Part shown: one piece after another, positions 1 through 64,000 of the stretch | Layout of the letters: every line of letters starts with the position of its first letter | Numbering within the stretch: position 1 is the first letter of the stretch | IMG/VR virus record: IMGVR_UViG_3300037454_000078 | Coordinates: 1-64,000 of that record | Direction: 5' to 3' (one strand) | Origin: a virus | Taxonomy: Duplodnaviria > Caudoviricetes | DNA: 64,000 nucleotides | Made by a program: the position numbers and the translations under genes | Notes under the pieces: generated by a model | Told to the model about the DNA's origin: nothing | Databases searched by the model: none | What the model saw: only the letters and a program-made list of their open reading frames with translations

Positions 1-3000
1 ACAACGCTCCAGTAAGGTGTGATATGTTTATGGGGCGGGAATCGGAACCCTCCAACGCATCCCACGTGACATCACCGCCGCCTCCTCCGCCGCCACCAGA
101 GCCTTGACCAAGTGCGCTTACGTACTGCTGCGTCCAAAAACCGAACATCGCCTTGATGTTGTCAATGACCGTACTTGTATCGTTGGCTTCTACACGGGTA
201 TTGCCTCTGTACGCATGGAACAACCTATTAAAGAACTCGACAGACAGATAGTTTTGCCCCACCCACTCCTGTGTGGCAACGGGTTTTCCCAAAACCGATA
301 GGTTTGTAAAACCGTACTGAGGGTCAATATATGTTGTGCTGCCTATAATCGAAAGCGGCAAAGCATTGCTAAGGTTTGTTAATGTCTGCAAAGTACCCGT
401 CAATGACGTTGGTGTTCCACTGACATCGGCATATACGTTCGCTATAGTGACTATACCATTCTCGTCCCAACTTATGTTACCACCCGCCAAGTAGCCGCTA
501 CCGTCAAAACGGAAAAGAGATTTGGCGTAATCCTCTGCCAAAACGCTGTCTTCGTGGTCAACCATCGCACCTCCATACCAAGCGGCGATACCATGACCTT
601 TCGCTCCACCGTCGGATTCTTCCCTACTGTCATAAGTGCCGCTGATTCCTGCCCAAGTGGTATATGTATTGTCTTGGTTCTTTTTACGCATTGCAATCAA
701 CGACGTAAGCAAAAGCCCACCGTCAACAACAGTACCGCCACCAAGAGCATCCTTTATCGCTTTCTGTGCCGCAGCAACGGTTGCCGCATCGCCACTTGAA
801 CCGCTTCCGTTAAGGATGGCGCTGATGTAACCGTTGAACGCGCTGTCATCGGTGTACTTTGACGCTAATTCCCAATCGGAAATATCAAACGAACTATGTC
901 CAGTTCTTGGAACACTACAACCAGACTTACACTTCAATATATCGTTGTTGTATGTAGAGCCTTGGCTTGCACCGCTTGCAGGCCATACGGCATTCACCCA
1001 CAGGTCGCCCTCGTCATAAGGCACAGTCGGCGTCGTAAGGAACACCCTGCGCTTGTGGTCTGCCGTGTCCTGTGCCTTTGCCGCATCTTCCAAAGCCTTG
1101 ATGACGGCAGAATCCTGTATAACTACCCAAGCGAATACGGGGGATTGCTCTGTTCCAGTATTCGAGAAACGGAAAGCATAACCAGACTTGTTGTCGTAAA
1201 ACACATCACCCAAATGCTTCAAGCGTTCCGTGTTTACGGCTGGCGATACTGATGTGTCGGCATCGTACCATGTCTTGTAAGGCTCTTTGTTCGTCAAAGG
1301 AACAGTATCGACTGGAGCACCGCCAGACTCAGCGACAGGCATATAGTTATAGAACCAAGTGTCTATCTCGCCGTCTATCTGTTCTTGCAAGTTTCCAATT
1401 TCAGCCCATACCTCAGTGTCATCGTAGTTGTTCTGGTTTTCTTGTATGTATTGCTGTAAAGATTGGTTGCCGATAGTACTCTCTGCGTTAATCTTTGCCT
1501 TTATATTCAAGACAGGGTTATGCTGTTGTGTACCATCGTCTTGCTTATATTCGATGTATGTGGAACGGTTCCTGTCACCGATGTATGCGTCACCATAGAC
1601 TTTCAGGTCGGCATGACCCGTCGCAGAGTTATAACCGAGTTGGATATAGTTCTTGTCAGTCAGGTCAAAGTCGTTGATGTCTTGGTAAATCTGATAACTC
1701 GGAGCGTTCGCACCCGTGACGAACTCGATGATAGCACCTTGTCTTGTGCCGTCGTTGATGTTACCGAGTTGCACCATGCTATCCTGTGCCTCGGGGAAGT
1801 CAGAGCCGCTTTGGAAACTCTTGTGCGTATATTGTGTGCCGCCGATGGTAAGTGTTACATCCGTCGGGTTTCCTTGCGCATTGTGGGCGTTTGAAATGTC
1901 AATCCAAGCCTCGCCGTCATCGGTAAGAGTCCCCTCCACGTTACGGCCTACGCAGAGACGCCAATAGTGCTTCTGGTTCAATCCCTTTTCGTTAGGGTTG
2001 TCGCTCGAACCAGCAACACTTGTGATATGGCAGTACACTTGGTCGCCAATAGCGAAGTTGTTCCTTACCGTATCCTCGCCGTCAGATGCACGGAAATAGC
2101 AACGGAAATAGGCAACGCTTGAACGGTTCGCCTGCGTCTGTTCCAACAACTGGTTACTGCTGCTGTACCATTCAACGCGGACACATTTGTTGCCCGCCAC
2201 GGATGCTATCCTGTTGCCAGCCGTATGCTGATACTCGCGAATCTCCACGGTGTCGAAGTACGCCTTCATGCGGACATACATCTTGTCCGCCTCGAGGTAT
2301 GTCGTGCCGTCGTTCTCCTTGCGGAACACGCCACCCTCACCAAGCAGGCCGCTGACGAACTGCTGACCGACTTGCAAGCCGCGCATAAACGTGATAAATC
2401 CCTGCGCCGTATCGTCATTCGTCTTTGATAGTTTCTTGGACAACTCCATCCACACGTTCCTTGAATAGTTCTGTCGTAATATGGAAATGAGAGAACCAAG
2501 TTTCTCCACATCATCCGCTACGCGACCTATCGGGTTAAGAGTTATCTCCACATCATCAGTGAGCGTTATGTCGTACTGGGGCAATGGCGCGTTCCCGTAT
2601 TTCACAGTCAACTGCTTAACATACAATTCAAGTTCTTCTCCAGCAAAGTCAAAATGAACGATACTGTTCGGCTTTATCTGTGACAGTATGCTCGTATGAG
2701 TCGACAAGAAATGCTCGTCAAATTTCAGCGGGTAGTCGTAATAGTGGATATTATTCTCCAGCATATACGATTTCATCTCGCCGTCAAGACGTGTCTCTGC
2801 GTTTGTAATGTAAGATAACGGTAACGATATTCCAAGAATGACGAACGTGTCTCCTGTTGTCGGCTGCTGGTAGATATTAGGCATCAGCGTACCGAATGTC
2901 TGCGTGTCTTTCTGAACGATGACGCTTATGCTCCCAAGATTTGACTTCGGGTATTTCGTCAAGTCGCGCTGCGAGCCATTCGGCAAAAAGTTGCCGTCGC

Positions 3001-4453
3001 TATCGTAGAAATTCATCTTGTAGTCATCCCAGTCAACCTGTATGCCGAACGTGCATCCGATACAAGCACCTCCACGCATGTTTATCTGCATCTCTTCTGT
3101 AATGGCAGCGCACGCGTAAATGTCGAACGACAACTGAGGGAGTGTAATTTGGAAATAAGACTGCAGGTAATTGCCGTCGTCGTCTATGTCGTCAACCCAA
3201 CTGTCGGCTGGCGTCAAGTCTGCGTTGAGCGGTATCGCGCCAACAATCTCAGCATCCTGCCCCAACTCTGGCTTTATGTCATCGAATCCGTGTATCTCAT
3301 ACGATGGTGCGCTTGAAATTATCTCGTTCGGATATGGGTACTCCTGTGTCGCAATGGCATCGTAGTAGTCCTTAATCTCAGCGTTCGGGTTGTAGTTCGT
3401 ATTGGGCGTTCCATCGCTATTGTAAGGGCTTACCTTGTTGAAAACCGTCTGTGAATAAATTGACGGCATAAGATGTGTGCGTGTGAACGGGTGTTTTATC
3501 AGTTTGACATAAGCACCGCCGACAATACCCATATACAGAGGATATGCAGTCGTTTTCGGTGTGTTCGTGACGTGACCATCGGAATCGTAGTTGATAGTTG
3601 AACCCTGATATTCCGTATAATCCCAACGGCTGTCGCCATACCAAGGAATCTGGGGGTAGCCGTATGGTATGTTGTTCTCGCTGCCGTAGCCAGATATGCG
3701 TGTTATTATCTTGTTGTTTCTTGGTGTTCGCGAGTTGTTCTTCAAGCCGACGCCCTGCCCGAAATGGAACACAAAAGGATTATCAAGTTGCCGTTGTGTT
3801 TCGTTCTCGTATATCTCTTCAAACGGCAGACCGAATATGACTTTGAACCGCTTTCCTTCGCTATAATGCTCATCTCCGACATTGATTTTTCCGACAACAT
3901 AGGGCGCATCCCATATCTCATATCCTCGTTTAAGCGCATCTGCTATGGTCGCTTTGTCGAACTGCTGAACCTCGCTCAGAACGCTGTCTGTGGCAACTGG
4001 AAATCGGTCACTCTTAACAACAATCCATTCTGTTTCCTGCAGGTTCTTGTTCAGTTTTGCAATGAAATCATCTGGGTATCCTATCCAAGAGAAAGTCTTG
4101 TCTTGCGAGAGGTACTTTTCTTCCCCAGAAGAAACAGCCACATCACAGAAAGGAATGTTCCCAAGGACATACATCGGATGGTAGAACGTGAAAGAGTACT
4201 TTGTCATTCCTTTCAGTTCACTGTTGTCCGAAGCCATTCCCTCACGTACTATCGTTGGAGGTGTGACGAGGACATAGTGTACGCCGTCAAGTTCAATATA
4301 CTCCTGCATGGTTACGTCAAGCGTATTGTCTGCGTAACACACATCGCCAGTTATCTTGTCGCCAAGCGACATAACCACGCTGTCAACTGTAGATTTGTGC
4401 AGTACAAGGCTATGGAATGCAGTTCCATCTGCATTATATATCGGGAAATCCAT
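1..4453 (-). CDS. Large tail-tip/baseplate-hub and host-specificity protein, >1484 aa, 3'-truncated by the window edge (absent from the ORF track)
   Basis: Manual translation from ATG at 4453 (MDFPIYNADGTAFHSLVLHKSTVDSVVMSLGDKITGD...) gave an open frame to base 2; frame spot-checked at 1963 and 2503. It contains ITRISGYGSENNIP, a segment typical of phage tail hub proteins, and ends at the window edge in a Gly8 linker (74-97). Confidence 0.8.
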   Translation of the reverse strand, partial: MDFPIYNADGTAFHSLVLHKSTVDSVVMSLGDKITGDVCYADNTLDVTMQEYIELDGVHYVLVTPPTIVREGMASDNSELKGMTKYSFTFYHPMYVLGNIPFCDVAVSSGEEKYLSQDKTFSWIGYPDDFIAKLNKNLQETEWIVVKSDRFPVATDSVLSEVQQFDKATIADALKRGYEIWDAPYVVGKINVGDEHYSEGKRFKVIFGLPFEEIYENETQRQLDNPFVFHFGQGVGLKNNSRTPRNNKIITRISGYGSENNIPYGYPQIPWYGDSRWDYTEYQGSTINYDSDGHVTNTPKTTAYPLYMGIVGGAYVKLIKHPFTRTHLMPSIYSQTVFNKVSPYNSDGTPNTNYNPNAEIKDYYDAIATQEYPYPNEIISSAPSYEIHGFDDIKPELGQDAEIVGAIPLNADLTPADSWVDDIDDDGNYLQSYFQITLPQLSFDIYACAAITEEMQINMRGGACIGCTFGIQVDWDDYKMNFYDSDGNFLPNGSQRDLTKYPKSNLGSISVIVQKDTQTFGTLMPNIYQQPTTGDTFVILGISLPLSYITNAETRLDGEMKSYMLENNIHYYDYPLKFDEHFLSTHTSILSQIKPNSIVHFDFAGEELELYVKQLTVKYGNAPLPQYDITLTDDVEITLNPIGRVADDVEKLGSLISILRQNYSRNVWMELSKKLSKTNDDTAQGFITFMRGLQVGQQFVSGLLGEGGVFRKENDGTTYLEADKMYVRMKAYFDTVEIREYQHTAGNRIASVAGNKCVRVEWYSSSNQLLEQTQANRSSVAYFRCYFRASDGEDTVRNNFAIGDQVYCHITSVAGSSDNPNEKGLNQKHYWRLCVGRNVEGTLTDDGEAWIDISNAHNAQGNPTDVTLTIGGTQYTHKSFQSGSDFPEAQDSMVQLGNINDGTRQGAIIEFVTGANAPSYQIYQDINDFDLTDKNYIQLGYNSATGHADLKVYGDAYIGDRNRSTYIEYKQDDGTQQHNPVLNIKAKINAESTIGNQSLQQYIQENQNNYDDTEVWAEIGNLQEQIDGEIDTWFYNYMPVAESGGAPVDTVPLTNKEPYKTWYDADTSVSPAVNTERLKHLGDVFYDNKSGYAFRFSNTGTEQSPVFAWVVIQDSAVIKALEDAAKAQDTADHKRRVFLTTPTVPYDEGDLWVNAVWPASGASQGSTYNNDILKCKSGCSVPRTGHSSFDISDWELASKYTDDSAFNGYISAILNGSGSSGDAATVAAAQKAIKDALGGGTVVDGGLLLTSLIAMRKKNQDNTYTTWAGISGTYDSREESDGGAKGHGIAAWYGGAMVDHEDSVLAEDYAKSLFRFDGSGYLAGGNISWDENGIVTIANVYADVSGTPTSLTGTLQTLTNLSNALPLSIIGSTTYIDPQYGFTNLSVLGKPVATQEWVGQNYLSVEFFNRLFHAYRGNTRVEANDTSTVIDNIKAMFGFWTQQYVSALGQGSGGGGGGGGDVTWDALEGSDSRPINISHLTGAL

Positions 4454-4461
4454 GTTTCTTC

Positions 4462-4929
4462 CTAGAACATTCGCAGCCATCTCAATAGTTTATATATTGC
4501 AAAGATAATTACTAATATTGAAAACACCAACAGATACTTGTAATTTTTTGGATATTTAACAACTTCTGTGACTCTTTCCTTGTATTCTGTTACGATGGAG
4601 TCTCGCCAGCATGTATCATGTCTTTCTACTATCCTGTCCCTCCAGCGCGTCTTTTCTTTGTATTTTGTCTGGAATACCGTGTCACCCTTGACTCTTACTT
4701 CAAAGTACACGCTGTCCGTAGTCTTGTCGACCAATGTATCGTGTACCGTATTTGTGATGTAACGGTATACAATACGGTCACGGTACTCTATCTTCGTCTT
4801 TGTAGCGCACGAAGAGAACAAGACAACGGTCAGCAACAGAATGAACATAAAAAGTGTACTACAACCGCAATTGCCCATGTGTTGACGAAAACTTGTCTCA
4901 GAAAACACCATTATCTCATCCTTTGTCAT
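4462..4929 (-). CDS. Putative unimolecular spanin (lipoprotein with C-terminal TM helix)
   Basis: Hydrophobic signal plus lipobox (LLLTVVLFSS-C), beta-rich middle, C-terminal TM segment YLLVFSILVIIFAIY with a basic tail; directly follows the endolysin gene. Confidence 0.65.
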   Translation of the reverse strand: MTKDEIMVFSETSFRQHMGNCGCSTLFMFILLLTVVLFSSCATKTKIEYRDRIVYRYITNTVHDTLVDKTTDSVYFEVRVKGDTVFQTKYKEKTRWRDRIVERHDTCWRDSIVTEYKERVTEVVKYPKNYKYLLVFSILVIIFAIYKLLRWLRMF

Positions 4930-4934
4930 AACGC

Positions 4935-5552
4935 TTAGATGTTTTTGTATTCTTTTGTCGCGTCAAATGAAGGACACGCCTTTCCGTTCTTGTCAAGGTC
5001 TCTATGCCCTACAATCTTTGCCTTCGGATAGGTTGTCTGCAAGTCTTTAAGAAGTTTCTCCAAAGCTTTTTTCTGTGCTTCGGTACGCGTATCCTTGTCT
5101 TTCATCTTCTTGTCAACGCCACCGACATAACATACTCCTATGGAGTTGGCGTTATACCCATAGCAATGCGCGCCTACCAAGTCTACGTTGCGTCCGTCGT
5201 GTACAGAGCCGTCAAGATATACGAGATAATGGTATCCTATGTCAGCCCAACCGTTTGCCTTGTGCATGCGTCGTATGCTGTCTACAGTCTCTTCGCGTCC
5301 TTCTGGTGTAGCCGTACAGTGGACGATAATGTGTTTTATGTCACGCCTTGAAGTTTTCAATGAGTTCTTGAAAATCATTTCCCATGTCTCATTGCCGACT
5401 ATTCCGTCAGCTTTCAGTCCGTTCTTCTTCTGAAACGCCTTCACGGATTCTTCGGTTATGCTTCCAAAAATGCCGTCTTCGATAAGGTGAAGCTCGTGCT
5501 GTATGCGTCTCACCAAATCGCCTCTGCTTCCTTTTGCTATATAGATTGCCAT
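4935..5552 (-). CDS. Endolysin: N-terminal peptidoglycan-binding domain plus N-acetylmuramoyl-L-alanine amidase (Amidase_2/T7-lysozyme type)
   Basis: PG-binding signature (GSRGDLVRRIQ...DGIFG..T...VKAFQKKNGLKADGIVG..TW) and amidase motifs IIVHCTA, IGYHY, GAHC, SIGVCYVGG, GHRD, ACPSF. Likely start MAIYIAKG at 5552, not the track's 5615. Confidence 0.92.
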   Translation of the reverse strand: MAIYIAKGSRGDLVRRIQHELHLIEDGIFGSITEESVKAFQKKNGLKADGIVGNETWEMIFKNSLKTSRRDIKHIIVHCTATPEGREETVDSIRRMHKANGWADIGYHYLVYLDGSVHDGRNVDLVGAHCYGYNANSIGVCYVGGVDKKMKDKDTRTEAQKKALEKLLKDLQTTYPKAKIVGHRDLDKNGKACPSFDATKEYKNI

Positions 5553-5556
5553 ACTC

Positions 5557-6030
5557 TTATAATTTTTCGTTACTTGGTTCAATGTCTTCCTGCTTACGTT
5601 CATCCTCAGTTGCAAAGCTGTTGTCGTCGATATTCTCCATCAGACTCACCTTTTTGCGGTGCATACAGCCTACCACACCGCATAAGAAAGGGGAGAGACA
5701 GTCGAGTCTCCTGCCAAGCCGTGCAACTTTGTCTTCCAACTCATTGTACTTCAAACGCATCTCACTGTTCTCTTTCCTTAACTCGTTGCGTTCGTCCTTG
5801 TAGTGGTCTCGCTCGGCACGAACCTCACTGAGAGCCATGTCACGTTCCGCACGCACTTCAGATAACGTCTTGTTTACGTCTTCCAACGTCTGTTGGTACG
5901 TGTCCTGCATTGCCTTGAAAGCATTTGCGTCCTCAGTCCGTTTATGAGCTTTCCAGTTCACAAACCACCCGCCTCCTGCGATAAGCGTCAGCACTCCGAG
6001 AATCCAATTTAAAATGTCACCCCATTCCAT
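5557..6030 (-). CDS. Putative holin (single N-terminal TM helix plus cytoplasmic coiled coil)
   Basis: ILNWILGVLTLIAGGGWFV TM segment, long coiled coil, immediately upstream of the endolysin gene. Confidence 0.6.
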   Translation of the reverse strand: MEWGDILNWILGVLTLIAGGGWFVNWKAHKRTEDANAFKAMQDTYQQTLEDVNKTLSEVRAERDMALSEVRAERDHYKDERNELRKENSEMRLKYNELEDKVARLGRRLDCLSPFLCGVVGCMHRKKVSLMENIDDNSFATEDERKQEDIEPSNEKL

Positions 6031-6050
6031 GGTCGTTACCTCCTTTCTTT

Positions 6051-7565
6051 TTAGTTATCAAGACCCGTCTGGGCTTTGTTGTCGATTATTTCGTTAGAAT
6101 TGTTCTTGCTTATACGTGCAGCCTTATCGGAGTCGGCGTCACTGACTGCGTCTTGAGGAACAAGAGCACCTCTCTCTGATATGATTCTCTCAGCCTCGTC
6201 AGGAGCAGCGTCTGGCGACCTCTCGATGATTGTCTTCATCGACAGCCACTTGGCTTCCATCTGCAAGTTCGTAATCTTCGTGTTGTTTGTCTCAAGCGAC
6301 CAAGGAACAATCTTCGCGCTGACTTTCAGCTTACCGTACTTCTCAGAACCTCCGTTCTCCAAGTCAAGACCTTCTTGGTGCAAGTAGAACATGTCGTTGA
6401 CGAATTTTCTCCAGTCAAGTGCGCTCTGCGTGGCAAGTGCGTAGTCGTTTGACATCGCAAGTGCGATTCCGTTTCCTCCACTGTTCGTGGCAGTGATGTC
6501 TTTCGGTGTGATGAACGACGTACTTGAGAAAAGAGAAATCTTCTCCTCTAGTGTCTTGAGATAACCGTCCATCGTCTGAGGCTCTGGAAAGTCGAGAACT
6601 TTTGCATCCTGCTTTCCGTTCGTCGTGTCGCTTGACAGATTGATGATAAGAGTAGAAGAGTCTCTCTGGAACGACTTTGTGTCCATCTCTCCAGTAAATA
6701 CAAGAGCAAACGTGCCGAAACGCTTCAGCGCAATGTTCTGTATGTTGGTCATCAGCTCCCATATCTCGATTGTCGACTCTGCGTATTCCCATGCGACCTT
6801 ACCGCGCTTGTGAAGCAGAGGGCAGCGCGAGAATCCGTGCTTGCTTATGTCTATCTCCCATCCCTCTGAGCCTTGCGTGATGTGGTAGTGGTTCTTCGCG
6901 TCAAACGTGTCTATGACGATTGATTTGTCGACTTGGTAAACCAGCGAGCGAGCTATCTCCATTCCGTATTCATCGTAGTTAGGCACAATCTGATAGCCGT
7001 CCTCGTACGAATACGTCGTGATGTTGTACTGGCTGCTCGACTTGTCGAAGGAGAACAGAAGACCGCAGTTTCCGAGTTGCTTGCATGTGTTGATTGCTTG
7101 CGCCAGATGCCAGTCGTTGTTTCTCCAGTTCCATTCTGCTTTGACGTATTCAAACGCATCTACGCCCCCCTGCTCTGTGTCGTTCTTGCACAGTGTGAAC
7201 TCAAGCGGATTGCTTGTAAGGCTGCGAACATGAGCTGAATGTATAATCTTCTGGAACGAAGCCGTCTGCGTCATCTCCATCAGTCGGCCAGGCAGTTCTA
7301 CGCCATTCATCACAATCTTTATCTTTGGTACTATCTGATTCAGAATTATATAGTGCAAGTCTGGCCTGTATTCGGTAATATATGTGTCTTGCGAAATCGG
7401 CTGCAGTTCCAAGTTTGCAAAACCAGTATTCAATACAGTATTGTTGTAAACTGGACTACTCTCAAATCCGTGGTCTTTCATGATGCCTCCGCGTGTAAAC
7501 GGCTTCATCATCATAAGCCTTGTAGGTTCTTCCATGAACCATTTGATGTCGTGCTCTCTTCTCAT
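6051..7565 (-). CDS. Portal protein
   Basis: 504 aa, overlaps the TerL stop. SPP1-like portal features include KISLFSSTSFITPKD and SGGNGIALAM, a helical C-terminus and an acidic tail. Confidence 0.8.
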   Translation of the reverse strand: MRREHDIKWFMEEPTRLMMMKPFTRGGIMKDHGFESSPVYNNTVLNTGFANLELQPISQDTYITEYRPDLHYIILNQIVPKIKIVMNGVELPGRLMEMTQTASFQKIIHSAHVRSLTSNPLEFTLCKNDTEQGGVDAFEYVKAEWNWRNNDWHLAQAINTCKQLGNCGLLFSFDKSSSQYNITTYSYEDGYQIVPNYDEYGMEIARSLVYQVDKSIVIDTFDAKNHYHITQGSEGWEIDISKHGFSRCPLLHKRGKVAWEYAESTIEIWELMTNIQNIALKRFGTFALVFTGEMDTKSFQRDSSTLIINLSSDTTNGKQDAKVLDFPEPQTMDGYLKTLEEKISLFSSTSFITPKDITATNSGGNGIALAMSNDYALATQSALDWRKFVNDMFYLHQEGLDLENGGSEKYGKLKVSAKIVPWSLETNNTKITNLQMEAKWLSMKTIIERSPDAAPDEAERIISERGALVPQDAVSDADSDKAARISKNNSNEIIDNKAQTGLDN

Positions 7566-9340
7566 ATCGTGCTTAAAATGTTTAGTATCTCACTTGCGTT
7601 CCTTATTCTCGGACGTACGCGCGCAATACGCGTGTCCACGTTGTCTTCTCCGTTTATGTTGAGCAACGCCAGCATGTCGCCAGCTTCTGCGTTCTTTCGA
7701 GCCATTCCAGCGTCGTCCCGCAGCATTCTGTAGCAGTCGTAGACTGTACCACCGCATAGCAGTATGACGTTGTCCATCAGGTCTGGCGACATACCCTTCA
7801 GCATCGGCTTCATGCGCTCTTTATCCAACATTGCGTTGCGTCCGTTCGGCGTCTTGTAGAATTGGAATACGCGCGACTCGAACAGCATGTGACGCAGTAT
7901 CGTCGTACCGCCCTCACGCTTCATGTTCTTGTGCATGTAGTGCATCTGCGCAAGACGTGGCTCGTAGTGTATGAGTCCGCTCTGTATCATCTCCATCGCA
8001 ACATGGCCTGCTTCATCCTTGGCTGTTCTGTATTGGTTCTTGCTTCGTTGCGACGCAGTGCCAGCTCCAGCGAAGCATCGCGCTTGCGGATAACACTCGC
8101 GCAAGAATCCGAATCCCTGCACGTCAAGAATGAGCTTTTTCTGTGGTACGCCATGCTTCTGCATAAAGTCGTTTATCATAAGCACGGCAGTACGGTTTGT
8201 GTTGTTTGTCGAGAATTTTATGTCTTTGCACAGAAATCCGAACTTACTCCATTTCTGCCAATACTTCATGACAAGGTTGTCAAAGCCTGTCGTTGCCATA
8301 TCGACTGTGATGAACTCGTCTTCGAGAACGCTGTCGTGCGGAATCTCCATCGGTCTGAACATACGCTCAACGTCGTTCTGCGAGAGCTGTACGTTAGACA
8401 AGTCGTCAAGCTCTTCTTCTTCGTCTGTTATCGAGTAGTTCCAATTGTTTGCAAAAGACGACGCTGCAGTTGCGGAGTTAGCAGTCATTCCGCGATACGA
8501 CTTGTTCTTTGCAAGCATCTTCTTGTTGTCTCGCATATCGAACGTGAAGAACACCATCGAGAGTATGAAGTCTTCGTACGTCATGTCTTGGTCTATTGCC
8601 AAGCGAGAGTCTATGAACTCTTTCGCCTTCTCGTACACTTCACGCTTCGTTCTCCCCCAATACATCTTATTGTAGTCTCCCTCGTGCATGTAGAAGAACA
8701 TGACGACTCCATCCATAGACTTATCGACGCTTCCGTCGTCGTTAATCCAACCTCCACCATGCTCTCCTTTACCGCAAATCTTACGCAGCGGGCATTCGCG
8801 CTCTGGATTCTGAGCAAGGTATATCTGTGCTTTACCTGCGCTGTCTGAACGAAGACGCGGCATGAACGTCGTTATTGTCTTCCATTCGAACTTGTTGGCC
8901 TCGTCAAATATCAGCTTCTTAGCCTGAAGACCTTTTGCAATCTTGTCAAGCACTATTGGAGACTCGTTGTCGAGCTGTTGGAACTTAATCTCAGAGCCGT
9001 TGTAGAGCTTCATGCCCATGTCTTCTTGCTTGTGTATAATCTCTCCTATCGGGTCATGCGGCTGTTTCTTGACAGCGCGGTCTACGAGAGGATACATCTT
9101 CTTGAGTGTGTCGTTTACTTTGCCAGCACCCCAGAAATCTGAGACGTTACGCATAAAGCACACAATTTTCGCATTGTCGTTCATCGCAAGATACTCTATT
9201 GGAGCATAGTAAAGCGCAACTGTCTTGCCAGAGCCAGTCGGCCCAGCCAGCACGACAAAGTCTGCATTGGAGCGAATGGCGTACTTCTGGTTGCCATCCT
9301 CCAACGGAGCAAGTACTATGTCGTTGCGTTTCTTTGCCAT
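7562..9340 (-). CDS. terL: Terminase large subunit
   Basis: Walker A AGPTGSGKT, Walker B LIFDEAN, coupling motif LAQNP, and a RuvC-like nuclease domain (ITVDMATTGFD...SPDLMD). Confidence 0.92.
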   Translation of the reverse strand: MAKKRNDIVLAPLEDGNQKYAIRSNADFVVLAGPTGSGKTVALYYAPIEYLAMNDNAKIVCFMRNVSDFWGAGKVNDTLKKMYPLVDRAVKKQPHDPIGEIIHKQEDMGMKLYNGSEIKFQQLDNESPIVLDKIAKGLQAKKLIFDEANKFEWKTITTFMPRLRSDSAGKAQIYLAQNPERECPLRKICGKGEHGGGWINDDGSVDKSMDGVVMFFYMHEGDYNKMYWGRTKREVYEKAKEFIDSRLAIDQDMTYEDFILSMVFFTFDMRDNKKMLAKNKSYRGMTANSATAASSFANNWNYSITDEEEELDDLSNVQLSQNDVERMFRPMEIPHDSVLEDEFITVDMATTGFDNLVMKYWQKWSKFGFLCKDIKFSTNNTNRTAVLMINDFMQKHGVPQKKLILDVQGFGFLRECYPQARCFAGAGTASQRSKNQYRTAKDEAGHVAMEMIQSGLIHYEPRLAQMHYMHKNMKREGGTTILRHMLFESRVFQFYKTPNGRNAMLDKERMKPMLKGMSPDLMDNVILLCGGTVYDCYRMLRDDAGMARKNAEAGDMLALLNINGEDNVDTRIARVRPRIRNASEILNILSTI

Positions 9341-9373
9341 ATCTTACGGAACAGAAATTTTAATTTCTCGTTG

Positions 9374-9381
9374 CAAAGATA
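9374..9381 (-). promoter_or_regulatory. Late promoter -7 box (TATCTTTG) for the terminase-portal-lysis-tail tip operon
   Basis: Matches the Bacteroidota TAnnTTTG consensus, 33 nt upstream of the TerL start; no TTTG -33 box at the usual distance. Confidence 0.65.
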
Positions 9382-9420
9382 ACCAATGTAATTATGTGTT
9401 TTTTAACTATATGAGATAAA

Positions 9421-9451
9421 GTTTGTGATTTTTACATTGTTTATCACAAAC
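9421..9451. promoter_or_regulatory. Dyad GTTTGTGAT-N13-ATCACAAAC, candidate late-activator site
   Basis: Perfect 9-bp inverted repeat centred at 9436, 55 bp from each divergent -7 box. Confidence 0.6.
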
Positions 9452-9490
9452 GTGCCACAATATTATATTTTGCGCATGCGTAATTGTTCT

Positions 9491-9498
9491 TATTTTTG
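9491..9498 (+). promoter_or_regulatory. Late promoter -7 box (TATTTTTG) for the head-tail operon
   Basis: TAnnTTTG match 50 nt upstream of the ATG at 9549. Confidence 0.65.
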
Positions 9499-9548
9499 CA
9501 GCTGAACAAAAAAGTAATATTGTTTAATCAAAAAAATAGCAAGTAACT

Positions 9549-10205
9549 ATGGAAGTGACAAAAGAGAAGGTGCTGGAAAGTATGAGCACTTATTGCAGTG
9601 ACCGAAAGTACGGTACTGAAACTTTAACTCTCACAGACGGATTCAAAGAGAAGTTCGCTAATTTCTTTACGAAAAAGTACGAAGGTAAAGACGTGGAAGA
9701 AGCAGACTTGCTTGCCGACTTACATTTCAACTTGGACACTGCTCACAGTGCTGCGGTTAATCTGAAGACGGTGCTCGATTCTGATTTTACCACAAAGGAG
9801 AACAACTACAAGAACCAGATTGCAGAGTTGAACAAGAAAATCGCCAAGCCAAAAGAGCATCAAGAAGAGCCTCCAAAGTTCGAGATGCCAGACGAAGTAA
9901 AAGAACAGCTCAAGGAACTTCAGAAGTTCAAGGACGAAGAAGCGAAGAAGAACAAGTTCAACGAAATCGTCAACTTGGCAAAAAAAGACATCAGACAAGA
10001 CTTGCACGGAGAATTTGATATTTTCATCAGAGACTACGAAGTCAAGAACGATGTCAGCGTCGAAGACCAAGCAAAGAGATTGCATTCACGCTTCCAAGAA
10101 ATCTTCAAGAGCAAGATTGGCGACATCAAGCCGCTTGCTCCAAAGCAGGTTCAGAAGCAAGAAGACGATTTCATCGACGCACTGCCGAAAGTAAAGGTAC
10201 AGTAG
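9549..10205 (+). CDS. Putative capsid scaffolding protein
   Basis: 218 aa, charged and helical/coiled-coil, first gene ahead of the decoration and major capsid genes. Confidence 0.55.
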   Translation: MEVTKEKVLESMSTYCSDRKYGTETLTLTDGFKEKFANFFTKKYEGKDVEEADLLADLHFNLDTAHSAAVNLKTVLDSDFTTKENNYKNQIAELNKKIAKPKEHQEEPPKFEMPDEVKEQLKELQKFKDEEAKKNKFNEIVNLAKKDIRQDLHGEFDIFIRDYEVKNDVSVEDQAKRLHSRFQEIFKSKIGDIKPLAPKQVQKQEDDFIDALPKVKVQ

Positions 10206-10233
10206 TGTTTAATAAATTTAATGTTTAACGATT

Positions 10234-11037
10234 ATGGTAACAAACTTAGCTTATTTCTATGAGTCGTCACACAAGGTTCGTGGCGGCAAATGGGTGTGGG
10301 TAAAGGATTCCAACGGTGAGCAGCGCGGCAACGTACTGCTTGGCGGTACAATCCTGAATCCAAAGAAGGGCTTCGACCACCTGTATGCAGCTCAGCTGGT
10401 GCAGTACACCCCCTCACAGGGTTGTCTCATCTTCCGCTCGTTCAAGGTTCAGGCAAACGCTGCCAACAACGCCACCACAATCTATGTTGAGGGTGACGGT
10501 TACAGCGATGCTCCAGAGGTCGGAATGTATCTGATGATTGCCCCGAGGACACTGAAGTCTGGTGGTGCTATTTCTGTCGCTTCAACGAGCAAGTTGGATG
10601 TTGCAGACAGCAAGGTAGACCTTGCAGATGCTACGTTCACTGTGACTACTGGCGACATATCTGACTACACTGGCACTTATGCAAAGGTGACAGCAGTGGT
10701 GTTTGATGAAACAAACAAGAAGTTCCAGCTGACGCTTGAGAACGCTCTTGGTGCAGCCATCACAACCGATACCATTCTGGTTGAGGGTGACGCAGCTGCT
10801 GACGCAGCACTTACAGAGCCAACTGGTTCTTGTAAGGTTCTCGTTCCGAATCCCAACACATTCGTTGAAGCAGACCGCGATTTGCTTCCGACTGAGGGAT
10901 ACGGCATCACTGGTACAGCCAACTATTCTATGTCAGCCGTTTACAACAAGCAGGCTTGGATTGCTCGCATGCAGCCACTGCCAGACTACGTTCTTGCAAA
11001 GAACAAGTCATACATCGACGGCATTTTCTGGATTTAA
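10234..11037 (+). CDS. Putative head decoration/auxiliary capsid protein
   Basis: 267 aa, beta-rich and Ala/Thr/Gly-rich, directly upstream of the major capsid gene (lambda D-E-like arrangement). Confidence 0.55.
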   Translation: MVTNLAYFYESSHKVRGGKWVWVKDSNGEQRGNVLLGGTILNPKKGFDHLYAAQLVQYTPSQGCLIFRSFKVQANAANNATTIYVEGDGYSDAPEVGMYLMIAPRTLKSGGAISVASTSKLDVADSKVDLADATFTVTTGDISDYTGTYAKVTAVVFDETNKKFQLTLENALGAAITTDTILVEGDAAADAALTEPTGSCKVLVPNPNTFVEADRDLLPTEGYGITGTANYSMSAVYNKQAWIARMQPLPDYVLAKNKSYIDGIFWI

Positions 11038-11055
11038 AAGAAGGAGGAACAGATT

Positions 11056-12339
11056 ATGGCAAATGCACTAAAATTTCAGTGGACTTCCGATGAAGCTATC
11101 GAGAAGCTTTATCAGAGAGGTTTCTTAGGTGGCGGCAGCAATCAGGGTTTCTTGCAGACCCTTATCGACCGCACCATCGAACTTGACGAGAATCAGTTCT
11201 TCTGGCAGGAGTGCTTCCGTGTGGAAGGCATGGAGTATCAGATTGAGCGCGGTCAGCTGAAGCAGAATCCCGCTTGGTCTGTACGTCAGAAGATTCAGCG
11301 TACCGTTCCTATGGCCGACGCAATGGCTCCTCTGTCTGAGACCATGCAGCTCGACGCTGAGGGCTACGAGGTTAAGACTGGCTCCATCTACCAGTATGGT
11401 AAGGGCTTGTTCGAGACTTCTATGTCAAAGATGGAGCTTCAGGCTCGCCTTGAGGAGCTCGGCTCAGACCAGTCTCTCGTAGAGGGTTACGTGCGTGGCG
11501 TTGCTGACTTGATTAAGTCACACATGCTTACCGCATCCAACATGGCAGCAATGACGCTGTCTCGTGGTGGTCAGTATGGTAACACCATCGCTCTGACCAA
11601 CATTGCTGGCGGTACTGCCACCACACAGGGCTTCAGTGGCGTCGTTACTTCACAGGAGGCATACATTCCTCTTGCAAACTTCAAGACTGCAGGAACTAAA
11701 GTCTGGACTGCTGCTGACTGCGACATCCCAGAGCAGATGCGCAAGATTGAGATTGACTTCCGTCTTGCCAACCAGATTCCAGACAGCGTAGGCTTCCAGT
11801 GGGACATCACTTGGGATATGCTGATTAATGTTCTCCTGAAGAACGCAGCATTCATCAAGGAAGTGAACCGCTACATCTCGCTCTATGCTCCCGACAAGGT
11901 CATCGTTGTCACAAGCGGTCAGTCGAGCACTACCGTCGACAGCATCACCTATCAGCAGCTTGTCGAGTACAGCCGTTCGCCCATCTCGAAGATTGCGCCA
12001 ATCCACATCGTCCGCGAGCAGCAGACCGTACAGGGAATCACCACTTACCACACTGTCAAGGGTTGGAAGGCTGGTGTCGCTGTTCTGCGTCCTCTCGGCA
12101 TGGCTGGTGTCATCGTTCACGCAAAGCCTGCAGACGTAGACCTCATCCAGAGCGGTGAGATTAACAACACGATTCAGGCTTCTGTGGCAAAGACGCAGGG
12201 CTTCCTCTATGTAATCAACAAGGTCGTTCCAAATGGCATGCTCAAGGCATACCACACGGACGTCATCGGACGCTATGCAACGGTTCTCGACGAGTCGATG
12301 TACCACGTCTGCGTTGACACGACACAGGCTGACGCGTAA
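11056..12339 (+). CDS. Major capsid protein (HK97 fold, lambda gpE-like)
   Basis: 427 aa, highly biased codon usage, strong AAGGAGG leader, position between decoration and neck genes; PMADAMAPLSET...GSIYQYGKG segment resembles gpE-type capsids. Confidence 0.8.
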   Translation: MANALKFQWTSDEAIEKLYQRGFLGGGSNQGFLQTLIDRTIELDENQFFWQECFRVEGMEYQIERGQLKQNPAWSVRQKIQRTVPMADAMAPLSETMQLDAEGYEVKTGSIYQYGKGLFETSMSKMELQARLEELGSDQSLVEGYVRGVADLIKSHMLTASNMAAMTLSRGGQYGNTIALTNIAGGTATTQGFSGVVTSQEAYIPLANFKTAGTKVWTAADCDIPEQMRKIEIDFRLANQIPDSVGFQWDITWDMLINVLLKNAAFIKEVNRYISLYAPDKVIVVTSGQSSTTVDSITYQQLVEYSRSPISKIAPIHIVREQQTVQGITTYHTVKGWKAGVAVLRPLGMAGVIVHAKPADVDLIQSGEINNTIQASVAKTQGFLYVINKVVPNGMLKAYHTDVIGRYATVLDESMYHVCVDTTQADA

Positions 12340-12389
12340 ATATCTTCATAGGTTAATTGGTAGTTTAGTTTTATTAAGACAATTGTAAG

Positions 12390-12776
12390 ATGACTGTATT
12401 GGAATGGCTGAAGGCGTCGACGACGTACACGCGCTTCGACGACAACAACCTCATAAAGATTGCGCTTGACAGAGGCGTAAACCCAGAAGAGGACGCGTAC
12501 GACGAGACGAAGGTCACGAAGCGTCTGAAAGAACTCATGACTGCGGACATCATATTCGCTGCAGTGCTTCTCAGCCCGTCCAATACGTCGTCTTTGCAAC
12601 AGTCTCACAACGGCTATCAGAAGACAGTCGGAAGCGAGCAGGACTTCTACCAAGACGACAAGATTAAGTACGCTATAGGCATTTACAACATATATGGTGA
12701 CGAGAGAGCCGACGTCCTTGAGAACATGCAGAAGAAGATACGTTTCGTACCGATTGAAGACGTGACAAGCTTATGA
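12390..12776 (+). CDS. Head-tail adaptor (putative)
   Basis: 128 aa helical protein immediately after the major capsid gene; called on synteny. Confidence 0.55.
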   Translation: MTVLEWLKASTTYTRFDDNNLIKIALDRGVNPEEDAYDETKVTKRLKELMTADIIFAAVLLSPSNTSSLQQSHNGYQKTVGSEQDFYQDDKIKYAIGIYNIYGDERADVLENMQKKIRFVPIEDVTSL

Positions 12777-13111
12777 CTAAAGAAGAGATAGTTGAATACC
12801 CCTACGCTGGCTCGATTACTCGGATTGTCGAGGGACACGGAGATGAAGACGACCAAGAGGTTACTGTCTACGAAGGCGTCATGGACGAGCACATGGTCAG
12901 TGACGACGAGGGCAGGATACTTCAGACTGCGTCTTACATCATCTCCATACCTCTGACAAAAGACGACAAGGGTAACTACAACATACCACGCAAGGGCGAC
13001 AGCGTTTCTCTGACTCGTTATGGCGAGACACTGAGCTTTACGGTGGACAACGCAGAACCTTCTCAGCTGATGGGGATAAGTGTATACTGTACGCGTAAAG
13101 ACTGGAACTGA
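12773..13111 (+). CDS. Head closure/stopper protein (putative)
   Basis: 112 aa beta-rich protein with ATGA overlap; called on synteny. Confidence 0.5.
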   Translation: MTKEEIVEYPYAGSITRIVEGHGDEDDQEVTVYEGVMDEHMVSDDEGRILQTASYIISIPLTKDDKGNYNIPRKGDSVSLTRYGETLSFTVDNAEPSQLMGISVYCTRKDWN

Positions 13112-13113
13112 GC

Positions 13114-13773
13114 ATGAAGAAGTCGAAAGTCATAGGAATGGGTGCTTACACGAAGCAAGTCGAGAAAGACTTGATGAAACTTTGTGTTGACAACATTACC
13201 GAATACCTTATCGGCTATGCGACAGACACGATTCAGACGCTCGGTGACAGGATTGGTTCTTACAACAGCAGAAACAACATGGATGACACTGGCAACCTGC
13301 TTGATTCTCTGTGTTGGGGCGTGTATTACAAAGGCGAAGTAAAGCAGACTGGATTCTACAGACCTCAGAAAGCAACAGAAAAGTCTTATATGCACGCATG
13401 GTCTCGCGTTTCCTTTAAGGAAAAAGAGGGACTGAGAAAGGGCGCATGGCTTGAGAACATGGACGCAAGCGAAGATGTGTATGGACACAGATTTGCGGAA
13501 GAGTTTCTAAGCAGCTACAAAGGCAAGTACACCAAAGGGTGGCAGGTGTTCTTTGCAATACTTGCTCCGTATTGGGGGTATTGGGAATCTGGATTCGTCC
13601 AGAAAGACCCTTACGGCTTTGGAACTGCCAGAGCATACCACAAGTTTGCTGTCATGACGGAGCTCTATGACGATGTCAAGAAAGACCTTGGTGTTCAGCC
13701 TCACCTTACAGTGGCTGACATCAGGTACACAAGCTTCAGACTGAAGCGTAATGCAGAAAGGAACTATTATTGA
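13114..13773 (+). CDS. Neck/tail-completion protein (HK97 gp10-like position)
   Basis: DDTGNLLDSL motif resembles the DTGxLxxS signature of this family; APYWGYWE segment; synteny. Confidence 0.55.
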   Translation: MKKSKVIGMGAYTKQVEKDLMKLCVDNITEYLIGYATDTIQTLGDRIGSYNSRNNMDDTGNLLDSLCWGVYYKGEVKQTGFYRPQKATEKSYMHAWSRVSFKEKEGLRKGAWLENMDASEDVYGHRFAEEFLSSYKGKYTKGWQVFFAILAPYWGYWESGFVQKDPYGFGTARAYHKFAVMTELYDDVKKDLGVQPHLTVADIRYTSFRLKRNAERNYY

Positions 13774-13779
13774 TGAGTT

Positions 13780-14286
13780 ATGGTTGAAGAGTCAAGAATC
13801 GCGATATACTACGACTACCTGAAGCCGCTGTTCAGCGGGGTGACGCAGAACATCTATCCGATGCGCGTCCCTACCGACAACACGGCTGACGATACGAGCA
13901 ATGGCTTCATTGTCATAAAAGTCGGCAGCATCAGGGACGAGTCGGAGTTTGACCTACAGACGTTCGGATGGGTTCGCTGTTACGTTACGGCTTACGTTCC
14001 TCAGAAGAACAGAGGCAGACTAGACAAGGACAAGTACAAAGCGTTCGAAGACGGAATCAACGCAGCCATACGCTCTGAGATTGAGCATCCGACATCTGGA
14101 ATCTACTACATACAGAGCGACGACATCCTCTCGATGGACGACGACGAGGACACGAACAAGGGAAACCAGTACAACGTGTTCGTCAAGTCGTTCATAGTCA
14201 CCATAGACGGTATAAAGGAAGAAGCCAGCGGCGGAAGCACTGACAATTCCGAAAATACAGACAACAACAACAGTAATAATAACTAA
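13780..14286 (+). CDS. Tail terminator protein (putative)
   Basis: 168 aa, immediately upstream of the tail tube gene. Confidence 0.5.
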   Translation: MVEESRIAIYYDYLKPLFSGVTQNIYPMRVPTDNTADDTSNGFIVIKVGSIRDESEFDLQTFGWVRCYVTAYVPQKNRGRLDKDKYKAFEDGINAAIRSEIEHPTSGIYYIQSDDILSMDDDEDTNKGNQYNVFVKSFIVTIDGIKEEASGGSTDNSENTDNNNSNNN

Positions 14287-14305
14287 TTAAAGAAAGGGTA
14301 AAATT

Positions 14306-14833
14306 ATGGCAAAGAAAACAACTTTGAAGCCGATTAGCTTGGGCTATCGCGCAGTAGGCGCAGCCGCTGCCACCTCTTACACTCAGGTTATGGGTGTGCT
14401 GAAGGGTCTTGCAATCGCTCAGGACGAGCCTGACTCAACTGAGATTGAGGCCGAGTTCTACGATTCTCCGTTCGACATCATCTATCAGGGCAAGCCTGTA
14501 ACGATGACATTCGAGCTCGCAAACTACGACTTGAACGAGCTTGACGACCTGTTCGGCGGTACTTACACTGCAGGTGTTGCCAGCACTACTCCAGAGAAGT
14601 ATGAAGGCCCGACTGCAGCCACCACAAAGGAGTACGAGTGGAAGCTCGACTTCGGACGCGGCTTCGGCTCGCTCGTCATCTACAAGGGTCTGACCATAGG
14701 TACTCTGAAGAAGGACGCAGACGGTGCTCTGAACTTCTCAGTGACCATCACCTCTCTAGTCTACACGGACACCTCTGTGACTCCGAACGTAGACCACATG
14801 TACAAGATTATCGGCGATACTCCGACTACTTAA
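14306..14833 (+). CDS. Major tail tube protein
   Basis: 175 aa, Thr/Gly-rich beta protein with highly expressed codon bias, upstream of chaperone and tape measure genes. Confidence 0.75.
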   Translation: MAKKTTLKPISLGYRAVGAAAATSYTQVMGVLKGLAIAQDEPDSTEIEAEFYDSPFDIIYQGKPVTMTFELANYDLNELDDLFGGTYTAGVASTTPEKYEGPTAATTKEYEWKLDFGRGFGSLVIYKGLTIGTLKKDADGALNFSVTITSLVYTDTSVTPNVDHMYKIIGDTPTT

Positions 14834-14840
14834 TCTTGTG

Positions 14841-14865
14841 AAAAGACATAAACAAGTCTTTTGTT
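14841..14865 (+). terminator. Weak terminator-like hairpin after the tail tube gene
   Basis: AAAAGAC-N8-GTCTTTT followed by GTTTT. Confidence 0.35.
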
Positions 14866-14932
14866 TTCGTAGGCGTGGGGGTGCGTATATAGGGTTCATC
14901 CCGAAAGCGCATCCCCATCTTGTCGAAGACAA

Positions 14933-15586
14933 ATGATTTACAGAAGAACAGACGCAAACGAAACGCAGAAGATGAAAGAGAAGAAGTTCAACAACAAGAA
15001 GAAGGCGCAGGACACAGAAGAAGAAGAGAATACGCTTCCAGAGTTCTCCATAGACGTAAAGCGCAACATCATAGACATCATCAACGACTCCCCGTCGCTC
15101 GTGAAGCTTGGAGACAAAGAATACAGGGTCAAGGATATGCGCTATTACTCAGTGTTCAGAATCTGCAGGCTCGTGACGGACATGAGGAAGGCGGACGAGA
15201 CGCTCGACGACGACAACAAGGTTATCACGGCTCTCTGCACGGACTTGGACGCCATGTGCGAGATAATGGCAATCGTGCTGTGCAACCATCAGTTCATTCC
15301 AGACAGAGAAAACGCTGACGAGAAGAACGACGAGATGATTCGTCAGATGAAGATAAAGGTGATGAATTCCACATTCGACGCGAACCAGTGGGCAGCGATA
15401 ATCCTTGGAGCGATACAGTCCATCGACTTGAGTGCTTTTTTTTTACTCAAAAAATCGGTGAGTACGCTTACGGATTCACTGCTGATGCGCAAGAGGAAGT
15501 CAATGGAGACAGCCTCACAGTTTATGGAAGCACTGTCATTGCGGACGCAGCAGACTTCATCAAAGCCTTCCCGCAGTACAGGCTAG
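14933..15586 (+). CDS. Tail assembly chaperone (G-like)
   Basis: 217 aa between tail tube and tape measure genes; contains a slippery T9 run at 15436-15444. Confidence 0.75.
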   Translation: MIYRRTDANETQKMKEKKFNNKKKAQDTEEEENTLPEFSIDVKRNIIDIINDSPSLVKLGDKEYRVKDMRYYSVFRICRLVTDMRKADETLDDDNKVITALCTDLDAMCEIMAIVLCNHQFIPDRENADEKNDEMIRQMKIKVMNSTFDANQWAAIILGAIQSIDLSAFFLLKKSVSTLTDSLLMRKRKSMETASQFMEALSLRTQQTSSKPSRSTG

Positions 15587-15804
15587 ACGACTATCTATAT
15601 CGGCTGTCGTGCGCTCAGATACAGTTCATGGCTGTCGACAACACGCACACGAAGTATCTGAAGGGAGCTGACAAAGCTGCTTGGAACGGATACAAGGAAG
15701 CGTTGGAAGCACAGAACAAGTTGGAGGACTTCTATACGAGTCTCGGAGCCAAGAACCTGAAGGCAGGCGAGGAGTACGAGATTCCAGTTCACGGAAAGAA
15801 ATAA
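15436..15804 (+). CDS. -1 frame extension of the tail assembly chaperone (GT-like product)
   Basis: Open -1 frame (track ORF 15388-15804) entered at GCT TTT TTT TTA; ends 21 nt before the tape measure start. Confidence 0.7.
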   Translation, partial: FFFTQKIGEYAYGFTADAQEEVNGDSLTVYGSTVIADAADFIKAFPQYRLDDYLYRLSCAQIQFMAVDNTHTKYLKGADKAAWNGYKEALEAQNKLEDFYTSLGAKNLKAGEEYEIPVHGKK

Positions 15805-15825
15805 CTCTAAAAACAAAATAAAGAT

Positions 15826-18800
15826 ATGGCAAACAACCCGACGATAGTAGCTGCAAGTCTTTCAGATGAAGCGCTGAAGACTTCAATCAAGAATCTTGTT
15901 TCCGAAGTAGATACTGCTGTCAATAATATGGCTAAAAACTTTAACGAAAAAGTTGGAAGCATGGAACAGGCGATAAAAAACTTTGCAAACATGAAGTTTG
16001 ACTCTGGTTCATCGTCTGGGAATGGAATAAAAAAATCTGTTGACGACCAAAAAAACCTTGAAGAGCAGACAAAGAAGACAACTCAGGCCGTCAAGGAGCA
16101 GGGTTATACTTATGACCAATTGGCAGAGTATATGAAAAACGCTGCGACACAAGCAGAAAAAAGGTTTGCCGTCACAGATATTCAGCAACTCAGAATGCGT
16201 CAGCACGAGATTGTTGCAGAGCTTGGCAAGCTTGAAGGAACTAAACTGTCTGGCGCGATTCGTGAGTTCAATGAACTTAAAGAAAAGTCCGAAGAAGTAA
16301 AGCGTCGGATTGCAGAACTTCAAAGTCTCATGTCACAGTTCAGAACAAACGAGCAAAAGAGTGCTGCGCGACAAGAAATCGAGAATCTTCGTACACAGTT
16401 AATGCTTCTTAATGGCGAAATGAGCAGGATTCAGCCGACTGGGAATGCAGAGCAGAGAATTAACTCACTTCGTCTTGAATATGAGCAGATAAACAGAAGA
16501 ATATCTCAAATGGGACAGGAATTGATTGACGCAGAGCAGAAGGAACTTGGATTGGCAAACGCTTCAAGACAAGAAACGAACGAACTTGACAAGCAACTTC
16601 AGAAGATAAAGGAACTGAACTCTGCTAAGGAAGCCAAAGCAATGTTTGTCGACATCGCGGCAATGCCTATTGACACTCTTGAGCAAGCGAGAGAAAAAAT
16701 TGAAGCCATTCGTGCGTTGATGCAGAAAGTAGAAAACACTCCTTTGATGGGTAAAGCCGACTTTGAAAAGCTTCGCAATCAGTTCTATGCGACAAACGAA
16801 GCGATAAGACAGTTCGGTCTCAAAGCTTCCGAATCAGCAGAAAAAGAAAACAGTGCAGCAAAACAGACGGTTAAAAGCGAAAAAGAACGCCAAGAAGAAA
16901 TACAAAAGACAGGACAAGCGGCTCAAGATACTGCCAAAAAGATAATCAGTTCGCTTCACAGTCAAGCGTCTGACGCCAAGAACACAAATCCTCTTGGAAT
17001 CATATCAGACGAGGTTGGACGTTCTGTAAACCAGATTAATCAGCTGAAGGAGTCCATAGAACAGATGAGCAGAGCCTATTGGGAAATGTCTTCTGCTGAA
17101 CGAGAGTCTCCAGTAGGAATTGCGTTGAAACACGACATTAAGATAGCAAGAGACGCAATAGCCGTTGTGGACGATTACAACAGAAGGTTACTGATGGGCG
17201 CTACGGACAACAACAGCAAAATCATATCAAATGAATCAACGCTGAAAGGTTTGCGTACCACGCTTAGTCAACTCACTGCTCAATACGAGAACTTGAAAGT
17301 TGCTGAAATCAATGCTGGCAAAGGAGACCAGATAATACAGCACTACCAAGACGTGAATCGTGCCGCGCAGATTCTACAAAGAACACTGAACCGACCGATT
17401 AATCTTCAGGCGGCATTGGCTGGCGATGAAAGGACATTGGACGACATTGCATACAAAATGCAAAGACTTCAAGCATATAGACAAGGAATCGACTTGACTA
17501 AGCCAGGAGCCGAGAACGAGATAAAGCAGGTTGACGACAAACTGAAAGAACTGCAAAGGGACGCTGACAAGTGGATTTCTAAGTCTAAAGAAATTGAAAA
17601 TCGCAACAACGCTCTTGGGCGCTCGTGGAACTACATGAAGAACCGTCTTGCGTTCTACTTTACAGTAGGAGCAAGCACAGCGTTCATAAAGAACTTGATT
17701 GAGATACGCTCCCAGTACGAGATGAACGAGCGTGCCCTTGGAATTCTCATCAACTCTGCAGAAAGAGGAACGCAAATATTCAAGGAGCTGTCAGACATGG
17801 CTCTCGTTTCCCCATACACGCTTATCGAACTGTCAAACGCAGCGAAACAGTTGACCGCATACGACATCGCAGCAAAGAACGTTGTCGACACGACAAGACG
17901 TCTTGCTGACATGGCTTCTGCCGTCGGTGTTCCAATGGAACGTCTGACATACGCACTTGGTCAGATTAAGGCTTACGGCTATCTGAACAGCCGAGATGCC
18001 CGTATGTTCGCAAACGCAGGTATCCCTCTTGTCCGCGAATTGTCAAAGTACTATACGGAACTTGAAGGTAAAATCGTTAGCGTGGGGGATGTGTACGACA
18101 GGATGAAGAAGAAGTCCATCGACTACAACGACGTAATGGCTGTCGTTACAAAGATGACAGACGAAGGAGGCAAGTTCTTTGACTTCCAAGCAAAGATGGC
18201 AGACACACTGAAAGTGCGTCTTGCCAACCTGACTCTTGCGTGGAACAACATGCTGAACGAAATAGGGGCATCAGAGCAGGGGGTTCTTACAACAGGAATA
18301 GGCATGCTGAAAGACTTCTTCTTGCACTGGAAGGACATAGAAGAAATCATCAGGAAAGTTGTATACGCGTTCGGATTGTTCAAAGCGGCTCAGATGATAA
18401 CTCTTGCATTTATGGGAGAGTTGAACACGGCAATGGGAATGCAGGTACTGCTTGGCACTAAACTTCAGACAAAGCTTGCTGCATTGACTTCTAGCACAAA
18501 AGCTTTGTCAGTTGGATTGTCTGCGTTCGGAATGGCATTTTGGGCTATTCTTGCAGACGCTTATGTTACATACAGCAGAAACGCTGAAGAAATAGAGAGA
18601 CTTAACAAAACCATTGCAGATGGAGCAAAAGAAGCGTCCGAAGCCCTTGACAAAATGCTGCATTCTTCAGAAATGGTAAGCTCAAGAATGTCTGCAATGC
18701 AAGGAAAACTCTCAGCAACAGACGCAGCAAAGACTTGGGAAGCGCTGCGTGAACAGATAGAGTTGTCCGCAATATCTTCAAAGAGCGTTGTTGCAGAAAT

Positions 18801-21800
18801 CGTTGAAGAGATACAAAAAAACGGTTTTGACAGAGGAATAGAAAAAGCTTTCGGTTTTGCAGAAAGCATTCAAAAAGTCACAAGCAAACTGAGCGACCTG
18901 AACGACAAGCTTCAAATAACTCAAGATGAAATGCTGGGAGGGCTGTTTGGTGAAGGTGTCGTTGAGGATATTGAGGATTACAACGAAAGGTTAAAATACG
19001 AAGCCGAACTTGCAGAATGGGCTGCAAACAAGAATAGCGGATTCTGGGAAAACGCTGTAATGGGACTTAAAGGTCTGTTCCATTCTGTAAAAGAAGACCT
19101 TGGAAGTTCAAAGGAAGAAGCAGAGAAAGAAATAAAGAAGTTTGCTGAAGACGCTGCACAGGTCATTAAAGACGAACTTGGAGAGGAGGGCTTGAAAGAC
19201 AAAATTCAAGTAAATGAAGCCATTGCTCGCGTTCTTCAGGGGTTCGAACAGATGTATCCTCAGATACGTGGGAAGGGGAAAGTCTTGTTTGAGACACTGT
19301 TCAACGAAACGATGGCAAAAGAGTTTGAGGGTTCTGTAGACAAACAAGCATATTATTATGAGAAATTCTTGGAGCAACTCAAGAAAGACCACGGAAGTGC
19401 TTTTAATGAAGTTACTGACGAAATACTCAAAGACACGCACAAGTGGTCTTCCTCGCAATTGGACGCCATACAGAAAACTGCAGATAAAGTCAGAAAAGAC
19501 CTTCCAGAAGCTTCGCAAGATGCAATTGACAAAATCCTAAGACAACTCAATTCTACAGAGTTCAAAGTTCGAATTGTCGCAGAGATGGCCACAACTTCCG
19601 TTGATGAAGTACAAAGACAATTCAACGAGAAATTCATTAAGAAGCCTGGGATTGAAGACCAGAAAGAAAGAGAGAAGGCTGAGGCTGAGGCTGCTCAGAA
19701 ATACGGTACTCTTAGGCGTAAATCAACAGAGAGCAATGTCGAGTACGAAAAGCGAATCAGCGACGAACGAAATAAACAGTTTGAGTTGTCTCAAAAGAAC
19801 GCAGATATTATATCTGCAAACAAAAGCAAACAAGACGAATACTCAAAGGCAGTAGTAAAAGACGCTGAAAACGCAAAGGCTGCAGCAGACGCGTGGCTGA
19901 AAGCTGCTGACGAAGTCGAAAAGGCTGGTGGATATGACTTCAGTACAAAGAGCGAGCGTTCTGCTGCGTCGAAAGCTCAGAAAGCTGCAGAGTCAGAGCT
20001 TCAGAAAGCGTTGAAGGAAGAGATAAAGCTTATTGACGAAGCGACGAACATGTATAAGAAGATGACGGATTCTGGAATCAACAGGACAACCGCACTCACT
20101 TACATCACCAACAAGTTCGGAGACTCAATCGAGCATATCAACAGTGTTCTTGGTAAGAACAATATACCAAAGTTCGACATAAGAAGGTTTGCTGGAACAG
20201 ATGACCCGCATAAGCTCCTTCAGATGCTTGAGGAGCAGAGAGCTGCTGCAAAACTGTCAAGGAACGTAAAGCCAGAAGAAATCAGCGAACTGCAGATAAA
20301 ATACGACAAGGTTGATGTTGATGCAAAAGTCTTTGATGCTACAAAGATTACAAAAGGCTTGAACAACGAGCTCGGACACCTGAAGGACGAGTACGAGCTT
20401 GCTGTGGAGCTTGACGCCAATCCAGAGTTCGGCAATATGTTCGCAGAAATGTTCGACCTCGACTTGGACACAATGCCAAAAACGGCCAAAGAGTACGCTG
20501 ACGCATACACCAAGCAACTTAACAAGTATTTCCAAGACCAAAAGACGGACATCAGGCTTCCGAATCTCCTGAACGTGACGAAGGACGACATGGAAGAGTT
20601 CAGGAAGCAGATGGAAGAAGGAAAACTTGAGATGGTATATTACGACCTTATAAAAGAAGCGTACAAAGAGACTCAGGCAGCCAGAAAGAAGGAGACGACG
20701 GACACAATCAACGAATGGAACAAGCTTGTTGAGAAATACGGTGAGTTCGAAGCCAAAATCACAAAGATAAACAACGACGCTGAAAAGGAACGGAAGATTG
20801 CGACCTTGATGAACGCTCCGAAAAGTCTTTTTGAGGCTATCGACTTAAAGCAAAGACAGCTTACGGCGAAAGCCGCGTTCGAGAGGTTCCAAGGCTCTTC
20901 TGAGTGGATTGTAGCCACTGGTGACTTGACTGGTATGACAAAGGAGGCAATAGGCAGTCTGATAGACAGCATAGAAGAGTACAAGAAGAAAGCCAAATAC
21001 CTAGACCCGAAGCAGATTAAGCAGATTAACAACGCCCTGAAAGCATTGCATAAGGAGCAGAGGAAAAACAACCCGTTCAAGTCTCTCTCAAACGCAATGG
21101 ATGAAGCAAAGGACAAGGCCGAAGTGTTCCAAGAAGAGATAGACAGTGAGCAGGAGAAGCTGAACAAACTCAGCTCGGAAATGATTCAAAGCGGTCAGGT
21201 GACAGAAGAGACAACAGGGAAAATAGGAACAATAATAGAAAGGATAAAAGAACTCAAAAAAGCACAAGAAGAAGTTCTGGAAGTAGACATAAACACCATA
21301 ATAGAAGGTCTTAAATCCGTCATGTCCACAGTAAAGCAGGCCACTGGACTGTTTACGGACATGTTTGGTGCTATCGGAGGAGATGAAGTCAAGAAAGATA
21401 TAGAGGATATGTTCTCTGTTGTAGACAATACTTTGAAAGGACTTGAGATTGGTGCGGCAATAGGCGGCAAATGGGGTGCTGTCATTGGCGGTATTGTCGG
21501 AATGCTTACGAGTGTCGTTTCAAAAATAGGAGACATCATCAGCGGAAACGAAGGCATTAACAGTTCGATTGAGGTCTCTGAAAGAAGAGTAAGGGGTCTT
21601 GAACTCGCGTATGTCGATTTGCAGCGCGCCGTAGACGATGCCTACGGCTCTGCCGTCATCGGTGCAAAGAAGGCGACTGTATACAACAAAGAACTGCAAC
21701 TTGCGGAACTGAAACGGCAGTTGGCGCTTGAACAGTCGAGAAAGAGCAAGAACATTGACCAAGACAGGATTGTAGAACTGCGGAAACAGATTCGTGAACT

Positions 21801-22686
21801 GGAATACGACATCATCGACTCGATAAAAGAAATAACGAACTCAATGCTTGGCATATCAAGCGTTGGAGACGCTGCGGAGGCGCTTGTGTCGAACATGATA
21901 GAGTCCTTCAGGAAAGGCGAGGACTATATGCTCAGTCTCAAGGATTCGTATGACGACATGATAGACAACATGATTATGAAGAGCATCGTCGCAAACGTAA
22001 TCGGCAAAAAAATAGATGAGTTGTTCGCGAAGGTCTCTGAGGCCGCTTCACAGAGAGCCAGTGCAGAAGAGGCAAGATACGAGGAAGCCGTGAAGAAATA
22101 CAGCGATGCCATGAGTCGAATCACGAACCCAGACTGGTGGGAATACTACAGTTTCGACCCTTATGGGGAAAACGTGGAAAGACAAGAACAGTCAAAGATT
22201 TCGTTTGAAGAGTGGCAGGACTTGTGGGAGAAGAGAATAGAGTATCTGAGAAAGCAGTACGAAGAAGCCGCAACGCCGACACCTGACGACGTGAAGGCGA
22301 TTGAAGAGATGCGTGATGGGTGGTACGGAGGAATAAAAGAAGAGTTCGAGGCGTGGATGAACGCATTCGGAATAAAATACGGGCAGGACGCTACGAACCA
22401 GCTCTCGGCATTGCAGCAAGGCATATCTGGAATCACAGAGACTCAGGCAGGCGCATTGGAAGCCTACTGGAATGCGAACACGCAGCAGCAGTACGTGCAT
22501 AGCGATTTGCTCACGCAGATAAGAGACGCCGTACAGTCGTTCGACATGGACTTACAGCTTGGCGTCTTCTCTCAGATGCTTCTGCAATTGCAGACGAACT
22601 ATACGGTCATGATGTCGATGCATTCCATGATGGAGGGATGGACTGTGGCTAGCGGACAAGGCATACGTGTCGAACTTATAAGTTAG
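15826..22686 (+). CDS. Tail tape measure protein, 2286 aa
   Basis: Long helical protein with a tape-measure domain (SAERGTQIFKEL..MALVSPYTLIELSNAAKQLTAY...LTYALGQIKAYGYLNSRDARMFANAGIP) and hydrophobic segments. Confidence 0.92.
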   Translation: MANNPTIVAASLSDEALKTSIKNLVSEVDTAVNNMAKNFNEKVGSMEQAIKNFANMKFDSGSSSGNGIKKSVDDQKNLEEQTKKTTQAVKEQGYTYDQLAEYMKNAATQAEKRFAVTDIQQLRMRQHEIVAELGKLEGTKLSGAIREFNELKEKSEEVKRRIAELQSLMSQFRTNEQKSAARQEIENLRTQLMLLNGEMSRIQPTGNAEQRINSLRLEYEQINRRISQMGQELIDAEQKELGLANASRQETNELDKQLQKIKELNSAKEAKAMFVDIAAMPIDTLEQAREKIEAIRALMQKVENTPLMGKADFEKLRNQFYATNEAIRQFGLKASESAEKENSAAKQTVKSEKERQEEIQKTGQAAQDTAKKIISSLHSQASDAKNTNPLGIISDEVGRSVNQINQLKESIEQMSRAYWEMSSAERESPVGIALKHDIKIARDAIAVVDDYNRRLLMGATDNNSKIISNESTLKGLRTTLSQLTAQYENLKVAEINAGKGDQIIQHYQDVNRAAQILQRTLNRPINLQAALAGDERTLDDIAYKMQRLQAYRQGIDLTKPGAENEIKQVDDKLKELQRDADKWISKSKEIENRNNALGRSWNYMKNRLAFYFTVGASTAFIKNLIEIRSQYEMNERALGILINSAERGTQIFKELSDMALVSPYTLIELSNAAKQLTAYDIAAKNVVDTTRRLADMASAVGVPMERLTYALGQIKAYGYLNSRDARMFANAGIPLVRELSKYYTELEGKIVSVGDVYDRMKKKSIDYNDVMAVVTKMTDEGGKFFDFQAKMADTLKVRLANLTLAWNNMLNEIGASEQGVLTTGIGMLKDFFLHWKDIEEIIRKVVYAFGLFKAAQMITLAFMGELNTAMGMQVLLGTKLQTKLAALTSSTKALSVGLSAFGMAFWAILADAYVTYSRNAEEIERLNKTIADGAKEASEALDKMLHSSEMVSSRMSAMQGKLSATDAAKTWEALREQIELSAISSKSVVAEIVEEIQKNGFDRGIEKAFGFAESIQKVTSKLSDLNDKLQITQDEMLGGLFGEGVVEDIEDYNERLKYEAELAEWAANKNSGFWENAVMGLKGLFHSVKEDLGSSKEEAEKEIKKFAEDAAQVIKDELGEEGLKDKIQVNEAIARVLQGFEQMYPQIRGKGKVLFETLFNETMAKEFEGSVDKQAYYYEKFLEQLKKDHGSAFNEVTDEILKDTHKWSSSQLDAIQKTADKVRKDLPEASQDAIDKILRQLNSTEFKVRIVAEMATTSVDEVQRQFNEKFIKKPGIEDQKEREKAEAEAAQKYGTLRRKSTESNVEYEKRISDERNKQFELSQKNADIISANKSKQDEYSKAVVKDAENAKAAADAWLKAADEVEKAGGYDFSTKSERSAASKAQKAAESELQKALKEEIKLIDEATNMYKKMTDSGINRTTALTYITNKFGDSIEHINSVLGKNNIPKFDIRRFAGTDDPHKLLQMLEEQRAAAKLSRNVKPEEISELQIKYDKVDVDAKVFDATKITKGLNNELGHLKDEYELAVELDANPEFGNMFAEMFDLDLDTMPKTAKEYADAYTKQLNKYFQDQKTDIRLPNLLNVTKDDMEEFRKQMEEGKLEMVYYDLIKEAYKETQAARKKETTDTINEWNKLVEKYGEFEAKITKINNDAEKERKIATLMNAPKSLFEAIDLKQRQLTAKAAFERFQGSSEWIVATGDLTGMTKEAIGSLIDSIEEYKKKAKYLDPKQIKQINNALKALHKEQRKNNPFKSLSNAMDEAKDKAEVFQEEIDSEQEKLNKLSSEMIQSGQVTEETTGKIGTIIERIKELKKAQEEVLEVDINTIIEGLKSVMSTVKQATGLFTDMFGAIGGDEVKKDIEDMFSVVDNTLKGLEIGAAIGGKWGAVIGGIVGMLTSVVSKIGDIISGNEGINSSIEVSERRVRGLELAYVDLQRAVDDAYGSAVIGAKKATVYNKELQLAELKRQLALEQSRKSKNIDQDRIVELRKQIRELEYDIIDSIKEITNSMLGISSVGDAAEALVSNMIESFRKGEDYMLSLKDSYDDMIDNMIMKSIVANVIGKKIDELFAKVSEAASQRASAEEARYEEAVKKYSDAMSRITNPDWWEYYSFDPYGENVERQEQSKISFEEWQDLWEKRIEYLRKQYEEAATPTPDDVKAIEEMRDGWYGGIKEEFEAWMNAFGIKYGQDATNQLSALQQGISGITETQAGALEAYWNANTQQQYVHSDLLTQIRDAVQSFDMDLQLGVFSQMLLQLQTNYTVMMSMHSMMEGWTVASGQGIRVELIS

Positions 22687-22691
22687 TTGAT

Positions 22692-23279
22692 ATGGACAAG
22701 ATGCAAGAATACTACAAGAGCGCGCTTCTGGAAGACCTTTGTTCAGAGTACAAGGGTCTGTGGCAGGCTGCGATGAACGACAAGGAAAGCCTGCTGAAGC
22801 TGTCATTGTGCCAGCAGGCGATTCCACACGTCGTGACGTTCGCGTACGAGGGAAAGGGGCTTACGAGGGAATATGTGAAGGAGAACTTCCGTGAGTACAT
22901 AAACGGACACACGGTCATGGACGCTGACGGGGTAGATGGTTTCACTTATGGATTGTACGCCGACTATGACTACGACAACGCCCTTGTTCTTGACAAGGAC
23001 GTGTGCTCTGTCATGTGGACACACTGCGACAGCGTATTCGTACCAAAGACGAAGGCTGTCACTCTGTACGTGAGCAACAGAAGCGACATAAGCATCGTCT
23101 GCGACGGGTACAACTCACTCAGAATCTATCTCTTCGACGAATCGAAGGTGACGTTGGAAGACGTGGACGACGACAGCACGGTGACTGTGTACAACTACGG
23201 GAAATGCTCTGTCGTAGAGAGAGGGAAGTACTGCCTGTCTGGGCACATACAAGAATTCAGGAAACAATTAAGACTTTAG
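22692..23279 (+). CDS. Hypothetical protein of the tail module
   Basis: 195 aa, coupled to the tape measure gene; C-terminal repetitive beta segments. Confidence 0.6.
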   Translation: MDKMQEYYKSALLEDLCSEYKGLWQAAMNDKESLLKLSLCQQAIPHVVTFAYEGKGLTREYVKENFREYINGHTVMDADGVDGFTYGLYADYDYDNALVLDKDVCSVMWTHCDSVFVPKTKAVTLYVSNRSDISIVCDGYNSLRIYLFDESKVTLEDVDDDSTVTVYNYGKCSVVERGKYCLSGHIQEFRKQLRL

Positions 23280-23283
23280 AAAT

Positions 23284-23760
23284 ATGGCAAACGAATTAAA
23301 GGGTAAATATTACACGAAGAACACGTTGTCTGGTTCGTATCAGGACTTCGCAACGAAGTTCGACGGTCTTCGTGTCTTGGCGATAAGCGGTCTCGACAGC
23401 AAAGGGAAGGCTCTGAACGTGTACGTCGCGCAGTGGATGAACTCTCAGACTGAGGATTTCATGATTACGACGAACAACGGTGTGATAGTAAGGGAGAACG
23501 TGGACGTGCAGGTCGTGTTCGCTATAAGCAGACGCTACGCAAGCACCTCCATCAACGAGCAGACCGTTTACGACACGTTCATCGACTACATGACGAACAC
23601 GGACGTGTGGGTGGCGAGCAGGTATGTCGGGAAGCAAGTCCATTGCGTATCTATGGACAAGTTCGAGCCAGAGAAGATAAAACTGAACAGAGGGAACAAC
23701 TCCTACATATTTGGAAAAGTCACCCTTCATGCTCTTGAGAAGCCTACCGCCTACACCTGA
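23284..23760 (+). CDS. Distal tail (Dit-like) protein, putative
   Basis: 158 aa, last gene of the plus-strand tail operon; called on size and synteny. Confidence 0.5.
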   Translation: MANELKGKYYTKNTLSGSYQDFATKFDGLRVLAISGLDSKGKALNVYVAQWMNSQTEDFMITTNNGVIVRENVDVQVVFAISRRYASTSINEQTVYDTFIDYMTNTDVWVASRYVGKQVHCVSMDKFEPEKIKLNRGNNSYIFGKVTLHALEKPTAYT

Positions 23761-23772
23761 CAGGATATTTGT

Positions 23773-24135
23773 TCAGAAGATTCTCTTCCACCAAGGCTTC
23801 GCTGGCTTCGACAGCTCCGCAGCAAGTCTGTCCGCCTCGCTCTTAAACTCGCCAATCCTGTCGTTGAGGACGAGCACTTGGTCTTTGTACGACTCAATCT
23901 GACCGCGAAGCTGCGCGTTGGTCTTCTCCAGAACGTCGACCTGCTTCAGCAAGGAGTCGCACTCCGCAATCTTCCCTTCGTAGAGATGGTCTCCCTCCAA
24001 GTCGAGCGACTTGTACTTCCTGACCTGCTCCTGCAAGACGGAGATTTGTCCTCTTATGCCAGCGTTCTGTTTGCGCAGGAACTTGACTTCCTCTTCAACA
24101 CTCTCAAAATGGTTTTCTTTCTTTACCTTTTTCAT
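23773..24135 (-). CDS. Coiled-coil protein with C-terminal KPWWKRIF
   Basis: 120 aa heptad-rich ORF, convergent with the tail operon. Confidence 0.6.
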   Translation of the reverse strand: MKKVKKENHFESVEEEVKFLRKQNAGIRGQISVLQEQVRKYKSLDLEGDHLYEGKIAECDSLLKQVDVLEKTNAQLRGQIESYKDQVLVLNDRIGEFKSEADRLAAELSKPAKPWWKRIF

Positions 24136-24163
24136 AAGATTGCAATTTTAAGTTTATGATATT

Positions 24164-24571
24164 TTAAAAGTCTGGTTTGTTGTAAGACTCCAAGTCTGGA
24201 GTACCGCTTGAGTGCAGTTGGGAGTCCTTCTGCATTCTCGCTTCCTGTCTCTGGTACAGCCTTGGAACGCTGAACACGTTCAGTGTCTGTCCGATGACGC
24301 TGTATCCGTCTATGGTCTCTCCGTTCTCTATGGCGTATGGCAGCACTTCCCCCTTAACTTCCACGACCATACCGTTCGAGAAGTGGTTGTTGACGTAGTT
24401 GACCAGTCCCTGCTTGTAGATGACTTTCCATGAGAGATACTTGTCTTCCACGCGAGTCCCGTCTGATTTTCTGTAGCCTTTTCTGTACTCCGACAGGAAG
24501 ACGAAGCATCCGCCGCCGTTGGGGATGAACTTGACTGACTCGATTATGCCTATGATGTTTACACTTGCCAT
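24164..24571 (-). CDS. SSB-like OB-fold protein
   Basis: N-terminal VNIIGII, SEYRKGYRKSDG.RVED, GMVVEVKGEV, acidic C-terminal PDF. Confidence 0.6.
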   Translation of the reverse strand: MASVNIIGIIESVKFIPNGGGCFVFLSEYRKGYRKSDGTRVEDKYLSWKVIYKQGLVNYVNNHFSNGMVVEVKGEVLPYAIENGETIDGYSVIGQTLNVFSVPRLYQRQEARMQKDSQLHSSGTPDLESYNKPDF

Positions 24572-24792
24572 TTCTGTATTCTAATATCCTCTTTACGGGC
24601 TTCTTCTTCAAAAAGACGCTCGTATTCCTCCAATATCGGTTCTATATATTCCCATTCAATCATACATCTTCTCGTCTTTGCCGCTTTTCAGCCTTTCTGA
24701 CGGCTTCCAACGCTCGTTGCGGTATAGTTGTCCACCTCGTGAATTTTCGCCGCCCAGAGAGTCTGTTTTCGGCTTGTCCTCGTTTCTGGTTG

Positions 24793-24824
24793 CAAATATA
24801 GCTCATAATTTGGAATATTCCAAG
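24793..24824 (-). promoter_or_regulatory. Promoter CTTG-N20-TATATTTG with perfect palindrome TTGGAATATTCCAA (24810-24823)
   Basis: Read directly from the sequence. Confidence 0.75.
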
Positions 24825-24838
24825 TTTTTAAATGATTT

Positions 24839-25495
24839 TTAACCAAAAAAGGCCTTGAGAGCTCCAGACACGCTCTCCCCCTTGGCTTCCTTCATCCTCT
24901 TGTACTCCTCGAACGTAACCACTCCCTTGTTCCCCTCTTCGATGCGCCTTACGTTCTCCGTGCGCTCTATTTCCGCGTAGTAGTCTCCGCGTTCAGCCAT
25001 GAACTTGTTCAGTGACTCTGTTATGACGAGGGCATACGAGTCTCCGCCATAGAAGCGCCCGTACTTTCCAGCCATGAAGCGAGAAACGAACAGCAGTATT
25101 TCCTCAACCTTGAGCGTCTTGTACTGTGTGGATATTGTCTGAGCCAACATGTACACCTGTTCTTTCGAGAACTTGTCGTTCGTCACGTTGAGGAATACAA
25201 GCATCGACTGCAGGACGCCGAAGAGCCATGTGGCAGACGAATTCTTCCCGTATGTGACATCTATTCTAACGAGCGTCGGCGATTCGCGCTTGAACACGTC
25301 TATCGGATTCTGCACGATTGAGTTCATGTTGGCATACGAGAATCTGTTGCAGAACCCTCTTATGTCCCCGTACTCATTCCTTATCTCCGCCACCCATGTC
25401 GGCTGGCTCTCCGATGTTGCCAAAGAGCCGTTCCATGAACGAGTCTGCTTCGGCAATAGTTCTCCCAACTTTTTCGGTTGCTGTTTCTCTTCCAT
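24839..25495 (-). CDS. Replication-associated protein (helicase loader/inhibitor-like, Bacteroidota phage type)
   Basis: Overlaps the initiator gene; LKVEEILLFVSRFMAGKYGRFYG motif recalls proteins that follow initiators in Bacteroidales phages. Confidence 0.5.
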   Translation of the reverse strand: MEEKQQPKKLGELLPKQTRSWNGSLATSESQPTWVAEIRNEYGDIRGFCNRFSYANMNSIVQNPIDVFKRESPTLVRIDVTYGKNSSATWLFGVLQSMLVFLNVTNDKFSKEQVYMLAQTISTQYKTLKVEEILLFVSRFMAGKYGRFYGGDSYALVITESLNKFMAERGDYYAEIERTENVRRIEEGNKGVVTFEEYKRMKEAKGESVSGALKAFFG

Positions 25496-26201
25496 AGTTG
25501 TTGTTGTTATTTTTATTCTTAGACCATGTCGTGCAGGCTGCTTTCCAGCTCTTCATAGGATTACGGCCTACTTTCCATCCGTTGCTCTCATAATGTGCAA
25601 AGAAGGCTTCCGCATCGAACGTATAGCCCTTCTCGTTGATGTAAGCCTGTATTTCGTCAACGGTAGGCTTAACAAATCGTTTCTCTTTCTTTATAGAAGA
25701 CACGTTAGTGTCTGATATTTCTTTAATATTATCTTTCTTTTCCTTTCTTCTAGATAGTTGTTCATTTTGTTGTTCATTTTGTTGTTCATCATCAACAGTG
25801 CCACTCATACTTAAATCATTGATTTCCAACGTGTTCTGTTGTTCATTTTGTTGTTCAATTACTAAGTATTTCTTGATGGTTATAATATTAATCAGCTTAC
25901 TCGTTGTCTGTTCGATGATTCCAGACGAAAGAAGTTCTGACAAGAACTTGCGTACAGTATTCCTGCTCCACTGCCACTTTTCTGCGAGGTTTGCTTCTGA
26001 TATAGCAATCTCGTATGGTTTCAGCGTAACCTTGATGCCTCTCACAAAAAATTCGCGCTCCTTATATGCAGCTTGGAAACAAAGGTCTATAAACGCCTGA
26101 GCACGAGTAAACCTCTCTGACGAGAAGAAGTCCTCGTCATAAAGCCCTCTATCCAACTTTATAAAACCCTTATTCAACTTGTAGCAGTCTTTAAAAGCCA
26201 A
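25374..26201 (-). CDS. Phage replication initiator (replisome organizer type), TTG start
   Basis: N-terminal GFIKLDR...winged-helix segment (SEANLAEKWQWSRNTVRKFLSEL), internal EQQNEQQ repeats (iteron-like), C-terminal FVKPTVDEI...FFAHYESNGWKVG..MKSWKAA domain. Confidence 0.8.
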   Translation of the reverse strand: MAFKDCYKLNKGFIKLDRGLYDEDFFSSERFTRAQAFIDLCFQAAYKEREFFVRGIKVTLKPYEIAISEANLAEKWQWSRNTVRKFLSELLSSGIIEQTTSKLINIITIKKYLVIEQQNEQQNTLEINDLSMSGTVDDEQQNEQQNEQLSRRKEKKDNIKEISDTNVSSIKKEKRFVKPTVDEIQAYINEKGYTFDAEAFFAHYESNGWKVGRNPMKSWKAACTTWSKNKNNNNNYGRETATEKVGRTIAEADSFMERLFGNIGEPADMGGGDKE

Positions 26202-26315
26202 ACAAGCGGTTCTACTCTTCAGCTGCTACTCCGAATTTCGAACCGCCTGTTGTGGCAAGTTGTTATAACATTTATGTCTCCATCGCTTTATCACCTATAG
26301 TAGCAGACGGCGTTC
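26197..26315 (-). ncRNA. Structured leader/antisense RNA switch upstream of the initiator gene
   Basis: 8-bp closing stem (26223-26230/26299-26306) encloses a 17-nt segment (26240-26256) complementary to 26197-26212, which spans the TTG start. Confidence 0.65.
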
Positions 26316-26343
26316 AAGCGTGCGATTTCAATGAATCACGGTG

Positions 26344-26375
26344 CAAAGATAGCAATTATCCGCTCATATTCCAAA
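26344..26375 (-). promoter_or_regulatory. Promoter TTTG-N20-TATCTTTG with an operator half-site
   Basis: Minus strand reads TTTGGAATATGAGCG...TATCTTTG. Confidence 0.75.
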
Positions 26376-26395
26376 CATTTTATGCATTTTTATGA

Positions 26396-26737
26396 TTATT
26401 CGTCATTCAAAGCGCGTAGTTCACTTCCCAACATCAAAGCACTAATCTTTGAGTAGATGCCAACTCTTCTAAGAGTCCTGACTCTCTCGAAGTCGCCGTC
26501 CTCGTACGCACGTCTGTACGACTTTCCGAGCACTTTAGGAACGTCTTGTCTGCTGATGCGCTCGTCGTCGCATGCTCGGGAGAGGAGCTCTACCTCCGAC
26601 TCCGTGGCAGAACACTCCCTCCTGTAGTTCATGCGTATCATGTCGTACGTGAAGCTTCCAAGACCGAACTTCCTTGCAATCGGCATCAATCTCAGCAGAT
26701 AGCGTCGGCAGATGCGCTGAAGCGTGTCATTCCTCAT
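26396..26737 (-). CDS. Hypothetical protein
   Basis: 113 aa, co-oriented and coupled ORF. Confidence 0.6.
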   Translation of the reverse strand: MRNDTLQRICRRYLLRLMPIARKFGLGSFTYDMIRMNYRRECSATESEVELLSRACDDERISRQDVPKVLGKSYRRAYEDGDFERVRTLRRVGIYSKISALMLGSELRALNDE

Positions 26738-27017
26738 CTTCTGCTGTCTCGAAGCTTACGTTGTACTTCTCCTTCAGATACCAATAAGGAATGGCATCAA
26801 GTACCAAAGCAACCTTGTACTCAGGCTTGAAGTGCTCCCTGACATTGGAAGGCAAGTCTTTCAGCGTATCCTCGTTCACGCACTCCTTCACGAGCGACAC
26901 GTTCAGCGGATTCAGCGGTACGCACATCTTCAGCCTGCTACCTGTCGCAAACACAATCTCAGCGTCGTCTGGCAATGCAGCGAACACTTCGTTCTCCAAA
27001 AATTCCTTCTTTGTCAT
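26727..27017 (-). CDS. Hypothetical protein
   Basis: Likely start MTKKEFLENE at 27017; coupled ORF. Confidence 0.55.
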   Translation of the reverse strand: MTKKEFLENEVFAALPDDAEIVFATGSRLKMCVPLNPLNVSLVKECVNEDTLKDLPSNVREHFKPEYKVALVLDAIPYWYLKEKYNVSFETAEDEE

Positions 27018-27037
27018 GATTCTCTGTTTTTTATTGG

Positions 27038-27661
27038 TTAATATCCTTTGCCATGTTTGTTCGGGCGGGACTCGTTGTAGGCCATCTTGTGCTCTATGTG
27101 CCACTCGAGGTCTATTTTGTGGAAATCAGCGAAATCAAAGCACCATGCAAGAGAAGCACCAAGAAGGCAGAAAATGTCGTCCGCCGACGTATATTTGTCA
27201 ATACGGATTATAATCCTCGCCAATCCGTAGCATTGCTCGTTGATAGAGTCCTTACCCCAAATGTTAGCCCAATCGTCGCTTGTAGATGCTTCCTCAAGGA
27301 CAAGCGGCTCTATATGCCGTGTTCCCAAGAAATCGCATATACGGATAACGACGTCGGCCAATTCGTCCTCCAACGTGTCCTTGATGTGTTCAACAAAGCA
27401 CTTGTTGACGTATTCGGCGTATTCGGCATCGCTACCGATACGGATTTCCTCTAACGCCTTAAATGCACCAACATCGGCGCGGCGGTTCTTCCTATCCGCC
27501 TCCACCATCTCGCCGATTTCACTGATAACAAGCATCATCCAGTGCTCGTCAGAACGCTCCTCGTCGTGGAAGCCGTGCCCGCAGGCCGTTTTGTATGCAC
27601 GGCTGATAAACTCGTTGATTTTTTCTTTTGATACCATAATTCTCTTGTTTTCGTTAATCAT
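27038..27661 (-). CDS. MazG-like nucleotide pyrophosphohydrolase
   Basis: MLVISEIGEMVEADR and EDELADVVIRICD motifs, plus a C-terminal IDLEWHIEHKMAYNESR..KHGK.Y segment. Confidence 0.8.
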   Translation of the reverse strand: MINENKRIMVSKEKINEFISRAYKTACGHGFHDEERSDEHWMMLVISEIGEMVEADRKNRRADVGAFKALEEIRIGSDAEYAEYVNKCFVEHIKDTLEDELADVVIRICDFLGTRHIEPLVLEEASTSDDWANIWGKDSINEQCYGLARIIIRIDKYTSADDIFCLLGASLAWCFDFADFHKIDLEWHIEHKMAYNESRPNKHGKGY

Positions 27662-27706
27662 TGATTATATCCGTAACTCTCAAATAATTTAACGATTTTT
27701 ATAAAA

Positions 27707-28078
27707 CTAAAAAGGCAATTGACTATCGTCAGTATTCGCATTCTTCTGCTGCGGAGTATTCTGAGGTTGGGCGCTTGCACCCTGCTGCGGCTGCTGCACT
27801 CCACCAATCGTCGAGCAATAGTAACAGCTTGCCGTGGTGAACCAACGTCCCTGATACTCCCTCGACGTCACGTTGAACTTGACCAACACCTCGTGGCCGA
27901 CCACGACGGCGTTCTTCATCTTTTCGAACTTGTCGCTGCCCATGACCTCAAGGCATAGCTTCTGCTCGTACTGTCCGTCCATCCAGCTAACTACGAACTG
28001 GTGCTTCTCCCAATCTCCCCTGCTGCTCGTACCACTCTGCACTGGCAGCACTTCAATAATCTTTGCGTTTAACTCCAT
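27707..28078 (-). CDS. DUF3127-type SSB-like protein
   Basis: MELNAKIIEVLP..SGTS..G.W.K..FV...V.V.FNVTSREYQGRWFT, Q/P-rich linker, C-terminal LPF. Confidence 0.75.
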   Translation of the reverse strand: MELNAKIIEVLPVQSGTSSRGDWEKHQFVVSWMDGQYEQKLCLEVMGSDKFEKMKNAVVVGHEVLVKFNVTSREYQGRWFTTASCYYCSTIGGVQQPQQGASAQPQNTPQQKNANTDDSQLPF

Positions 28079-28106
28079 CTGTTATAATATATTTAATCTT
28101 TAATAA

Positions 28107-28229
28107 CTATCTCAATGCCAATATCACAAGCATTGCACAAAGCACGATGCACACAATAAACAAGCTGTGAGCAACCGACTCTAATGCGCACACGACGCGC
28201 TCTCTAAATTCATCACTCGGCATAATCAT
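28107..28229 (-). CDS. Small membrane peptide (40 aa)
   Basis: Manually translated MIMPSDEFRERVVCALESVAHSLFIVCIVLCAMLVILALR; coupled to the upstream ORF. Confidence 0.45.
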   Translation of the reverse strand: MIMPSDEFRERVVCALESVAHSLFIVCIVLCAMLVILALR

Positions 28230-28579
28230 CCACTACTGTCACAGTGCCAGTACAGGCTCAAGGACTTGCAGCACGAGTGGTGGTCTGTCTTAGCCCAACC
28301 GTCGCTGTGACTCTCAACTTCAAATCCATACTTCTCTCTCTGCTCCCAGAACGCCTTCATAATCAGACGAGGAAGCATGACGTCCAGCCACATGTGGGTA
28401 CTACTCCAAAAAGGAGGATACCAGCCGTTCTCGTAGCCAAGGTCGCCAATCGGGGCAAGCTTGCGCAGGTCACTAAGACCGAACAGACCAACCTTCCTCG
28501 TCAGTTCCCATTTCCGTTCCCTTGTCAAATACATAATATCCCTCTGTTTAACGTAAGTAAATAATGAAATTCGCTGCAA
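28226..28579 (-). CDS. Hypothetical protein (Trp-rich); true start probably internal (MYLTRERKW)
   Basis: First ORF after the promoter at 28577-28609. Confidence 0.55.
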   Translation of the reverse strand: MQRISLFTYVKQRDIMYLTRERKWELTRKVGLFGLSDLRKLAPIGDLGYENGWYPPFWSSTHMWLDVMLPRLIMKAFWEQREKYGFEVESHSDGWAKTDHHSCCKSLSLYWHCDSSG

Positions 28580-28609
28580 ATATAGACATAGTTCTTGAAA
28601 TATTCCAAA
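28577..28609 (-). promoter_or_regulatory. Promoter TTTG-N21-TATATTTG with palindrome TTGAAATATTCCAA (28595-28608)
   Basis: Read directly from the sequence. Confidence 0.75.
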
Positions 28610-29678
28610 TTTATAACACTATTTAATAGTATTAACTATTTTTTAGTAATACTATAACATAGTATACATTATATTAATGTATATACATATACACACACGC
28701 GCGTAAAATCAGCTCTTTTCTTGAAATCCATGGCAGAAAACAGAAGAAAACTGAACCCTAAAATAAAAGAAACGCGTTTTAAGGCGTCCTGAGACGTTTT
28801 TTCGACCTCAGACGATAAATTGTACTCAAAAACTATTTGAAGCCGCCAGAGAGCTCGAAAACAGCGTTTTTGACAATTCTGCATCACAACACACACTCTT
28901 TATCTCTGGGATTTTTATTTTTTCGTTTTTCTTTTTTTCTTTTTTGAGGAAAGGACTGTTTGCACCATATCTTTTCGCTTTGCGGTTCACCCCGTCCCCG
29001 TCTATTTGTTTTCGTCTGTTTTCGTACCTTTTAAGCCGTATTTTATCTGCTATCTTTTTAGGGTTAAAAATACGTTTTAAATACGTTCATTTATTATCAT
29101 TATCACTTCTTTTGCAAGTCTATAACAAAAACGCCAAAACGCCAACAAACTAAAAAACGTATCATTTTGGAAAAACAATGTACCAAAATTAAACATATCT
29201 AAATATTCACGCCTATCTATCTATTATCTTTTTATCTATTCTATTAACCAACAACTAACTAATAATCTATACTAACATATTATATTAATCTTATTAACTC
29301 TATATTAATTCTATACTATACTATACTATACTATTCTATAACTTTCGCGTGCGTACATTATTATAATAAAATAAAGTGTACTACTAATATAGTACACAGA
29401 TACAGTTTTTACGCTATAAAAAAAATATTAACATTACTGTAAATAATTCAGAAAAAATAAATATTTACACTAAAAAACTCTATTTTTTAGGAAAAACTCT
29501 CTATTTATTAGTGTTTCAGAAAATAAAAATTTTCTATAAATTACTAATATTAATTTACAATATACATTTTTTAAGATTTATATCAATATAAAATTAACAT
29601 ATTAAATCTTTCAAAACAGCCTTAAATAAAGGAATTTTGTGTAAAATATTATTTTATTTGTTAAAAACTTATTCTTAC
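28610..29678. other. AT-rich non-coding divergence zone; candidate genome terminus/packaging site and/or replication origin
   Basis: No credible ORF; long T tracts (28910-28945), CACCCCGTCCCC (28988-28999), several AT-rich inverted repeats; transcription diverges here and composition changes abruptly. Confidence 0.5.
29311..29340. repeat. (CTATA)6 tandem repeat, fifth copy CTATT
   Basis: ctatactatactatactatactattctata. Confidence 0.9.
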
Positions 29679-29709
29679 TTTGATATATGGAAAATTAACT
29701 GTACCTTTG
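29679..29709 (+). promoter_or_regulatory. First early promoter TTTG-N19-TACCTTTG
   Basis: Full Bacteroidota housekeeping consensus upstream of the ORF at 29749; lacks the palindromic operator. Confidence 0.75.
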
Positions 29710-29748
29710 CACCAAAATTAAGATAATAACAATTTAAAACATTAAGTT

Positions 29749-30033
29749 ATGAACACGAAGAATAAAAGCAAATATCAATATTTAGGTGAAAACCTTTATA
29801 ATGATACAGATATTTTTTGTTTGGTACATAAAGCCACAAGAATAGTATTTTTAGAATTTATTGCAACAGATTTTATTGATTATTGCATAAACAATAATAT
29901 TCGTTTTGTGGATTATTTGCAAAAAAGAAAAGAGTATATTTGTAAAAGCCGCAACTATTCGCCAGAGTTATTTGGTGTATCTTATAAAAATTATGGTTAC
30001 GAAACATATAATTTTAATTTAATGTGTGAATAA
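29749..30033 (+). CDS. Hypothetical early protein (very AT-rich)
   Basis: 94 aa, AAAACATTAAGTT-ATG leader, downstream of the promoter. Confidence 0.6.
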   Translation: MNTKNKSKYQYLGENLYNDTDIFCLVHKATRIVFLEFIATDFIDYCINNNIRFVDYLQKRKEYICKSRNYSPELFGVSYKNYGYETYNFNLMCE

Positions 30034-30091
30034 TGTATTTATTACATATATAGTCAATTTATAGTATTCATCAATTTAAAACATTAAAGTT

Positions 30092-30718
30092 ATGAAAACA
30101 AAGAATTTAAGCACAAAGGAATTTAACGAAGTAGTTAAGGGTGCAAAGGTGGAAATTAACGGAACTTTCAAAAACCCGTTTGTAGTGATTAACTTATTAA
30201 ATAAAGCCGTAAAAGGTGATTTTGCAAAGGTTGCAAATTGTGAGATTAATCCAGAAAATCTTAAAAAGGTTGCAAAGGTGTGCAAAGGTATGCACGCAAA
30301 TAGATACGCTTTTGATGTATGCTTATTTGAAAAAGATTCATTTGGGCGTTTTTGTGCGATGTCACCTTTTAAGGGCGCAAAGGGCGATTTATTTGCAGAT
30401 TATTACGACATTAACAATATGTCTGTATTAGTTTATACTGATAACAAAGGGCGTGAAATTGTAGAAAATGAAAAGGGCGATTTATACACGTGTGCGCCTA
30501 TCTCACTAACTATTAACGGCGTTTTTAACGCTTTTGCAAAGGTTGCAAAGGTGGACATTATCGAAAAAGATAAGGCCGCGAAAGAGTTTCAAAAGGCCGC
30601 AAAAAAGGCAGAAAGAATCAGGGCTACAAAGTTACGTGAACTTGACAGGGCAAAGGACAAAGGTATTATAACGGAATTTGAATATAACGAAAAACTAAAG
30701 TTAATAAAAGCCGCGTAA
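30092..30718 (+). CDS. Hypothetical early protein, Lys/Ala-rich with recurring AKV
   Basis: 208 aa, AAAACATTAAAGTT-ATG leader. Confidence 0.7.
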   Translation: MKTKNLSTKEFNEVVKGAKVEINGTFKNPFVVINLLNKAVKGDFAKVANCEINPENLKKVAKVCKGMHANRYAFDVCLFEKDSFGRFCAMSPFKGAKGDLFADYYDINNMSVLVYTDNKGREIVENEKGDLYTCAPISLTINGVFNAFAKVAKVDIIEKDKAAKEFQKAAKKAERIRATKLRELDRAKDKGIITEFEYNEKLKLIKAA

Positions 30719-31250
30719 AAGGGCTGCAAAGGGCTGCAAACGTACATAATATATTGGGGCGTACACTGCAAAAGTATTGCAGCCTACAAAAAGGGCGTTA
30801 TAAAGAGTTATAACGTACCTTGCACCAAATAAGGTGTACAAAGGGCGCAAAATGTATCTTTTTAGCGCAAAGGGCGCAAAGTTACTACCTTATTAAAAGC
30901 GCAAAGTGCGCAAAGGTAGTACAAAGGGTACAAAGTAGCAAACGGCGTAATTTTTGACAATTTGAAAAGAATCATTATCACTTCTGCGAAAAAGTGTTGA
31001 AGGGGTGTAATTACTTTTTGTAGGTATACGTGCACTTTAAAGAAATAAGCGTATAAACCGCAAAAGGGACAGGGAAAAGGCCGAAAAATCAAACGGGCGC
31101 CGTATCTATTAGCGTACGCGATTTGTAGGACGTATTAACCTTTGCACTGAATAATTATATACAAGTATCAAAGAAGTGATAAAAAGCATAAAGCGATAAT
31201 AACTTTATGGGTGATAGATATAACGGCAACGGAAATGCAAAAGGGCGCAA
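30140..31250 (+). repeat. Dispersed same-strand GCAAAG(G) motif cluster
   Basis: More than a dozen copies in coding and non-coding DNA, including the direct repeat GGGCTGCAAA x2 at 30721-30740 and AAGGGCGCAA at 30371, 30841, 30870 and 31241. Confidence 0.75.
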
Positions 31251-31512
31251 GTATGGCTTGTTAAATGTCTGGTAGCGCAAAAAAAGTGAAAGTGTTTCGT
31301 TAAAATTTAATCCAGAATTATAGTTAGCAAAATAACTGCATCGACTAACTCTTTTGCATGAAAGTGGATGAAATATAGCGTGCATGTGATGTAACGAAAG
31401 CGAACAAGTTCGCATGGCAGATTACTTGCATAAAGATATGCACAGGATAAAAGAGATTGTTGCATCGTAATTGCGTCGGCAGCATGCACGCACTAACCAA
31501 AATTTAAAAGAT

Positions 31513-33296
31513 ATGGCAAACTTAAAAGAATTGTGCGGAAGCATTCCGCAAAGCATCATTCACACCGCAACAAACTACGAAGTAGCAAGGCGCAAGGTTG
31601 CAGCGCACAGAAGGCAGCAGAAGGAATATAATGCACGCATGCAGGCTCTGGATATGGAAAGATGCATCTTCGAGCAGTGCAAACGTAGCCGCACACAAAA
31701 GCGGGTGCGCAACTCCTTCAGCACTGAGGAGGCTGGGCGCAGCGGCGGCGGCACTATAATTGCAACCATACGGAATAATAGCACACATATACACCAAGTG
31801 TGCAGGGTGTCGGCAAACAGATATTAATCATAGGAGGCACATACATCAATTTAAAACAAAAGCATTATGAGACAAAGAATCAAAAAGCAGGGCGCAGTCC
31901 GTGTAGGCACTGGCTATTGCCCGAAAGTAGCGGTATTGTGGGCAGTCGTAGTGGCTGGCGTAGTGTTGTTCCAAGACACAAAGCAGGTGTGTGACGATTT
32001 GTGTGTGCAGATGCGCATGCACAATCAGCGTGCAGAGGTCATAAAGTTATAGGAGGGCGAAATATGAGGACACGTGTATATCCAGCAGACGCAAGGGGCT
32101 ATTGTCTGAGAGGCTTCTGCCCGACCATCTGCAAAAGCATCGAGAAGGCACAGAGAGAGGCGCTTGAGCTGGAGTTCAGCCTGCGCAAGTACGGATTCAA
32201 GTATCATCACATAGTAATAGAGGAGGCATAACATGAAGTACATCTTATATTTCAGTTCGCGCAAGAACTTTGGCGACAAAAGTACGTGGAGCAAGGAGGC
32301 ATACCCGTCTGACGCGTCAATCCCCGAAGTCCGCAGGGCTGCAATGCTCGCAGGGTGCGAAGGTTTCGCAATAGTTAATTTCAAGACAAAGAAGACGCAT
32401 CACTTTGAGTGGTTTGTAAACGCATAGGAGGCATAATTATGAATACAGATAAATTATGGAATGTTCGCGATGAAATCATCTGCGAACTCGCTACGGCATC
32501 AATGAAGTTGGACAGACTGCACGTTGAATTGTGCGATGAAAGTCCGTATGAAGTGCCGAGCATTGATGAGATACGTGTGCGCATACTTTCAGCAATGAAT
32601 GCACTTGCACGTCTTGAAACGCACGTAAACGAATTTGGAACAGAAATTAAAAAATTGGAATCATGTTAGTAAGTGAGTTTATAGGTATGAAGAAAAGCAA
32701 AGAGCAAAAACGTGAAGAGGCACGAATGCGCCAGAATGCGCATAGTTGGCAGCGTGTGGACATTCCTCTCGACATGCCGTTTCTCGCAGGCGGTTACACT
32801 CAGACGGATTGGGATTGTCTTGTTCGTGGAAACATGAGTGACGACGAAATAGAGGCGCTTGACTATATGTGGGAGTCATGCGAGACACTTGAGGAGCAGC
32901 ACGACTATTTTAAAGACCAGTTGTTAAGTACAAAACCATATTGGGCATGATTACATTATCTATCATCGTGGGCATCGTCATGGTCGCAGGCGGTGCATGT
33001 ATATACAGCGACATGGAAAAAGAGTATCAATTTAAAAAGTAAGCATTATGACAAACAAGCAATTGAAAGAGCTGAAGTCACTCTTCAGACGGCTCAACGA
33101 GAAAAACAAGTGCCACGACAGAAAGTATGTGTGCATGGTTGAAAAGTATAAATATAACGGATATGCTATGAGCATAAATTTTGAGATTCTTTTCAGCACA
33201 GACCACGAAACCATCATGAAGTGGGTGTTCAAGAATGGACTACTTTGCAGAATCGGCCCACTCAGTGAGGATATTGCATACATGGGCATACAGTAA
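31513..33296 (+). CDS. Run of small early hypothetical genes (31513-31827, 31867-32052, 32064-32231, 32233-32427, 32439-32669, 32663-32950, 33048-33296)
   Basis: Tightly packed, co-oriented ORFs with A-rich ...ATTATG leaders; 31867-32052 has a hydrophobic segment. Confidence 0.6.
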
Positions 33297-33380
33297 ACGG
33301 CAGAAGGTGGGCGCAGCCACTATCGACACGCCCGCCACGCTGACAGACATCAATCGACAAACATCAAACATTTAAGCAAT

Positions 33381-34067
33381 ATGGCAAGAATATCACAAGA
33401 AGTTCGTGACTTAATGTTCACGAAAGCGAGAGAAATAGAGAGCCGTGACGAATACTTAAATTTCGTCAGCAACTACTGTGACAACAATAGCTTGGACTAT
33501 TGGCAGGTGTGGCAAGGCTGCGCACGTTCTTTCTTTTACATGAACGAGGAGCGTCGTATGCGTCAGCGCTGCATAGAGGCAGTAAACAACACGTTCGCAT
33601 ACTTCCCGAGTTACGACCTTGCACGCATGGAGCATTGGAGTGAGGAAGACATCGAGAAGAAAATCGAAATCGAAGACTGGGGTGGCACATGGGTGGTCAC
33701 AAAGATTTTTGGCATCGAGGTTGACGTGCATAACAGGGAGTGCAGATGCTTTGCACTACGTTGGAGAGAGGAAGACGAACGTGCTGACGGAACACCGATA
33801 GAGTGGAAGACACTGCTGACCACATTCGACTTCTCGACCATTAAAGAGGGCGACAAAGAAAAGAATATGGTGTGGTCTGGTGGATACTTCGCAGGACGTG
33901 AATACAACCGATACAAGTACATTCCGAGAGCCCTGTACTTCTCGCTCGAAGAGTTTATTGAGACATACAAAACGTTCGCAGACGAGCGATATGACGCAGA
34001 CAAGTTGGTCATGGTGGACGATACGCCTGAGCCAATCAACTACGACTATGACGACTACGAAGAGTAA
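33381..34067 (+). CDS. Hypothetical early protein (acidic, aromatic-rich)
   Basis: 228 aa, typical leader. Confidence 0.7.
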   Translation: MARISQEVRDLMFTKAREIESRDEYLNFVSNYCDNNSLDYWQVWQGCARSFFYMNEERRMRQRCIEAVNNTFAYFPSYDLARMEHWSEEDIEKKIEIEDWGGTWVVTKIFGIEVDVHNRECRCFALRWREEDERADGTPIEWKTLLTTFDFSTIKEGDKEKNMVWSGGYFAGREYNRYKYIPRALYFSLEEFIETYKTFADERYDADKLVMVDDTPEPINYDYDDYEE

Positions 34068-34101
34068 ACATATAGTATCAACATTTTAAAACATTGCAAC
34101 A

Positions 34102-34284
34102 ATGAAAGCAAAGGCATTTTTGGTGCTTGTCACATTGGCAAGCGGCATTGTGATTCCGTGCAGTGGAATCGGTGAGAACAAGGACGAGGCATTGATGGAC
34201 GCATGTTCGTACCTCGCAAGTACGGATTTCCCAGAAGAGGACATCGAGGACGTGGACGTAGTAAATCCAGACGACAACAAGTAA
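34102..34284 (+). CDS. Small protein with an acidic C-terminus
   Basis: 60 aa, ends EEDIEDVDVVNPDDNK. Confidence 0.6.
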   Translation: MKAKAFLVLVTLASGIVIPCSGIGENKDEALMDACSYLASTDFPEEDIEDVDVVNPDDNK

Positions 34285-34317
34285 ACAACAGTATTAACAA
34301 TTTAAAACAGAAACATT

Positions 34318-36123
34318 ATGGCAAGCAACGCAACTATCGCACACAGGTTTGCGAACAAAGACAACAATTTTGAGAGAGGACTGAAGGGTTCAAGTGTACA
34401 CATCGAGGGGCGCAACTACTACAGCTATTCGACTGTCTTTGGGCAGTGGGTGGATAAGAAAGTCTGCCTCGTGTATCACGGAGAGACAAGCATCACGTCG
34501 AACGGACATAAGTTGTGGGACGGCGACTTCCCGAAGGACGTGACGCTATTCCCCTACGATGACGGCGGCAGAGGGCCGTATTACAACAACTGGCACGGCT
34601 GCGACCTGCTCGGATGGCGCGGAGAGTTCGACTACGATGCACGCGTCCGACTCATGGACTATTGGGTAGGCGAGATATACGATGCACTTAATGCTATGGT
34701 AGGCGGCAAGAAGAAAGATTTGGACAGCAATGCCACGATTGTAATAGCAGAATATTGGGCATACGTGGAGAAGTTGTGCTCCATGTACAAGGACACGAGC
34801 GTCCCCAAGTGGCTCAAGAAGAAACGCATCGACATGGACGGCATGTGGAAGAAAAAGAAGGTCGTCGTGAAAGCCTTGTACAATGGTGAGAGAGGTGTCG
34901 AAGCGCTTGTTGATGCTGCCTTCGGTCTTGGAACGTACAAGAAATACTACAACTACTGCGCACGCTACCGCAAAGCAGCAGACAAGCGTGCAAAGGTTGA
35001 GGTATTGTGTGAGCGTCTTGGCATTGCAAGTCCTTATGAAAGTTGGAGTCGTGGACGTATGGACACAGGTCTTACAGCCGACCAGATTCGAAAGTTAAGT
35101 GCAAAGGAGCGTCTTGACCTGCACTTTGCAAGCATCATGCGTGACGATGAGCGCAAAGAAGAGAGTGCAGTCGAAGAGAAGTACAACAAGAACTTCCGCA
35201 ACGCTTACAAGTGGATTGTAGGTTTCGAGCCGAAAGAGAAGTGGAACGGCTACGAGAAAGATGTACACAACAACTGCATCAACAAGGACAACGGAGTGGT
35301 ATATGAGTGCAGTGGAGAATATATCTACGGATTCTACTGGTGCGATACAAGCGTGGCTTTCAACTACGATTCTTTCCGCAAGAGCGAGGACAAGGAGCAG
35401 TGGATTGCAGGATTCTATGCAAAGTGCAAAGAGGCTGCGATGAACCGCAAGGCAATCTGCATCCTCAAGCGCATCAATGCACACAAGAAAGAGAAGGAAC
35501 ACTCTTATGACGATGACGTGTATCTTAACGACGACTACCTGCGTGAGAGTACGACAGAGCCAGAGTACATCATCTGTTCTGAGTTCATAGACAAACAGGA
35601 CAAGCACTATGCAGACGAGGAAGCCCGCAAACGTGCTCAGGAGATTGAGCGTCAGCGTCAGGCAGAGGAGAGAAGACGCGAGGAAGAGTATCGTGCAAAA
35701 GTCAAGCAGGAGCAGATTGACGCTTGCCTGTCCCGTGGAACAGAAGGCGCACGTGACTTGTGGCGTCTGCATCTTGCGGAGATATACAAAGCAGAGGGCA
35801 TGAACGACACCATTGGCGACAAGAGTCACGATGACTTCTTTCTCGGTGGCAACGTCCTGCTTCGTCTCAACCTCGACAAGACACACGTGGAGTCGAGCAA
35901 GGGTGTGCGTGTGCCTGTGGCGGTTGCTAAGTTGTGGTTCAAGAAGGTCAAGCAGTGGCACGACGACCCTAAGTCGTTCAAGCCTATTGAGTGGAACACG
36001 AAGGGCAACGGCACTTACACGGTCAGCGAGTACAAGAACGACATCCTGACTGCTGGCTGTCACGACATCGCATACGCAGAGATGGAGCGCATGTACAACG
36101 AGATTGTGTCGCTCGGAATCTGA
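34318..36123 (+). CDS. Large hypothetical early protein, 601 aa
   Basis: Long ORF with typical leader and a coiled-coil segment (EEARKRAQEIERQRQAEERRREEE); no family recognised. Confidence 0.8.
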   Translation: MASNATIAHRFANKDNNFERGLKGSSVHIEGRNYYSYSTVFGQWVDKKVCLVYHGETSITSNGHKLWDGDFPKDVTLFPYDDGGRGPYYNNWHGCDLLGWRGEFDYDARVRLMDYWVGEIYDALNAMVGGKKKDLDSNATIVIAEYWAYVEKLCSMYKDTSVPKWLKKKRIDMDGMWKKKKVVVKALYNGERGVEALVDAAFGLGTYKKYYNYCARYRKAADKRAKVEVLCERLGIASPYESWSRGRMDTGLTADQIRKLSAKERLDLHFASIMRDDERKEESAVEEKYNKNFRNAYKWIVGFEPKEKWNGYEKDVHNNCINKDNGVVYECSGEYIYGFYWCDTSVAFNYDSFRKSEDKEQWIAGFYAKCKEAAMNRKAICILKRINAHKKEKEHSYDDDVYLNDDYLRESTTEPEYIICSEFIDKQDKHYADEEARKRAQEIERQRQAEERRREEEYRAKVKQEQIDACLSRGTEGARDLWRLHLAEIYKAEGMNDTIGDKSHDDFFLGGNVLLRLNLDKTHVESSKGVRVPVAVAKLWFKKVKQWHDDPKSFKPIEWNTKGNGTYTVSEYKNDILTAGCHDIAYAEMERMYNEIVSLGI

Positions 36124-36135
36124 TTCACTATCGAC

Positions 36136-36205
36136 GCGCGGTGGTCATGGCGACTAAGCAACTCTAAAGGTTGTGGCTGAGGGTTCGATTCCCTCGCCGC
36201 TTCAA
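36136..36205 (+). tRNA. Degenerate tRNA-like element; anticodon loop region CTCTAAA (TAA or CTA depending on register)
   Basis: Perfect T-arm GAGGG-TTCGATT-CCCTC, imperfect acceptor stem, 3-bp D-stem, anticodon stem GCAAC/GTTGT; no CCA. Confidence 0.5.
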
Positions 36206-36240
36206 TATGTTTGCTTAATGTTTAGATTGATGCTTTAAGT

Positions 36241-36271
36241 CCTGTGGGTGGTGGTGCTCATCATCCACAGG
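36241..36271 (+). terminator. 13-bp hairpin downstream of the tRNA-like element
   Basis: CCTGTGGGTGGTG-GTGCT-CATCATCCACAGG, followed by a weak CAATTTTCT tract. Confidence 0.5.
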
Positions 36272-36339
36272 CAATTTTCTAAACATTGGGCGACGAAAAA
36301 GACAATTCACATTATTAACAAATAAAACATTAAAGCATT

Positions 36340-37390
36340 ATGGGACTGACAGAAACACTGAAAGAACAGTTGAAAAGCGAAGACGAAAAGGTAATGCAAG
36401 ACGCAAAAGATTGCCTTGCTATTGCCGAGAAACTCAAGGAGATAAACGGTGACGGCGCTATATGGTCGAGTCAGTGGCGTGTACTCGCGGACGTACGATG
36501 GGTCGGAAAGTACCCAGACTGCACAAAGTTGTACAGACCGAGCAAGATTGGAGAGGTTTTTCTGAAAGGTATTAACGCATAAAACATTAGCATTATGATT
36601 GAAAAGATTTGGTTAGTTACTCAAGAAAGTAACGTTGATGGAGAAATTATGTTCAATGTAGTCCCTTGCATAAGCGAAGAGACGGCAAAGAAAGTAATGC
36701 AGGACGAGATTAGAACGTTGTTGAATGAGAGCCACTTTATCGCTTTCATAGACAGACCTGACGACTTTATTCTTGAACAGACGGAGACCTCGTACTATAT
36801 CGAGGACACCTGTGACGACTACTACGAGGACATCAATATTGAAGAGAAACAAATTCAGTATTAACTATGGCAAAAGTAATCCTTACCGATGCTATCATCA
36901 ATGAGATGAGCATCAGAGAAATCAACAGGCACTTCCGCAGCGAGGACGAGTCGGACAAGTGGCCTATTTGCGGAAAGTTCAACGTGACCGAGAGAGCCAT
37001 CCGAAAGCTGCGCAAGTTTCGCCATGACGGACTCTGTGTAAGCGAGGGACTTGAGTACTACCTCACCCTTGAGAATATGATTGGAGAGATTGTAAACGAC
37101 GAGAGAAATTGGTAATAACATAAAACATTACGACTATGATTACAGTAAAGAAGACAACTTACGAAGTTGAAGGCTGCAAAGAGCCATGCTTCGAGGTTAC
37201 GGACGGATTCACAATGGTACGAATCGCAAAGATGTACCACTACATCGGAAAAGACACGCTCGCCATGTCTGAGTATCTTGACGGAGAATGGAACAGTTCA
37301 GACGAATGGACTGGCGACTTCGACTCCCTCACGGCTACAGAAGCAAAGAGACTTGCACAAGAGTATAGCGTATATCTCAGTAAAAATTAA
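36340..37390 (+). CDS. Four small early genes (36340-36582, 36595-36864, 36867-37115, 37136-37390)
   Basis: Packed co-oriented ORFs with AACATT..GCATT-ATG leaders; 36595-36864 is strongly acidic. Confidence 0.65.
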
Positions 37391-37403
37391 AAACATCAGC
37401 ATT

Positions 37404-37799
37404 ATGGAGACAACAATCAATTACAACGGAACGGAAATTATTCTCTACGGGAATTATGTTGGTACTGCAACACCTTGGGGTGAGAAGTACGTCAAGCAGC
37501 ATTTTGAGATTGACGTGACAATCAACAACAGAACTGTTACGTTCGACTTCTACTGCAATGACTCATACCTTGACGACGAGCAGTTGTGCGAAGCATTCTA
37601 CTACTTTCTGTCTGACGGCATTTCATACGACAATGCACGCGACGTTGACGATTTCCAGAGCGAGTTTGGCTACGAGAAAGTTTCTGAATGTCTCGAGGCT
37701 TACAACGGGTGCAAGGATTCATTTGAGCAATGGAAGAGCATCACAGACATCGACATCTACGAGATTGCAAACTGGTTACAGGACAAGTATAACTTTTAA
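37404..37799 (+). CDS. Acidic hypothetical protein (anti-defence candidate)
   Basis: Start METTINYNG at 37404; D/E and aromatic rich. Confidence 0.65.
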   Translation: METTINYNGTEIILYGNYVGTATPWGEKYVKQHFEIDVTINNRTVTFDFYCNDSYLDDEQLCEAFYYFLSDGISYDNARDVDDFQSEFGYEKVSECLEAYNGCKDSFEQWKSITDIDIYEIANWLQDKYNF

Positions 37800-37813
37800 A
37801 ACATTTAAGCATT

Positions 37814-38092
37814 ATGAAGTACATTTGCGAGTGCAGCCTCGAGGACTTCGAGGCATGGTCAGGCGGCAAGGACACGCTTGACACTTTGAGAGAAAAGGGT
37901 GACTGCGATGCAGTCGAGTCGTTAATCGAGGAAATGATGTGTTGTCAAGAGGAGCCGTGGAATGACACTGGCATCAACGACTTCCTGTGGTTTGAGCGTG
38001 ACACGATTGCAGAGCATCTTGGCTACAGAGACTGGGATGAGTATGAGTACGGAAACGAAGAAGAGGAAGATGAAGAAGATGAGGAAGATTGA
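37814..38092 (+). CDS. Highly acidic small protein (DNA-mimic/antirestriction candidate)
   Basis: 92 aa, FEAWSGGKDTL...INDFLWFE, ends EEEEDEEDEED. Confidence 0.65.
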   Translation: MKYICECSLEDFEAWSGGKDTLDTLREKGDCDAVESLIEEMMCCQEEPWNDTGINDFLWFERDTIAEHLGYRDWDEYEYGNEEEEDEEDEED

Positions 38093-38174
38093 TTGGGAGT
38101 TCGTCGGAGGGCTTGTGTGCTGCATCATAATTTTGGCGCTCACATGGGCTTTCCTTTGCGTAGCGTACGCATGA
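38079..38174 (+). CDS. Small membrane peptide (31 aa)
   Basis: MRKIDWEFVGGLVCCIIILALTWAFLCVAYA. Confidence 0.45.
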   Translation: MRKIDWEFVGGLVCCIIILALTWAFLCVAYA

Positions 38175-38218
38175 ATATAATAATTAATATATAAATAATT
38201 AATAAAAGCATATACATT

Positions 38219-39124
38219 ATGGAGGATTATGTAAAGAGATACGTCACAAAGGACGGAAAACAGAGATTAACGATATATCGTGACGAGCATGCAGACAATC
38301 CTCGTTACAATACTGACGAGCCGTTGCACTGCGAAGACTGGTGTCGCGAATACTCCATCATGGACAAGAAAGATTGTGAGACGAAGTCAAGCTCTGCTCT
38401 GGAGCTCATCAGATACTTGCTCGAGAAGTACGGCAACGTGAAAGAGATGGTCGGAGTGCTGCGAGAGAACGCGAAGAAAGAGACGCACGCAAACGGTGAC
38501 ATGAAGCTCACGTACGACGCGTCGCGACACGAGTGGATTCTCAGCTACTGGATTGATAAGTGGACAGACTACAGCGGAGAGATTCACGGGAACAGATGGA
38601 GCGAAGAAACGTCGTGGAGCTCAAAGCTGAAAGACTTGGACGCATACGACATCGCATCTTACTTGTCAAAAGAGATGATTGAAGAGTTCGCAGACCAGAA
38701 GTACTTCACAGACGCAGTGAAGATTGGCTCGTACGAGTTCAGATACTATGGCTATATAGTCTTCTACGACGAGTTCAACGCGAAGTCTGACGGTATCTGC
38801 TGGCTCGAGAAAGAAGAGTTCTTGAAGTACTCTGGCTGCAAAGAAGAGTACTGGAAGTCGAAGACGCTGAAAGAGATTGAGTGGCTTTGCGAAGAGATTA
38901 CAGCGTGGTCAGAGGGAGAAGTGTACGGATATGTGGTCGAGAACGCAGTGAGAATACAAGGTGTCAAGACGTACTTCGACGGAGAACGTGAGGACGAACC
39001 GTACGTAGAGGAACAATGGGAGGAAGAAGATTCCTGCTGGGGATTCTACGGAGAACTAGACAAGTCTATCGACTGGATACTTGAGACTGCAGGGTTCAAG
39101 AAAGAAGAACTAATCGAAGAGTGA
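38219..39124 (+). CDS. Acidic Trp-rich hypothetical protein, 301 aa
   Basis: DEHADNPR N-terminus and WSEGEVYGYVVE...DSCWGFYG C-terminus. Confidence 0.75.
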   Translation: MEDYVKRYVTKDGKQRLTIYRDEHADNPRYNTDEPLHCEDWCREYSIMDKKDCETKSSSALELIRYLLEKYGNVKEMVGVLRENAKKETHANGDMKLTYDASRHEWILSYWIDKWTDYSGEIHGNRWSEETSWSSKLKDLDAYDIASYLSKEMIEEFADQKYFTDAVKIGSYEFRYYGYIVFYDEFNAKSDGICWLEKEEFLKYSGCKEEYWKSKTLKEIEWLCEEITAWSEGEVYGYVVENAVRIQGVKTYFDGEREDEPYVEEQWEEEDSCWGFYGELDKSIDWILETAGFKKEELIEE

Positions 39125-39125
39125 C

Positions 39126-40580
39126 ATGAGTTTAGAGAAAATAAAGATTACGTATGATAGGGACGGTGTGTATGATAAAGATTCTGTACACGAAGTCATG
39201 GACGTGATTGAAAGCTATTGCAGTTGCGCTACAGACAAGAGCTTGGTTGACTATATTGAAAGGATTCCAATTCCGTCTGCCATCGCATTCATTGCAGACG
39301 CATGGGGACTTAATTACGAGTTTGTTTAAAAATTAAAACATTACAATTATGCTAAGAGTAAACTATCAGATTGAGTACGGCTCAGTCAAAGTTAAGAACA
39401 ACGATAAGACGAAGGTTCTCACGGTGAAGATACATCAAGCCAATGCGCTATGCGCATTCATCTATCACTATCAACGCGAGGACGGTCAGAGAATGGCTCA
39501 GCTGTGGAGCTTCCTCTGTGACCTCAACCACGCAAAGAGACTCATCAAGAATACATCAGACCACACGCTGCTCGGAACGTCTGTCGTCAGCGTCAAGCTG
39601 AACGTCTACTACAAGGAAGCCCGCCAGCTCATCATGCCGATGGCTCAGAGCGGATACAAAGTGACAGTTTATTACAAAGAACCCAAAAAGAAGTAATTAT
39701 GGCAAACAAGTTATCGTTCATCATCAAGAAAGATGAAAACGCCGAACCGCGCAACAGATACATACTGTCAGTCAAAGTGTATGGTAAGTGTGTAATTGCG
39801 CCGAGATACGAAGAATTGAACTCTGCTCTTTTTGAAATTCCTGTTTGGGTTAATGAGTTCAGCAAAGACTCGGTTGAATACGATATAAAGGTAAGATTAT
39901 GAAAACACTTGAGTTCAACGGCAAATCTTATATTCTCAATCAGTGCAAGGATATATGGAAGTGGTTCTCTGAATCGAAAGTCGGTGAGTACACTCGGTTC
40001 TTCTCTCGTGCCGTGTTCCATACGGAAGACGGATTCTATGCAGCATATATTGACGATTTAAGCAACTATGCAAAGGTATAAATATTATGAAAATTGACAG
40101 TTACATGATGAGCAACGAGGAAGTCTTGAGGGCTCTTCGCATGTTCAACGATGAGATATGGGACGACGGCAAGTATCACCTTGTCAGCGTCGAGAGTATT
40201 TGGGAGAACGGAGAAAAAATAGAAGACTTCATTAAAGGAAACAACGAGTCTGAAATTCCAGAAGAAATCTTAAAGCAGATGTACAGATTTGTTATGGAGT
40301 TCGACAACAACTGGCTTGTCTACGTGTCATACATGGACGGAGAGGTTTTCGGAATCATCGCATTCAGCGAGTGGTATTAATAATTAAAGCAACAAGAATT
40401 ATGAAACTTACAGAATTTTCAGTATCAATCGACATAGTTGTGTCAAAGACAATCTATGTCGATGCCGAGAACGAGGAACAGGCAAAGCAGCTCGCCATCA
40501 AGAAAGTGCGCGACGAGCCGTTCTACTATGCACGTACCGCAGATGCGTACGTCGGAGCAAAGGTGATTGATGTTTATTGA
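39126..40580 (+). CDS. Six small hypothetical genes (39126-39329, 39349-39696, 39699-39902, 39899-40081, 40087-40380, 40401-40580)
   Basis: Packed co-oriented ORFs. Confidence 0.6.
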
Positions 40581-40599
40581 AGTTAAAAGTGTTAAAATG

Positions 40600-40631
40600 C
40601 TTGCAAGGTTTAAATATTTAAAGTAACTTTG
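40600..40631 (+). promoter_or_regulatory. Promoter CTTG-N20-TAACTTTG with palindrome TTTAAATATTTAAA (40609-40622) in the spacer
   Basis: Read directly from the sequence. Confidence 0.65.
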
Positions 40632-40656
40632 CGGCGTCAATTTAAAGCATTAAGTT

Positions 40657-40833
40657 ATGGATGTAAGAATAAAGTATAAATCAGCAAAAAATGCGCAGGA
40701 CGCAGCAAGTAAGCTGCCAATAGCATGCAGGTTCTTGATTGTTACAGACAAGACAACAGATTGCTATTTGCAAATTCCAGAAGAATACGAGGACTACGTA
40801 ATGAATTTCTTAAACCCAGACAAGTATGTGTAG
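40657..40833 (+). CDS. Small hypothetical protein (58 aa) coupled to the recombinase
   Basis: Manually translated MDVRIKYKSAKNAQDAASKLP...; leader TTTAAAGCATTAAGTT-ATG. Confidence 0.55.
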   Translation: MDVRIKYKSAKNAQDAASKLPIACRFLIVTDKTTDCYLQIPEEYEDYVMNFLNPDKYV

Positions 40834-41665
40834 GGTATTCTTATACAGCCGCATCAGTACAGACCAGCAGTCTCTTGCACAACAGGAGAGGACTGTATAC
40901 GAGTGGCTTGGCCGCAACAACATGTCAGTCACTGACGTTGTGAGCGACGAGGGAATCAGCGGTGGCGTGTCGTATAAGGAACGCAAGCTTGGAAAGGAGC
41001 TGCTTCCGATTATGATTGCTGGCGACATGCTCATCGTATCAGAGATTTCACGTCTTGGACGTTCGATGTTCGACCTCAGTAAGCTTATCAACGAGGAGTT
41101 GAAGCCGCGTAAGATTCGTCTTGTTGTGGTAAGTATGGGACTGGATTTGCGATGCGACCATATCACTGCGCTGGACGAACTGATTCTTCAGAACTTCTCG
41201 TTTGCCGCCCAGTTGGAGAAGGAGCTTATAAGCAGCCGCACGCGCTCTGCGCTTGAAGTGAAGAAGAAACAGGGCATTAAGATGGGCGCTGCGTCTGACA
41301 TCTATAAATCAAACAAATCAAAGAAGAGTAAAGAACAGATAGGTAAAGAGATTATGCTTAGAGGCAGGATGAAGAACAAGAGGCACATGGAGTCGAAGGA
41401 AGCGCAGATGTTCCTCAAAGCACTGAAGAAAGCGTTCCCAGAGTACTGCGAGGACGAAGACTTCACGAAGTGGGATTGGGAATTGGGTCTGCGTCTTCGT
41501 TGCGGAAAACTTGAGAAGCTGGTCGAAGTTATGAAAGACATTCACGACGTAGACCAGACAGTCTTTGCCAAGTGGCAATTTGACAGTCCTTTGCTTGCCC
41601 GCCGTCTGCGTGCCCACATGCAGCAGTTCAAGAAGAGTGTAAAGAATTATTCGTCTAACAACTAA
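40826..41665 (+). CDS. Serine recombinase (resolvase/invertase family)
   Basis: Catalytic motif YSRISTDQQS, then DEGISGG and AGDMLIVSEISRLGRS, and helix E (ELISSRTRSAL). Confidence 0.92.
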   Translation: MCRVFLYSRISTDQQSLAQQERTVYEWLGRNNMSVTDVVSDEGISGGVSYKERKLGKELLPIMIAGDMLIVSEISRLGRSMFDLSKLINEELKPRKIRLVVVSMGLDLRCDHITALDELILQNFSFAAQLEKELISSRTRSALEVKKKQGIKMGAASDIYKSNKSKKSKEQIGKEIMLRGRMKNKRHMESKEAQMFLKALKKAFPEYCEDEDFTKWDWELGLRLRCGKLEKLVEVMKDIHDVDQTVFAKWQFDSPLLARRLRAHMQQFKKSVKNYSSNN

Positions 41666-41830
41666 ATAGTACTGCGTATGATTACACTGATGATTATCAT
41701 TACCATCATTCTGCGTCCAGACATTCTGATAAAGATGGGAGGTCGCGGATTCAGAAAGTAGCGTTCACTATCTGCAACGCGAGGGTGGGTGGTCGGCAAA
41801 CATTTATTAACAACTAAAAACAAGAGAATT

Positions 41831-42142
41831 ATGGAAACAACAACGAAAATTTGTAAGGTTTGTGGGCGCGAGTTAAGCATCGAAAACTTCTCGAAGCATC
41901 CGAAGACAAGCGACGGTTACTCTTCCGTCTGCAAAGAGTGCATGCACAGGCTGCAGTCCGAAGGTCACAAGAACCAGAAAGAGAACAAGATGAAGGAGCT
42001 CAAGTCTGAAGTCGAGAACGCTCGCAACCTGCGTCTGCAGGACTTCACTCCGAGACAACTGATGTCAGAGCTTGTGAGAAGAGGCTACGAGTTTGAGGCT
42101 ACTTACACTGAAGTACACAAGATTAGTTCAAAAGATTTATGA
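41831..42142 (+). CDS. Zinc-finger protein (CxxC...CxxC)
   Basis: CKVCGRELSIENF......DGYSSVCKEC. Confidence 0.7.
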   Translation: METTTKICKVCGRELSIENFSKHPKTSDGYSSVCKECMHRLQSEGHKNQKENKMKELKSEVENARNLRLQDFTPRQLMSELVRRGYEFEATYTEVHKISSKDL

Positions 42143-42375
42143 TTATGGCAAACATCAACGACAACGAGAAGAGCAGTCTCTCCCAGAACAAGCAGATTGC
42201 AGAGTACCTGAACAACGGAGGAGTGCTTACACAGATGGATGCGCTGAAAATGTTCAATTGCTTCAGACTTGCGTCACGTATAAACGACCTTCGCAACAAA
42301 GGGCTTGACATAGTCACTGAGAAAATAATAACCGCAAGCGGTAAAACGGTTGCGCAGTACAGATTAAACAAATAA
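42139..42375 (+). CDS. Small winged helix-turn-helix protein
   Basis: QNKQIAEYL..GG.LTQMDALKMFNCFRLASRINDLR..G..I. Confidence 0.75.
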   Translation: MIMANINDNEKSSLSQNKQIAEYLNNGGVLTQMDALKMFNCFRLASRINDLRNKGLDIVTEKIITASGKTVAQYRLNK

Positions 42376-42387
42376 ACATCAGAAATC

Positions 42388-43041
42388 ATGAACATCAGAA
42401 TCAAGAGGAACGACTACGTACAGCCTACGGAAGTCAGGGAGAGAATCGTGCAGGACATCTGCGACGTCATGCTGGAATATACAGACAAGCTGTTGCCGTT
42501 GACAGTATTCGCAAAGGACAACGCACTGTATCTCGGAACGACGAAAGACGGACAGTACAAGACTGTCACACACGCTACGTCGAACAGCATCTATGACTGT
42601 GTCAGAATACACGGCACAGAGATGGAGGCAGCATTCAAGGCGTTTCAGGACGCTGGGTACTTCATCTATGCTGAGAAAGACAAGAAGACGCGCAACACCA
42701 CGTACCGCTTCTCCAAGAAGCCCGTTATGTGGGGAATCGCATCCAAGACGGTAGAGTTTGATATGTTTATCGACTAAGTTTAACCAAATAAAAAAACAGA
42801 GAAGATTATGAATAAGGACAGAAGAAACAGAATCTCAAAGTGTATCGAGCAGTTGGAAGACATCAAGACGGAGCTTGAGTATATAATGGACGAAGAGCAA
42901 GAAGCGTACGACAACCTGCCAGAAGGCATCCAGATGTCAGAGCGCGGTGACACGATGCAAGAGTGCGTTGACGGGCTTGACGACGCTGTCAGCAACTTCG
43001 ACGACATCATAGACCAGTTGAACGAAGTAATGGAGAAGTGA
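42388..43041 (+). CDS. Two hypothetical genes (42388-42777; 42808-43041, acidic helical)
   Basis: Co-oriented ORFs with typical leaders. Confidence 0.65.
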
Positions 43042-43196
43042 TATGATAGATTTTAACTGCCAACATTTCAGAAACGATGACGGATGCAGGTGGTGTGACA
43101 AGTTCCACCACTTCATCTGCGACCTGTGCCACGATGACGACGAAGACGACAGTCTCGACAGAATCGAGTACTGAAAAGTTAAATCTTGCAAAGAAA

Positions 43197-43228
43197 CTTG
43201 CAATATTCAAAATGTTGCACTATCTTTG
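43197..43228 (+). promoter_or_regulatory. Promoter CTTG-N20-TATCTTTG with palindrome TTGCAATATTCAAA (43198-43211), driving the tRNA cluster
   Basis: Read directly from the sequence. Confidence 0.75.
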
Positions 43229-43311
43229 CAACGTAATATTCGTATTATTTAATTTTCGTCTTGACTGGTTCAGCCGAGTGCTTGTGAAGGTCGTTAGGCT
43301 GTTTTTTAAAT

Positions 43312-43384
43312 CGCGGGATGGAGTTGTTGGAAGCTCGCAATGTTCATATCATTGAGGTCGGCGATTCGAGTTCGCCTCCCGCTA
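43312..43384 (+). tRNA. tRNA with CAT anticodon (Met, fMet or Ile2); no encoded CCA
   Basis: Acceptor CGCGGGA/TCCCGCT with unpaired position 1:72, anticodon arm CAATG-TTCATAT-CATTG, T-arm GGCGA-TTCGAGT-TCGCC. Confidence 0.85.
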
Positions 43385-43464
43385 CATCTGATTGTCTTTC
43401 ATGATGAAAATGTTTTAAATTGAATCTTAGGCAAGAGCTCGTGAGAGTCAGTAGCCTATTCTTT

Positions 43465-43545
43465 GGGGATGTAGCTCAGTTGGTTAGAGCGCACAGAACG
43501 GCCAGTCTTCTGTGGTGGTCGCGTGTTCAAGTCACGTCATCCCTT
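43465..43545 (+). tRNA. tRNA-like gene with an enlarged (23-nt) anticodon arm
   Basis: Canonical acceptor GGGGATG/CATCCCT, D-arm GCTC-AGTTGGTTA-GAGC and T-arm GCGTG-TTCAAGT-CACGT, but the anticodon arm is CACAGAA-CGGCCAGTC-TTCTGTG. Confidence 0.75.
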
Positions 43546-43547
43546 CT

Positions 43548-43827
43548 ATGAACGAAGACAAGATTGGGTTCGTGTACATCGCAGGAAAAGAGCACGGACG
43601 AGCAACAATAACAAGAGAACAGTACAGTAAAGTTTTGAACATCATCTATGGCAAGGAAAAGGCGTAGGAAAGGCAAGATTCGCATCAGGAAATCGGTTGC
43701 TCTTGTTCATAAGAGCGACGCTACGAGGGTGTCGAAGCCTGATACTACGCGCTATCCACGTATAGAAGGACGACCACCTGCAAGCGTTGCTCCAGTATTC
43801 AGAGTTAAGATAAGGAAAAAACAATGA
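43548..43827 (+). CDS. Two tiny ORFs (43548-43667, 39 aa; 43648-43827, 59 aa, very basic)
   Basis: Manual translation; the second overlaps the next gene by ATGA. Confidence 0.45.
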
Positions 43828-44228
43828 TAAACAAGTTCAGAAGGTTACTTATAAGAATCGGCAAAACTCTGCCATTCATTATTTGTTTTCTTGCTTGTTT
43901 AAATTACTTGGAAATCATGTTTGCTTTGTCGACATGCGACTATCTTGACTGGAATGGTGCAGTAATACCGAACACAAGGATTTCGTTCTTTATCGGTCAA
44001 TACTTTGATTACAATATACAGATGGTTGTTGTATTATGGGTGCTCAGTGTCGCAACGAGCACTTGCATTTACAATAAGCTCGCTTGCTTATATTTGACGT
44101 GTAATTTAGTTGAAAAGTCTTACTATAACACAGTTGAACTGTACCCTGAGCAAGTGGCAGTAATAATCACTATCAACCTGCTCGTCTGCGCTTGGCTGTG
44201 CTGGAAAGGTGTTCAAATGCTAAAATAA
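43824..44228 (+). CDS. Membrane protein (about 4 TM helices)
   Basis: 134 aa, several hydrophobic stretches. Confidence 0.7.
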   Translation: MINKFRRLLIRIGKTLPFIICFLACLNYLEIMFALSTCDYLDWNGAVIPNTRISFFIGQYFDYNIQMVVVLWVLSVATSTCIYNKLACLYLTCNLVEKSYYNTVELYPEQVAVIITINLLVCAWLCWKGVQMLK

Positions 44229-44247
44229 CTTAATAATTCGCTCAAAA

Positions 44248-44279
44248 TTTGGAATATATCAAATATCGTCGTATATTTG
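44248..44279 (+). promoter_or_regulatory. Promoter TTTG-N20-TATATTTG with palindrome TTGGAATATATCAA (44249-44262)
   Basis: Read directly from the sequence. Confidence 0.75.
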
Positions 44280-44293
44280 CAGTGCTTTTAGGA

Positions 44294-44462
44294 AGTGGGA
44301 ACTCTTAGGAGCAGACATTTGGAAGAACGTTGAGATAACGGACATACGTTTATACATAATCGTCGGATTTCGGAGAGTTCCCACTGTTGCGAAAGCAACA
44401 TCCGACAATGCGACGAACCTATTCAGAGCTACCTGTCGGATTTCCGATGGGTAGTTTTGTTT
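44294..44462 (+). ncRNA. Structured leader/attenuator RNA
   Basis: 12-bp closing stem (44294-44305/44374-44385), GAAA-capped hairpin (44385-44400), ATCCGACA (44400-44407) able to pair with either GTCGGAT copy (44362, 44435), and a terminator. Confidence 0.7.
44429..44462 (+). terminator. Intrinsic terminator within the leader
   Basis: CTACCTGTCGG-ATTT-CCGATGGGTAG followed by TTTTGTTT, upstream of the ORF. Confidence 0.7.
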
Positions 44463-44474
44463 AGGTGAACGTAG

Positions 44475-45227
44475 ATGCAGATACGACGAAAGATAATGAA
44501 CGAATGCAAGGGACAGCCAAAGCTCCAGAAAGCTCTGGCAATTGCAGTCTTGCTCAAGCAACGTCTCGGACGCTCGTCTATGATGCGTAACTATTCAATA
44601 AACAAGATTCATACACTGACAAAGATTTCCGCTACGACGATAAACAAATACATGCCGATTCTCATAGAGAACGGATGGGTGTCGTTCTGCGGAAAGAACA
44701 ACCAGCACTTAATCGTAAGCAAGCTGTGTTCTCACACTGATGGTCGAAATATCTGCGTGGACAAGTTCTGCTTCGAATCGTTTGCTGACGTATATCGCTC
44801 ACTGCGTGCTTTCTTGGCACTCATCATACAATCACACAAGGACTTTATCAAACGCACGATTCAGATTGCAACCGACCCAAAACGAGGGCAAAATTTCAAG
44901 GGTGCAAGGAAGTTAGTGAAACGTCTCGTAAGACAAGGTCTTCTTCGCTCGATTTATGATGCGTACAAAGAGTATGGACTGGGCTATAAGAGAATAGCTG
45001 AAGAGACTGGAAACTGTATTCGCACAGCACAGCGAATCATGCAGTATGCAGTCAGAAAGAGATGGACTAAGAAGCAGAGCCATTACGAACGTGTGTATGC
45101 ACCAAATTATTTTTCTGACGACTATACTTATCATAAAGATAAGTTTATGTATATTGTACACGCTAATACTTACGAACTCAGCAAAGCAGTCTCAAGCAGC
45201 ATCTCGCATGGTAATAATAGTTGGTAA
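44475..45227 (+). CDS. Basic DNA-binding protein with two HTH-like segments (start 44475 or 44496)
   Basis: SINKIHTLTKISATTINKYMPIL and GYKRIAEETGNCIRTAQRIM segments; lies behind the attenuator. Confidence 0.65.
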   Translation: MQIRRKIMNECKGQPKLQKALAIAVLLKQRLGRSSMMRNYSINKIHTLTKISATTINKYMPILIENGWVSFCGKNNQHLIVSKLCSHTDGRNICVDKFCFESFADVYRSLRAFLALIIQSHKDFIKRTIQIATDPKRGQNFKGARKLVKRLVRQGLLRSIYDAYKEYGLGYKRIAEETGNCIRTAQRIMQYAVRKRWTKKQSHYERVYAPNYFSDDYTYHKDKFMYIVHANTYELSKAVSSSISHGNNSW

Positions 45228-45245
45228 AAAATAAAGGGTATATTT

Positions 45246-45713
45246 ATGACGTTTAATAAAGTTGAAATAGGAATACCAACCGTTGAGCAAATAAAAGAGT
45301 GTGCTGATAAGTTTGGGTACAAGTTTAATCCAGTTGACTGCTATGCCTACTTTAATAAAAAGAAATGGAAAACTGAAAAAGGCCGAGATTATTGGTCTCT
45401 CGAATTTGCATGCACTGTATACAATGGAGTTTATGTTTATAAAAAACAAAAGAAAGTTGACGTTTCCAATTTCAACACTTTATCTTATGAAGGCTCTCCA
45501 TACAAAGAGCAGTTGTTGGATAAACGTTGGAGGCTCTTTAGAGAGTTTGCCATTGAAGCAAGAGGCGGAGTTTGTGAAAATTGTGGTTCAAAGAAAAACT
45601 TGGTAATACATCATTTAATATACAAGGACGGTTACAACGCATGGGACTACAGCGTAAGAGACGTTGTGTGCTTGTGTAATAATTGTCACAAGAAAATACA
45701 TAACATTAAATAA
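45246..45713 (+). CDS. HNH endonuclease with an N-terminal initiator-like domain
   Basis: CENCG...LVIHHLIY...VCLCNNCHKKIH; the N-terminus IPTVEQI...GYKFNP...YAYF..KKWK resembles the C-terminal domain of the initiator at 25374-26201. Confidence 0.8.
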   Translation: MTFNKVEIGIPTVEQIKECADKFGYKFNPVDCYAYFNKKKWKTEKGRDYWSLEFACTVYNGVYVYKKQKKVDVSNFNTLSYEGSPYKEQLLDKRWRLFREFAIEARGGVCENCGSKKNLVIHHLIYKDGYNAWDYSVRDVVCLCNNCHKKIHNIK

Positions 45714-45720
45714 TAACAAT

Positions 45721-46368
45721 ATGAGAAGTGAAGTTTACAACATTGACTGTATGGAGTACATGAAAACTCTACCAGACAAGTATTTCGACCTTTGCATAGC
45801 AGACCCTCCATTTGGGATAAGTTATGCAAGAGGTAAGAATGGTTGGGGTGTATGCGACAACCGTCCAGACCTCAAAGATGTGAAGTGGGATAAAGAAATT
45901 CCACAAAAAGAGTTCTTTGATGAACTGCTTAGAGTAAGCGACAAAGTTATCATTTGGGGTGGCAATTACTTTACGCATTTATTGCCAGTATCTAAGTGCT
46001 GGATTGTTTGGGATAAGTGTAATGGCACTACCAACAAAAGCGTGTTTGCTGATGCCGAACTTGCTTGGACTAACATGACAAAGGTGGTTAAGATGTTTCA
46101 TTTGCGTCAGATGGGTTTTATTAGCGATACGAAAGACGGAAAGCGAATCCATCCTACGCAGAAACCCACAGAGTTGTATGAGTGGTTGGTTAAGAACTAT
46201 GCGAAGGACGGAGATACAATTTTCGACCCGATGATGGGTTCACAATCATCACGTATCGCTGCTCATCGACTTGGCTTTGATTATGTAGGCTGCGAACTTG
46301 ATAGGGAATAATTCGACAAAGGAAATGAAAGATTTAAAGCGGAAACTGCACAATTAAGATTATTCTAA
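45721..46368 (+). pseudogene. Amino (m6A/m4C) DNA methyltransferase, beta class, with an in-frame TAA at 46309-46311 removing the last 18 codons
   Basis: DPPF motif IV, HPTQKP, FDPMMGSQSS motif I. The frame continues ELDRE*FDKGNERFKAETAQLRLF to a TAA at 46366-46368, 1 nt before the next gene. Confidence 0.8.
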
Positions 46369-46369
46369 T

Positions 46370-47128
46370 ATGATTGAACCGAATACAATTTATTGTGGCG
46401 ACTGTTTGGACTTGATGCCACAAATCGCAGAAAACAGTGTTGACATGATACTCTGCGACCTGCCATACGGAACTACGTCTTGTAAATGGGATATTGTAAT
46501 ACCATTTGACAAACTTTGGGAACAATACAAACGTATATGCAAGCCTAATGCTGCAATCGTTTTGTTTTGTCAAGGTAATTTTACCATTGATTTAATACTC
46601 TCAAACAAAAGTAATTTCCGCTACAAATTGATATGGAAGAAAAATGTTCCAACAGGAATGTCAAGTGCAAAATATCGTCCAATGAAATACTATGAGGAAA
46701 TATGCATATTCGGAAATGCTAACAGTACATATAATCCACAAATGAAAGACAGAGTTGGAAAAGGTAAAGATTGTTATAGATATGACCACTATTGCGGAAA
46801 TAGCAATCATATACAACTCGGTAAGGTAAAAAAGAAATACGACCCACAGAAGGTTCAGCCGTCAGACGTGCTTGAATTTAATGTAGTACCAAACAGAAAA
46901 GGCAAGCATCATCCAACACAAAAACCTGTCGAACTACTCCGTTACTTAATCCGCACATACACGAACGAAACCGATGTAGTGCTTGATAATACAATGGGTA
47001 GCGGTAGTACAATAGTTGCTGCAATCAGAGAGAATAGGCAGTACATCGGAATAGAGAAAGATGAGCATTACTTTGAGATAGCAAACGAGCGCATCGCAGC
47101 AGAGACTTCGCAACTGTCACTTTTCTAA
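46370..47128 (+). CDS. Amino (m6A/m4C) DNA methyltransferase, beta class
   Basis: ILCDLPYG motif IV, HPTQKPVELL, VLDNTMGSGST motif I, YIGIEKD. Confidence 0.92.
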   Translation: MIEPNTIYCGDCLDLMPQIAENSVDMILCDLPYGTTSCKWDIVIPFDKLWEQYKRICKPNAAIVLFCQGNFTIDLILSNKSNFRYKLIWKKNVPTGMSSAKYRPMKYYEEICIFGNANSTYNPQMKDRVGKGKDCYRYDHYCGNSNHIQLGKVKKKYDPQKVQPSDVLEFNVVPNRKGKHHPTQKPVELLRYLIRTYTNETDVVLDNTMGSGSTIVAAIRENRQYIGIEKDEHYFEIANERIAAETSQLSLF

Positions 47129-47162
47129 CAAACAAATTTATAAATAAACAAACAACAAGGCT

Positions 47163-48934
47163 ATGGATTATAAAAAGAAATACGAAAAAGCAAACACGGT
47201 TCTTGTAAAAATACAAAAAATGATAGACGACAACAACATTGATGCCCTTGACTTTTGCGAGAATGTTTGTCGTTTACTTCGTGAATATAACAATAAAAAA
47301 CTTCAATAAGTATATGGAACTAACTCAAAATAAACGACTATGAAGTTCAGACAAGCAAAGAAAATCTTAAAAAAGTACGCTAAGAAAGCTGCGAATTGTT
47401 TCGGACGGAAATTCAAGACAAGACATTGCAACTACGATAAAGCTTGTACGGTGTACGACAGGCACTTTAAAAGAAGGAAGAAGAATGTAACATCGAGCAC
47501 CATTATGACGTTTTTTATTCCTTGTGTTTAACAACTCAAAACAAACGCTTATGACATACGAAGACATGGTCGAAATATCTGCAAGGATAGACGACGTTAT
47601 AACAGAAAAAGCGCTGACAGTTTCAGAAGCTGTACACGTATTTGTGTTCAACATCACGAAGATGATGTTTTTGCTTGGAGTCAGAGAAGAAGATATAGAC
47701 GACGCGATAGACGCAATCGCGCAAGACATGAAAGACGGATTCAGAAGAATCGCTGACTCTGTCGAGATGATATACGAACAAGACGAAAAGATGGCAAACT
47801 GAACGCTTATGAGAAGAAAGAAGTACAAGGTCGGCGACAGGGTGTTCTACGACGACTACAAGGGCGATGTCGCATCTTCAGTCATCCTCGGAATCGAAGA
47901 GTGCGAGATGGACTCAGACATATATGGAAGACCAGCTAAGAAAGGAAGCAAGGTGAAGTACAGACTGTACATGACTGGAAAATGCACAGCCATCGAGGAC
48001 TACAACTGCCTTCCAGAGAACGACCCTCGCGTCAGGAAGTACAAGGACGGTCGCACGTTCATCGCCTCCAACTTCCGCGAGCAGCTCGTCGAGTGGCTGA
48101 CTGCTCATGGAGCTCACAAGGGCGACCAAGACGTTTCAGAGATTCTGTACGACCTTTCACTTGAATACGAATAAGACATGGACACGACGACATTCAAACA
48201 GAGAACAAAGCGTCCGACTGTCAGTTGGGAAGACGCAGTAAGATTTGCAAACATCAATCAAACCAACAGCTAAGCAATTATGGACAGGGATATTTTAAAG
48301 AGGAATATCGAGCAGGTCATCAAGCAGCCGTGCGTCGCAAGCCCTTGGATGAAAGGATGTACTTCTGTCAAACCTAACGGTCTGTCTGAAGACGGCAAGT
48401 ACATCATGGTCAAGACGCTACCAGACGACACGAGCACGAAGATATTCCTTACCGACAAGTATTGGGAGAAGATTGCTGCTGCTCTTCCATTGAAGTACCA
48501 AGACCATCTCGTCACGCTCCGACACGACGAGGAATGGATAAGCTACTCGTACCTTCCTGTGTTCGACACAGACACGCAAGCCATGTGGGATGATGAGCTC
48601 AAGCACTTCATGGACGCAAAGCAAGAGTGGTGTGACAAGTACGGATGTGACTGAATGTTAAATCAGTTAATAGATGTATAAACTTTGAATATTTCAAATT
48701 ATTATTAGTAAATTTGCAGTGTAAAACGAAAACAGAAGTATTATGGAATTAAAGGTAAAGGCATTCGTAGCAAGGGACAAGAACGGAGAGCTGTATTTCT
48801 ACACGGAGAAGCCGAGGATGAGGGAGGACGGCACGTTTATCGGTGGTGGCGTGGTGTCAGACAGGTCTTTCATGCCTTTCATTGGAAAGGGCAAGGCTTT
48901 TGCATGTAAGATAACCGTCGAGTCGGAGGATTAA
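47163..48934 (+). CDS. Run of small hypothetical genes (47163-47309, 47340-47531, 47524-47802, 47809-48174, 48280-48654, 48743-48934)
   Basis: Co-oriented ORFs; 47163-47309 was found manually. Confidence 0.55.
48684..48716 (+). promoter_or_regulatory. Promoter TTTG-N21-TAAATTTG with palindrome TTTGAATATTTCAA (48684-48697), driving the recombination operon
   Basis: Read directly from the sequence. Confidence 0.75.
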
Positions 48935-48936
48935 GC

Positions 48937-49281
48937 ATGGCATTCTTCGAGAACAGGTTCTATATGGCTGGTGTCGTTGACAGCGACGTCAAGTACGACA
49001 AGACGGTAAACGGTGAGCCGTACGCGTGGTTCGCGCTCTCAATCGAGAACAGCCAAGCCAAGAACAGCACAGAGAGCAACATCCACCAGAATGTCAGCAT
49101 CATGGTGTTCCAGAAGAAACTCATAGACTACATTAAGTCAGTGAATCTGAAGAGAAACGACTTGTGCGTTGTGTTCGGATGGGTGAGCGCGTTCAAGAGA
49201 GAGATAAAGGGAAGGGAGTTCTCTGGAAACGGAATCAACGCGACACAGGTGTTCGCAGTCAAGAGAAAGAACGAAAAATAA
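48937..49281 (+). CDS. Single-stranded DNA-binding protein-like (OB fold)
   Basis: NRFYMAGVVDSDV......GEPYAWFALSIE...LCVVFGWV; adjacent to the exonuclease and annealing genes. Confidence 0.7.
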   Translation: MAFFENRFYMAGVVDSDVKYDKTVNGEPYAWFALSIENSQAKNSTESNIHQNVSIMVFQKKLIDYIKSVNLKRNDLCVVFGWVSAFKREIKGREFSGNGINATQVFAVKRKNEK

Positions 49282-49297
49282 CTTTATTTATTGAGAA

Positions 49298-50287
49298 ATG
49301 GAACAGGATTACAAACAAGACATCATCAACACCAGAAAAGGGTGTCTGGGAGGCTCTGACGCGAGAATGCTACAGGGCATCGCAACGCTGGGAGCAGTTC
49401 CCAAGTCAGCCATGAAGAGACTTGCAGTGTGCAAGGGATTCGTAGAGCAAGAGCAGTTCACGAACCAAGCAATGCAGTTCGGAGACTTCATCGAGAACCA
49501 AGTATTCGAGAGCCTGAAGCTGAGCGACTCGAGATGGGAGTCGAATCCGTGTCTCGTCAGCAAGAAGTACTCTCGCAAGAACGTGCGCATCATAGACCAC
49601 GTCGACTTCTTCTTGCGAGACGACGAAAAGAAGACAATAACAATCGGAGAGTGCAAGGCAACGCGATACAAGTACGAGACGACAAGAAGAGATTACGAAG
49701 AGCAGCTGTGCCACCACTTGCTGATGGGAGAAGAGATTGCGAAGGAACTAGGCAGGTACAAAGTAAGAGTGCTGCTCTGCCACTACTGCACAGACGGTCT
49801 TGACTTGGACAAACCGTTCGAGTTCGACGAGTCCAGACTCACCGTCAAGCCGCTCAGACTCTCAAAAGCAGAGTACGACCTTCCAAAAGCAGTCGACATC
49901 GTCGACGAGTTTCTAGAGACGTTTGACTACTACACTGAGGACGAGTCTATTCCGTACGAGTTTTTGCCAGAGAGCGTCCAAAAAGAGTTCGACGGCATAA
50001 CAGCACTGCTGACGGAAATCAAGCAGCGAGAAGCGACTGTAGACGCCTTCAAGGAGAAACTGTACAGGTTCCTCACAGAGAAGAACATCAAGAGCATCAA
50101 GAACGACTCTTGGAGCATCACTCGCGTCGACCCGACCACGAGCATATCGTTCGACTCCAAGAAGTTCCTGACAGACTACGCAGCAGAACACCCCAAGCTC
50201 TACAAGCGCCTGCGAGCTGAGTACGACAAGACGACCAACAAGAAAGGATACGTGACAATCAAGATTAACAATAATAAAAACGATTAA
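49298..50287 (+). CDS. YqaJ/lambda-exonuclease-family nuclease
   Basis: RKGCLGGSDA, MQFGDFIE, HVDFF and IGECKAT motifs. Confidence 0.8.
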   Translation: MEQDYKQDIINTRKGCLGGSDARMLQGIATLGAVPKSAMKRLAVCKGFVEQEQFTNQAMQFGDFIENQVFESLKLSDSRWESNPCLVSKKYSRKNVRIIDHVDFFLRDDEKKTITIGECKATRYKYETTRRDYEEQLCHHLLMGEEIAKELGRYKVRVLLCHYCTDGLDLDKPFEFDESRLTVKPLRLSKAEYDLPKAVDIVDEFLETFDYYTEDESIPYEFLPESVQKEFDGITALLTEIKQREATVDAFKEKLYRFLTEKNIKSIKNDSWSITRVDPTTSISFDSKKFLTDYAAEHPKLYKRLRAEYDKTTNKKGYVTIKINNNKND

Positions 50288-50292
50288 CGATT

Positions 50293-51132
50293 ATGGACAA
50301 CGAGATTCAGACACTGGAGTCACAAGAATGTGAAGTAATGCAAGTGAACAACGCAGAGACGCTGATGGCTCTGACAAAGGGTGAGATTGACGCACAGATT
50401 GCGACAGCAAAGCAGTATCCGCGTAATCTGGCGCGAGTTCTTAACAACATCGAGACGCTTGCAACGATGGACGAAGACGTCGCTGGAAGCTGCTTCTACA
50501 CGCTCAGACGCCAAGGGAAAGTCATCGAGGGCGCAAGCGTACGCATGGCTGAGATTGTAGCTTCGTCGTGGGGAAATCTCAGAACGCAGGCTAGAATCAT
50601 CGCAAACGACGGTAAGACAATCACTGCGCAGGGCGTGTGTCACGACTTGGAGACAAACACAGCCATCTCTGTCGAAGTGAAGCGCAGAATCACTGACAAG
50701 AACGGCAAGACGTACAACGACGACATGCAAATCATGACTGGCAACGCAGCATGCGCAATCGCTCTCAGAAACGCTGTGTTCAAAGTGGTTCCTGCAGCGC
50801 TCATCAAGAAAGCCATCGACAAAGCAAAGAAAGTGTCTATTGGAGAGTCAATGACTTTGGAAACAAGTCGTGCGAAGATGCTTGATTACTTCAAGACGAT
50901 TGGAGTTGATGAAAAGCAAATCTTTGACTATCTGTCAGTGGAGAAGATTGAAGAGATTGACATCGACATGGTTATCGAGCTTCGTGGTCTTGCGACTGCA
51001 ATCAAAGAAGGCACGACGACTGTGAAAGAAGCGTTCGAGCCGAAAGTAGACCCGAAGAAAGCTCAAGCTGTTGCAGACAAGTTCGCCGACTTCGGCGAAG
51101 GAGACGACGAGAAGAAAGGAGAAAAGAAATGA
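50293..51132 (+). CDS. Putative single-strand annealing/recombination protein
   Basis: EIDAQIATAKQYPRN...CFYTLRRQGKVIEGASVRMAEIVASSWGN; directly follows the YqaJ-type gene. Confidence 0.65.
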   Translation: MDNEIQTLESQECEVMQVNNAETLMALTKGEIDAQIATAKQYPRNLARVLNNIETLATMDEDVAGSCFYTLRRQGKVIEGASVRMAEIVASSWGNLRTQARIIANDGKTITAQGVCHDLETNTAISVEVKRRITDKNGKTYNDDMQIMTGNAACAIALRNAVFKVVPAALIKKAIDKAKKVSIGESMTLETSRAKMLDYFKTIGVDEKQIFDYLSVEKIEEIDIDMVIELRGLATAIKEGTTTVKEAFEPKVDPKKAQAVADKFADFGEGDDEKKGEKK

Positions 51133-51619
51133 GCAAGGGAATTACGTATCTTCACTCGCACAGCACGATAGAGCGAGAAAAGAAACTGCCTAAGCACTTT
51201 GTACTTGTGGATGAGGAGTATGCTGGACTTTTCCAGAAACCTCATCCTTTTGAGTACAAGCGCAAGATGTACATGAAAGTTGACATACTTGATTTTGTCA
51301 ACAACGGTGGAGTATTTAAGAACTTTGAAGAATGAACTGGATAGAAAACAGAATACGCTCGTTGTTCAATTACGGGAAAGAGAGAAAACGTGAACGCAGA
51401 AAGAGAAAGGCTGAGATTCGTGCAGAATTCCTGTATCAGATATGCGAGTACGACAAAAACATCTGGCTCACTTACGACAGCCATCTCATCATGCCAATGT
51501 CTATCATCACTGACTGCACGGACAGCGCAGGGTGCGTAGGCTTTCTGAATGCCATCCGTGATTTGTATGTGCAGCGTGAGATTAAAACAGGAATGACGAT
51601 AAAAGACAACTGTCTATGA
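51129..51619 (+). CDS. Two small hypothetical genes (51129-51335, 51332-51619)
   Basis: ATGA-coupled ORFs. Confidence 0.6.
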
Positions 51620-51879
51620 ATATTTACATTGTAATGGTAGATGATGAGGATAGTTACATTTTGTTGGATTGGCTGAATAAAAAGATGTTTGACTATCGTG
51701 GACTAATTGAAAAAGGTCTTGCAATTGAAGCACCCAAAGGAATGTATAACACAGAAGAAATTTTTAGATTATGAACGGATTAGGTCATTTTGTTATGGGT
51801 TATATTTGTGCATTCCTCACAATTTATCTTATATGCGTCGTATATGATTTTTACAAGGAATTTAAAAAGAAAAAAACAA

Positions 51880-53382
51880 ATGATTATGACACAAGAAGAT
51901 AAAGCAAAAGCATACGACGAGGCTTTGGAAAGAGCAAGAAAGTGGGAAGGAAATCCTGCTGCCGTTGATTACATTTTCCCAAAAATCAAAGAGAGTGAGG
52001 ATGAGAAGATAAGGAAAGAACTTATATCGTTTGTAAGGGGATTTATAGAATGTCACGACAAACCATATGCAGAGCGTGACGAGAAATATGAATCTTGGCT
52101 TGCTTGGCTTGAAAAGCAAGGTGAGCAAAAGCCTAAAGGTAAGTCAGCACTTGAAGCAGTTAAGGAAGAAAAGGTTGATAATCAGAATTGCGTAAAGCCT
52201 GATAAGGTTGAACCAAAGTTCAAGGTTGGTGATTGGGTAGTGAATAAATTTGGTGATGTTTGGCATATAGATAGTTTTGATAAGAAGAACTATCAAGTCT
52301 CTAATGGTAATGAATATAATTACTTTCCGATTTCTAAACAAAATGAAATGCATCTTTGGACTATCCAAGATGCCAAGGATGGTGATGTGCTTGTGATAGA
52401 AAGTGGTAGAAGAAATGATAAGTGCTTATTTATTTTTAAGTGCAGGGCAGACAGGGAAATTCTCGAATATTGTTATTACCGATGCAGTAGCGATACTTTT
52501 TCTACAACAGGTTCTTATATCGGTTATCTTGACAATATTTATCATCCCGCCACCAAAGAACAGCGTTACCTCTTATTCCAAAAGATGGTAGAAGCAGGTT
52601 ATGCATGGGATGATAGACAGTTAAAACTAATAAAGATTGAGCAGAAGCCTGTAAAAGAAATTAAAAGTGAAGAATGGAGGAAAGAACTATCTCTTAGTTT
52701 ACAAATACAAGCATATCTAAATACTGCAAGTGATGAATTGTATGCAAAAGATAAACCTCTTTATTCAGAGAAAAGAATTGAAGATATACATAAGTGCATG
52801 AAGATGTGGACTAAGTTACATAATTTCTATTTCTATAATTATAGTGAGCAGAAGCCTACTTATCATAAGTTTAGAGCAGGTGATGTAATACGTCATATTA
52901 AGCAAGGATTCACTTGTAAGATAGATTCTGTAGACACAGAATACAGAATATCTAAATGTAATCTTGGTAATCATTTACCTTTTGAAGCAGAAGATTACTA
53001 TGAACTTGTAGAGCAGAAGCCTGAGTGGAGTAATGAGTATAAAGGACTATTAGAAGCCCAATATCAACAAGGCTATGAGGATGGTAAGAAAGTACATGTG
53101 AATGTAGAGTGGAGTGAAGAAGATGAGAGTTGCATAAATTATATATTGATAAACTGCATGCACTACGCAGAGGAGTGCGGGCATGTTGAAGAACTGCATA
53201 ATGACGAATTACACAAGCAGGCAAAGGAATGGCTCAAATCCCTCAGACATCAGAACAGATGGAAGCCGAGTGATGAGCAGATGGAAGCGATGGAAGATGC
53301 TATTTGTCACTGTGAGAATGATAAAATGTCGTATACCTCATCAGTTCTTAAAAATCTTCTAGAACAATTAAAGAAATTATAG
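51880..53382 (+). CDS. Mosaic multi-module hypothetical protein (about 500 aa)
   Basis: Modules AKAYDEAL..., SEDEKIRKEL..., KFKVGDWVV...HLWTIQDAKDGDVL..., EWSEEDE..., WKPSDEQMEA, joined at EQKP linkers. Confidence 0.75.
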   Translation: MIMTQEDKAKAYDEALERARKWEGNPAAVDYIFPKIKESEDEKIRKELISFVRGFIECHDKPYAERDEKYESWLAWLEKQGEQKPKGKSALEAVKEEKVDNQNCVKPDKVEPKFKVGDWVVNKFGDVWHIDSFDKKNYQVSNGNEYNYFPISKQNEMHLWTIQDAKDGDVLVIESGRRNDKCLFIFKCRADREILEYCYYRCSSDTFSTTGSYIGYLDNIYHPATKEQRYLLFQKMVEAGYAWDDRQLKLIKIEQKPVKEIKSEEWRKELSLSLQIQAYLNTASDELYAKDKPLYSEKRIEDIHKCMKMWTKLHNFYFYNYSEQKPTYHKFRAGDVIRHIKQGFTCKIDSVDTEYRISKCNLGNHLPFEAEDYYELVEQKPEWSNEYKGLLEAQYQQGYEDGKKVHVNVEWSEEDESCINYILINCMHYAEECGHVEELHNDELHKQAKEWLKSLRHQNRWKPSDEQMEAMEDAICHCENDKMSYTSSVLKNLLEQLKKL

Positions 53383-53384
53383 TT

Positions 53385-56300
53385 ATGAGTAAATCTTATA
53401 CAACTATTGAACAATCCAAGAAACTCATAGAGTTAGGGATTGATGTGAATACTGCGGATATGGTTTATTTGTTAGATATAACAATGCCAAATGGACAATG
53501 CAGACTTCTGCCAAAGGATGATTTTGCCACCACTGATGGTGACAATTTACAAGCATGGAGTCTTTCTGCTTTGTTTGAAATGATGCCTAAAATAGATAAC
53601 TTTTACTATCCATCTATTTACAAAGGAAGTTATGGTTTAATAGCATGTATGTATTCTATTGAAGATAATAAAATTCTCAAAGTATTTCGTGGAGATACAC
53701 CTATCGATGCAGCATTTGAAATGGTTTGTTGGTTGTTAGAAAATAAGAAAATATGAGCAAAGCAGAACAATACATCAAGGACAGCACAAGGAATGACAGC
53801 AATCGCCTTGTGTCGATAGCAGAGAAGGATTATGAGAGGGTTATCTCATATCGTGAATGGCTCACTCCTGATGCTGCCTTAGAAGCAGTCAGGATAGCAA
53901 GGGAAGAGGTGATAGAAAGAGCGTGTGAGTGGCTAAAGAATAATGTTACAGAAAAAGGTGCTTTCAGTGTCTTATCGTTTAAAAAAGAGGATATAGAATC
54001 ATTCAAACAGGCAATGGAAAAAGGAGAATAAAATGAAGAAGTTACTATTATTAGCACTTACAGCCGTGATGATGGCTGGGTGTAAGAATTTCTCTACTCC
54101 TACAGCATATCGCATTGGGGAAAGGTATTATATTGGAGAATGTGAATATGTATTTGGAGGACAGAATTTTACTCATGCAGGAGATTGTAAGTATTGCCAA
54201 GAGCGCAGGGAGAAGGAGTTAAGAGAACTTTTAAGAGAAATTAAAGAGAAATAGATATGAAAGCAAAGGAATTGTTAGACAAGGCACTTGATTTCATCGT
54301 GGAAACACAGGAGGAAAATGACTATATCTGTGAGCAGATGGTAGAAGAATATGTTGATGATTACTGTGTAAATAATTGCCAAAATCTTAATAAGCAGTGC
54401 GTTAAGTTGTTTTTACAAAAAGTTTATAAGAAAGATGAGTAAGGCAGAAGATAGAGCCTGTCAATATACAGGCTATTGTAAAAACCAATCATATAGTGAT
54501 TTCCTAAATGGCTACCACCAAGCAGAGAAAGACCTTGAATTGACTTGGGAAGATATGAGAGAGTTGTATATCATGTTTGCTGAGGTTGATGTTGAAATCG
54601 AACTCTGTAAGGCTGATATTCAGGCAGAAACGCTTGGCTATTATCAAGAAGTATTGAAACGGTTTAAAGATTTGAAAAATGGTACTACAAAACGATGAAT
54701 TTAAAATCCAAGATGACGGCATCTGGATTTCCAAGAAAGCACTGGAAGAATGCCGTGACCACTATTTCAAAGTAGCCGACAAGTTCAAGCCAAAACCAAA
54801 GAGACAAGACTTGGATTTCCGCTGGCCTTTCTATGTAGGTAAGGCTGATGTGTGTATTGACTTATTGAAGCATTTTGAACCGTTGGAATTATAAAAGCAA
54901 AGCGTATGGAAAAACTTAGATTTGGAGACATAAAGAAACTTGACTACAACGACGATACGCCGTTTGAGTATGTTCTTGTGGACTTGCTTTATAAGAAAGT
55001 GATTGACGTGAACTATGTACTTTCTTGCTATACCGATGCACTTGACAAAGAACGCCATATGAATGCAATGCGCTTCATCGAAGCCTGTGTAAACCTGACA
55101 CAGATTCTTGGTGACAATTTCAAGGGTAAGGAAAAGCAGAAAGCCATCAAACGCGCCATCCATACATTTAACCTCAATACAACACTTGTACCACATATAC
55201 ATGATGAAAAATACGGCTATACAAGTGATGATGAAAAGGAGTGGGATGAGTTTTGTGAGCTTATCTACGGTACTGATTTAAAGAAATAAGCATATGAAAA
55301 GTATTAAGGAAAAGGCTCAAGAATGGGCAGATATGTACCCTTCTTGTGGTATGGCTGACAAGTCATTTGAGGCAGGTGCAAACTATGTGCTTGAGCAAAT
55401 TGAGCAGTTGATTTACGAAAAGCATATTGAAGGTAATCTACCATTGTTTGACTTGACACATCTTATTGATAAATTAAAGGAGAAATAACTATGGAACAGA
55501 ATTTAAAGCAATTATTATTGAAAGTTTTAGGAAATCGTTAGAGAAAGGAGGCAAAGATGAAAAATAGAGATAAAATTCTGGAAGAATTGTTGTCTGCTTC
55601 AAGGCAGATGTTTGTTGATGGTAGTTATCCTGTGACTGAGGATGAACTTGTCAAGTATCATAGTTCCTCTTTTGAGTTTGGATTTGCTTGTGGTGCTTTA
55701 TGGATGCGAAAGACCATAGCAGACGAGATAGATATGGATAAGATGATTTGCAAATTCGATAGCCATCCTATCATGCTGCGTACAAATGATGAATTGGATG
55801 CTTATAGAAAAGGCATAGAAGATACATTAAAAACAATAAAAGGAGAATAATTATGGAGGCAAAAGACTGTAAGTGTTCAAAAGAACAGGCAAAGAAAGCA
55901 GTAGAGAAATATAAAACACACTAAAGAAAGGAGAATAGCGTATGACAGACAAAGAGATTTCGTCGTATGCAGAAGATTATGCTTCTAAGTACGAAAACCT
56001 GACCCTTAATGTGGTTCTACAGAGAAGAGAGTTTATCATCAAAAAACAGGCGTTTATCAAAGGCTATAAAAAAGCATTGAGCGACCTTAAACAATTACCA
56101 AAGGAGGAATGTATGACAGATAAAGAAAAGTTAAAAGCAATAAAGGCTGAGATTGAAAAGAAAATAAAAGTGTTATCTCCATTTACACATCAAGGAAGTG
56201 ACACTTGTGGTAAAGTTATAAGACAACTAGAAAGTCTTGTTAGTTTCATTGATTCTCTCCCCGAAGAGCCTGTAAACAGTGTTTGGCATGACTCCAATAA

Positions 56301-56940
56301 AGAACAGCCAAAAAACATGAGTACTGTAGTTGTATGGGATGGCAGTTATGGCGAAGTGCTAACCAATTGTGTTAAGGTAAATCCTGGCAGAATGTGGGCT
56401 TACATGGACGATATGCTCAACAAGAAAGAAGAAGATCCTGTAAGCAATGATTTGGAGGAAGAAATAGAAAGACATATTAAAGAGTGCTTAGATATAAAGT
56501 TCCCGACAACTAACATTAAGATGATTGCGAAGGATGTTGAATATACAGCTCGTAAGTTCTTCGAACTTGGATTAAAAGTGCAGAAAGGAGAAAAGGTATG
56601 ACGGTTAATGCAAAACAGTTAGCGCAATATTTACTTAGACACCCAGATTATGAGGTGCTTATACCTACAAAAAGCGGTGTTTATTATCCAGTTGTTGATG
56701 CACAAGTTGGAGAAAATGTATTCTATTTAATTGGATATACTGGATAATAAAAATGCGACAAATAATAACAGAAAAAGAAGAGGTATGAGTAAAGTACTAC
56801 AATGTCCCCACTTCTACAGTTTAAGTGGAGTTATATATGGATGCTTACTTGGTAGATTTCCGTGCAACTGTGAGGAATGTGACTGCACAGATAAGCGTTA
56901 TGTTGAAGTTACAACCACTACATCAACAACATGTAAATAG
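53385..56940 (+). CDS. Small cassette genes (53385-53756, 53753-54031, 54033-54254 with lipobox-like MMAGC, 54257-54442, 54435-54698, 54679-54894, 54906-55289, 55294-55488, 55557-55850, 55942-56601, 56731-56940)
   Basis: Packed co-oriented ORFs from the track. Confidence 0.6.
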
Positions 56941-57003
56941 TAATAGGAATAATTATTTTAAAGGAGAAGAGGTCTGAAAACTGGGCATCTAACAGAAGCT
57001 ATA

Positions 57004-57198
57004 ATGCACTACAAGCACATTGGAATTGTAGAAATGGCTAACAAAATAGGAATATCAGAATCGTCTATGTCAACACTCATTGCTGGTAGAAGAAATATAA
57101 CTCCTACACTTGCAAAGAAAATTGGAGGTGTGCTTGATATAGACCCGTTAGTAATTATGACAAATAGAATGTGTGAAGAACTACAGAAAGGAGAATAA
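57004..57198 (+). CDS. XRE/HigA-like helix-turn-helix protein
   Basis: EMANKIGISESSMSTLIAGRRNITPTLAKKIGGVL. Confidence 0.75.
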   Translation: MHYKHIGIVEMANKIGISESSMSTLIAGRRNITPTLAKKIGGVLDIDPLVIMTNRMCEELQKGE

Positions 57199-57200
57199 CA

Positions 57201-57509
57201 ATGACAAAAGAAGAAGCAATAAAGTACCTACAGCAGCTCTACCCCAATGGAGGACACTGCTGGCTCGACGAACAGAGAATAGAGGCTATTGGTATGGCTG
57301 TAAACGCTTTGCAAAAAGTTCCTGAGAGTATATGGCATGATGCAAATCAGCAACCTACAATGTACCGAAAGTATCTTATAAGATATTCCGACGGTAGAGT
57401 CAGTGGCTCTTGGGAAAGGCACGATGATGGTTTTATTCCTTGGAAAGATGTAGTAAAAGAACACGGTTTTACGCATTGGTGCTATGTTGAAGATTTAATA
57501 AAACTATAA
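57201..57509 (+). CDS. Hypothetical protein
   Basis: 102 aa, follows an AAAGGAGAATAA junction. Confidence 0.6.
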   Translation: MTKEEAIKYLQQLYPNGGHCWLDEQRIEAIGMAVNALQKVPESIWHDANQQPTMYRKYLIRYSDGRVSGSWERHDDGFIPWKDVVKEHGFTHWCYVEDLIKL

Positions 57510-57563
57510 TAGTATGACGTCAGACTTTGCACAGGATTACAAAGAATATATGGAGGACAGCGT

Positions 57564-57845
57564 ATGAAAGATATTTTTAAGATGAATGTTGATGACTATA
57601 TAGATGAATTAACAAAAGATGCATCAGACATGATAAAATGAGTTAAGAATACCATATCATATACAACAGCACAGGCTTTGTCCTCCGACCTTAACAAACT
57701 TTCGTGTGAATACGAAATCCGCAAAGAAAATGTAGCGGAGGTTATTATGGCTGCGAAGACCCTCCACGACAACCCAGAACTTGGAAAACTGACGGATAAA
57801 GAGATTGAGGAACTTGAAAACAAAACTGTAGATTTAGGCGTATGA
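57564..57845 (+). pseudogene. 93-codon ORF interrupted by TGA at 57639-57641
   Basis: Manual translation MKDIFKMNVDDYIDELTKDASDMIK*VKNTISY...ELENKTVDLGV*. Confidence 0.5.
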
Positions 57846-57981
57846 TTACACCTTACGACATTCCAAAACCGATTGCGCCTTGCATCGTCGACGTAATAGT
57901 AATACGGATGGTTTTCCTGTAACGCTACCGAATGGCACAAGTGTATATAACAGCAAATTAACAAACTTTAAATATGTAAAT

Positions 57982-58013
57982 ATTGAAATATTGCAAATAA
58001 GTTGTTATCTTTG
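57982..58013 (+). promoter_or_regulatory. Promoter ATTG-N20-TATCTTTG with palindrome TTGAAATATTGCAA (57983-57996)
   Basis: Read directly from the sequence. Confidence 0.75.
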
Positions 58014-58040
58014 CACACGTAACTTTTAATTCATTCAGAT

Positions 58041-59346
58041 ATGGTATTTTTTGAAAACGAAATTTGCGAAGCACTCAGACTACCGAAAATCCCCAAGAAG
58101 AAGTGGGACGGGAAGAGCAGCTTCAACAAATGCGTGGCTGTCATAAGCCTCTCTTATGGTGGAAAAGCCTACGCTGTGGCGTCGTACGATTCAGAGAAAG
58201 ACGAAAAGCCAAGAATAGTAAAAGTATTCTCTCAAGAGCCTTTCTGTGACGTTCTTGAAGTATTCATCGTTCCTCAGTACATGGACGTCGAGGACATTAA
58301 AGACGCAGACCTTGACGACGAGTCGAAGAAGCGCGCCGAAGAGCTTGCAAAAGAAGCCAAGGAGATTGAGGATGAAGGTGTTGAAGAAGAGACGAAAGAG
58401 CCAGAGAACGAGTACTTCTTTGACCACATCAAGGATGACGATATGGCAAGAGCCTATATTGCTGCGTACAACAAAGCAAACAAGATTAAGGGACGTGTTC
58501 CGAAGACTCACGAAGGGCTTGTAATGCGTCTGTCAGTCATCCACGCGGAAACAAACAAAAAATAAAGCATGAGTGCACTGGCATACATAGGAATCGCTTT
58601 CCTGCTTCTTTCTGGATGCGGAATTGCTGTTTTTTTCTATGAAATAGCGCACGCGATTCCTGAAGAAGAACTTTACAAAACAAAAGAACAACATGGAACA
58701 GAAGAAGAAACTTACGAACGCACAACTGGTGCGAAGAATATCAAAAGCGGTAGTGCATCTTGACAGAACAAAGAACACAAGTGAGATTTTCTTTTCAGAT
58801 AAAGGCTTGCGCCTCGTGTCAGACAACGACTACTGCGTAATCGAGACAGGATACCATCGTCACGTCTTTTCCAATATAACGTCTTCTGGAATATCTCGCC
58901 CTTGGCTGTACACAAAGAGACTCGTGGAGATAGCAAACGAACATCTCGATGGCTGTAAGACGGAGAGTGGATACTCATTTGGCAGGCTCATAGATTTCCT
59001 GAAGACCAAAGAGGATAGGACGGAGTACAATATCTGCGTATTCGTTGACTGGTGGCTTTTCAATATTTTCCAGCCACTGTTCTCTGTCGGCGAGACGGAA
59101 GCAGAGCAATTCCTTGTCTACGAGTCATACATCCACAATATCGCACGCAACTCGATTCTGTTGAGCGAGAAGACGGAAGACATGACAAACAAGCAGTTCC
59201 TCGATAAGATGATTGAGAGTATCCGCGAGTTCACTGCAGACATGGACGAACGCGTTCTGTTCGAGAAGAAGACAGATGAAGAAGTTGCAAGAGAGAGCAT
59301 AGAAGCAATTCAAGAACAAGAGTTGAACGAACAGACGAAGCAATGA
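58041..59346 (+). CDS. Three hypothetical genes (58041-58565; 58569-58763 with an N-terminal TM; 58693-59346)
   Basis: Co-oriented ORFs downstream of the promoter. Confidence 0.65.
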
Positions 59347-59501
59347 ACGAAGAGTGGATAGGAATATCAGAGTACGCTAAGAGAGTAGGCAAGTCTAAGC
59401 AGACCATCTACAACTGGGTTCGGAGCGGCAAGGTCGAGAGTAAGACGTTCCGCAGAGGTACTATGCAGGGAATACTTATAAAAGTGGCAGACAATGAATA
59501 A
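59343..59501 (+). CDS. Small MerR/excisionase-like HTH protein (52 aa, not in the track)
   Basis: MNEEWIGISEYAKRVGKSKQTIYNWVRSGKV. Confidence 0.7.
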   Translation: MNEEWIGISEYAKRVGKSKQTIYNWVRSGKVESKTFRRGTMQGILIKVADNE

Positions 59502-60088
59502 GACGACCGACGCAGTCAAGCGCATGCTCAAAGAGCAATGGGAGAAAGCCTGCAACGGCTATCTCGTTGAGCTTGCACGAATGTGGGAGTGGGATTTGGA
59601 ATCTTACGGATTCTGGATTGGCAACGAAGTTGGTGGCGTGTTCAGCTATGGGGACTGCTATCACGTCGACATGGAAGACGTTATATACTGTGTTGAGCAT
59701 GACGTGACGAGCGACGAGTACCTTTCTCACAACGACTACTGGCTCAAGTGCGACGAGTACAATTTAAACAAGTTGTCGCTCAAGGCGTGGCACGAAGGTG
59801 CTCCGAGAATACCGCAGGAAGTGTTTGACAAACTCGACGCGCTGAAGAAGAATCTTAATGACGAAATAGACAACGTAAAAAATCGGTTTTGATATGGCAA
59901 CAGAAAAAGAGAAACAGGACTGGCAGGCTCAGGACGACGCCTACACTATGGCTCGCTATCAGGAGATAATGGCAGACAAGAAACGTGCCGCACGCGCAGT
60001 CAAGGCTGCAAGACAACAGGCAGACGCCATGAAGAGCGCCGCGATAAAAAGAGACAGTGTTATATACAAACAAAAGAAAAAGAAGTGA
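59494..60088 (+). CDS. Two hypothetical genes (59494-59892; 59894-60088, basic helical)
   Basis: Coupled ORFs. Confidence 0.6.
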
Positions 60089-60089
60089 T

Positions 60090-60374
60090 ATGGCAAGCAA
60101 ATCGGCAGAATACTATCGCACGCACCCAAAAGCGCGGGAGAAGAAGAAGCAGTACGACACGGAGTTCGAGAAGAAGCCAGAGCAGCGCAAGAAACGCTCT
60201 GAGCTGACTCAGCACAACAGGGAGCACGACGAGAAGTACGGCAAAGCGTCACGTAAAGGGAAGGATGCGTCGCATACGTCTCACGGCATAGTCTACAAGT
60301 CTTCTTCAGTGAACAGAGGAAGCAAGTCTGACACTGCTGGCGACAGAAGAGCAAGGGGCGGAAAGAAGAAGTGA
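60090..60374 (+). CDS. Small basic protein with a degenerate HNH-like motif
   Basis: GKDASHTSHGIVYKSSSVNRG. Confidence 0.45.
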   Translation: MASKSAEYYRTHPKAREKKKQYDTEFEKKPEQRKKRSELTQHNREHDEKYGKASRKGKDASHTSHGIVYKSSSVNRGSKSDTAGDRRARGGKKK

Positions 60375-60403
60375 TAAACAACCTACGAAAACAAAAGAAA
60401 GAT

Positions 60404-61546
60404 ATGAAAGTAACATTTGAAACCAACGAAGTGCTGCCGAAACTCATGCAAGCAGCATCTGTAATCAACAGCAAGAACAGCATCTCCGTACTGTCTGACG
60501 TGTGCTTCACGATAAGCGAAGATAACATCATCATGACAGCAAGCGACGGAGAGAACTGGGTGACAGAGAGAGCCGACGTCGTTATCTCAGACATGGACGC
60601 GTCAATATGCGTCGCTGCAAAAGACATCATCAACTGCCTGAAGACGCTTTCTGACGAGAACGTAACGATGACGATTGACAAGGACGCGTCGACTGTTACG
60701 CTCGACTATGGAAGTGGAAAGATTAATCTTCCGTACGATGCGTCTGATGACTTCCCTACGCCTAATCTCAGCGTTGACGGAGCAAGCGAGATAATCGTTT
60801 ACAGCAATCTCATAAAGACAGCCATAAGTCTTGCAAGAGCGTCTACAGAGAACAGCATCGTACGACCAATCATGAGCGGAGTGCATTTCTTGTTCTCAGA
60901 CGGAACGATGACTGTGAACGGAGCAAGCCATGCAAGGGTTGTCAAGTTTGTGGAACATGTGAAAGCAGACAGCGACATGTCTTACTTCGAGTTCACTCTT
61001 CCACCGAAAGCGTATTCAGTCATAACGAGCGTTCTTGAAGGCGTTAGCGAAGACGTGAAGCTGAAGTTCACAGACAAAGCAGTGTCAGTAAGCAACCGAA
61101 ACTTCAGAATCACAGCACGACTGTTGGAAGGTGCTTATCCAGACTGCAACCTCGTCATACCTCAGAACAGTCCAATCAAGATAGAAGTTGACAAGGAGTG
61201 CATGTTCCAAGCTCTCAGACGAGTTCTGTCTATTGACAACAGCAACAGACTGTTCACGCTATACGTCAACAGAGACACGATTACGGTAAGCGCAGAAGAC
61301 ATCAGCTTCGGAAGAACCTCAGAAGAAGAGATGCGGTGCGTCAATCCAACTGACAGCGAGTTGCAGATATGCTTCAACGGAGACGTCGTCTCAGATGTAT
61401 TGAGAAGCATAGACGACGAAGAAGTCGTGATTGAGATGTCTGCTCCAACGCTTCCAGCCGTTTTCCATGCGAAAGACGAAGTTAAGAGCGAAAAGTATAT
61501 GTCTGTAGTAATGCCAATGCAGATTCAAGCCCCAATCGTACGATGA
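60404..61546 (+). CDS. dnaN: DNA polymerase III beta sliding-clamp homolog
   Basis: About 380 aa; SVINSKNSISVLSDV, ASDGE, RPIMSGVHF, ARLLEGAYPD, CFNG...DVLRSI, VVMPMQI. Confidence 0.9.
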   Translation: MKVTFETNEVLPKLMQAASVINSKNSISVLSDVCFTISEDNIIMTASDGENWVTERADVVISDMDASICVAAKDIINCLKTLSDENVTMTIDKDASTVTLDYGSGKINLPYDASDDFPTPNLSVDGASEIIVYSNLIKTAISLARASTENSIVRPIMSGVHFLFSDGTMTVNGASHARVVKFVEHVKADSDMSYFEFTLPPKAYSVITSVLEGVSEDVKLKFTDKAVSVSNRNFRITARLLEGAYPDCNLVIPQNSPIKIEVDKECMFQALRRVLSIDNSNRLFTLYVNRDTITVSAEDISFGRTSEEEMRCVNPTDSELQICFNGDVVSDVLRSIDDEEVVIEMSAPTLPAVFHAKDEVKSEKYMSVVMPMQIQAPIVR

Positions 61547-61971
61547 ACGACTACTCAGTACACACGAACGGGTTCATAGAAAGAAAGAACGGTGGACGAT
61601 ACGAAGGGGTCGTCAGAGTGGAAGGTATCGACTTGTCGCCAATTGAAGCCACGTTCTTCACTGACGACTACTGCGAGAAGTACCTCTGGCTCAAGCGCAA
61701 GCCAATCATGGAGTACGACATGGAATCGCAGTCGTACAAGACACGACCCCGAAACCCACCGTTCGAAGCCTATCTCAAGAAGCTGTCTGATAGTGGAGTC
61801 GTCGCGTATAAAGGCGAGTTCATGTTCATGAGATTCAAGTTCTCGATTGTAGGCGTATGGGACGAAGTGGCAGGAAAAGACGCCCAAAGAATGAACCTGT
61901 TCGTAGAACGTCTTCCAATCTCAGAACAGGCAATACTTAAAGACATAAACAAGAGAAAGAGAACTGTATGA
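61543..61971 (+). CDS. Hypothetical protein
   Basis: 142 aa, coupled to the clamp gene. Confidence 0.65.
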   Translation: MNDYSVHTNGFIERKNGGRYEGVVRVEGIDLSPIEATFFTDDYCEKYLWLKRKPIMEYDMESQSYKTRPRNPPFEAYLKKLSDSGVVAYKGEFMFMRFKFSIVGVWDEVAGKDAQRMNLFVERLPISEQAILKDINKRKRTV

Positions 61972-62450
61972 TTAATGACGAGATGATAGCTTCCGACTGG
62001 CGCAACTTGGACAGCATAGACGACATACTCACAGCTGTCAGACAACACGAGATGGACATCATGACGTATCTTGCAGACACGGTCGCTTCCTTGTGCAACA
62101 TAGAACGCAACGACATGCTAAGAGCTTGCAGCGAAGCACATTTAGCACAACCACGATGGCTATTCTGGTACGCATACAGATACATGACTGGAGAGACACT
62201 TGAGAAGGTTTCTGAGATGACAGAGCGTTGCTGCGGTCACAGATTCACGCCGAACGGCATAGGGCAGTGCGTGAACAAGATGTCTCAGATGATTAGCTCT
62301 GAGCCAATGTGGACTAAGAGATGGACTATCATCAAGCGCATCATAAAACTTCGCGACACAGACGTCAAGAAGAACTCAGACAACACGATAACGATAACTG
62401 TTCCAAGAGAGCTTAAAGACATTATTAATATAGAAATAAAAGAGAAATAG
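61968..62450 (+). CDS. Protein with a DnaA C-terminal-like HTH
   Basis: AHLAQPRWLFWYAYRYMTGETLEKVSEM resembles the DnaA domain IV pattern. Confidence 0.5.
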   Translation: MINDEMIASDWRNLDSIDDILTAVRQHEMDIMTYLADTVASLCNIERNDMLRACSEAHLAQPRWLFWYAYRYMTGETLEKVSEMTERCCGHRFTPNGIGQCVNKMSQMISSEPMWTKRWTIIKRIIKLRDTDVKKNSDNTITITVPRELKDIINIEIKEK

Positions 62451-62481
62451 GAAATCAGGATTTCAGATATGATTAAGTAAT

Positions 62482-62973
62482 ATGGGAAAGGTTTATATAG
62501 GTTTGGACAATGGTACTACAGGCACAATAGGTATTGTCGGCGATGACATAGCACCGCAGATATACCATACTCCAACAAAGGTGGAGCAGGATTATACAAA
62601 AGCCAAGAAGAACATCACGCGGCTGGATTGCGGTAGGTTCTTGGAGATATTGGGACAGTTCAACAAGAACGATGTAAGGGTCGTATGTGAACGCCCGATG
62701 ATTAATCCGACAAGATGGAATGCCACGATTACGGCAGTAAGATGTTGGGAAGCACAGCTGATTTTACTTGAGACTCTTGAAATACCGCACATGTTCGTAG
62801 ACAGCAAGGAATGGCAGAAGGAACTTCTTCCGAAGGGTATAAAGGGTTCTGACGAGCAGAAGAAGGCAAGCAAGGATATTGGCAAGCGATTGTTTCCACA
62901 ACTTGCAGACTTTAAGCATAGTGACTTCGATGGACTCCTCATCGCGGAGTACGCAAGACGCAAAAACTTATAG
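62482..62973 (+). CDS. RuvC-like Holliday junction resolvase
   Basis: YIGLDNG, VVCERP, SKEWQK and DFDGLLIAEY acidic catalytic motifs. Confidence 0.8.
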   Translation: MGKVYIGLDNGTTGTIGIVGDDIAPQIYHTPTKVEQDYTKAKKNITRLDCGRFLEILGQFNKNDVRVVCERPMINPTRWNATITAVRCWEAQLILLETLEIPHMFVDSKEWQKELLPKGIKGSDEQKKASKDIGKRLFPQLADFKHSDFDGLLIAEYARRKNL

Positions 62974-62975
62974 AT

Positions 62976-63596
62976 ATGCTGGATTTACTTTCTACACAGA
63001 ACGCATTGCACACAAGGCTTATTGACTTCAGCCTGCAGCAGTATTTGTTCGTCCTTCAAGTCGTACTTGGAGAGAGAATAGAAGTTGCGTACGCGAACAC
63101 GTTCGACACCGCTGAGTTTAAGCGCAACGTGCCAAGCGAGGACGAAGAAGACTATCTCGCTAAACTCAGACGCGACGCAGAGAACATGATGGATACTCAA
63201 GAGTGTGTACAGCTTAGGGACGAGCTCGAGTCTTTGTACAACTCTGACATACAAGCGAAAGCAACCAATTTCAAAGGGTATCGCTTCAGTGGTGAGGATG
63301 TGCAGAAGCTTCTTGCGGACTTGTTGCACGATAGAACGTCCGACCTCTCAGAGGCAAGTGTCAGGGATATTCTCGCACTACTGAAGATGATGTACGAGAA
63401 TGGGTCTCTCGACTCTGGAGACACGTTCCAACGACATTGGGTGACTCTCCCAAAGAAGTACGACTGCATCTGCCCCAACTGCAACCACGAAATCTATCTG
63501 GTAGAAGGAGTTGATAACAGATGCAACCACTGCTCTCATATCATCAGGTGGTCAGAAGAAGAGCAGAGATTCTACCCGAATCCAGATAAACTGTAA
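62976..63596 (+). CDS. Helical protein with a C-terminal Zn ribbon (CPNC...CNHC); terminase small subunit candidate
   Basis: Zn ribbon read directly; TerS role is only inferred. Confidence 0.4.
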   Translation: MLDLLSTQNALHTRLIDFSLQQYLFVLQVVLGERIEVAYANTFDTAEFKRNVPSEDEEDYLAKLRRDAENMMDTQECVQLRDELESLYNSDIQAKATNFKGYRFSGEDVQKLLADLLHDRTSDLSEASVRDILALLKMMYENGSLDSGDTFQRHWVTLPKKYDCICPNCNHEIYLVEGVDNRCNHCSHIIRWSEEEQRFYPNPDKL

Positions 63597-63599
63597 GTT

Positions 63600-63989
63600 A
63601 TGATTGCGACGATTAACATAGACATATATTTGAACTGCGTCATCATCGCGGCAGGAATCGACGAGAAAGAGTTCGACAGGCTGTACTACAACAACGTTAC
63701 AAAAATCACTGACGATGAGTACAAAGCCATAAGAAAAGACATTGCTGACAAGGGTTCGTGCGACGGCTTAACAACTACCCTTGATTGTGGCAACGTATTC
63801 GTGTTTATACGCAAGGGTCGGGAGAGGTACGATTTGACTGTGGCGCACGAATTATATCACGCCACAAATAGAGTTCTTATGCGAGCAGGCGTCTTACATG
63901 ATGAACATGACGAGCCATACGCATACTTGCTTGCATGGCTCACGAACGAATACTACAACAGACTTGATGACTTCGAAAATGGAAGATAA
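63600..63989 (+). CDS. Hypothetical protein with an HExxH zinc-metallopeptidase-like motif
   Basis: VAHELYHA...DEPYAY. Confidence 0.6.
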   Translation: MIATINIDIYLNCVIIAAGIDEKEFDRLYYNNVTKITDDEYKAIRKDIADKGSCDGLTTTLDCGNVFVFIRKGRERYDLTVAHELYHATNRVLMRAGVLHDEHDEPYAYLLAWLTNEYYNRLDDFENGR

Positions 63990-64000
63990 GTGCTTTATAT

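Follow-up and report, generated by a model that had tools for sequence, protein, structure and literature searches.

A three-site RNA leader that probably throttles synthesis of a DnaD-like replication initiator in a cattle-gut phage

Described leader RNAs and the initiator leader of the phage

In the rep leader of IncI-alpha-type plasmids a pseudoknot reportedly activates translation, and the competitor for that pairing is said to be a countertranscript. Work on the leader pseudoknots of the IncI-alpha, IncB and IncL/M rep genes (Asano and Mizobuchi, 1998; Athanasopoulos et al., 1999) figures among the references listed in PMC10724649. In phage P4 the sites lie on the transcript itself, with seqA upstream and seqC downstream of the CI RNA, ahead of the replication genes (PMC4825925). 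The C4 RNA of phages P1 and P7 folds into three stem-loops, its two pairing loops are a' and b', with a1/b1 and a2/b2 as their complements, and a few altered loop letters (4-nt differences between P1 and P7) set its specificity (PMC5320573). Little is understood of post-transcriptional control in Bacteroidota, whose mRNAs are without Shine-Dalgarno sequences, and how RNAs could block translation there is an open question (PMC7366714).

We analysed a 64 kb stretch of DNA from a cattle-gut phage (the window), in which the minus strand from about 26340 to 26178 would form the 5' untranslated leader of the mRNA of a DnaD-like replication initiator. Ahead of this gene lie a promoter motif, a folded leader and three complementary sites, and the same logic recurs before orthologous genes. 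On balance, we favour reading the leader as a translational switch on the initiator mRNA. Since the tip of its second hairpin (P2) matches both the loop of an upstream hairpin (P1) and the bases that immediately precede the true start codon, the model is that of a probable throttle on initiator synthesis.

By analogy, the leader would work most like P4 CI with its seqA, seqB and seqC, P1 C4 or the IncI-alpha rep pseudoknot. As seen in P4, a same-strand leader RNA precedes replication genes, and CUGCUACU (P1 loop), AGUAGCAG (P2 apical loop) and CUGCUAC stand in the order of seqA, seqB and seqC and may behave like them. The window differs from P4 in its Bacteroidota host, which is not an enterobacterium, in having no sequence or structure match in Rfam, in a downstream site that abuts the start codon and in contacts of only 7-8 nt. 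P4 CI acts by premature termination in the leader of replication genes; the leader in the window precedes a DnaD-like gene, carries a U-run of 3-4 nt and is not known to act through termination. RNase P matures the CI and C4 RNAs to discrete species of about 70-80 nt. The likeness to C4 lies in leader-borne hairpin loops that are predicted to pair with sites on the same transcript and so occlude the ribosome-binding site, and the specificity letters of P1 and P7 are paralleled by the motif variants UGUCGGA, UACUGGC and GACCAACA of related phages. Unlike C4, which controls icd/ant, the leader in the window forms two main hairpins with just one pairing loop, the octaloop, and stands before a replication initiator. 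With the IncI-alpha leader it shares the predicted pairing of an initiator-leader hairpin loop next to the ribosome-binding site and a competitor for the loop that would set expression, but there is no -7 box on the opposite strand, the competitor would be a second copy on the same RNA and the leader holds no conserved leader peptide.

Searched with cmscan under permissive filters, positions 24000-28500 gave no match on either strand at E <= 10 to C4 or any other family of Rfam 15, and for five related loci the search turned up nothing but noise, all of it outside the leaders. The leader is therefore not a member of the C4 family. A preliminary description of this locus had proposed a C4/CI-like RNA, and its general idea of a structured, promoter-proximal initiator leader with sites on the same strand holds, but most of its particulars do not.

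Promoter, start codon and fold of the leader

The leader is preceded by a promoter motif of the sigma-ABfr type of Bacteroidota, TTTG-N20-TATCTTTG (consensus from PMC7366714), with the -33 TTTG at 26372..26375 and the -7 box TATCTTTG at 26344..26351 on the minus strand. This -7 box is the sole TAnnTTTG on either strand in 26050-26480, and the two strands of the window (128 kb of searched strand) contain just 8 instances of the full pattern TTTG-N18-22-TAnnTTTG. The -7 box is kept in L083, which together with L084 and the window makes up the type-1 leaders (n = 3), as well as in the type-2, type-3 and type-4 leaders of other phages. Homology with L083 begins exactly at the -33 TTTG, and the genes upstream of this point are unrelated. 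Transcription would start a few nucleotides downstream of the -7 box, at about 26340-26336, and the leader RNA is presumably made from this promoter of its own. A bovine-gut metatranscriptome (one RNA run) yielded three contigs of 151-225 nt at a depth of about 2 (24306-24530, 26361-26511 and 26583-26733), none of which covers the leader and which are uninformative on expression, ends and strand. An antisense promoter opposite the leader was considered and dropped because the plus strand carries no TAnnTTTG in 26050-26480, a search for a countertranscript promoter of the canonical type only. A leader peptide was likewise dropped, the AUG-led mini-frames being only 2-3 codons long and one of them, at 26284, being lost in L084 (ATA).

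The gene downstream (25374..26177, minus strand) encodes a DnaD-like helicase loader or replication initiator, recorded by gene callers in a 267 aa form. Its product matches the PHROG profiles phrog_2514 (1.3e-15), phrog_186 (1.4e-10), phrog_678 (5e-05), phrog_428 (4e-05) and phrog_7498, with matches to profiles of the DnaD-like and O-like phage families, and has a sub-threshold match to Pfam HTH_69. From homology, the true start is most likely the UUG at 26175..26177 (minus strand; MNKGFIKLDR...). The N-termini of the homologs read MNKGF or MSKGF and all align to TTG 26177, the aligned codon is ATG in the type-2, type-3 and type-4 phages, and the A residues at -3, -11 and -13 to -15 of this UUG agree with the Shine-Dalgarno-less context described in PMC7366714. 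The preliminary description had instead placed the start at TTG 26201, masked by an antisense 17-mer, which we consider highly improbable. In favour of that placement, TTG 26201 is the first in-frame start candidate, its frame stays open in the window as well as in L083 and L084, and it lies wholly inside the P2 stem with an unpaired probability of 0.04. The 8-residue extension that it implies is, however, found in none of the homologs, the ATG-starting orthologs aligning to 26177, and the PHROG profile matches start only at residue 8-12 of the longer ORF. Around TTG 26201 the A residues that the phylum typically shows at -3, -6 and -11 (PMC7366714) are also missing, and the 17-mer pairing is a plain hairpin, P2, rather than a loop meeting its target. 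The start indicated by homology stands outside the paired region, 20 nt past it.

Two main hairpins are found in both the MFE and the centroid structures. P1 (26284..26320, minus strand) consists of an outer stem CGCUU/AAGCG, 3-nt internal loops, an inner stem CGCC/GGUG and a 13-nt loop. P2 (26197..26256, minus strand) has a 16-bp lower stem, an internal loop, a 5-bp upper stem UUCGG/CUGAA and an 8-nt apical loop, with an energy of -29.3 kcal/mol, and GGTTCGAAA sits in its stem and internal loop. Directly 3' of P2 is a U-run (26193..26196, minus strand; UUUU in the window, UUUC in L083 and L084) that forms a weak terminator-like tail. P2 with this U-run (3-4 nt) was not called by an intrinsic-terminator scan because the loop limit of the scan is 8 nt. 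A further small 5' hairpin, GUGAUU...AAUCGC (26322..26339, minus strand), is predicted in the MFE structure only; its sequence is kept in L083, with no covariation.

The sequence elements noted in the preliminary description are all present, with other roles in this fold. On the minus strand, CTGCTACT (26306-26299) and AGTAGCAG (26230-26223) are complementary at all 8 nt, as it had stated, but they are the loops of P1 and P2 and are better read as a loop-loop contact than as the stem closing an 84-nt element; when forced, that fold has an energy of -33.7 kcal/mol against -48.4 kcal/mol for the MFE, about 15 worse. Similarly, GCCACAACAGGCGGTTC (26256-26240) and GAACCGCTTGTTTGGC (26212-26197) do form 16 pairs with a bulged C and one G-U, but the supposed 17-mer loop is the 5' arm of P2 and its supposed target the 3' arm, 27 nt away in the same RNA, in both the MFE and centroid structures. 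GAACGCC, proposed as a second target, is part of the P1 inner stem and is not conserved (CAAGCCG in L083). TTCGAA also occurs as reported, but its T-loop-like reading falls away, as ARAGORN sees no tRNA-like element in the leader and places tRNAs only at 43312-43546; CI and C4 are themselves without a T-loop equivalent (PMC5499578).

The leader core (26281-26178) is 95-99% identical in the three type-1 phages, compared with 62-73% at third positions of the adjacent first 110 codons (P <= 4e-10 versus the leader core), a contrast which in these sequences demonstrates purifying selection on the leader at the nucleotide level. The 38 pairs are standard in all 100 cells across the three sequences, one change being compensatory and three compatible but one-sided, and variation falls mostly at unpaired P1 positions. 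In L083, P1 is maintained by one change that is compensatory (C-G to A-U) and two that are wobble-compatible, its unpaired flanks varying, and P2 differs among the three phages only by A26210G in L084, where an A-U becomes a G-U pair. As there are only three, nearly identical sequences, covariation in the type-1 leader is without statistical power, and 272 of 500 shuffles do equally well.

Three complementary sites and their counterparts before orthologous genes

Site B, the 'anti' site, is the P2 apical octaloop AGUAGCAG (26223..26230, minus strand) and is the complement of two other sites, between which it lies on the same strand. Site A (CUGCUACU, 26299..26306, minus strand) is in the loop of P1 and is identical to the start-proximal site C (CUGCUAC, 26181..26187, minus strand), which occupies -10..-4 of UUG 26177 and is conserved in L083 and L084. 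The predicted unpaired probabilities are 0.95 for site B, 0.86 for site A and 0.71 for site C, and the duplex energies of site B are -12.6 kcal/mol with A and -11.8 kcal/mol with C. The geometry would be tight for the tip of P2, a 21-bp hairpin, to contact site C in cis across a 9-nt spacer. Three of the five copies of CTGCTAC/GTAGCAG in the 64 kb window fall within 126 bp. The coincidence was scored by the longest k-mer of the last 16 nt that recurs in the leader both directly and as its reverse complement, and it reaches k = 7. At this start codon it has p = 0.0007 against dinucleotide shuffles and is seen at 0.6% of random genomic positions, the statistic being post hoc and framed once the first cases had been seen. 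The complement between the heptamer and the loop alone is not significant (p = 0.06).

These values bear on whether the region is simply an ordinary structured 5' UTR, with P2 as a partial terminator (an attenuator) or a hairpin with a stabilising role, P1 as another hairpin, and no regulatory part for the 7-8 nt complementarities in themselves. The great stability of P2, the U residues that follow it and the p value of the heptamer complement on its own would all fit such a UTR, and the three sites never vary within type 1, so they are neutral on pairing. We nevertheless consider this explanation distinctly unlikely, in view of the rarity of the full three-site coincidence and the invariance of CUGCUACU within an otherwise variable P1, where site A is unchanged in L083 although 9 of 41 positions differ. 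The leaders of orthologous genes speak against it as well, through the recurrence of the arrangement with five other motif sets and the joint change of all three copies on a common scaffold.

These orthologous leaders are unrelated in sequence to the type-1 leader and repeat its three-site logic with other motifs, in at least five sets, namely ACAAUAACACG in the L082 group, UGUCGGA in L187, L190, L276-278 and L108, UACUGGC in L188, GACCAACA in L279 and ACACGACC in L239 and L242. Each of these sets has its 'anti' copy in the loop of a hairpin, at a distance of 44 to 76 nt before the start, and all leader types have a U-run after the structured domain. Six of the loci (L187, L188, L190, L239, L278 and L279) were retrieved after the idea had been formulated, and 6/6 conform. 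The combined three-site p is about 5e-11, again from the post hoc statistic and with type-3 variants that are not fully independent because they have a scaffold in common. The type-3 scaffold hairpins covary (6 of 13 pairs compensatory), and in L187, L188 and L279 the scaffold and spacing are retained with all three motif copies altered together. Type-3 leaders also carry two downstream target copies that flank an A/U-rich pad, with a direct-copy spacing of 12 to 18 nt.

Most of the distant homologs from metagenome and viral protein scans leave no room for a long leader, as the gene directly adjoins the ORF before it, and they were left out of the comparison. In viral contigs, the type-3 scaffold pattern recovered only L187, L190, one new near-identical locus (L276) and chance matches, and the type-3 tail pattern only the L187 contig and one chance match. 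The P2-top 25-mer and the P2 scaffold with a free loop each had 0 matches in the same contigs, and 0 matches were also obtained with a 22-mer scan of metagenomes and with two patterns scanned over genome contigs; a 'distant' blastn search against the phages collection found no match. The type-1 set from these scans thus stays at the window, L083 and L084. A search of the viral contigs for the three-motif pattern gave 17 matches, which were rejected as they are all unrelated Ala/Thr/Ser-rich coding repeats.

Candidate modes of action

As a translational switch, the leader would operate through alternative contacts of a single loop. In the predicted fold P1 displays CUGCUACU in its loop, and the stable P2, capped by the octaloop AGUAGCAG, is followed by the short U-run. 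In the model, the octaloop would pair with the P1 loop in a kissing contact of 8 bp and with CUGCUAC at -10..-4 of the UUG in a pseudoknot of 7 bp. The latter pairing would block initiation at the weak UUG because hosts without Shine-Dalgarno pairing load ribosomes on an open A-rich stretch. The identical copy in P1 (site A) may be a competing decoy or a second site, and the net effect would be to gate the amount of initiator made. A compact leader with a hairpin loop that matches the bases at the start codon is a directly testable model, for which compensating variants are already present in natural relatives, and it indicates a means by which phages of the gut and rumen may adjust how much replication initiator they make.

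P2 and the U-run may also stop some transcripts and release a trans-acting RNA of about 145 nt. That the leader is mainly a trans-acting RNA of the C4/CI kind, most of its transcripts ending at P2 and the U-run or being processed, to give a stable small RNA, seems to us unlikely. Through its octaloop, such an RNA would bind read-through mRNAs, from its own phage or from a co-infecting one, at site C and perhaps also at site A. Replication would then be under feedback from gene dosage, or an immunity at the level of replication would arise between relatives. The presence of a U-run after the structured domain in every leader type is consistent with this, as is the placing of P4 CI between seqA and seqC ahead of replication genes (PMC4825925). 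The pair of type-3 target copies on either side of the A/U-rich pad would suit the binding of two RNAs, and the sharply differing motifs on the close scaffolds of L187, L188 and L279 are what is expected of a specificity determinant. On the other hand, the U-run is just 4 nt in the window and 3 nt in L083 and L084 and went uncalled by the terminator scan, Rfam gave no C4, IsrK or other match, and a contact of 7-8 nt is short without a chaperone. No tyrosine integrase was found in the genome, in which one small serine recombinase is present.

A broader proposal, which we make tentatively and regard as doubtful in its full extent, is that phages of Bacteroidota, hosts without Shine-Dalgarno sequences, meter their initiators, and confer replication immunity in trans, by same-strand leader RNAs of the 'three-site' kind, which would be a modular and widespread class. 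Its members would share a promoter, a scaffold hairpin with an anti-start-site loop and two matching copies. The freely exchangeable motif of 7-11 nt would be a specificity code, so that a leader RNA, once released, would shut down a co-infecting relative with the same code. This would amount to RNA-based replication immunity or incompatibility, resembling plasmid copy-number control but without a countertranscript. If trans action proves true, the element would decide which related phages can replicate in one cell, and the motif-swappable design is a possible regulatory part for Bacteroides engineering.

Origins and iterons are frequently found in or beside initiator genes. An example of an origin with an initiator gene is repL/oriL of P1 (PMC9948254). 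The copies of CTGCTAC/GTAGCAG and the palindromes could similarly be protein sites in the DNA (an operator, iterons or an origin), with the hairpins incidental, which we rate as quite improbable. Two direct and one inverted copy could serve as binding sites, and the A/U-rich linker between P1 and P2 (26257..26283, minus strand), which contains the palindrome TGTTATAACA, is nearly invariant, with one variable site (26281) in the three phages. Base pairing does not account for this near-invariance, which could reflect protein binding or a role at the DNA level. The motifs, however, are wholly different in phages with similar winged-helix regions at the N-terminus of the initiator, in which the segment WSRNTVRKF is common to them, the type-3 direct-copy spacing is inconstant (12 to 18 nt) and the inverted copy is always in the loop of a hairpin with a covarying stem. 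The GC-skew minimum and a very A/T-rich divergence region are located at about 29 kb, not at 26.2 kb. A DUF6633 gene lies 3' of the initiator gene, an order that is the same in relatives, and in the P0122 gene map a 239-nt gap precedes the initiator gene.

Promoter, leader and start codon

The window forms the first 64 kb of an 81.4 kb IMG/VR virus record that is recorded as complete, and a bovine-gut metatranscriptome holds short contigs identical to this phage. The leader (minus strand, approximately 26340-26178) lies in a 218-nt gap with minus-strand genes on both sides, namely a 113-aa ORF upstream (26396-26737, minus strand) and, downstream, the initiator gene (25374-26177), whose product matches DnaD-like helicase-loader and replication-initiation O-like phage families (phrog_2514, 1.3e-15; phrog_186; phrog_678; phrog_428). 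Farther upstream lie genes for an SSB-like DUF3127 protein and a pyrophosphatase, and downstream of the initiator comes a DUF6633 gene. The gap starts with TTTG at -33 (26375-26372, minus strand), followed 20 nt later by the -7 box TATCTTTG (26351-26344, minus strand), a pattern that matches the sigma-ABfr -33/-7 consensus of Bacteroides (PMC7366714). The full pattern occurs just eight times in the window, both strands counted. A -7 box search of both strands between 26050 and 26480 returned the leader's box as the sole one and found no countertranscript promoter opposite the leader; no conserved leader peptide was found within it.

The preliminary description had the start codon of the initiator, TTG 26201, masked by an antisense pairing. 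The real start is very probably TTG 26177, outside that pairing, because homologs, profiles, gene calls and A context all place it there. The long ORF begins at TTG 26201, within the stem of the second leader hairpin (P2), and positions 2-3 of the PHROG profiles align from its residue 8-12. Among the closest database homologs, almost all start with MNKGF, MSKGY or MAKGF at the position of TTG 26177, the aligned codon is ATG in phages with other leader types, and gene callers recorded the 267-aa form, in the window's own contig as well. Adenines stand at -3, -11 and -13 to -15 of UUG 26177, in line with this SD-less phylum (PMC7366714), whereas UUG 26201 lacks A at all of -3, -6 and -11 and is almost fully paired in the fold (unpaired probability 0.04).

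The inter-domain linker of the initiator (25740-25880, minus strand) is a Gln/Asn/Glu-rich repeat (EQQNEQQN...) of variable length common to nearly all homologs. Recombination freely exchanges the N- and C-terminal domains of the protein, and many database matches cover only the C-terminal 110 residues, to which other N-domains (PF19808, PF13730) are joined.

Fold and conservation of the leader

The leader is a real, selected and structured element. Two Logan contigs (L083, L084) carry the same leader (type 1) with gene products 73-76% identical in protein, and in L083 the homology starts precisely at the -33 box, the upstream genes being unrelated. Identity across the leader core (26281-26178) is 95-99%, against 62-73% at third positions of the next 110 codons (binomial P <= 4e-10), and thus this non-coding sequence is under selection as tight as that on first and second codon positions. 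The first hairpin, P1 (26320-26284), is the variable part (78% identity), in which one pair is compensatory (C-G to A-U), two changes are wobble-compatible and the rest fall in internal loops and loop flanks, with CUGCUACU unchanged; P2 has a single change, A-U to G-U. Three sequences so nearly identical lend this covariation no statistical power by themselves.

All strings quoted in the preliminary description are present where it placed them, so its observation is partly confirmed, and its reading is partly supported. The structured element stands; the pairing as proposed and the T-loop resemblance do not, and very probably neither does the masked start. The 16 pairs that 26256-26240 and 26212-26197 can form are real, but the two segments belong to one transcript, with 27 nt between them, and make up the P2 lower stem, found in both the minimum-energy and centroid folds (P2 by itself, -29.3 kcal/mol), instead of a loop meeting a target. 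The 84-nt element supposedly closed by CTGCTACT/AGTAGCAG is incompatible with P2 as a nested fold (forced -33.7 versus free -48.4 kcal/mol). In the free fold CUGCUACU (26306-26299) is central in the 13-nt loop of P1, and the 8-nt apical loop of P2 (26230-26223), atop a 5-bp upper stem UUCGG/CUGAA, is exactly AGUAGCAG. The two octamers are better read as loop partners than as a closing stem, since each sits in a hairpin loop and is predicted to be unpaired (0.86 and 0.95, respectively); their duplex has -12.6 kcal/mol. At the supposed second target, GAACGCC, the closest relative has CAAGCCG, and the site belongs to the P1 inner stem. The T-loop-like TTCGAA is without weight because a T-loop equivalent is absent from the CI and C4 RNAs (PMC5499578), and ARAGORN detects no tRNA-like element at the leader.

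A three-site motif with changing letters

A third motif copy, CUGCUAC (26187-26181, minus strand), occupies -10 to -4 of UUG 26177, and three of the five copies of CTGCTAC/GTAGCAG in the whole 64 kb fall within 126 bp. As a score we took, within the 16 nt preceding the start, the longest k-mer with both a reverse-complement and a direct copy in the leader. The window scores k = 7 (p = 0.0007 by dinucleotide shuffling), a value equalled or exceeded at only 0.6% of random genomic positions. Six motif-independent leaders give a combined p of ~5e-11, for a statistic framed post hoc and with type-3 variants of common scaffold ancestry.

Contigs with a type-2 leader (L082, L085-L089) have orthologous genes 64-67% identical, the same neighbours on both sides and the same promoter; their leader sequence is unrelated to that of the window, and its hairpin loop, CGUGUUAUUGU, is a perfect complement of ACAAUAACACG, which ends 3 nt before AUG. 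Further relatives were gathered once the three-site idea had been written down, and all conformed. The type-3 leaders of L187, L190, L276-L278 and L108 display (A/U)UCCGACA in the loop of a hairpin, and of the two UGUCGGA copies that follow it, the one farther downstream is at the start codon; L188 has GCCAGUA and two UACUGGC copies on the same scaffold with unchanged spacing, and L279 has UGUUGGUC and two copies of GACCAACA. The type-3 scaffold hairpins covary, with compensatory changes in 6 of 13 RNAalifold pairs. In L239 and L242, which form a distant group, the large loop of a hairpin contains GGUCGUGU, and copies of ACACGACC stand at the start and near the 5' end. What these phages keep is complementarity and position while the letters change, which is the signature of base pairing.

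Two direct copies and one inverted could also serve as protein sites on the DNA. Origins often adjoin initiator genes, and we retain this improbable reading because the A/U-rich linker (26283-26257), although unpaired, hardly varies. Against it, motifs differ wholly between phages with like initiator winged-helix regions sharing a WSRNTVRKF segment, direct-copy spacing ranges from 12 to 18 nt, a covarying hairpin always carries the inverted copy in its loop, and the GC-skew minimum and a divergence region of 22-29% G+C lie near 29 kb, away from the leader. That region (28500-30000) is non-coding and very A/T-rich, with divergent transcription and full sigma-ABfr-type promoter patterns beginning at 28609 (minus) and 29679 (plus), and is a better candidate for an origin or genome end than the 26.2 kb leader.

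Type-2 and type-3 leaders also have in common a hairpin with a conserved loop GG-UAGCU-CC (L082 2866-2960; L187 1403-1470; L188 154-220; L279 485-550) on covarying stems (GGUG/CACC, ACUCA/UGAGU, GAUUA/UAAUC, GAUGG/CCAUC); its outer stem 5' arm begins at the -7 box (TTTG-CAAAG...) and may be partly untranscribed. No DnaB-family helicase gene was found in the whole phage genome; DnaB directly follows the initiator in type-3 relatives (L187, L188), where this phage and type-2 relatives have the DUF6633 gene.

Proposed switch and known systems

We predict, with moderate confidence, that the leader is a cis-encoded switch limiting initiator synthesis. The P2 octaloop would pair with the P1 loop or, alternatively, with the heptamer that lies where ribosomes would land before the weak UUG start, the P1 copy acting as a decoy or second site, so that initiator would be made in limited amount. 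A released leader RNA working in trans, as dosage feedback or inter-phage immunity, is an unlikely but serious sub-alternative, because all leader types have a U-run after the structured domain and the motif diversifies between close relatives, resembling P1/P7 C4 specificity (PMC5320573).

The nearest functional parallels of the leader are P4 CI RNA, which seqA and seqC flank ahead of the replication genes (PMC4825925), P1/P7 C4 RNA, which uses its loops to block a ribosome-binding site of the transcript that carries it (PMC5320573), and the IncI-alpha/IncB rep leader pseudoknot (in references listed in PMC10724649), from which the window leader differs in having neither countertranscript promoter nor conserved leader peptide. 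An Rfam search placed it in neither C4 nor any other Rfam family, and no account of leaders of this sort in Bacteroides phages turned up in full-text literature searches. In this reading the leader is a variant of an already known regulatory kind.

A second promoter-plus-leader module (44248-44500, plus strand) precedes an unannotated 250-aa ORF (44475-45227). At -79.5 kcal/mol (z = -6.1) its fold is of exceptional stability. The module includes GTCGGAT, ATCCGACA and TGTCGGAT, of which TGTCGGAT lies within a terminator-like hairpin followed by TTTTGTTT; its 8-mer pair is that of the type-3 replication leaders in L190 and L277.

The 81 kb genome yielded no tyrosine integrase; a 283-aa open frame contains a Resolvase-domain (small serine recombinase) match (40835-41275, plus strand; E = 3.7e-27). 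The plus strand also encodes tRNA-Met (CAT) and tRNA-Trp (CCA) (43312-43546), an HNH endonuclease followed by two DNA methyltransferases (phrog_67; 45246-47128), and a 2286-aa ORF with a tail tape-measure family match (15826-22686; phrog_9959, 4e-60), which ends just short of the convergence with the minus-strand replication block (~23.76 kb).

Follow-up and report, generated by a model that had tools for sequence, protein, structure and literature searches.

A tRNA-shaped, probably non-decoding RNA gene with a remodelled anticodon arm, set flush against a small conserved gene in a phage with rumen-type relatives

The window analysed here is the first 64 kb (64,000 nucleotides) of an 81,434-bp viral record of IMG/VR (IMGVR_UViG_3300037454_000078) that is judged complete. 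On its plus strand, positions 43465-43545 form an 81-nt, tRNA-shaped cloverleaf, which is called by ARAGORN as well as by the Rfam tRNA model. The features of this element and of its surroundings are as follows.

43197..43228 (+): putative Bacteroidota-type promoter, CTTG, 20 nt, TATCTTTG; conserved in loci L012 and L065
43271..43307 (+): hairpin/U-run module, first copy, just 5' of the tRNA-Met-like gene
43312..43385 (+): tRNA-Met(CAU)-like gene with a C1.U72 mismatch, called by ARAGORN only; same putative transcription unit
43428..43464 (+): hairpin/U-run module, second copy, consisting of 5 bp, an internal loop, 4 bp, a GUGA tetraloop and a U-rich run; ends at the 5' end of the mimic
43465..43545 (+): tRNA-shaped, probably non-decoding RNA gene (ARAGORN, Rfam RF00005 at 45 bits, arm-by-arm parse)
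43465-71/43538-44 (+): acceptor stem, GGGGAUG/CAUCCCU, 7/7 pairs, with a G1.U72 wobble and G3:C70
43474-90 (+): D arm, stem GCUC/GAGC, 4/4 pairs; loop AGUUGGUUA (A14, G18G19, A21)
43492..43514 (+): remodelled anticodon arm, CACAGAA/UUCUGUG, 7 Watson-Crick pairs (43492-98/43508-14); 9-nt loop CGGCCAGUC at 43499-43507
43521-37 (+): T arm, stem GCGUG/CACGU, 5/5 pairs; loop UUCAAGU
43545 (+): discriminator U, from the direct parse
43546..43547 (+): CU spacer, equivalent to tRNA positions 74-75; the ATG begins at position 76
43548..43667 (+): orf39, 39 codons, conserved (homologs in about 20 loci), no Pfam match

ARAGORN labels the element tRNA-Trp(cca), with a length of 82 nt (43465-43546). It has the 7-bp acceptor, 4-bp D and 5-bp T stems of a true cloverleaf, and its RF00005 score of 45.0 bits is well above the gathering score of 29. 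In the RF00005 fit the anticodon-arm stretch takes up 22 nt, against 15 expected by the model. The U8-A9 connector is normal, G26 is present, and the variable region is GUGGUC, 6 nt long and ending in C48. The core tertiary set is complete (U8, A14, G18G19, A21, G15:C48, G53:C61, T54 T55 C56 and A58). CCA is not encoded at the 3' end, positions 74-76 being CUA. Compared with a standard tRNA the element is longer by 7 nt, 6 in the anticodon arm and 1 in the variable region. The first-pass annotation, which had described canonical acceptor, D and T arms, a 7-bp stem, the 9-nt loop and the discriminator U, is confirmed on these points by both programs and by the parse. It had also stated that the extra base pairs look selected. 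The pairs themselves exist, the arm adding only two A-U pairs, the innermost ones, to a normal 5-bp stem. Selection on them is not demonstrable here: arm stability is marginal, 15 of 200 dinucleotide shuffles folding as well (z = -1.66), so that selection on the extra pairs cannot be read from the single window sequence. The searches found no homolog of the arm and no similarity to any other arm compared. Likewise, CGGCCAGUC was not found in a tRNA context in IMG/VR, where the six matches to the same loop with any stem are chance occurrences in non-tRNA DNA.

A decoding anticodon arm has a 5-bp stem, a 7-nt loop, U33 and a purine at position 37. In the element the stem has 7 bp, the loop 9 nt, and U33 is missing before either of the two candidate triplets, CCA and GCC; a G precedes CCA. 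Expanded-loop suppressors keep a 5-bp arm and U33 while carrying one or two extra loop bases, whereas here two extra pairs accompany two extra loop bases. As for identity, U73 in place of G73 speaks against Trp and G3:C70 against Ala. The combination of G3:U70 with A73 is an anticodon-independent alanine identity set; with G3:C70 and U73, the window copy lacks this hallmark of tmRNA and alanine acceptors. U73, C35 and C36 are part of the bacterial glycine identity set, and by these general identity rules the element is glycine-like in part, U73 and CC being present and G2:C71 being wrong. Active tRNAs have a 5-bp anticodon stem or, in the exceptional Sec, Pyl, mt-Ser(UCN) and allo-tRNAs, one of 6 bp that is offset by shortening of the connector or the variable loop; a 7-bp stem has, by this rule, no precedent among them (PMC7609411). 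Such compensation is absent in the element, whose connector is normal and whose 6-nt variable region is longer than usual. The element is thus probably a tRNA-derived mimic, not a decoding or recoding tRNA. Both possibilities had been raised in the first-pass annotation. The former gains support from the arm geometry and from related loci (see below), in which GNRA-sealed or unrelated arms accompany a perfect top half. The latter is not supported, given the lack of U33, the uncompensated 7-bp stem (PMC7609411), the standard code and the absence of a Trp or Ala identity set. A third suggestion, that of a decoy for anticodon nucleases, does not hold up either: the loop resembles no tRNA loop, is conserved in no relative and has no above-chance complementary target in the window.

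Several other explanations of the arm were tried and rejected. A stop-codon recoding or suppressor role was discarded because table 11 ORFs cover the window to a high degree and TAA, TGA and TAG are all used as stops, the genetic code of the phage being standard. A mini-intron is contradicted by manual inspection, in which no contiguous 6-nt deletion restores a U33 loop, and by the lack of a ligase or RtcB in the phage. An antisense or kissing target of the loop was dropped since its complement is no commoner in the window than by chance. Finally, the palindromic arm is not taken for an attP site, since the vicinity lacks a tyrosine integrase and has only a serine recombinase (279 aa) 1.8 kb upstream.

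The ATG of orf39 begins 2 nt past the discriminator, only C74 and U75 lying between. Most differences between orf39 and its closest relatives fall at third codon positions (11/17 and 9/14), indicating that it is a real coding gene. Neither a Shine-Dalgarno site nor an open, A-rich leader was found upstream of it, its 5' flank being the tRNA mimic itself; 55 of the 67 genes of the window have no SD-like site and possess A-rich leaders. A highly basic ORF of 59 codons (43648-43827, +; MARKRRRKGKIR...) overlaps the end of orf39 by 20 nt and is conserved in L011, L012 and L065. The genes neighbouring the element have no Pfam match, and a PTH-type cassette was looked for next to it and rejected, there being no PTH, PTH2, ligase or Rsr-type context.

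The hairpin/U-run module occurs in only two copies in the window, one 5' of each of the tRNA-like genes at 43312 and 43465. The copy at 43428-43464 is conserved in L012, L065, L018, L052, L074 and L079, and the module is also seen in relatives that have no tRNA at that place. It has an AAGA-type internal loop, a 4-bp stem with covariation and CAGUA after the GUGA, with the motif ATGTTTTARRTTRAT in front. Its role may be that of a leader hairpin, an attenuator or a protein-binding site. Some 40 nt upstream of its first copy sits the promoter-like box, whose TATCTTTG we take to resemble the Bacteroidota -7 box TAnnTTTG; promoters of the Bacteroidota type are not modelled by a sigma-70 scan. From this arrangement we infer that the promoter box, hairpin, tRNA-Met-like gene, second hairpin, mimic, orf39 and downstream genes would form a single transcription unit. 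Rfam does not report the tRNA-Met-like gene at E<=1. This gene is without the three G-C pairs of initiator anticodon stems. Its counterpart in L012 and L065 is diverged and has C1xA72, acceptor and anticodon stems kept by compensatory changes, and a non-canonical T arm. C1xA72 is a hallmark of bacterial initiators.

Relatives were collected with the 134-aa neighbour gene and orf39 as anchors, which gave 70-odd loci, apart from about 85 Logan/ENA homologs of the 134-aa gene. They come from rumen-type metagenomes; no close relative of the phage was found in the phage database, and a host search found no relatives as prophages in reference genomes. The stretch from the hairpin module to orf39 proves to be a slot with varied occupants:

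L087: a normal tRNA-Gln, 57 bits, 5 nt before the ATG
L057/L065: tRNA-Ala(UGC), then a mimic with a GAAA-capped 10-bp rod as its arm
L032: a mimic capped by GAAA
L018/L046/L052: a mimic with the 8-nt loop CGACUAAA
L070: a mimic with a UUA loop and a poorly paired arm
L066 and L044: mimics of 105-108 nt with large inserts
L012, the closest collinear relative: a decayed 77-nt copy, T arm 1/5, no Rfam match
L074 and L079: no tRNA-like element
L044 (listed here too), L033, L029 and L045: a different structured RNA

Scores on the tRNA model are 54-68 bits for normal clade tRNAs and 36-45 bits for the mimics. An ATG follows N73 by 2-5 nt in seven distinct slot occupants (those of the window, L018, L032, L057/L065, L066 and L070, and the L087 tRNA-Gln). 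The usual junction is N73-C-U-A(UG), sometimes with two or three extra bases. Ordinary tRNAs in the surveyed loci have A-rich trailers and no flush ORF, except for the L087 tRNA-Gln and a tRNA-Met in L062. The latter (L062:938-1009) looks normal, and its discriminator is followed by C-U-AUG of a 62-codon ORF, a second flush junction in the clade. Two things had escaped the first-pass annotation: that the element lies flush against a conserved small gene, and that the tRNA slot is variable.

G3:U70 is found in 6 of 10 parsed slot elements, together with A73 in L018, L052, L032, L066 and the decayed L012, and with C73 in L057. In two phages of the clade the only tRNA that the model detects is an abnormal one; L018 is such a case, its CGACUAAA-loop tRNA being the only one detected. 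The abnormal tRNAs of this type (L018:1927-1997, L046 and L052:918-988) combine G3:U70 with A73, and their loop contains CUA. They are candidates for an alanine-inserting reader of amber or UAGN, or for a non-decoder. The tRNA-like gene of L070 (L070:37-111), flush with the orf39 homolog, is called tRNA-Stop(UUA) by ARAGORN; a suppressor function is doubtful because its anticodon stem is poorly paired.

The top half of these RNAs is kept while the anticodon arm is not. In eight mimics, all 128 acceptor, D and T pairs are standard, with 2-4 pair types at 12 of the 16 positions; the pairs were tabulated from parsed arms. U8 and A14 are invariant in the eight, and in L032 the elbow pair is swapped from G19:C56 to C19:G56. 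The covariation sought among homologs is thus present in the acceptor, D and T stems of the eight mimics; for the window arm the searches gave no homolog to compare. The eight anticodon arms are unrelated in sequence and length; those of L057 and L032 are over-stable relative to shuffles (1/200 and 8/200). Random decay of the arm in homologs would have spoken against the first-pass interpretation. The arm is indeed unconserved between lineages and the L012 copy has decayed, but eight of nine mimics have decayed in the arm only, so the decay is not random.

The L018 and L052 mimics are identical at 68 of 71 nt (96%), with a compensatory change of G1-C72 to A1-U72, and their odd arms agree at 22 of 22 positions, while the neighbouring coding DNA is about 25% diverged. 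Outside the mimic, identity is 36% and 59% in the two flanks, and the start of orf39 has been lost from L052. Between the window and the collinear L012 and L065, orf39 is 86-88% identical and the upstream hairpin module nearly unchanged, while the element is unalignable. The top half is thus kept in structure, the arm is free to vary or is soon replaced, and slot occupants turn over.

Our favoured reading, which we put at a little under an even chance from the sequence arrangement, is that the element is excised like a tRNA by host RNase P and RNase Z, leaving a near-leaderless orf39 message. Selection would keep the acceptor stem, the D and T arms and the elbow, which make up the top half; the anticodon arm would have been turned into a 7-bp/9-nt hairpin unable to place an anticodon in the ribosome. 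Host RNase P would cut at G1 and so remove the leader hairpin, and host RNase Z, or an equivalent pathway for CCA-less 3' ends, would cut at or after U73. The message thus freed would start C74-U75-AUG. Once cut out, the 81-nt RNA would be given its CCA by the host's enzyme and may survive as a stable molecule that has a second role. Genes for RNase Z, a CCA-adding enzyme, RtcB, RNA ligase, PTH and PTH2 are absent from the phage; the lack of the first four implies dependence on host enzymes. A control Bacteroides genome matches the RNase Z and CCA-adding enzyme families.

Excision is proposed because it is the only obvious way to use an ATG located 2 nt from a stable cloverleaf in a phage with A-rich leaders. 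In its favour we count the real cloverleaf, the non-decoding arm geometry, the position of orf39 2 nt after N73 and the recurrence of this junction in the slot. Against excision as the sole role stands the presence of the orf39 family without any tRNA-like element in L074 and L079. Together with the different RNA in L044, L033, L029 and L045, their empty slot indicates that the element is dispensable for orf39. That the closest collinear relative, L012, carries a decayed copy also counts against it, and inheritance, not repeated selection, may account for the flush junction. To our knowledge, efficient leaderless translation is not established in Bacteroidota-type hosts, which we likewise weigh against excision.

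A serious rival is a trans-acting role, since the element is retained in L052 without the orf39 start and is dispensable elsewhere. Here the excised RNA would be a stable mimic working in trans via its top half, and its place before orf39 would be incidental. We regard this as possible, at clearly longer odds than excision. Its targets could be a host defence nuclease that recognises the acceptor/T arm or the CCA end, a modification enzyme or EF-Tu, and some relatives might be charged by AlaRS for non-ribosomal use. The preservation of the L052 mimic and its arm despite the deleted orf39 start argues for a function of the RNA itself, although the identity with L018 could reflect recent recombination, the upstream flanks being unrelated. 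G3:U70, mostly with A73, in the majority of the slot elements matches the alanine set, to which the window copy, as a G3:C70, U73 RNA and hence no alanine acceptor, does not belong. The closely similar mimic of an unrelated phage (L091) does not abut a gene, and the two clade phages with an abnormal tRNA as their sole detectable one also fit a trans role. On the other hand, there is no conserved loop or arm to mimic a specific target and no partner gene (PTH, PTH2, ligase or Rsr-type) in the phage, the neighbours having no Pfam match.

Alternatively, the element could be a young pseudogene, that is, a Pro-type phage tRNA whose arm was replaced or enlarged by insertion in one step, the rest not having decayed yet. 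It would then be without function, and tight packing would have produced the orf39 junction by accident. For this particular copy we regard this, too, as a serious rival, slightly less likely than a trans-acting role. Its top half is about 90% identical to that of a genuine phage tRNA-Pro(UGG) (25/28 and 26/32), its arm is common to no homolog and only marginally stable, and the tRNA content of the slot turns over quickly; the L012 copy has decayed, and the slot of L074 and L079 is empty. However, all 16 top-half pairs and all tertiary bases of the window copy are intact though the normal arm is gone. Moreover, the standard pairs of the family have been kept with compensatory changes, also between close relatives, and the L057 and L032 arms have been rebuilt as stable GNRA-capped rods, not degraded.

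That the element is a working recoding tRNA, a frameshift suppressor or special decoder reading UGG, GGC-type or 4-5-base codons via its enlarged loop, is very improbable: engineered tRNAs with 8-9-nt loops can read 4-5-base codons, and the intact core, the CCA and GCC triplets, the fit of U73, C35 and C36 to part of the glycine set, and the conserved CUA-containing 8-nt loop of L018/L052 with G3:U70 and A73 could be cited for it, but a 7-bp stem with normal connectors has no precedent among active tRNAs (PMC7609411), U33, G73 for Trp and G3:U70 are absent, the code is standard with three stops in use, and the loop is conserved in no relative.

Returning to excision, the closest parallel is provided by the t-elements of plant mitochondria, non-canonical cloverleafs within mRNA precursors, at which RNase Z and RNase P cut and so produce the ends of mRNAs (Forner et al. 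2007, PMC1920247). RNase Z cuts at or one nt after the discriminator, the 5' cut is that of RNase P, and a t-element once released can be stable (PMC1920247). The phage mimics share with them a non-canonical cloverleaf in which the acceptor/T-arm minihelix and the elbow are intact, as the 128/128 pairs attest. They differ in that t-elements are organellar and have mapped RNA ends, whereas those of the phage element are predicted from its position. In addition, most t-element ends lie far upstream of the ATG, while here a 2-nt leader is predicted. We conclude that the element is probably a phage variant of tRNA-like processing elements, as far as sequence and context can tell. In the tRNA punctuation of animal mitochondria, and where bacteria co-transcribe tRNA and mRNA, as in the E. 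coli tufB operon, cutting a tRNA out of a polycistronic precursor defines the ends of the mRNA; in mitochondria the resulting messages are leaderless. Those tRNAs decode, whereas the phage element appears to have lost decoding.

Other comparisons are more distant. The element resembles canonical phage tRNAs such as the tRNA-Pro(UGG) of L088/L090 in its top half and core tertiary bases, and departs from them in an anticodon arm of 23 nt instead of 17 and in scoring 45 bits against the 54-68 of clade tRNAs. With the +1 suppressors sufB2 and SufJ and with quadruplet and quintuplet decoders it shares an enlarged anticodon loop on a normal tRNA body; in contrast to it, sufB2, SufJ and the engineered decoders keep the 5-bp stem, U33 and the parental anticodon with one extra base. 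MALAT1 mascRNA, the tRNA-like/miRNA units of murine gammaherpesvirus 68, T4 stable RNAs C and D, and the bacterial Y RNA YrlA are tRNA-shaped, non-decoding substrates of RNase P, RNase Z or the CCA enzyme, YrlA having a permuted topology with a Ro-binding helix. We know of none of these that abuts a bacterial start codon. The phage element has no sequence or Rfam relationship to any of them; RF00005 is the only Rfam family found over 35900-44000 at E<=1, with no YrlA match. The tRNAs by which phages escape anticodon nucleases carry point changes in 7-nt loops, insertions not being mentioned (PMC10264068). Unlike these (PMC10264068), the phage arm matches no tRNA arm and differs completely between relatives. 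A search of the full-text literature found no phage tRNA mimics with remodelled anticodon arms and no tRNA punctuation in phages.

The scaffold of the element is of the tRNA-Pro/Ala type. Its 5' third resembles the tRNA-Ala genes of relatives, and a chimeric origin (5' part from tRNA-Ala, 3' part from a downstream mimic) was considered. It was dropped since the tRNA-Pro(UGG) of unrelated large phages (L088/L090) matches both halves of the element in a T-arm-anchored scan, at the level given above. The same scaffold is found on an unrelated 25-kb viral contig, L091 (minus strand, 11010-10932), as a sealed-arm mimic with 5 bp and UUUG, a 12-nt variable region and a position 24 nt upstream of an acyl-carrier-protein-like ORF; L089 has another irregular relative. 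It recurs with over-long anticodon arms of 26 and 23 nt in L003:2263-2348(-) and L004:1576-1657(-), respectively. These two phages are unrelated and carry arrays of 20 and 8 tRNAs with one over-long-arm tRNA each. This suggests that such mimics are scattered widely among phage tRNA arrays. The window itself has a third tRNA-like element, at 36136-36204(+). Its T arm is perfect (GAGGG-UUCGAUU-CCCUC), its acceptor is weak (6/7), and the 8-9 connector is missing. The D arm has 4 bp and a 5-nt loop, the anticodon-like arm is GCAAC/GUUGU with the loop UCUAAAG, and the motif ATGTTTAGATTGA, similar to ATGTTTTARRTTRAT, and a hairpin follow; neither ARAGORN nor Rfam calls it.

These observations lead us to a broader, and more tentative, proposal, to which we give less credence than to excision at this one locus. 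In a clade of rumen phages with genomes of about 80 kb, tRNAs in an operon-leader slot would repeatedly have been turned into anticodon-less mimics that keep only what makes them substrates of RNase P, RNase Z and the CCA enzyme. They would act there as t-elements that make a leaderless message, and in the lineages with G3:U70 and A73 they may in addition give rise to non-decoding RNAs that can be charged with alanine and have a role of their own.

As a practical matter, genes of this kind are labelled tRNA-Trp or undetermined, and inflate phage tRNA counts and codon-supplementation analyses. The slot, which in near-identical contexts holds a normal tRNA, a sealed mimic, a decayed copy or nothing, supplies a set of natural controls, and the G3:U70 relatives raise the possibility of charged, anticodon-less RNAs. 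If the proposal is true, phages of gut bacteria use non-decoding tRNA shapes as cut sites for the tRNA-processing enzymes of their hosts. This would be the counterpart, in viruses of prokaryotes, of mitochondrial tRNA punctuation and of the plant t-elements, and hosts that do without Shine-Dalgarno sites would thereby be offered a path to leaderless translation.
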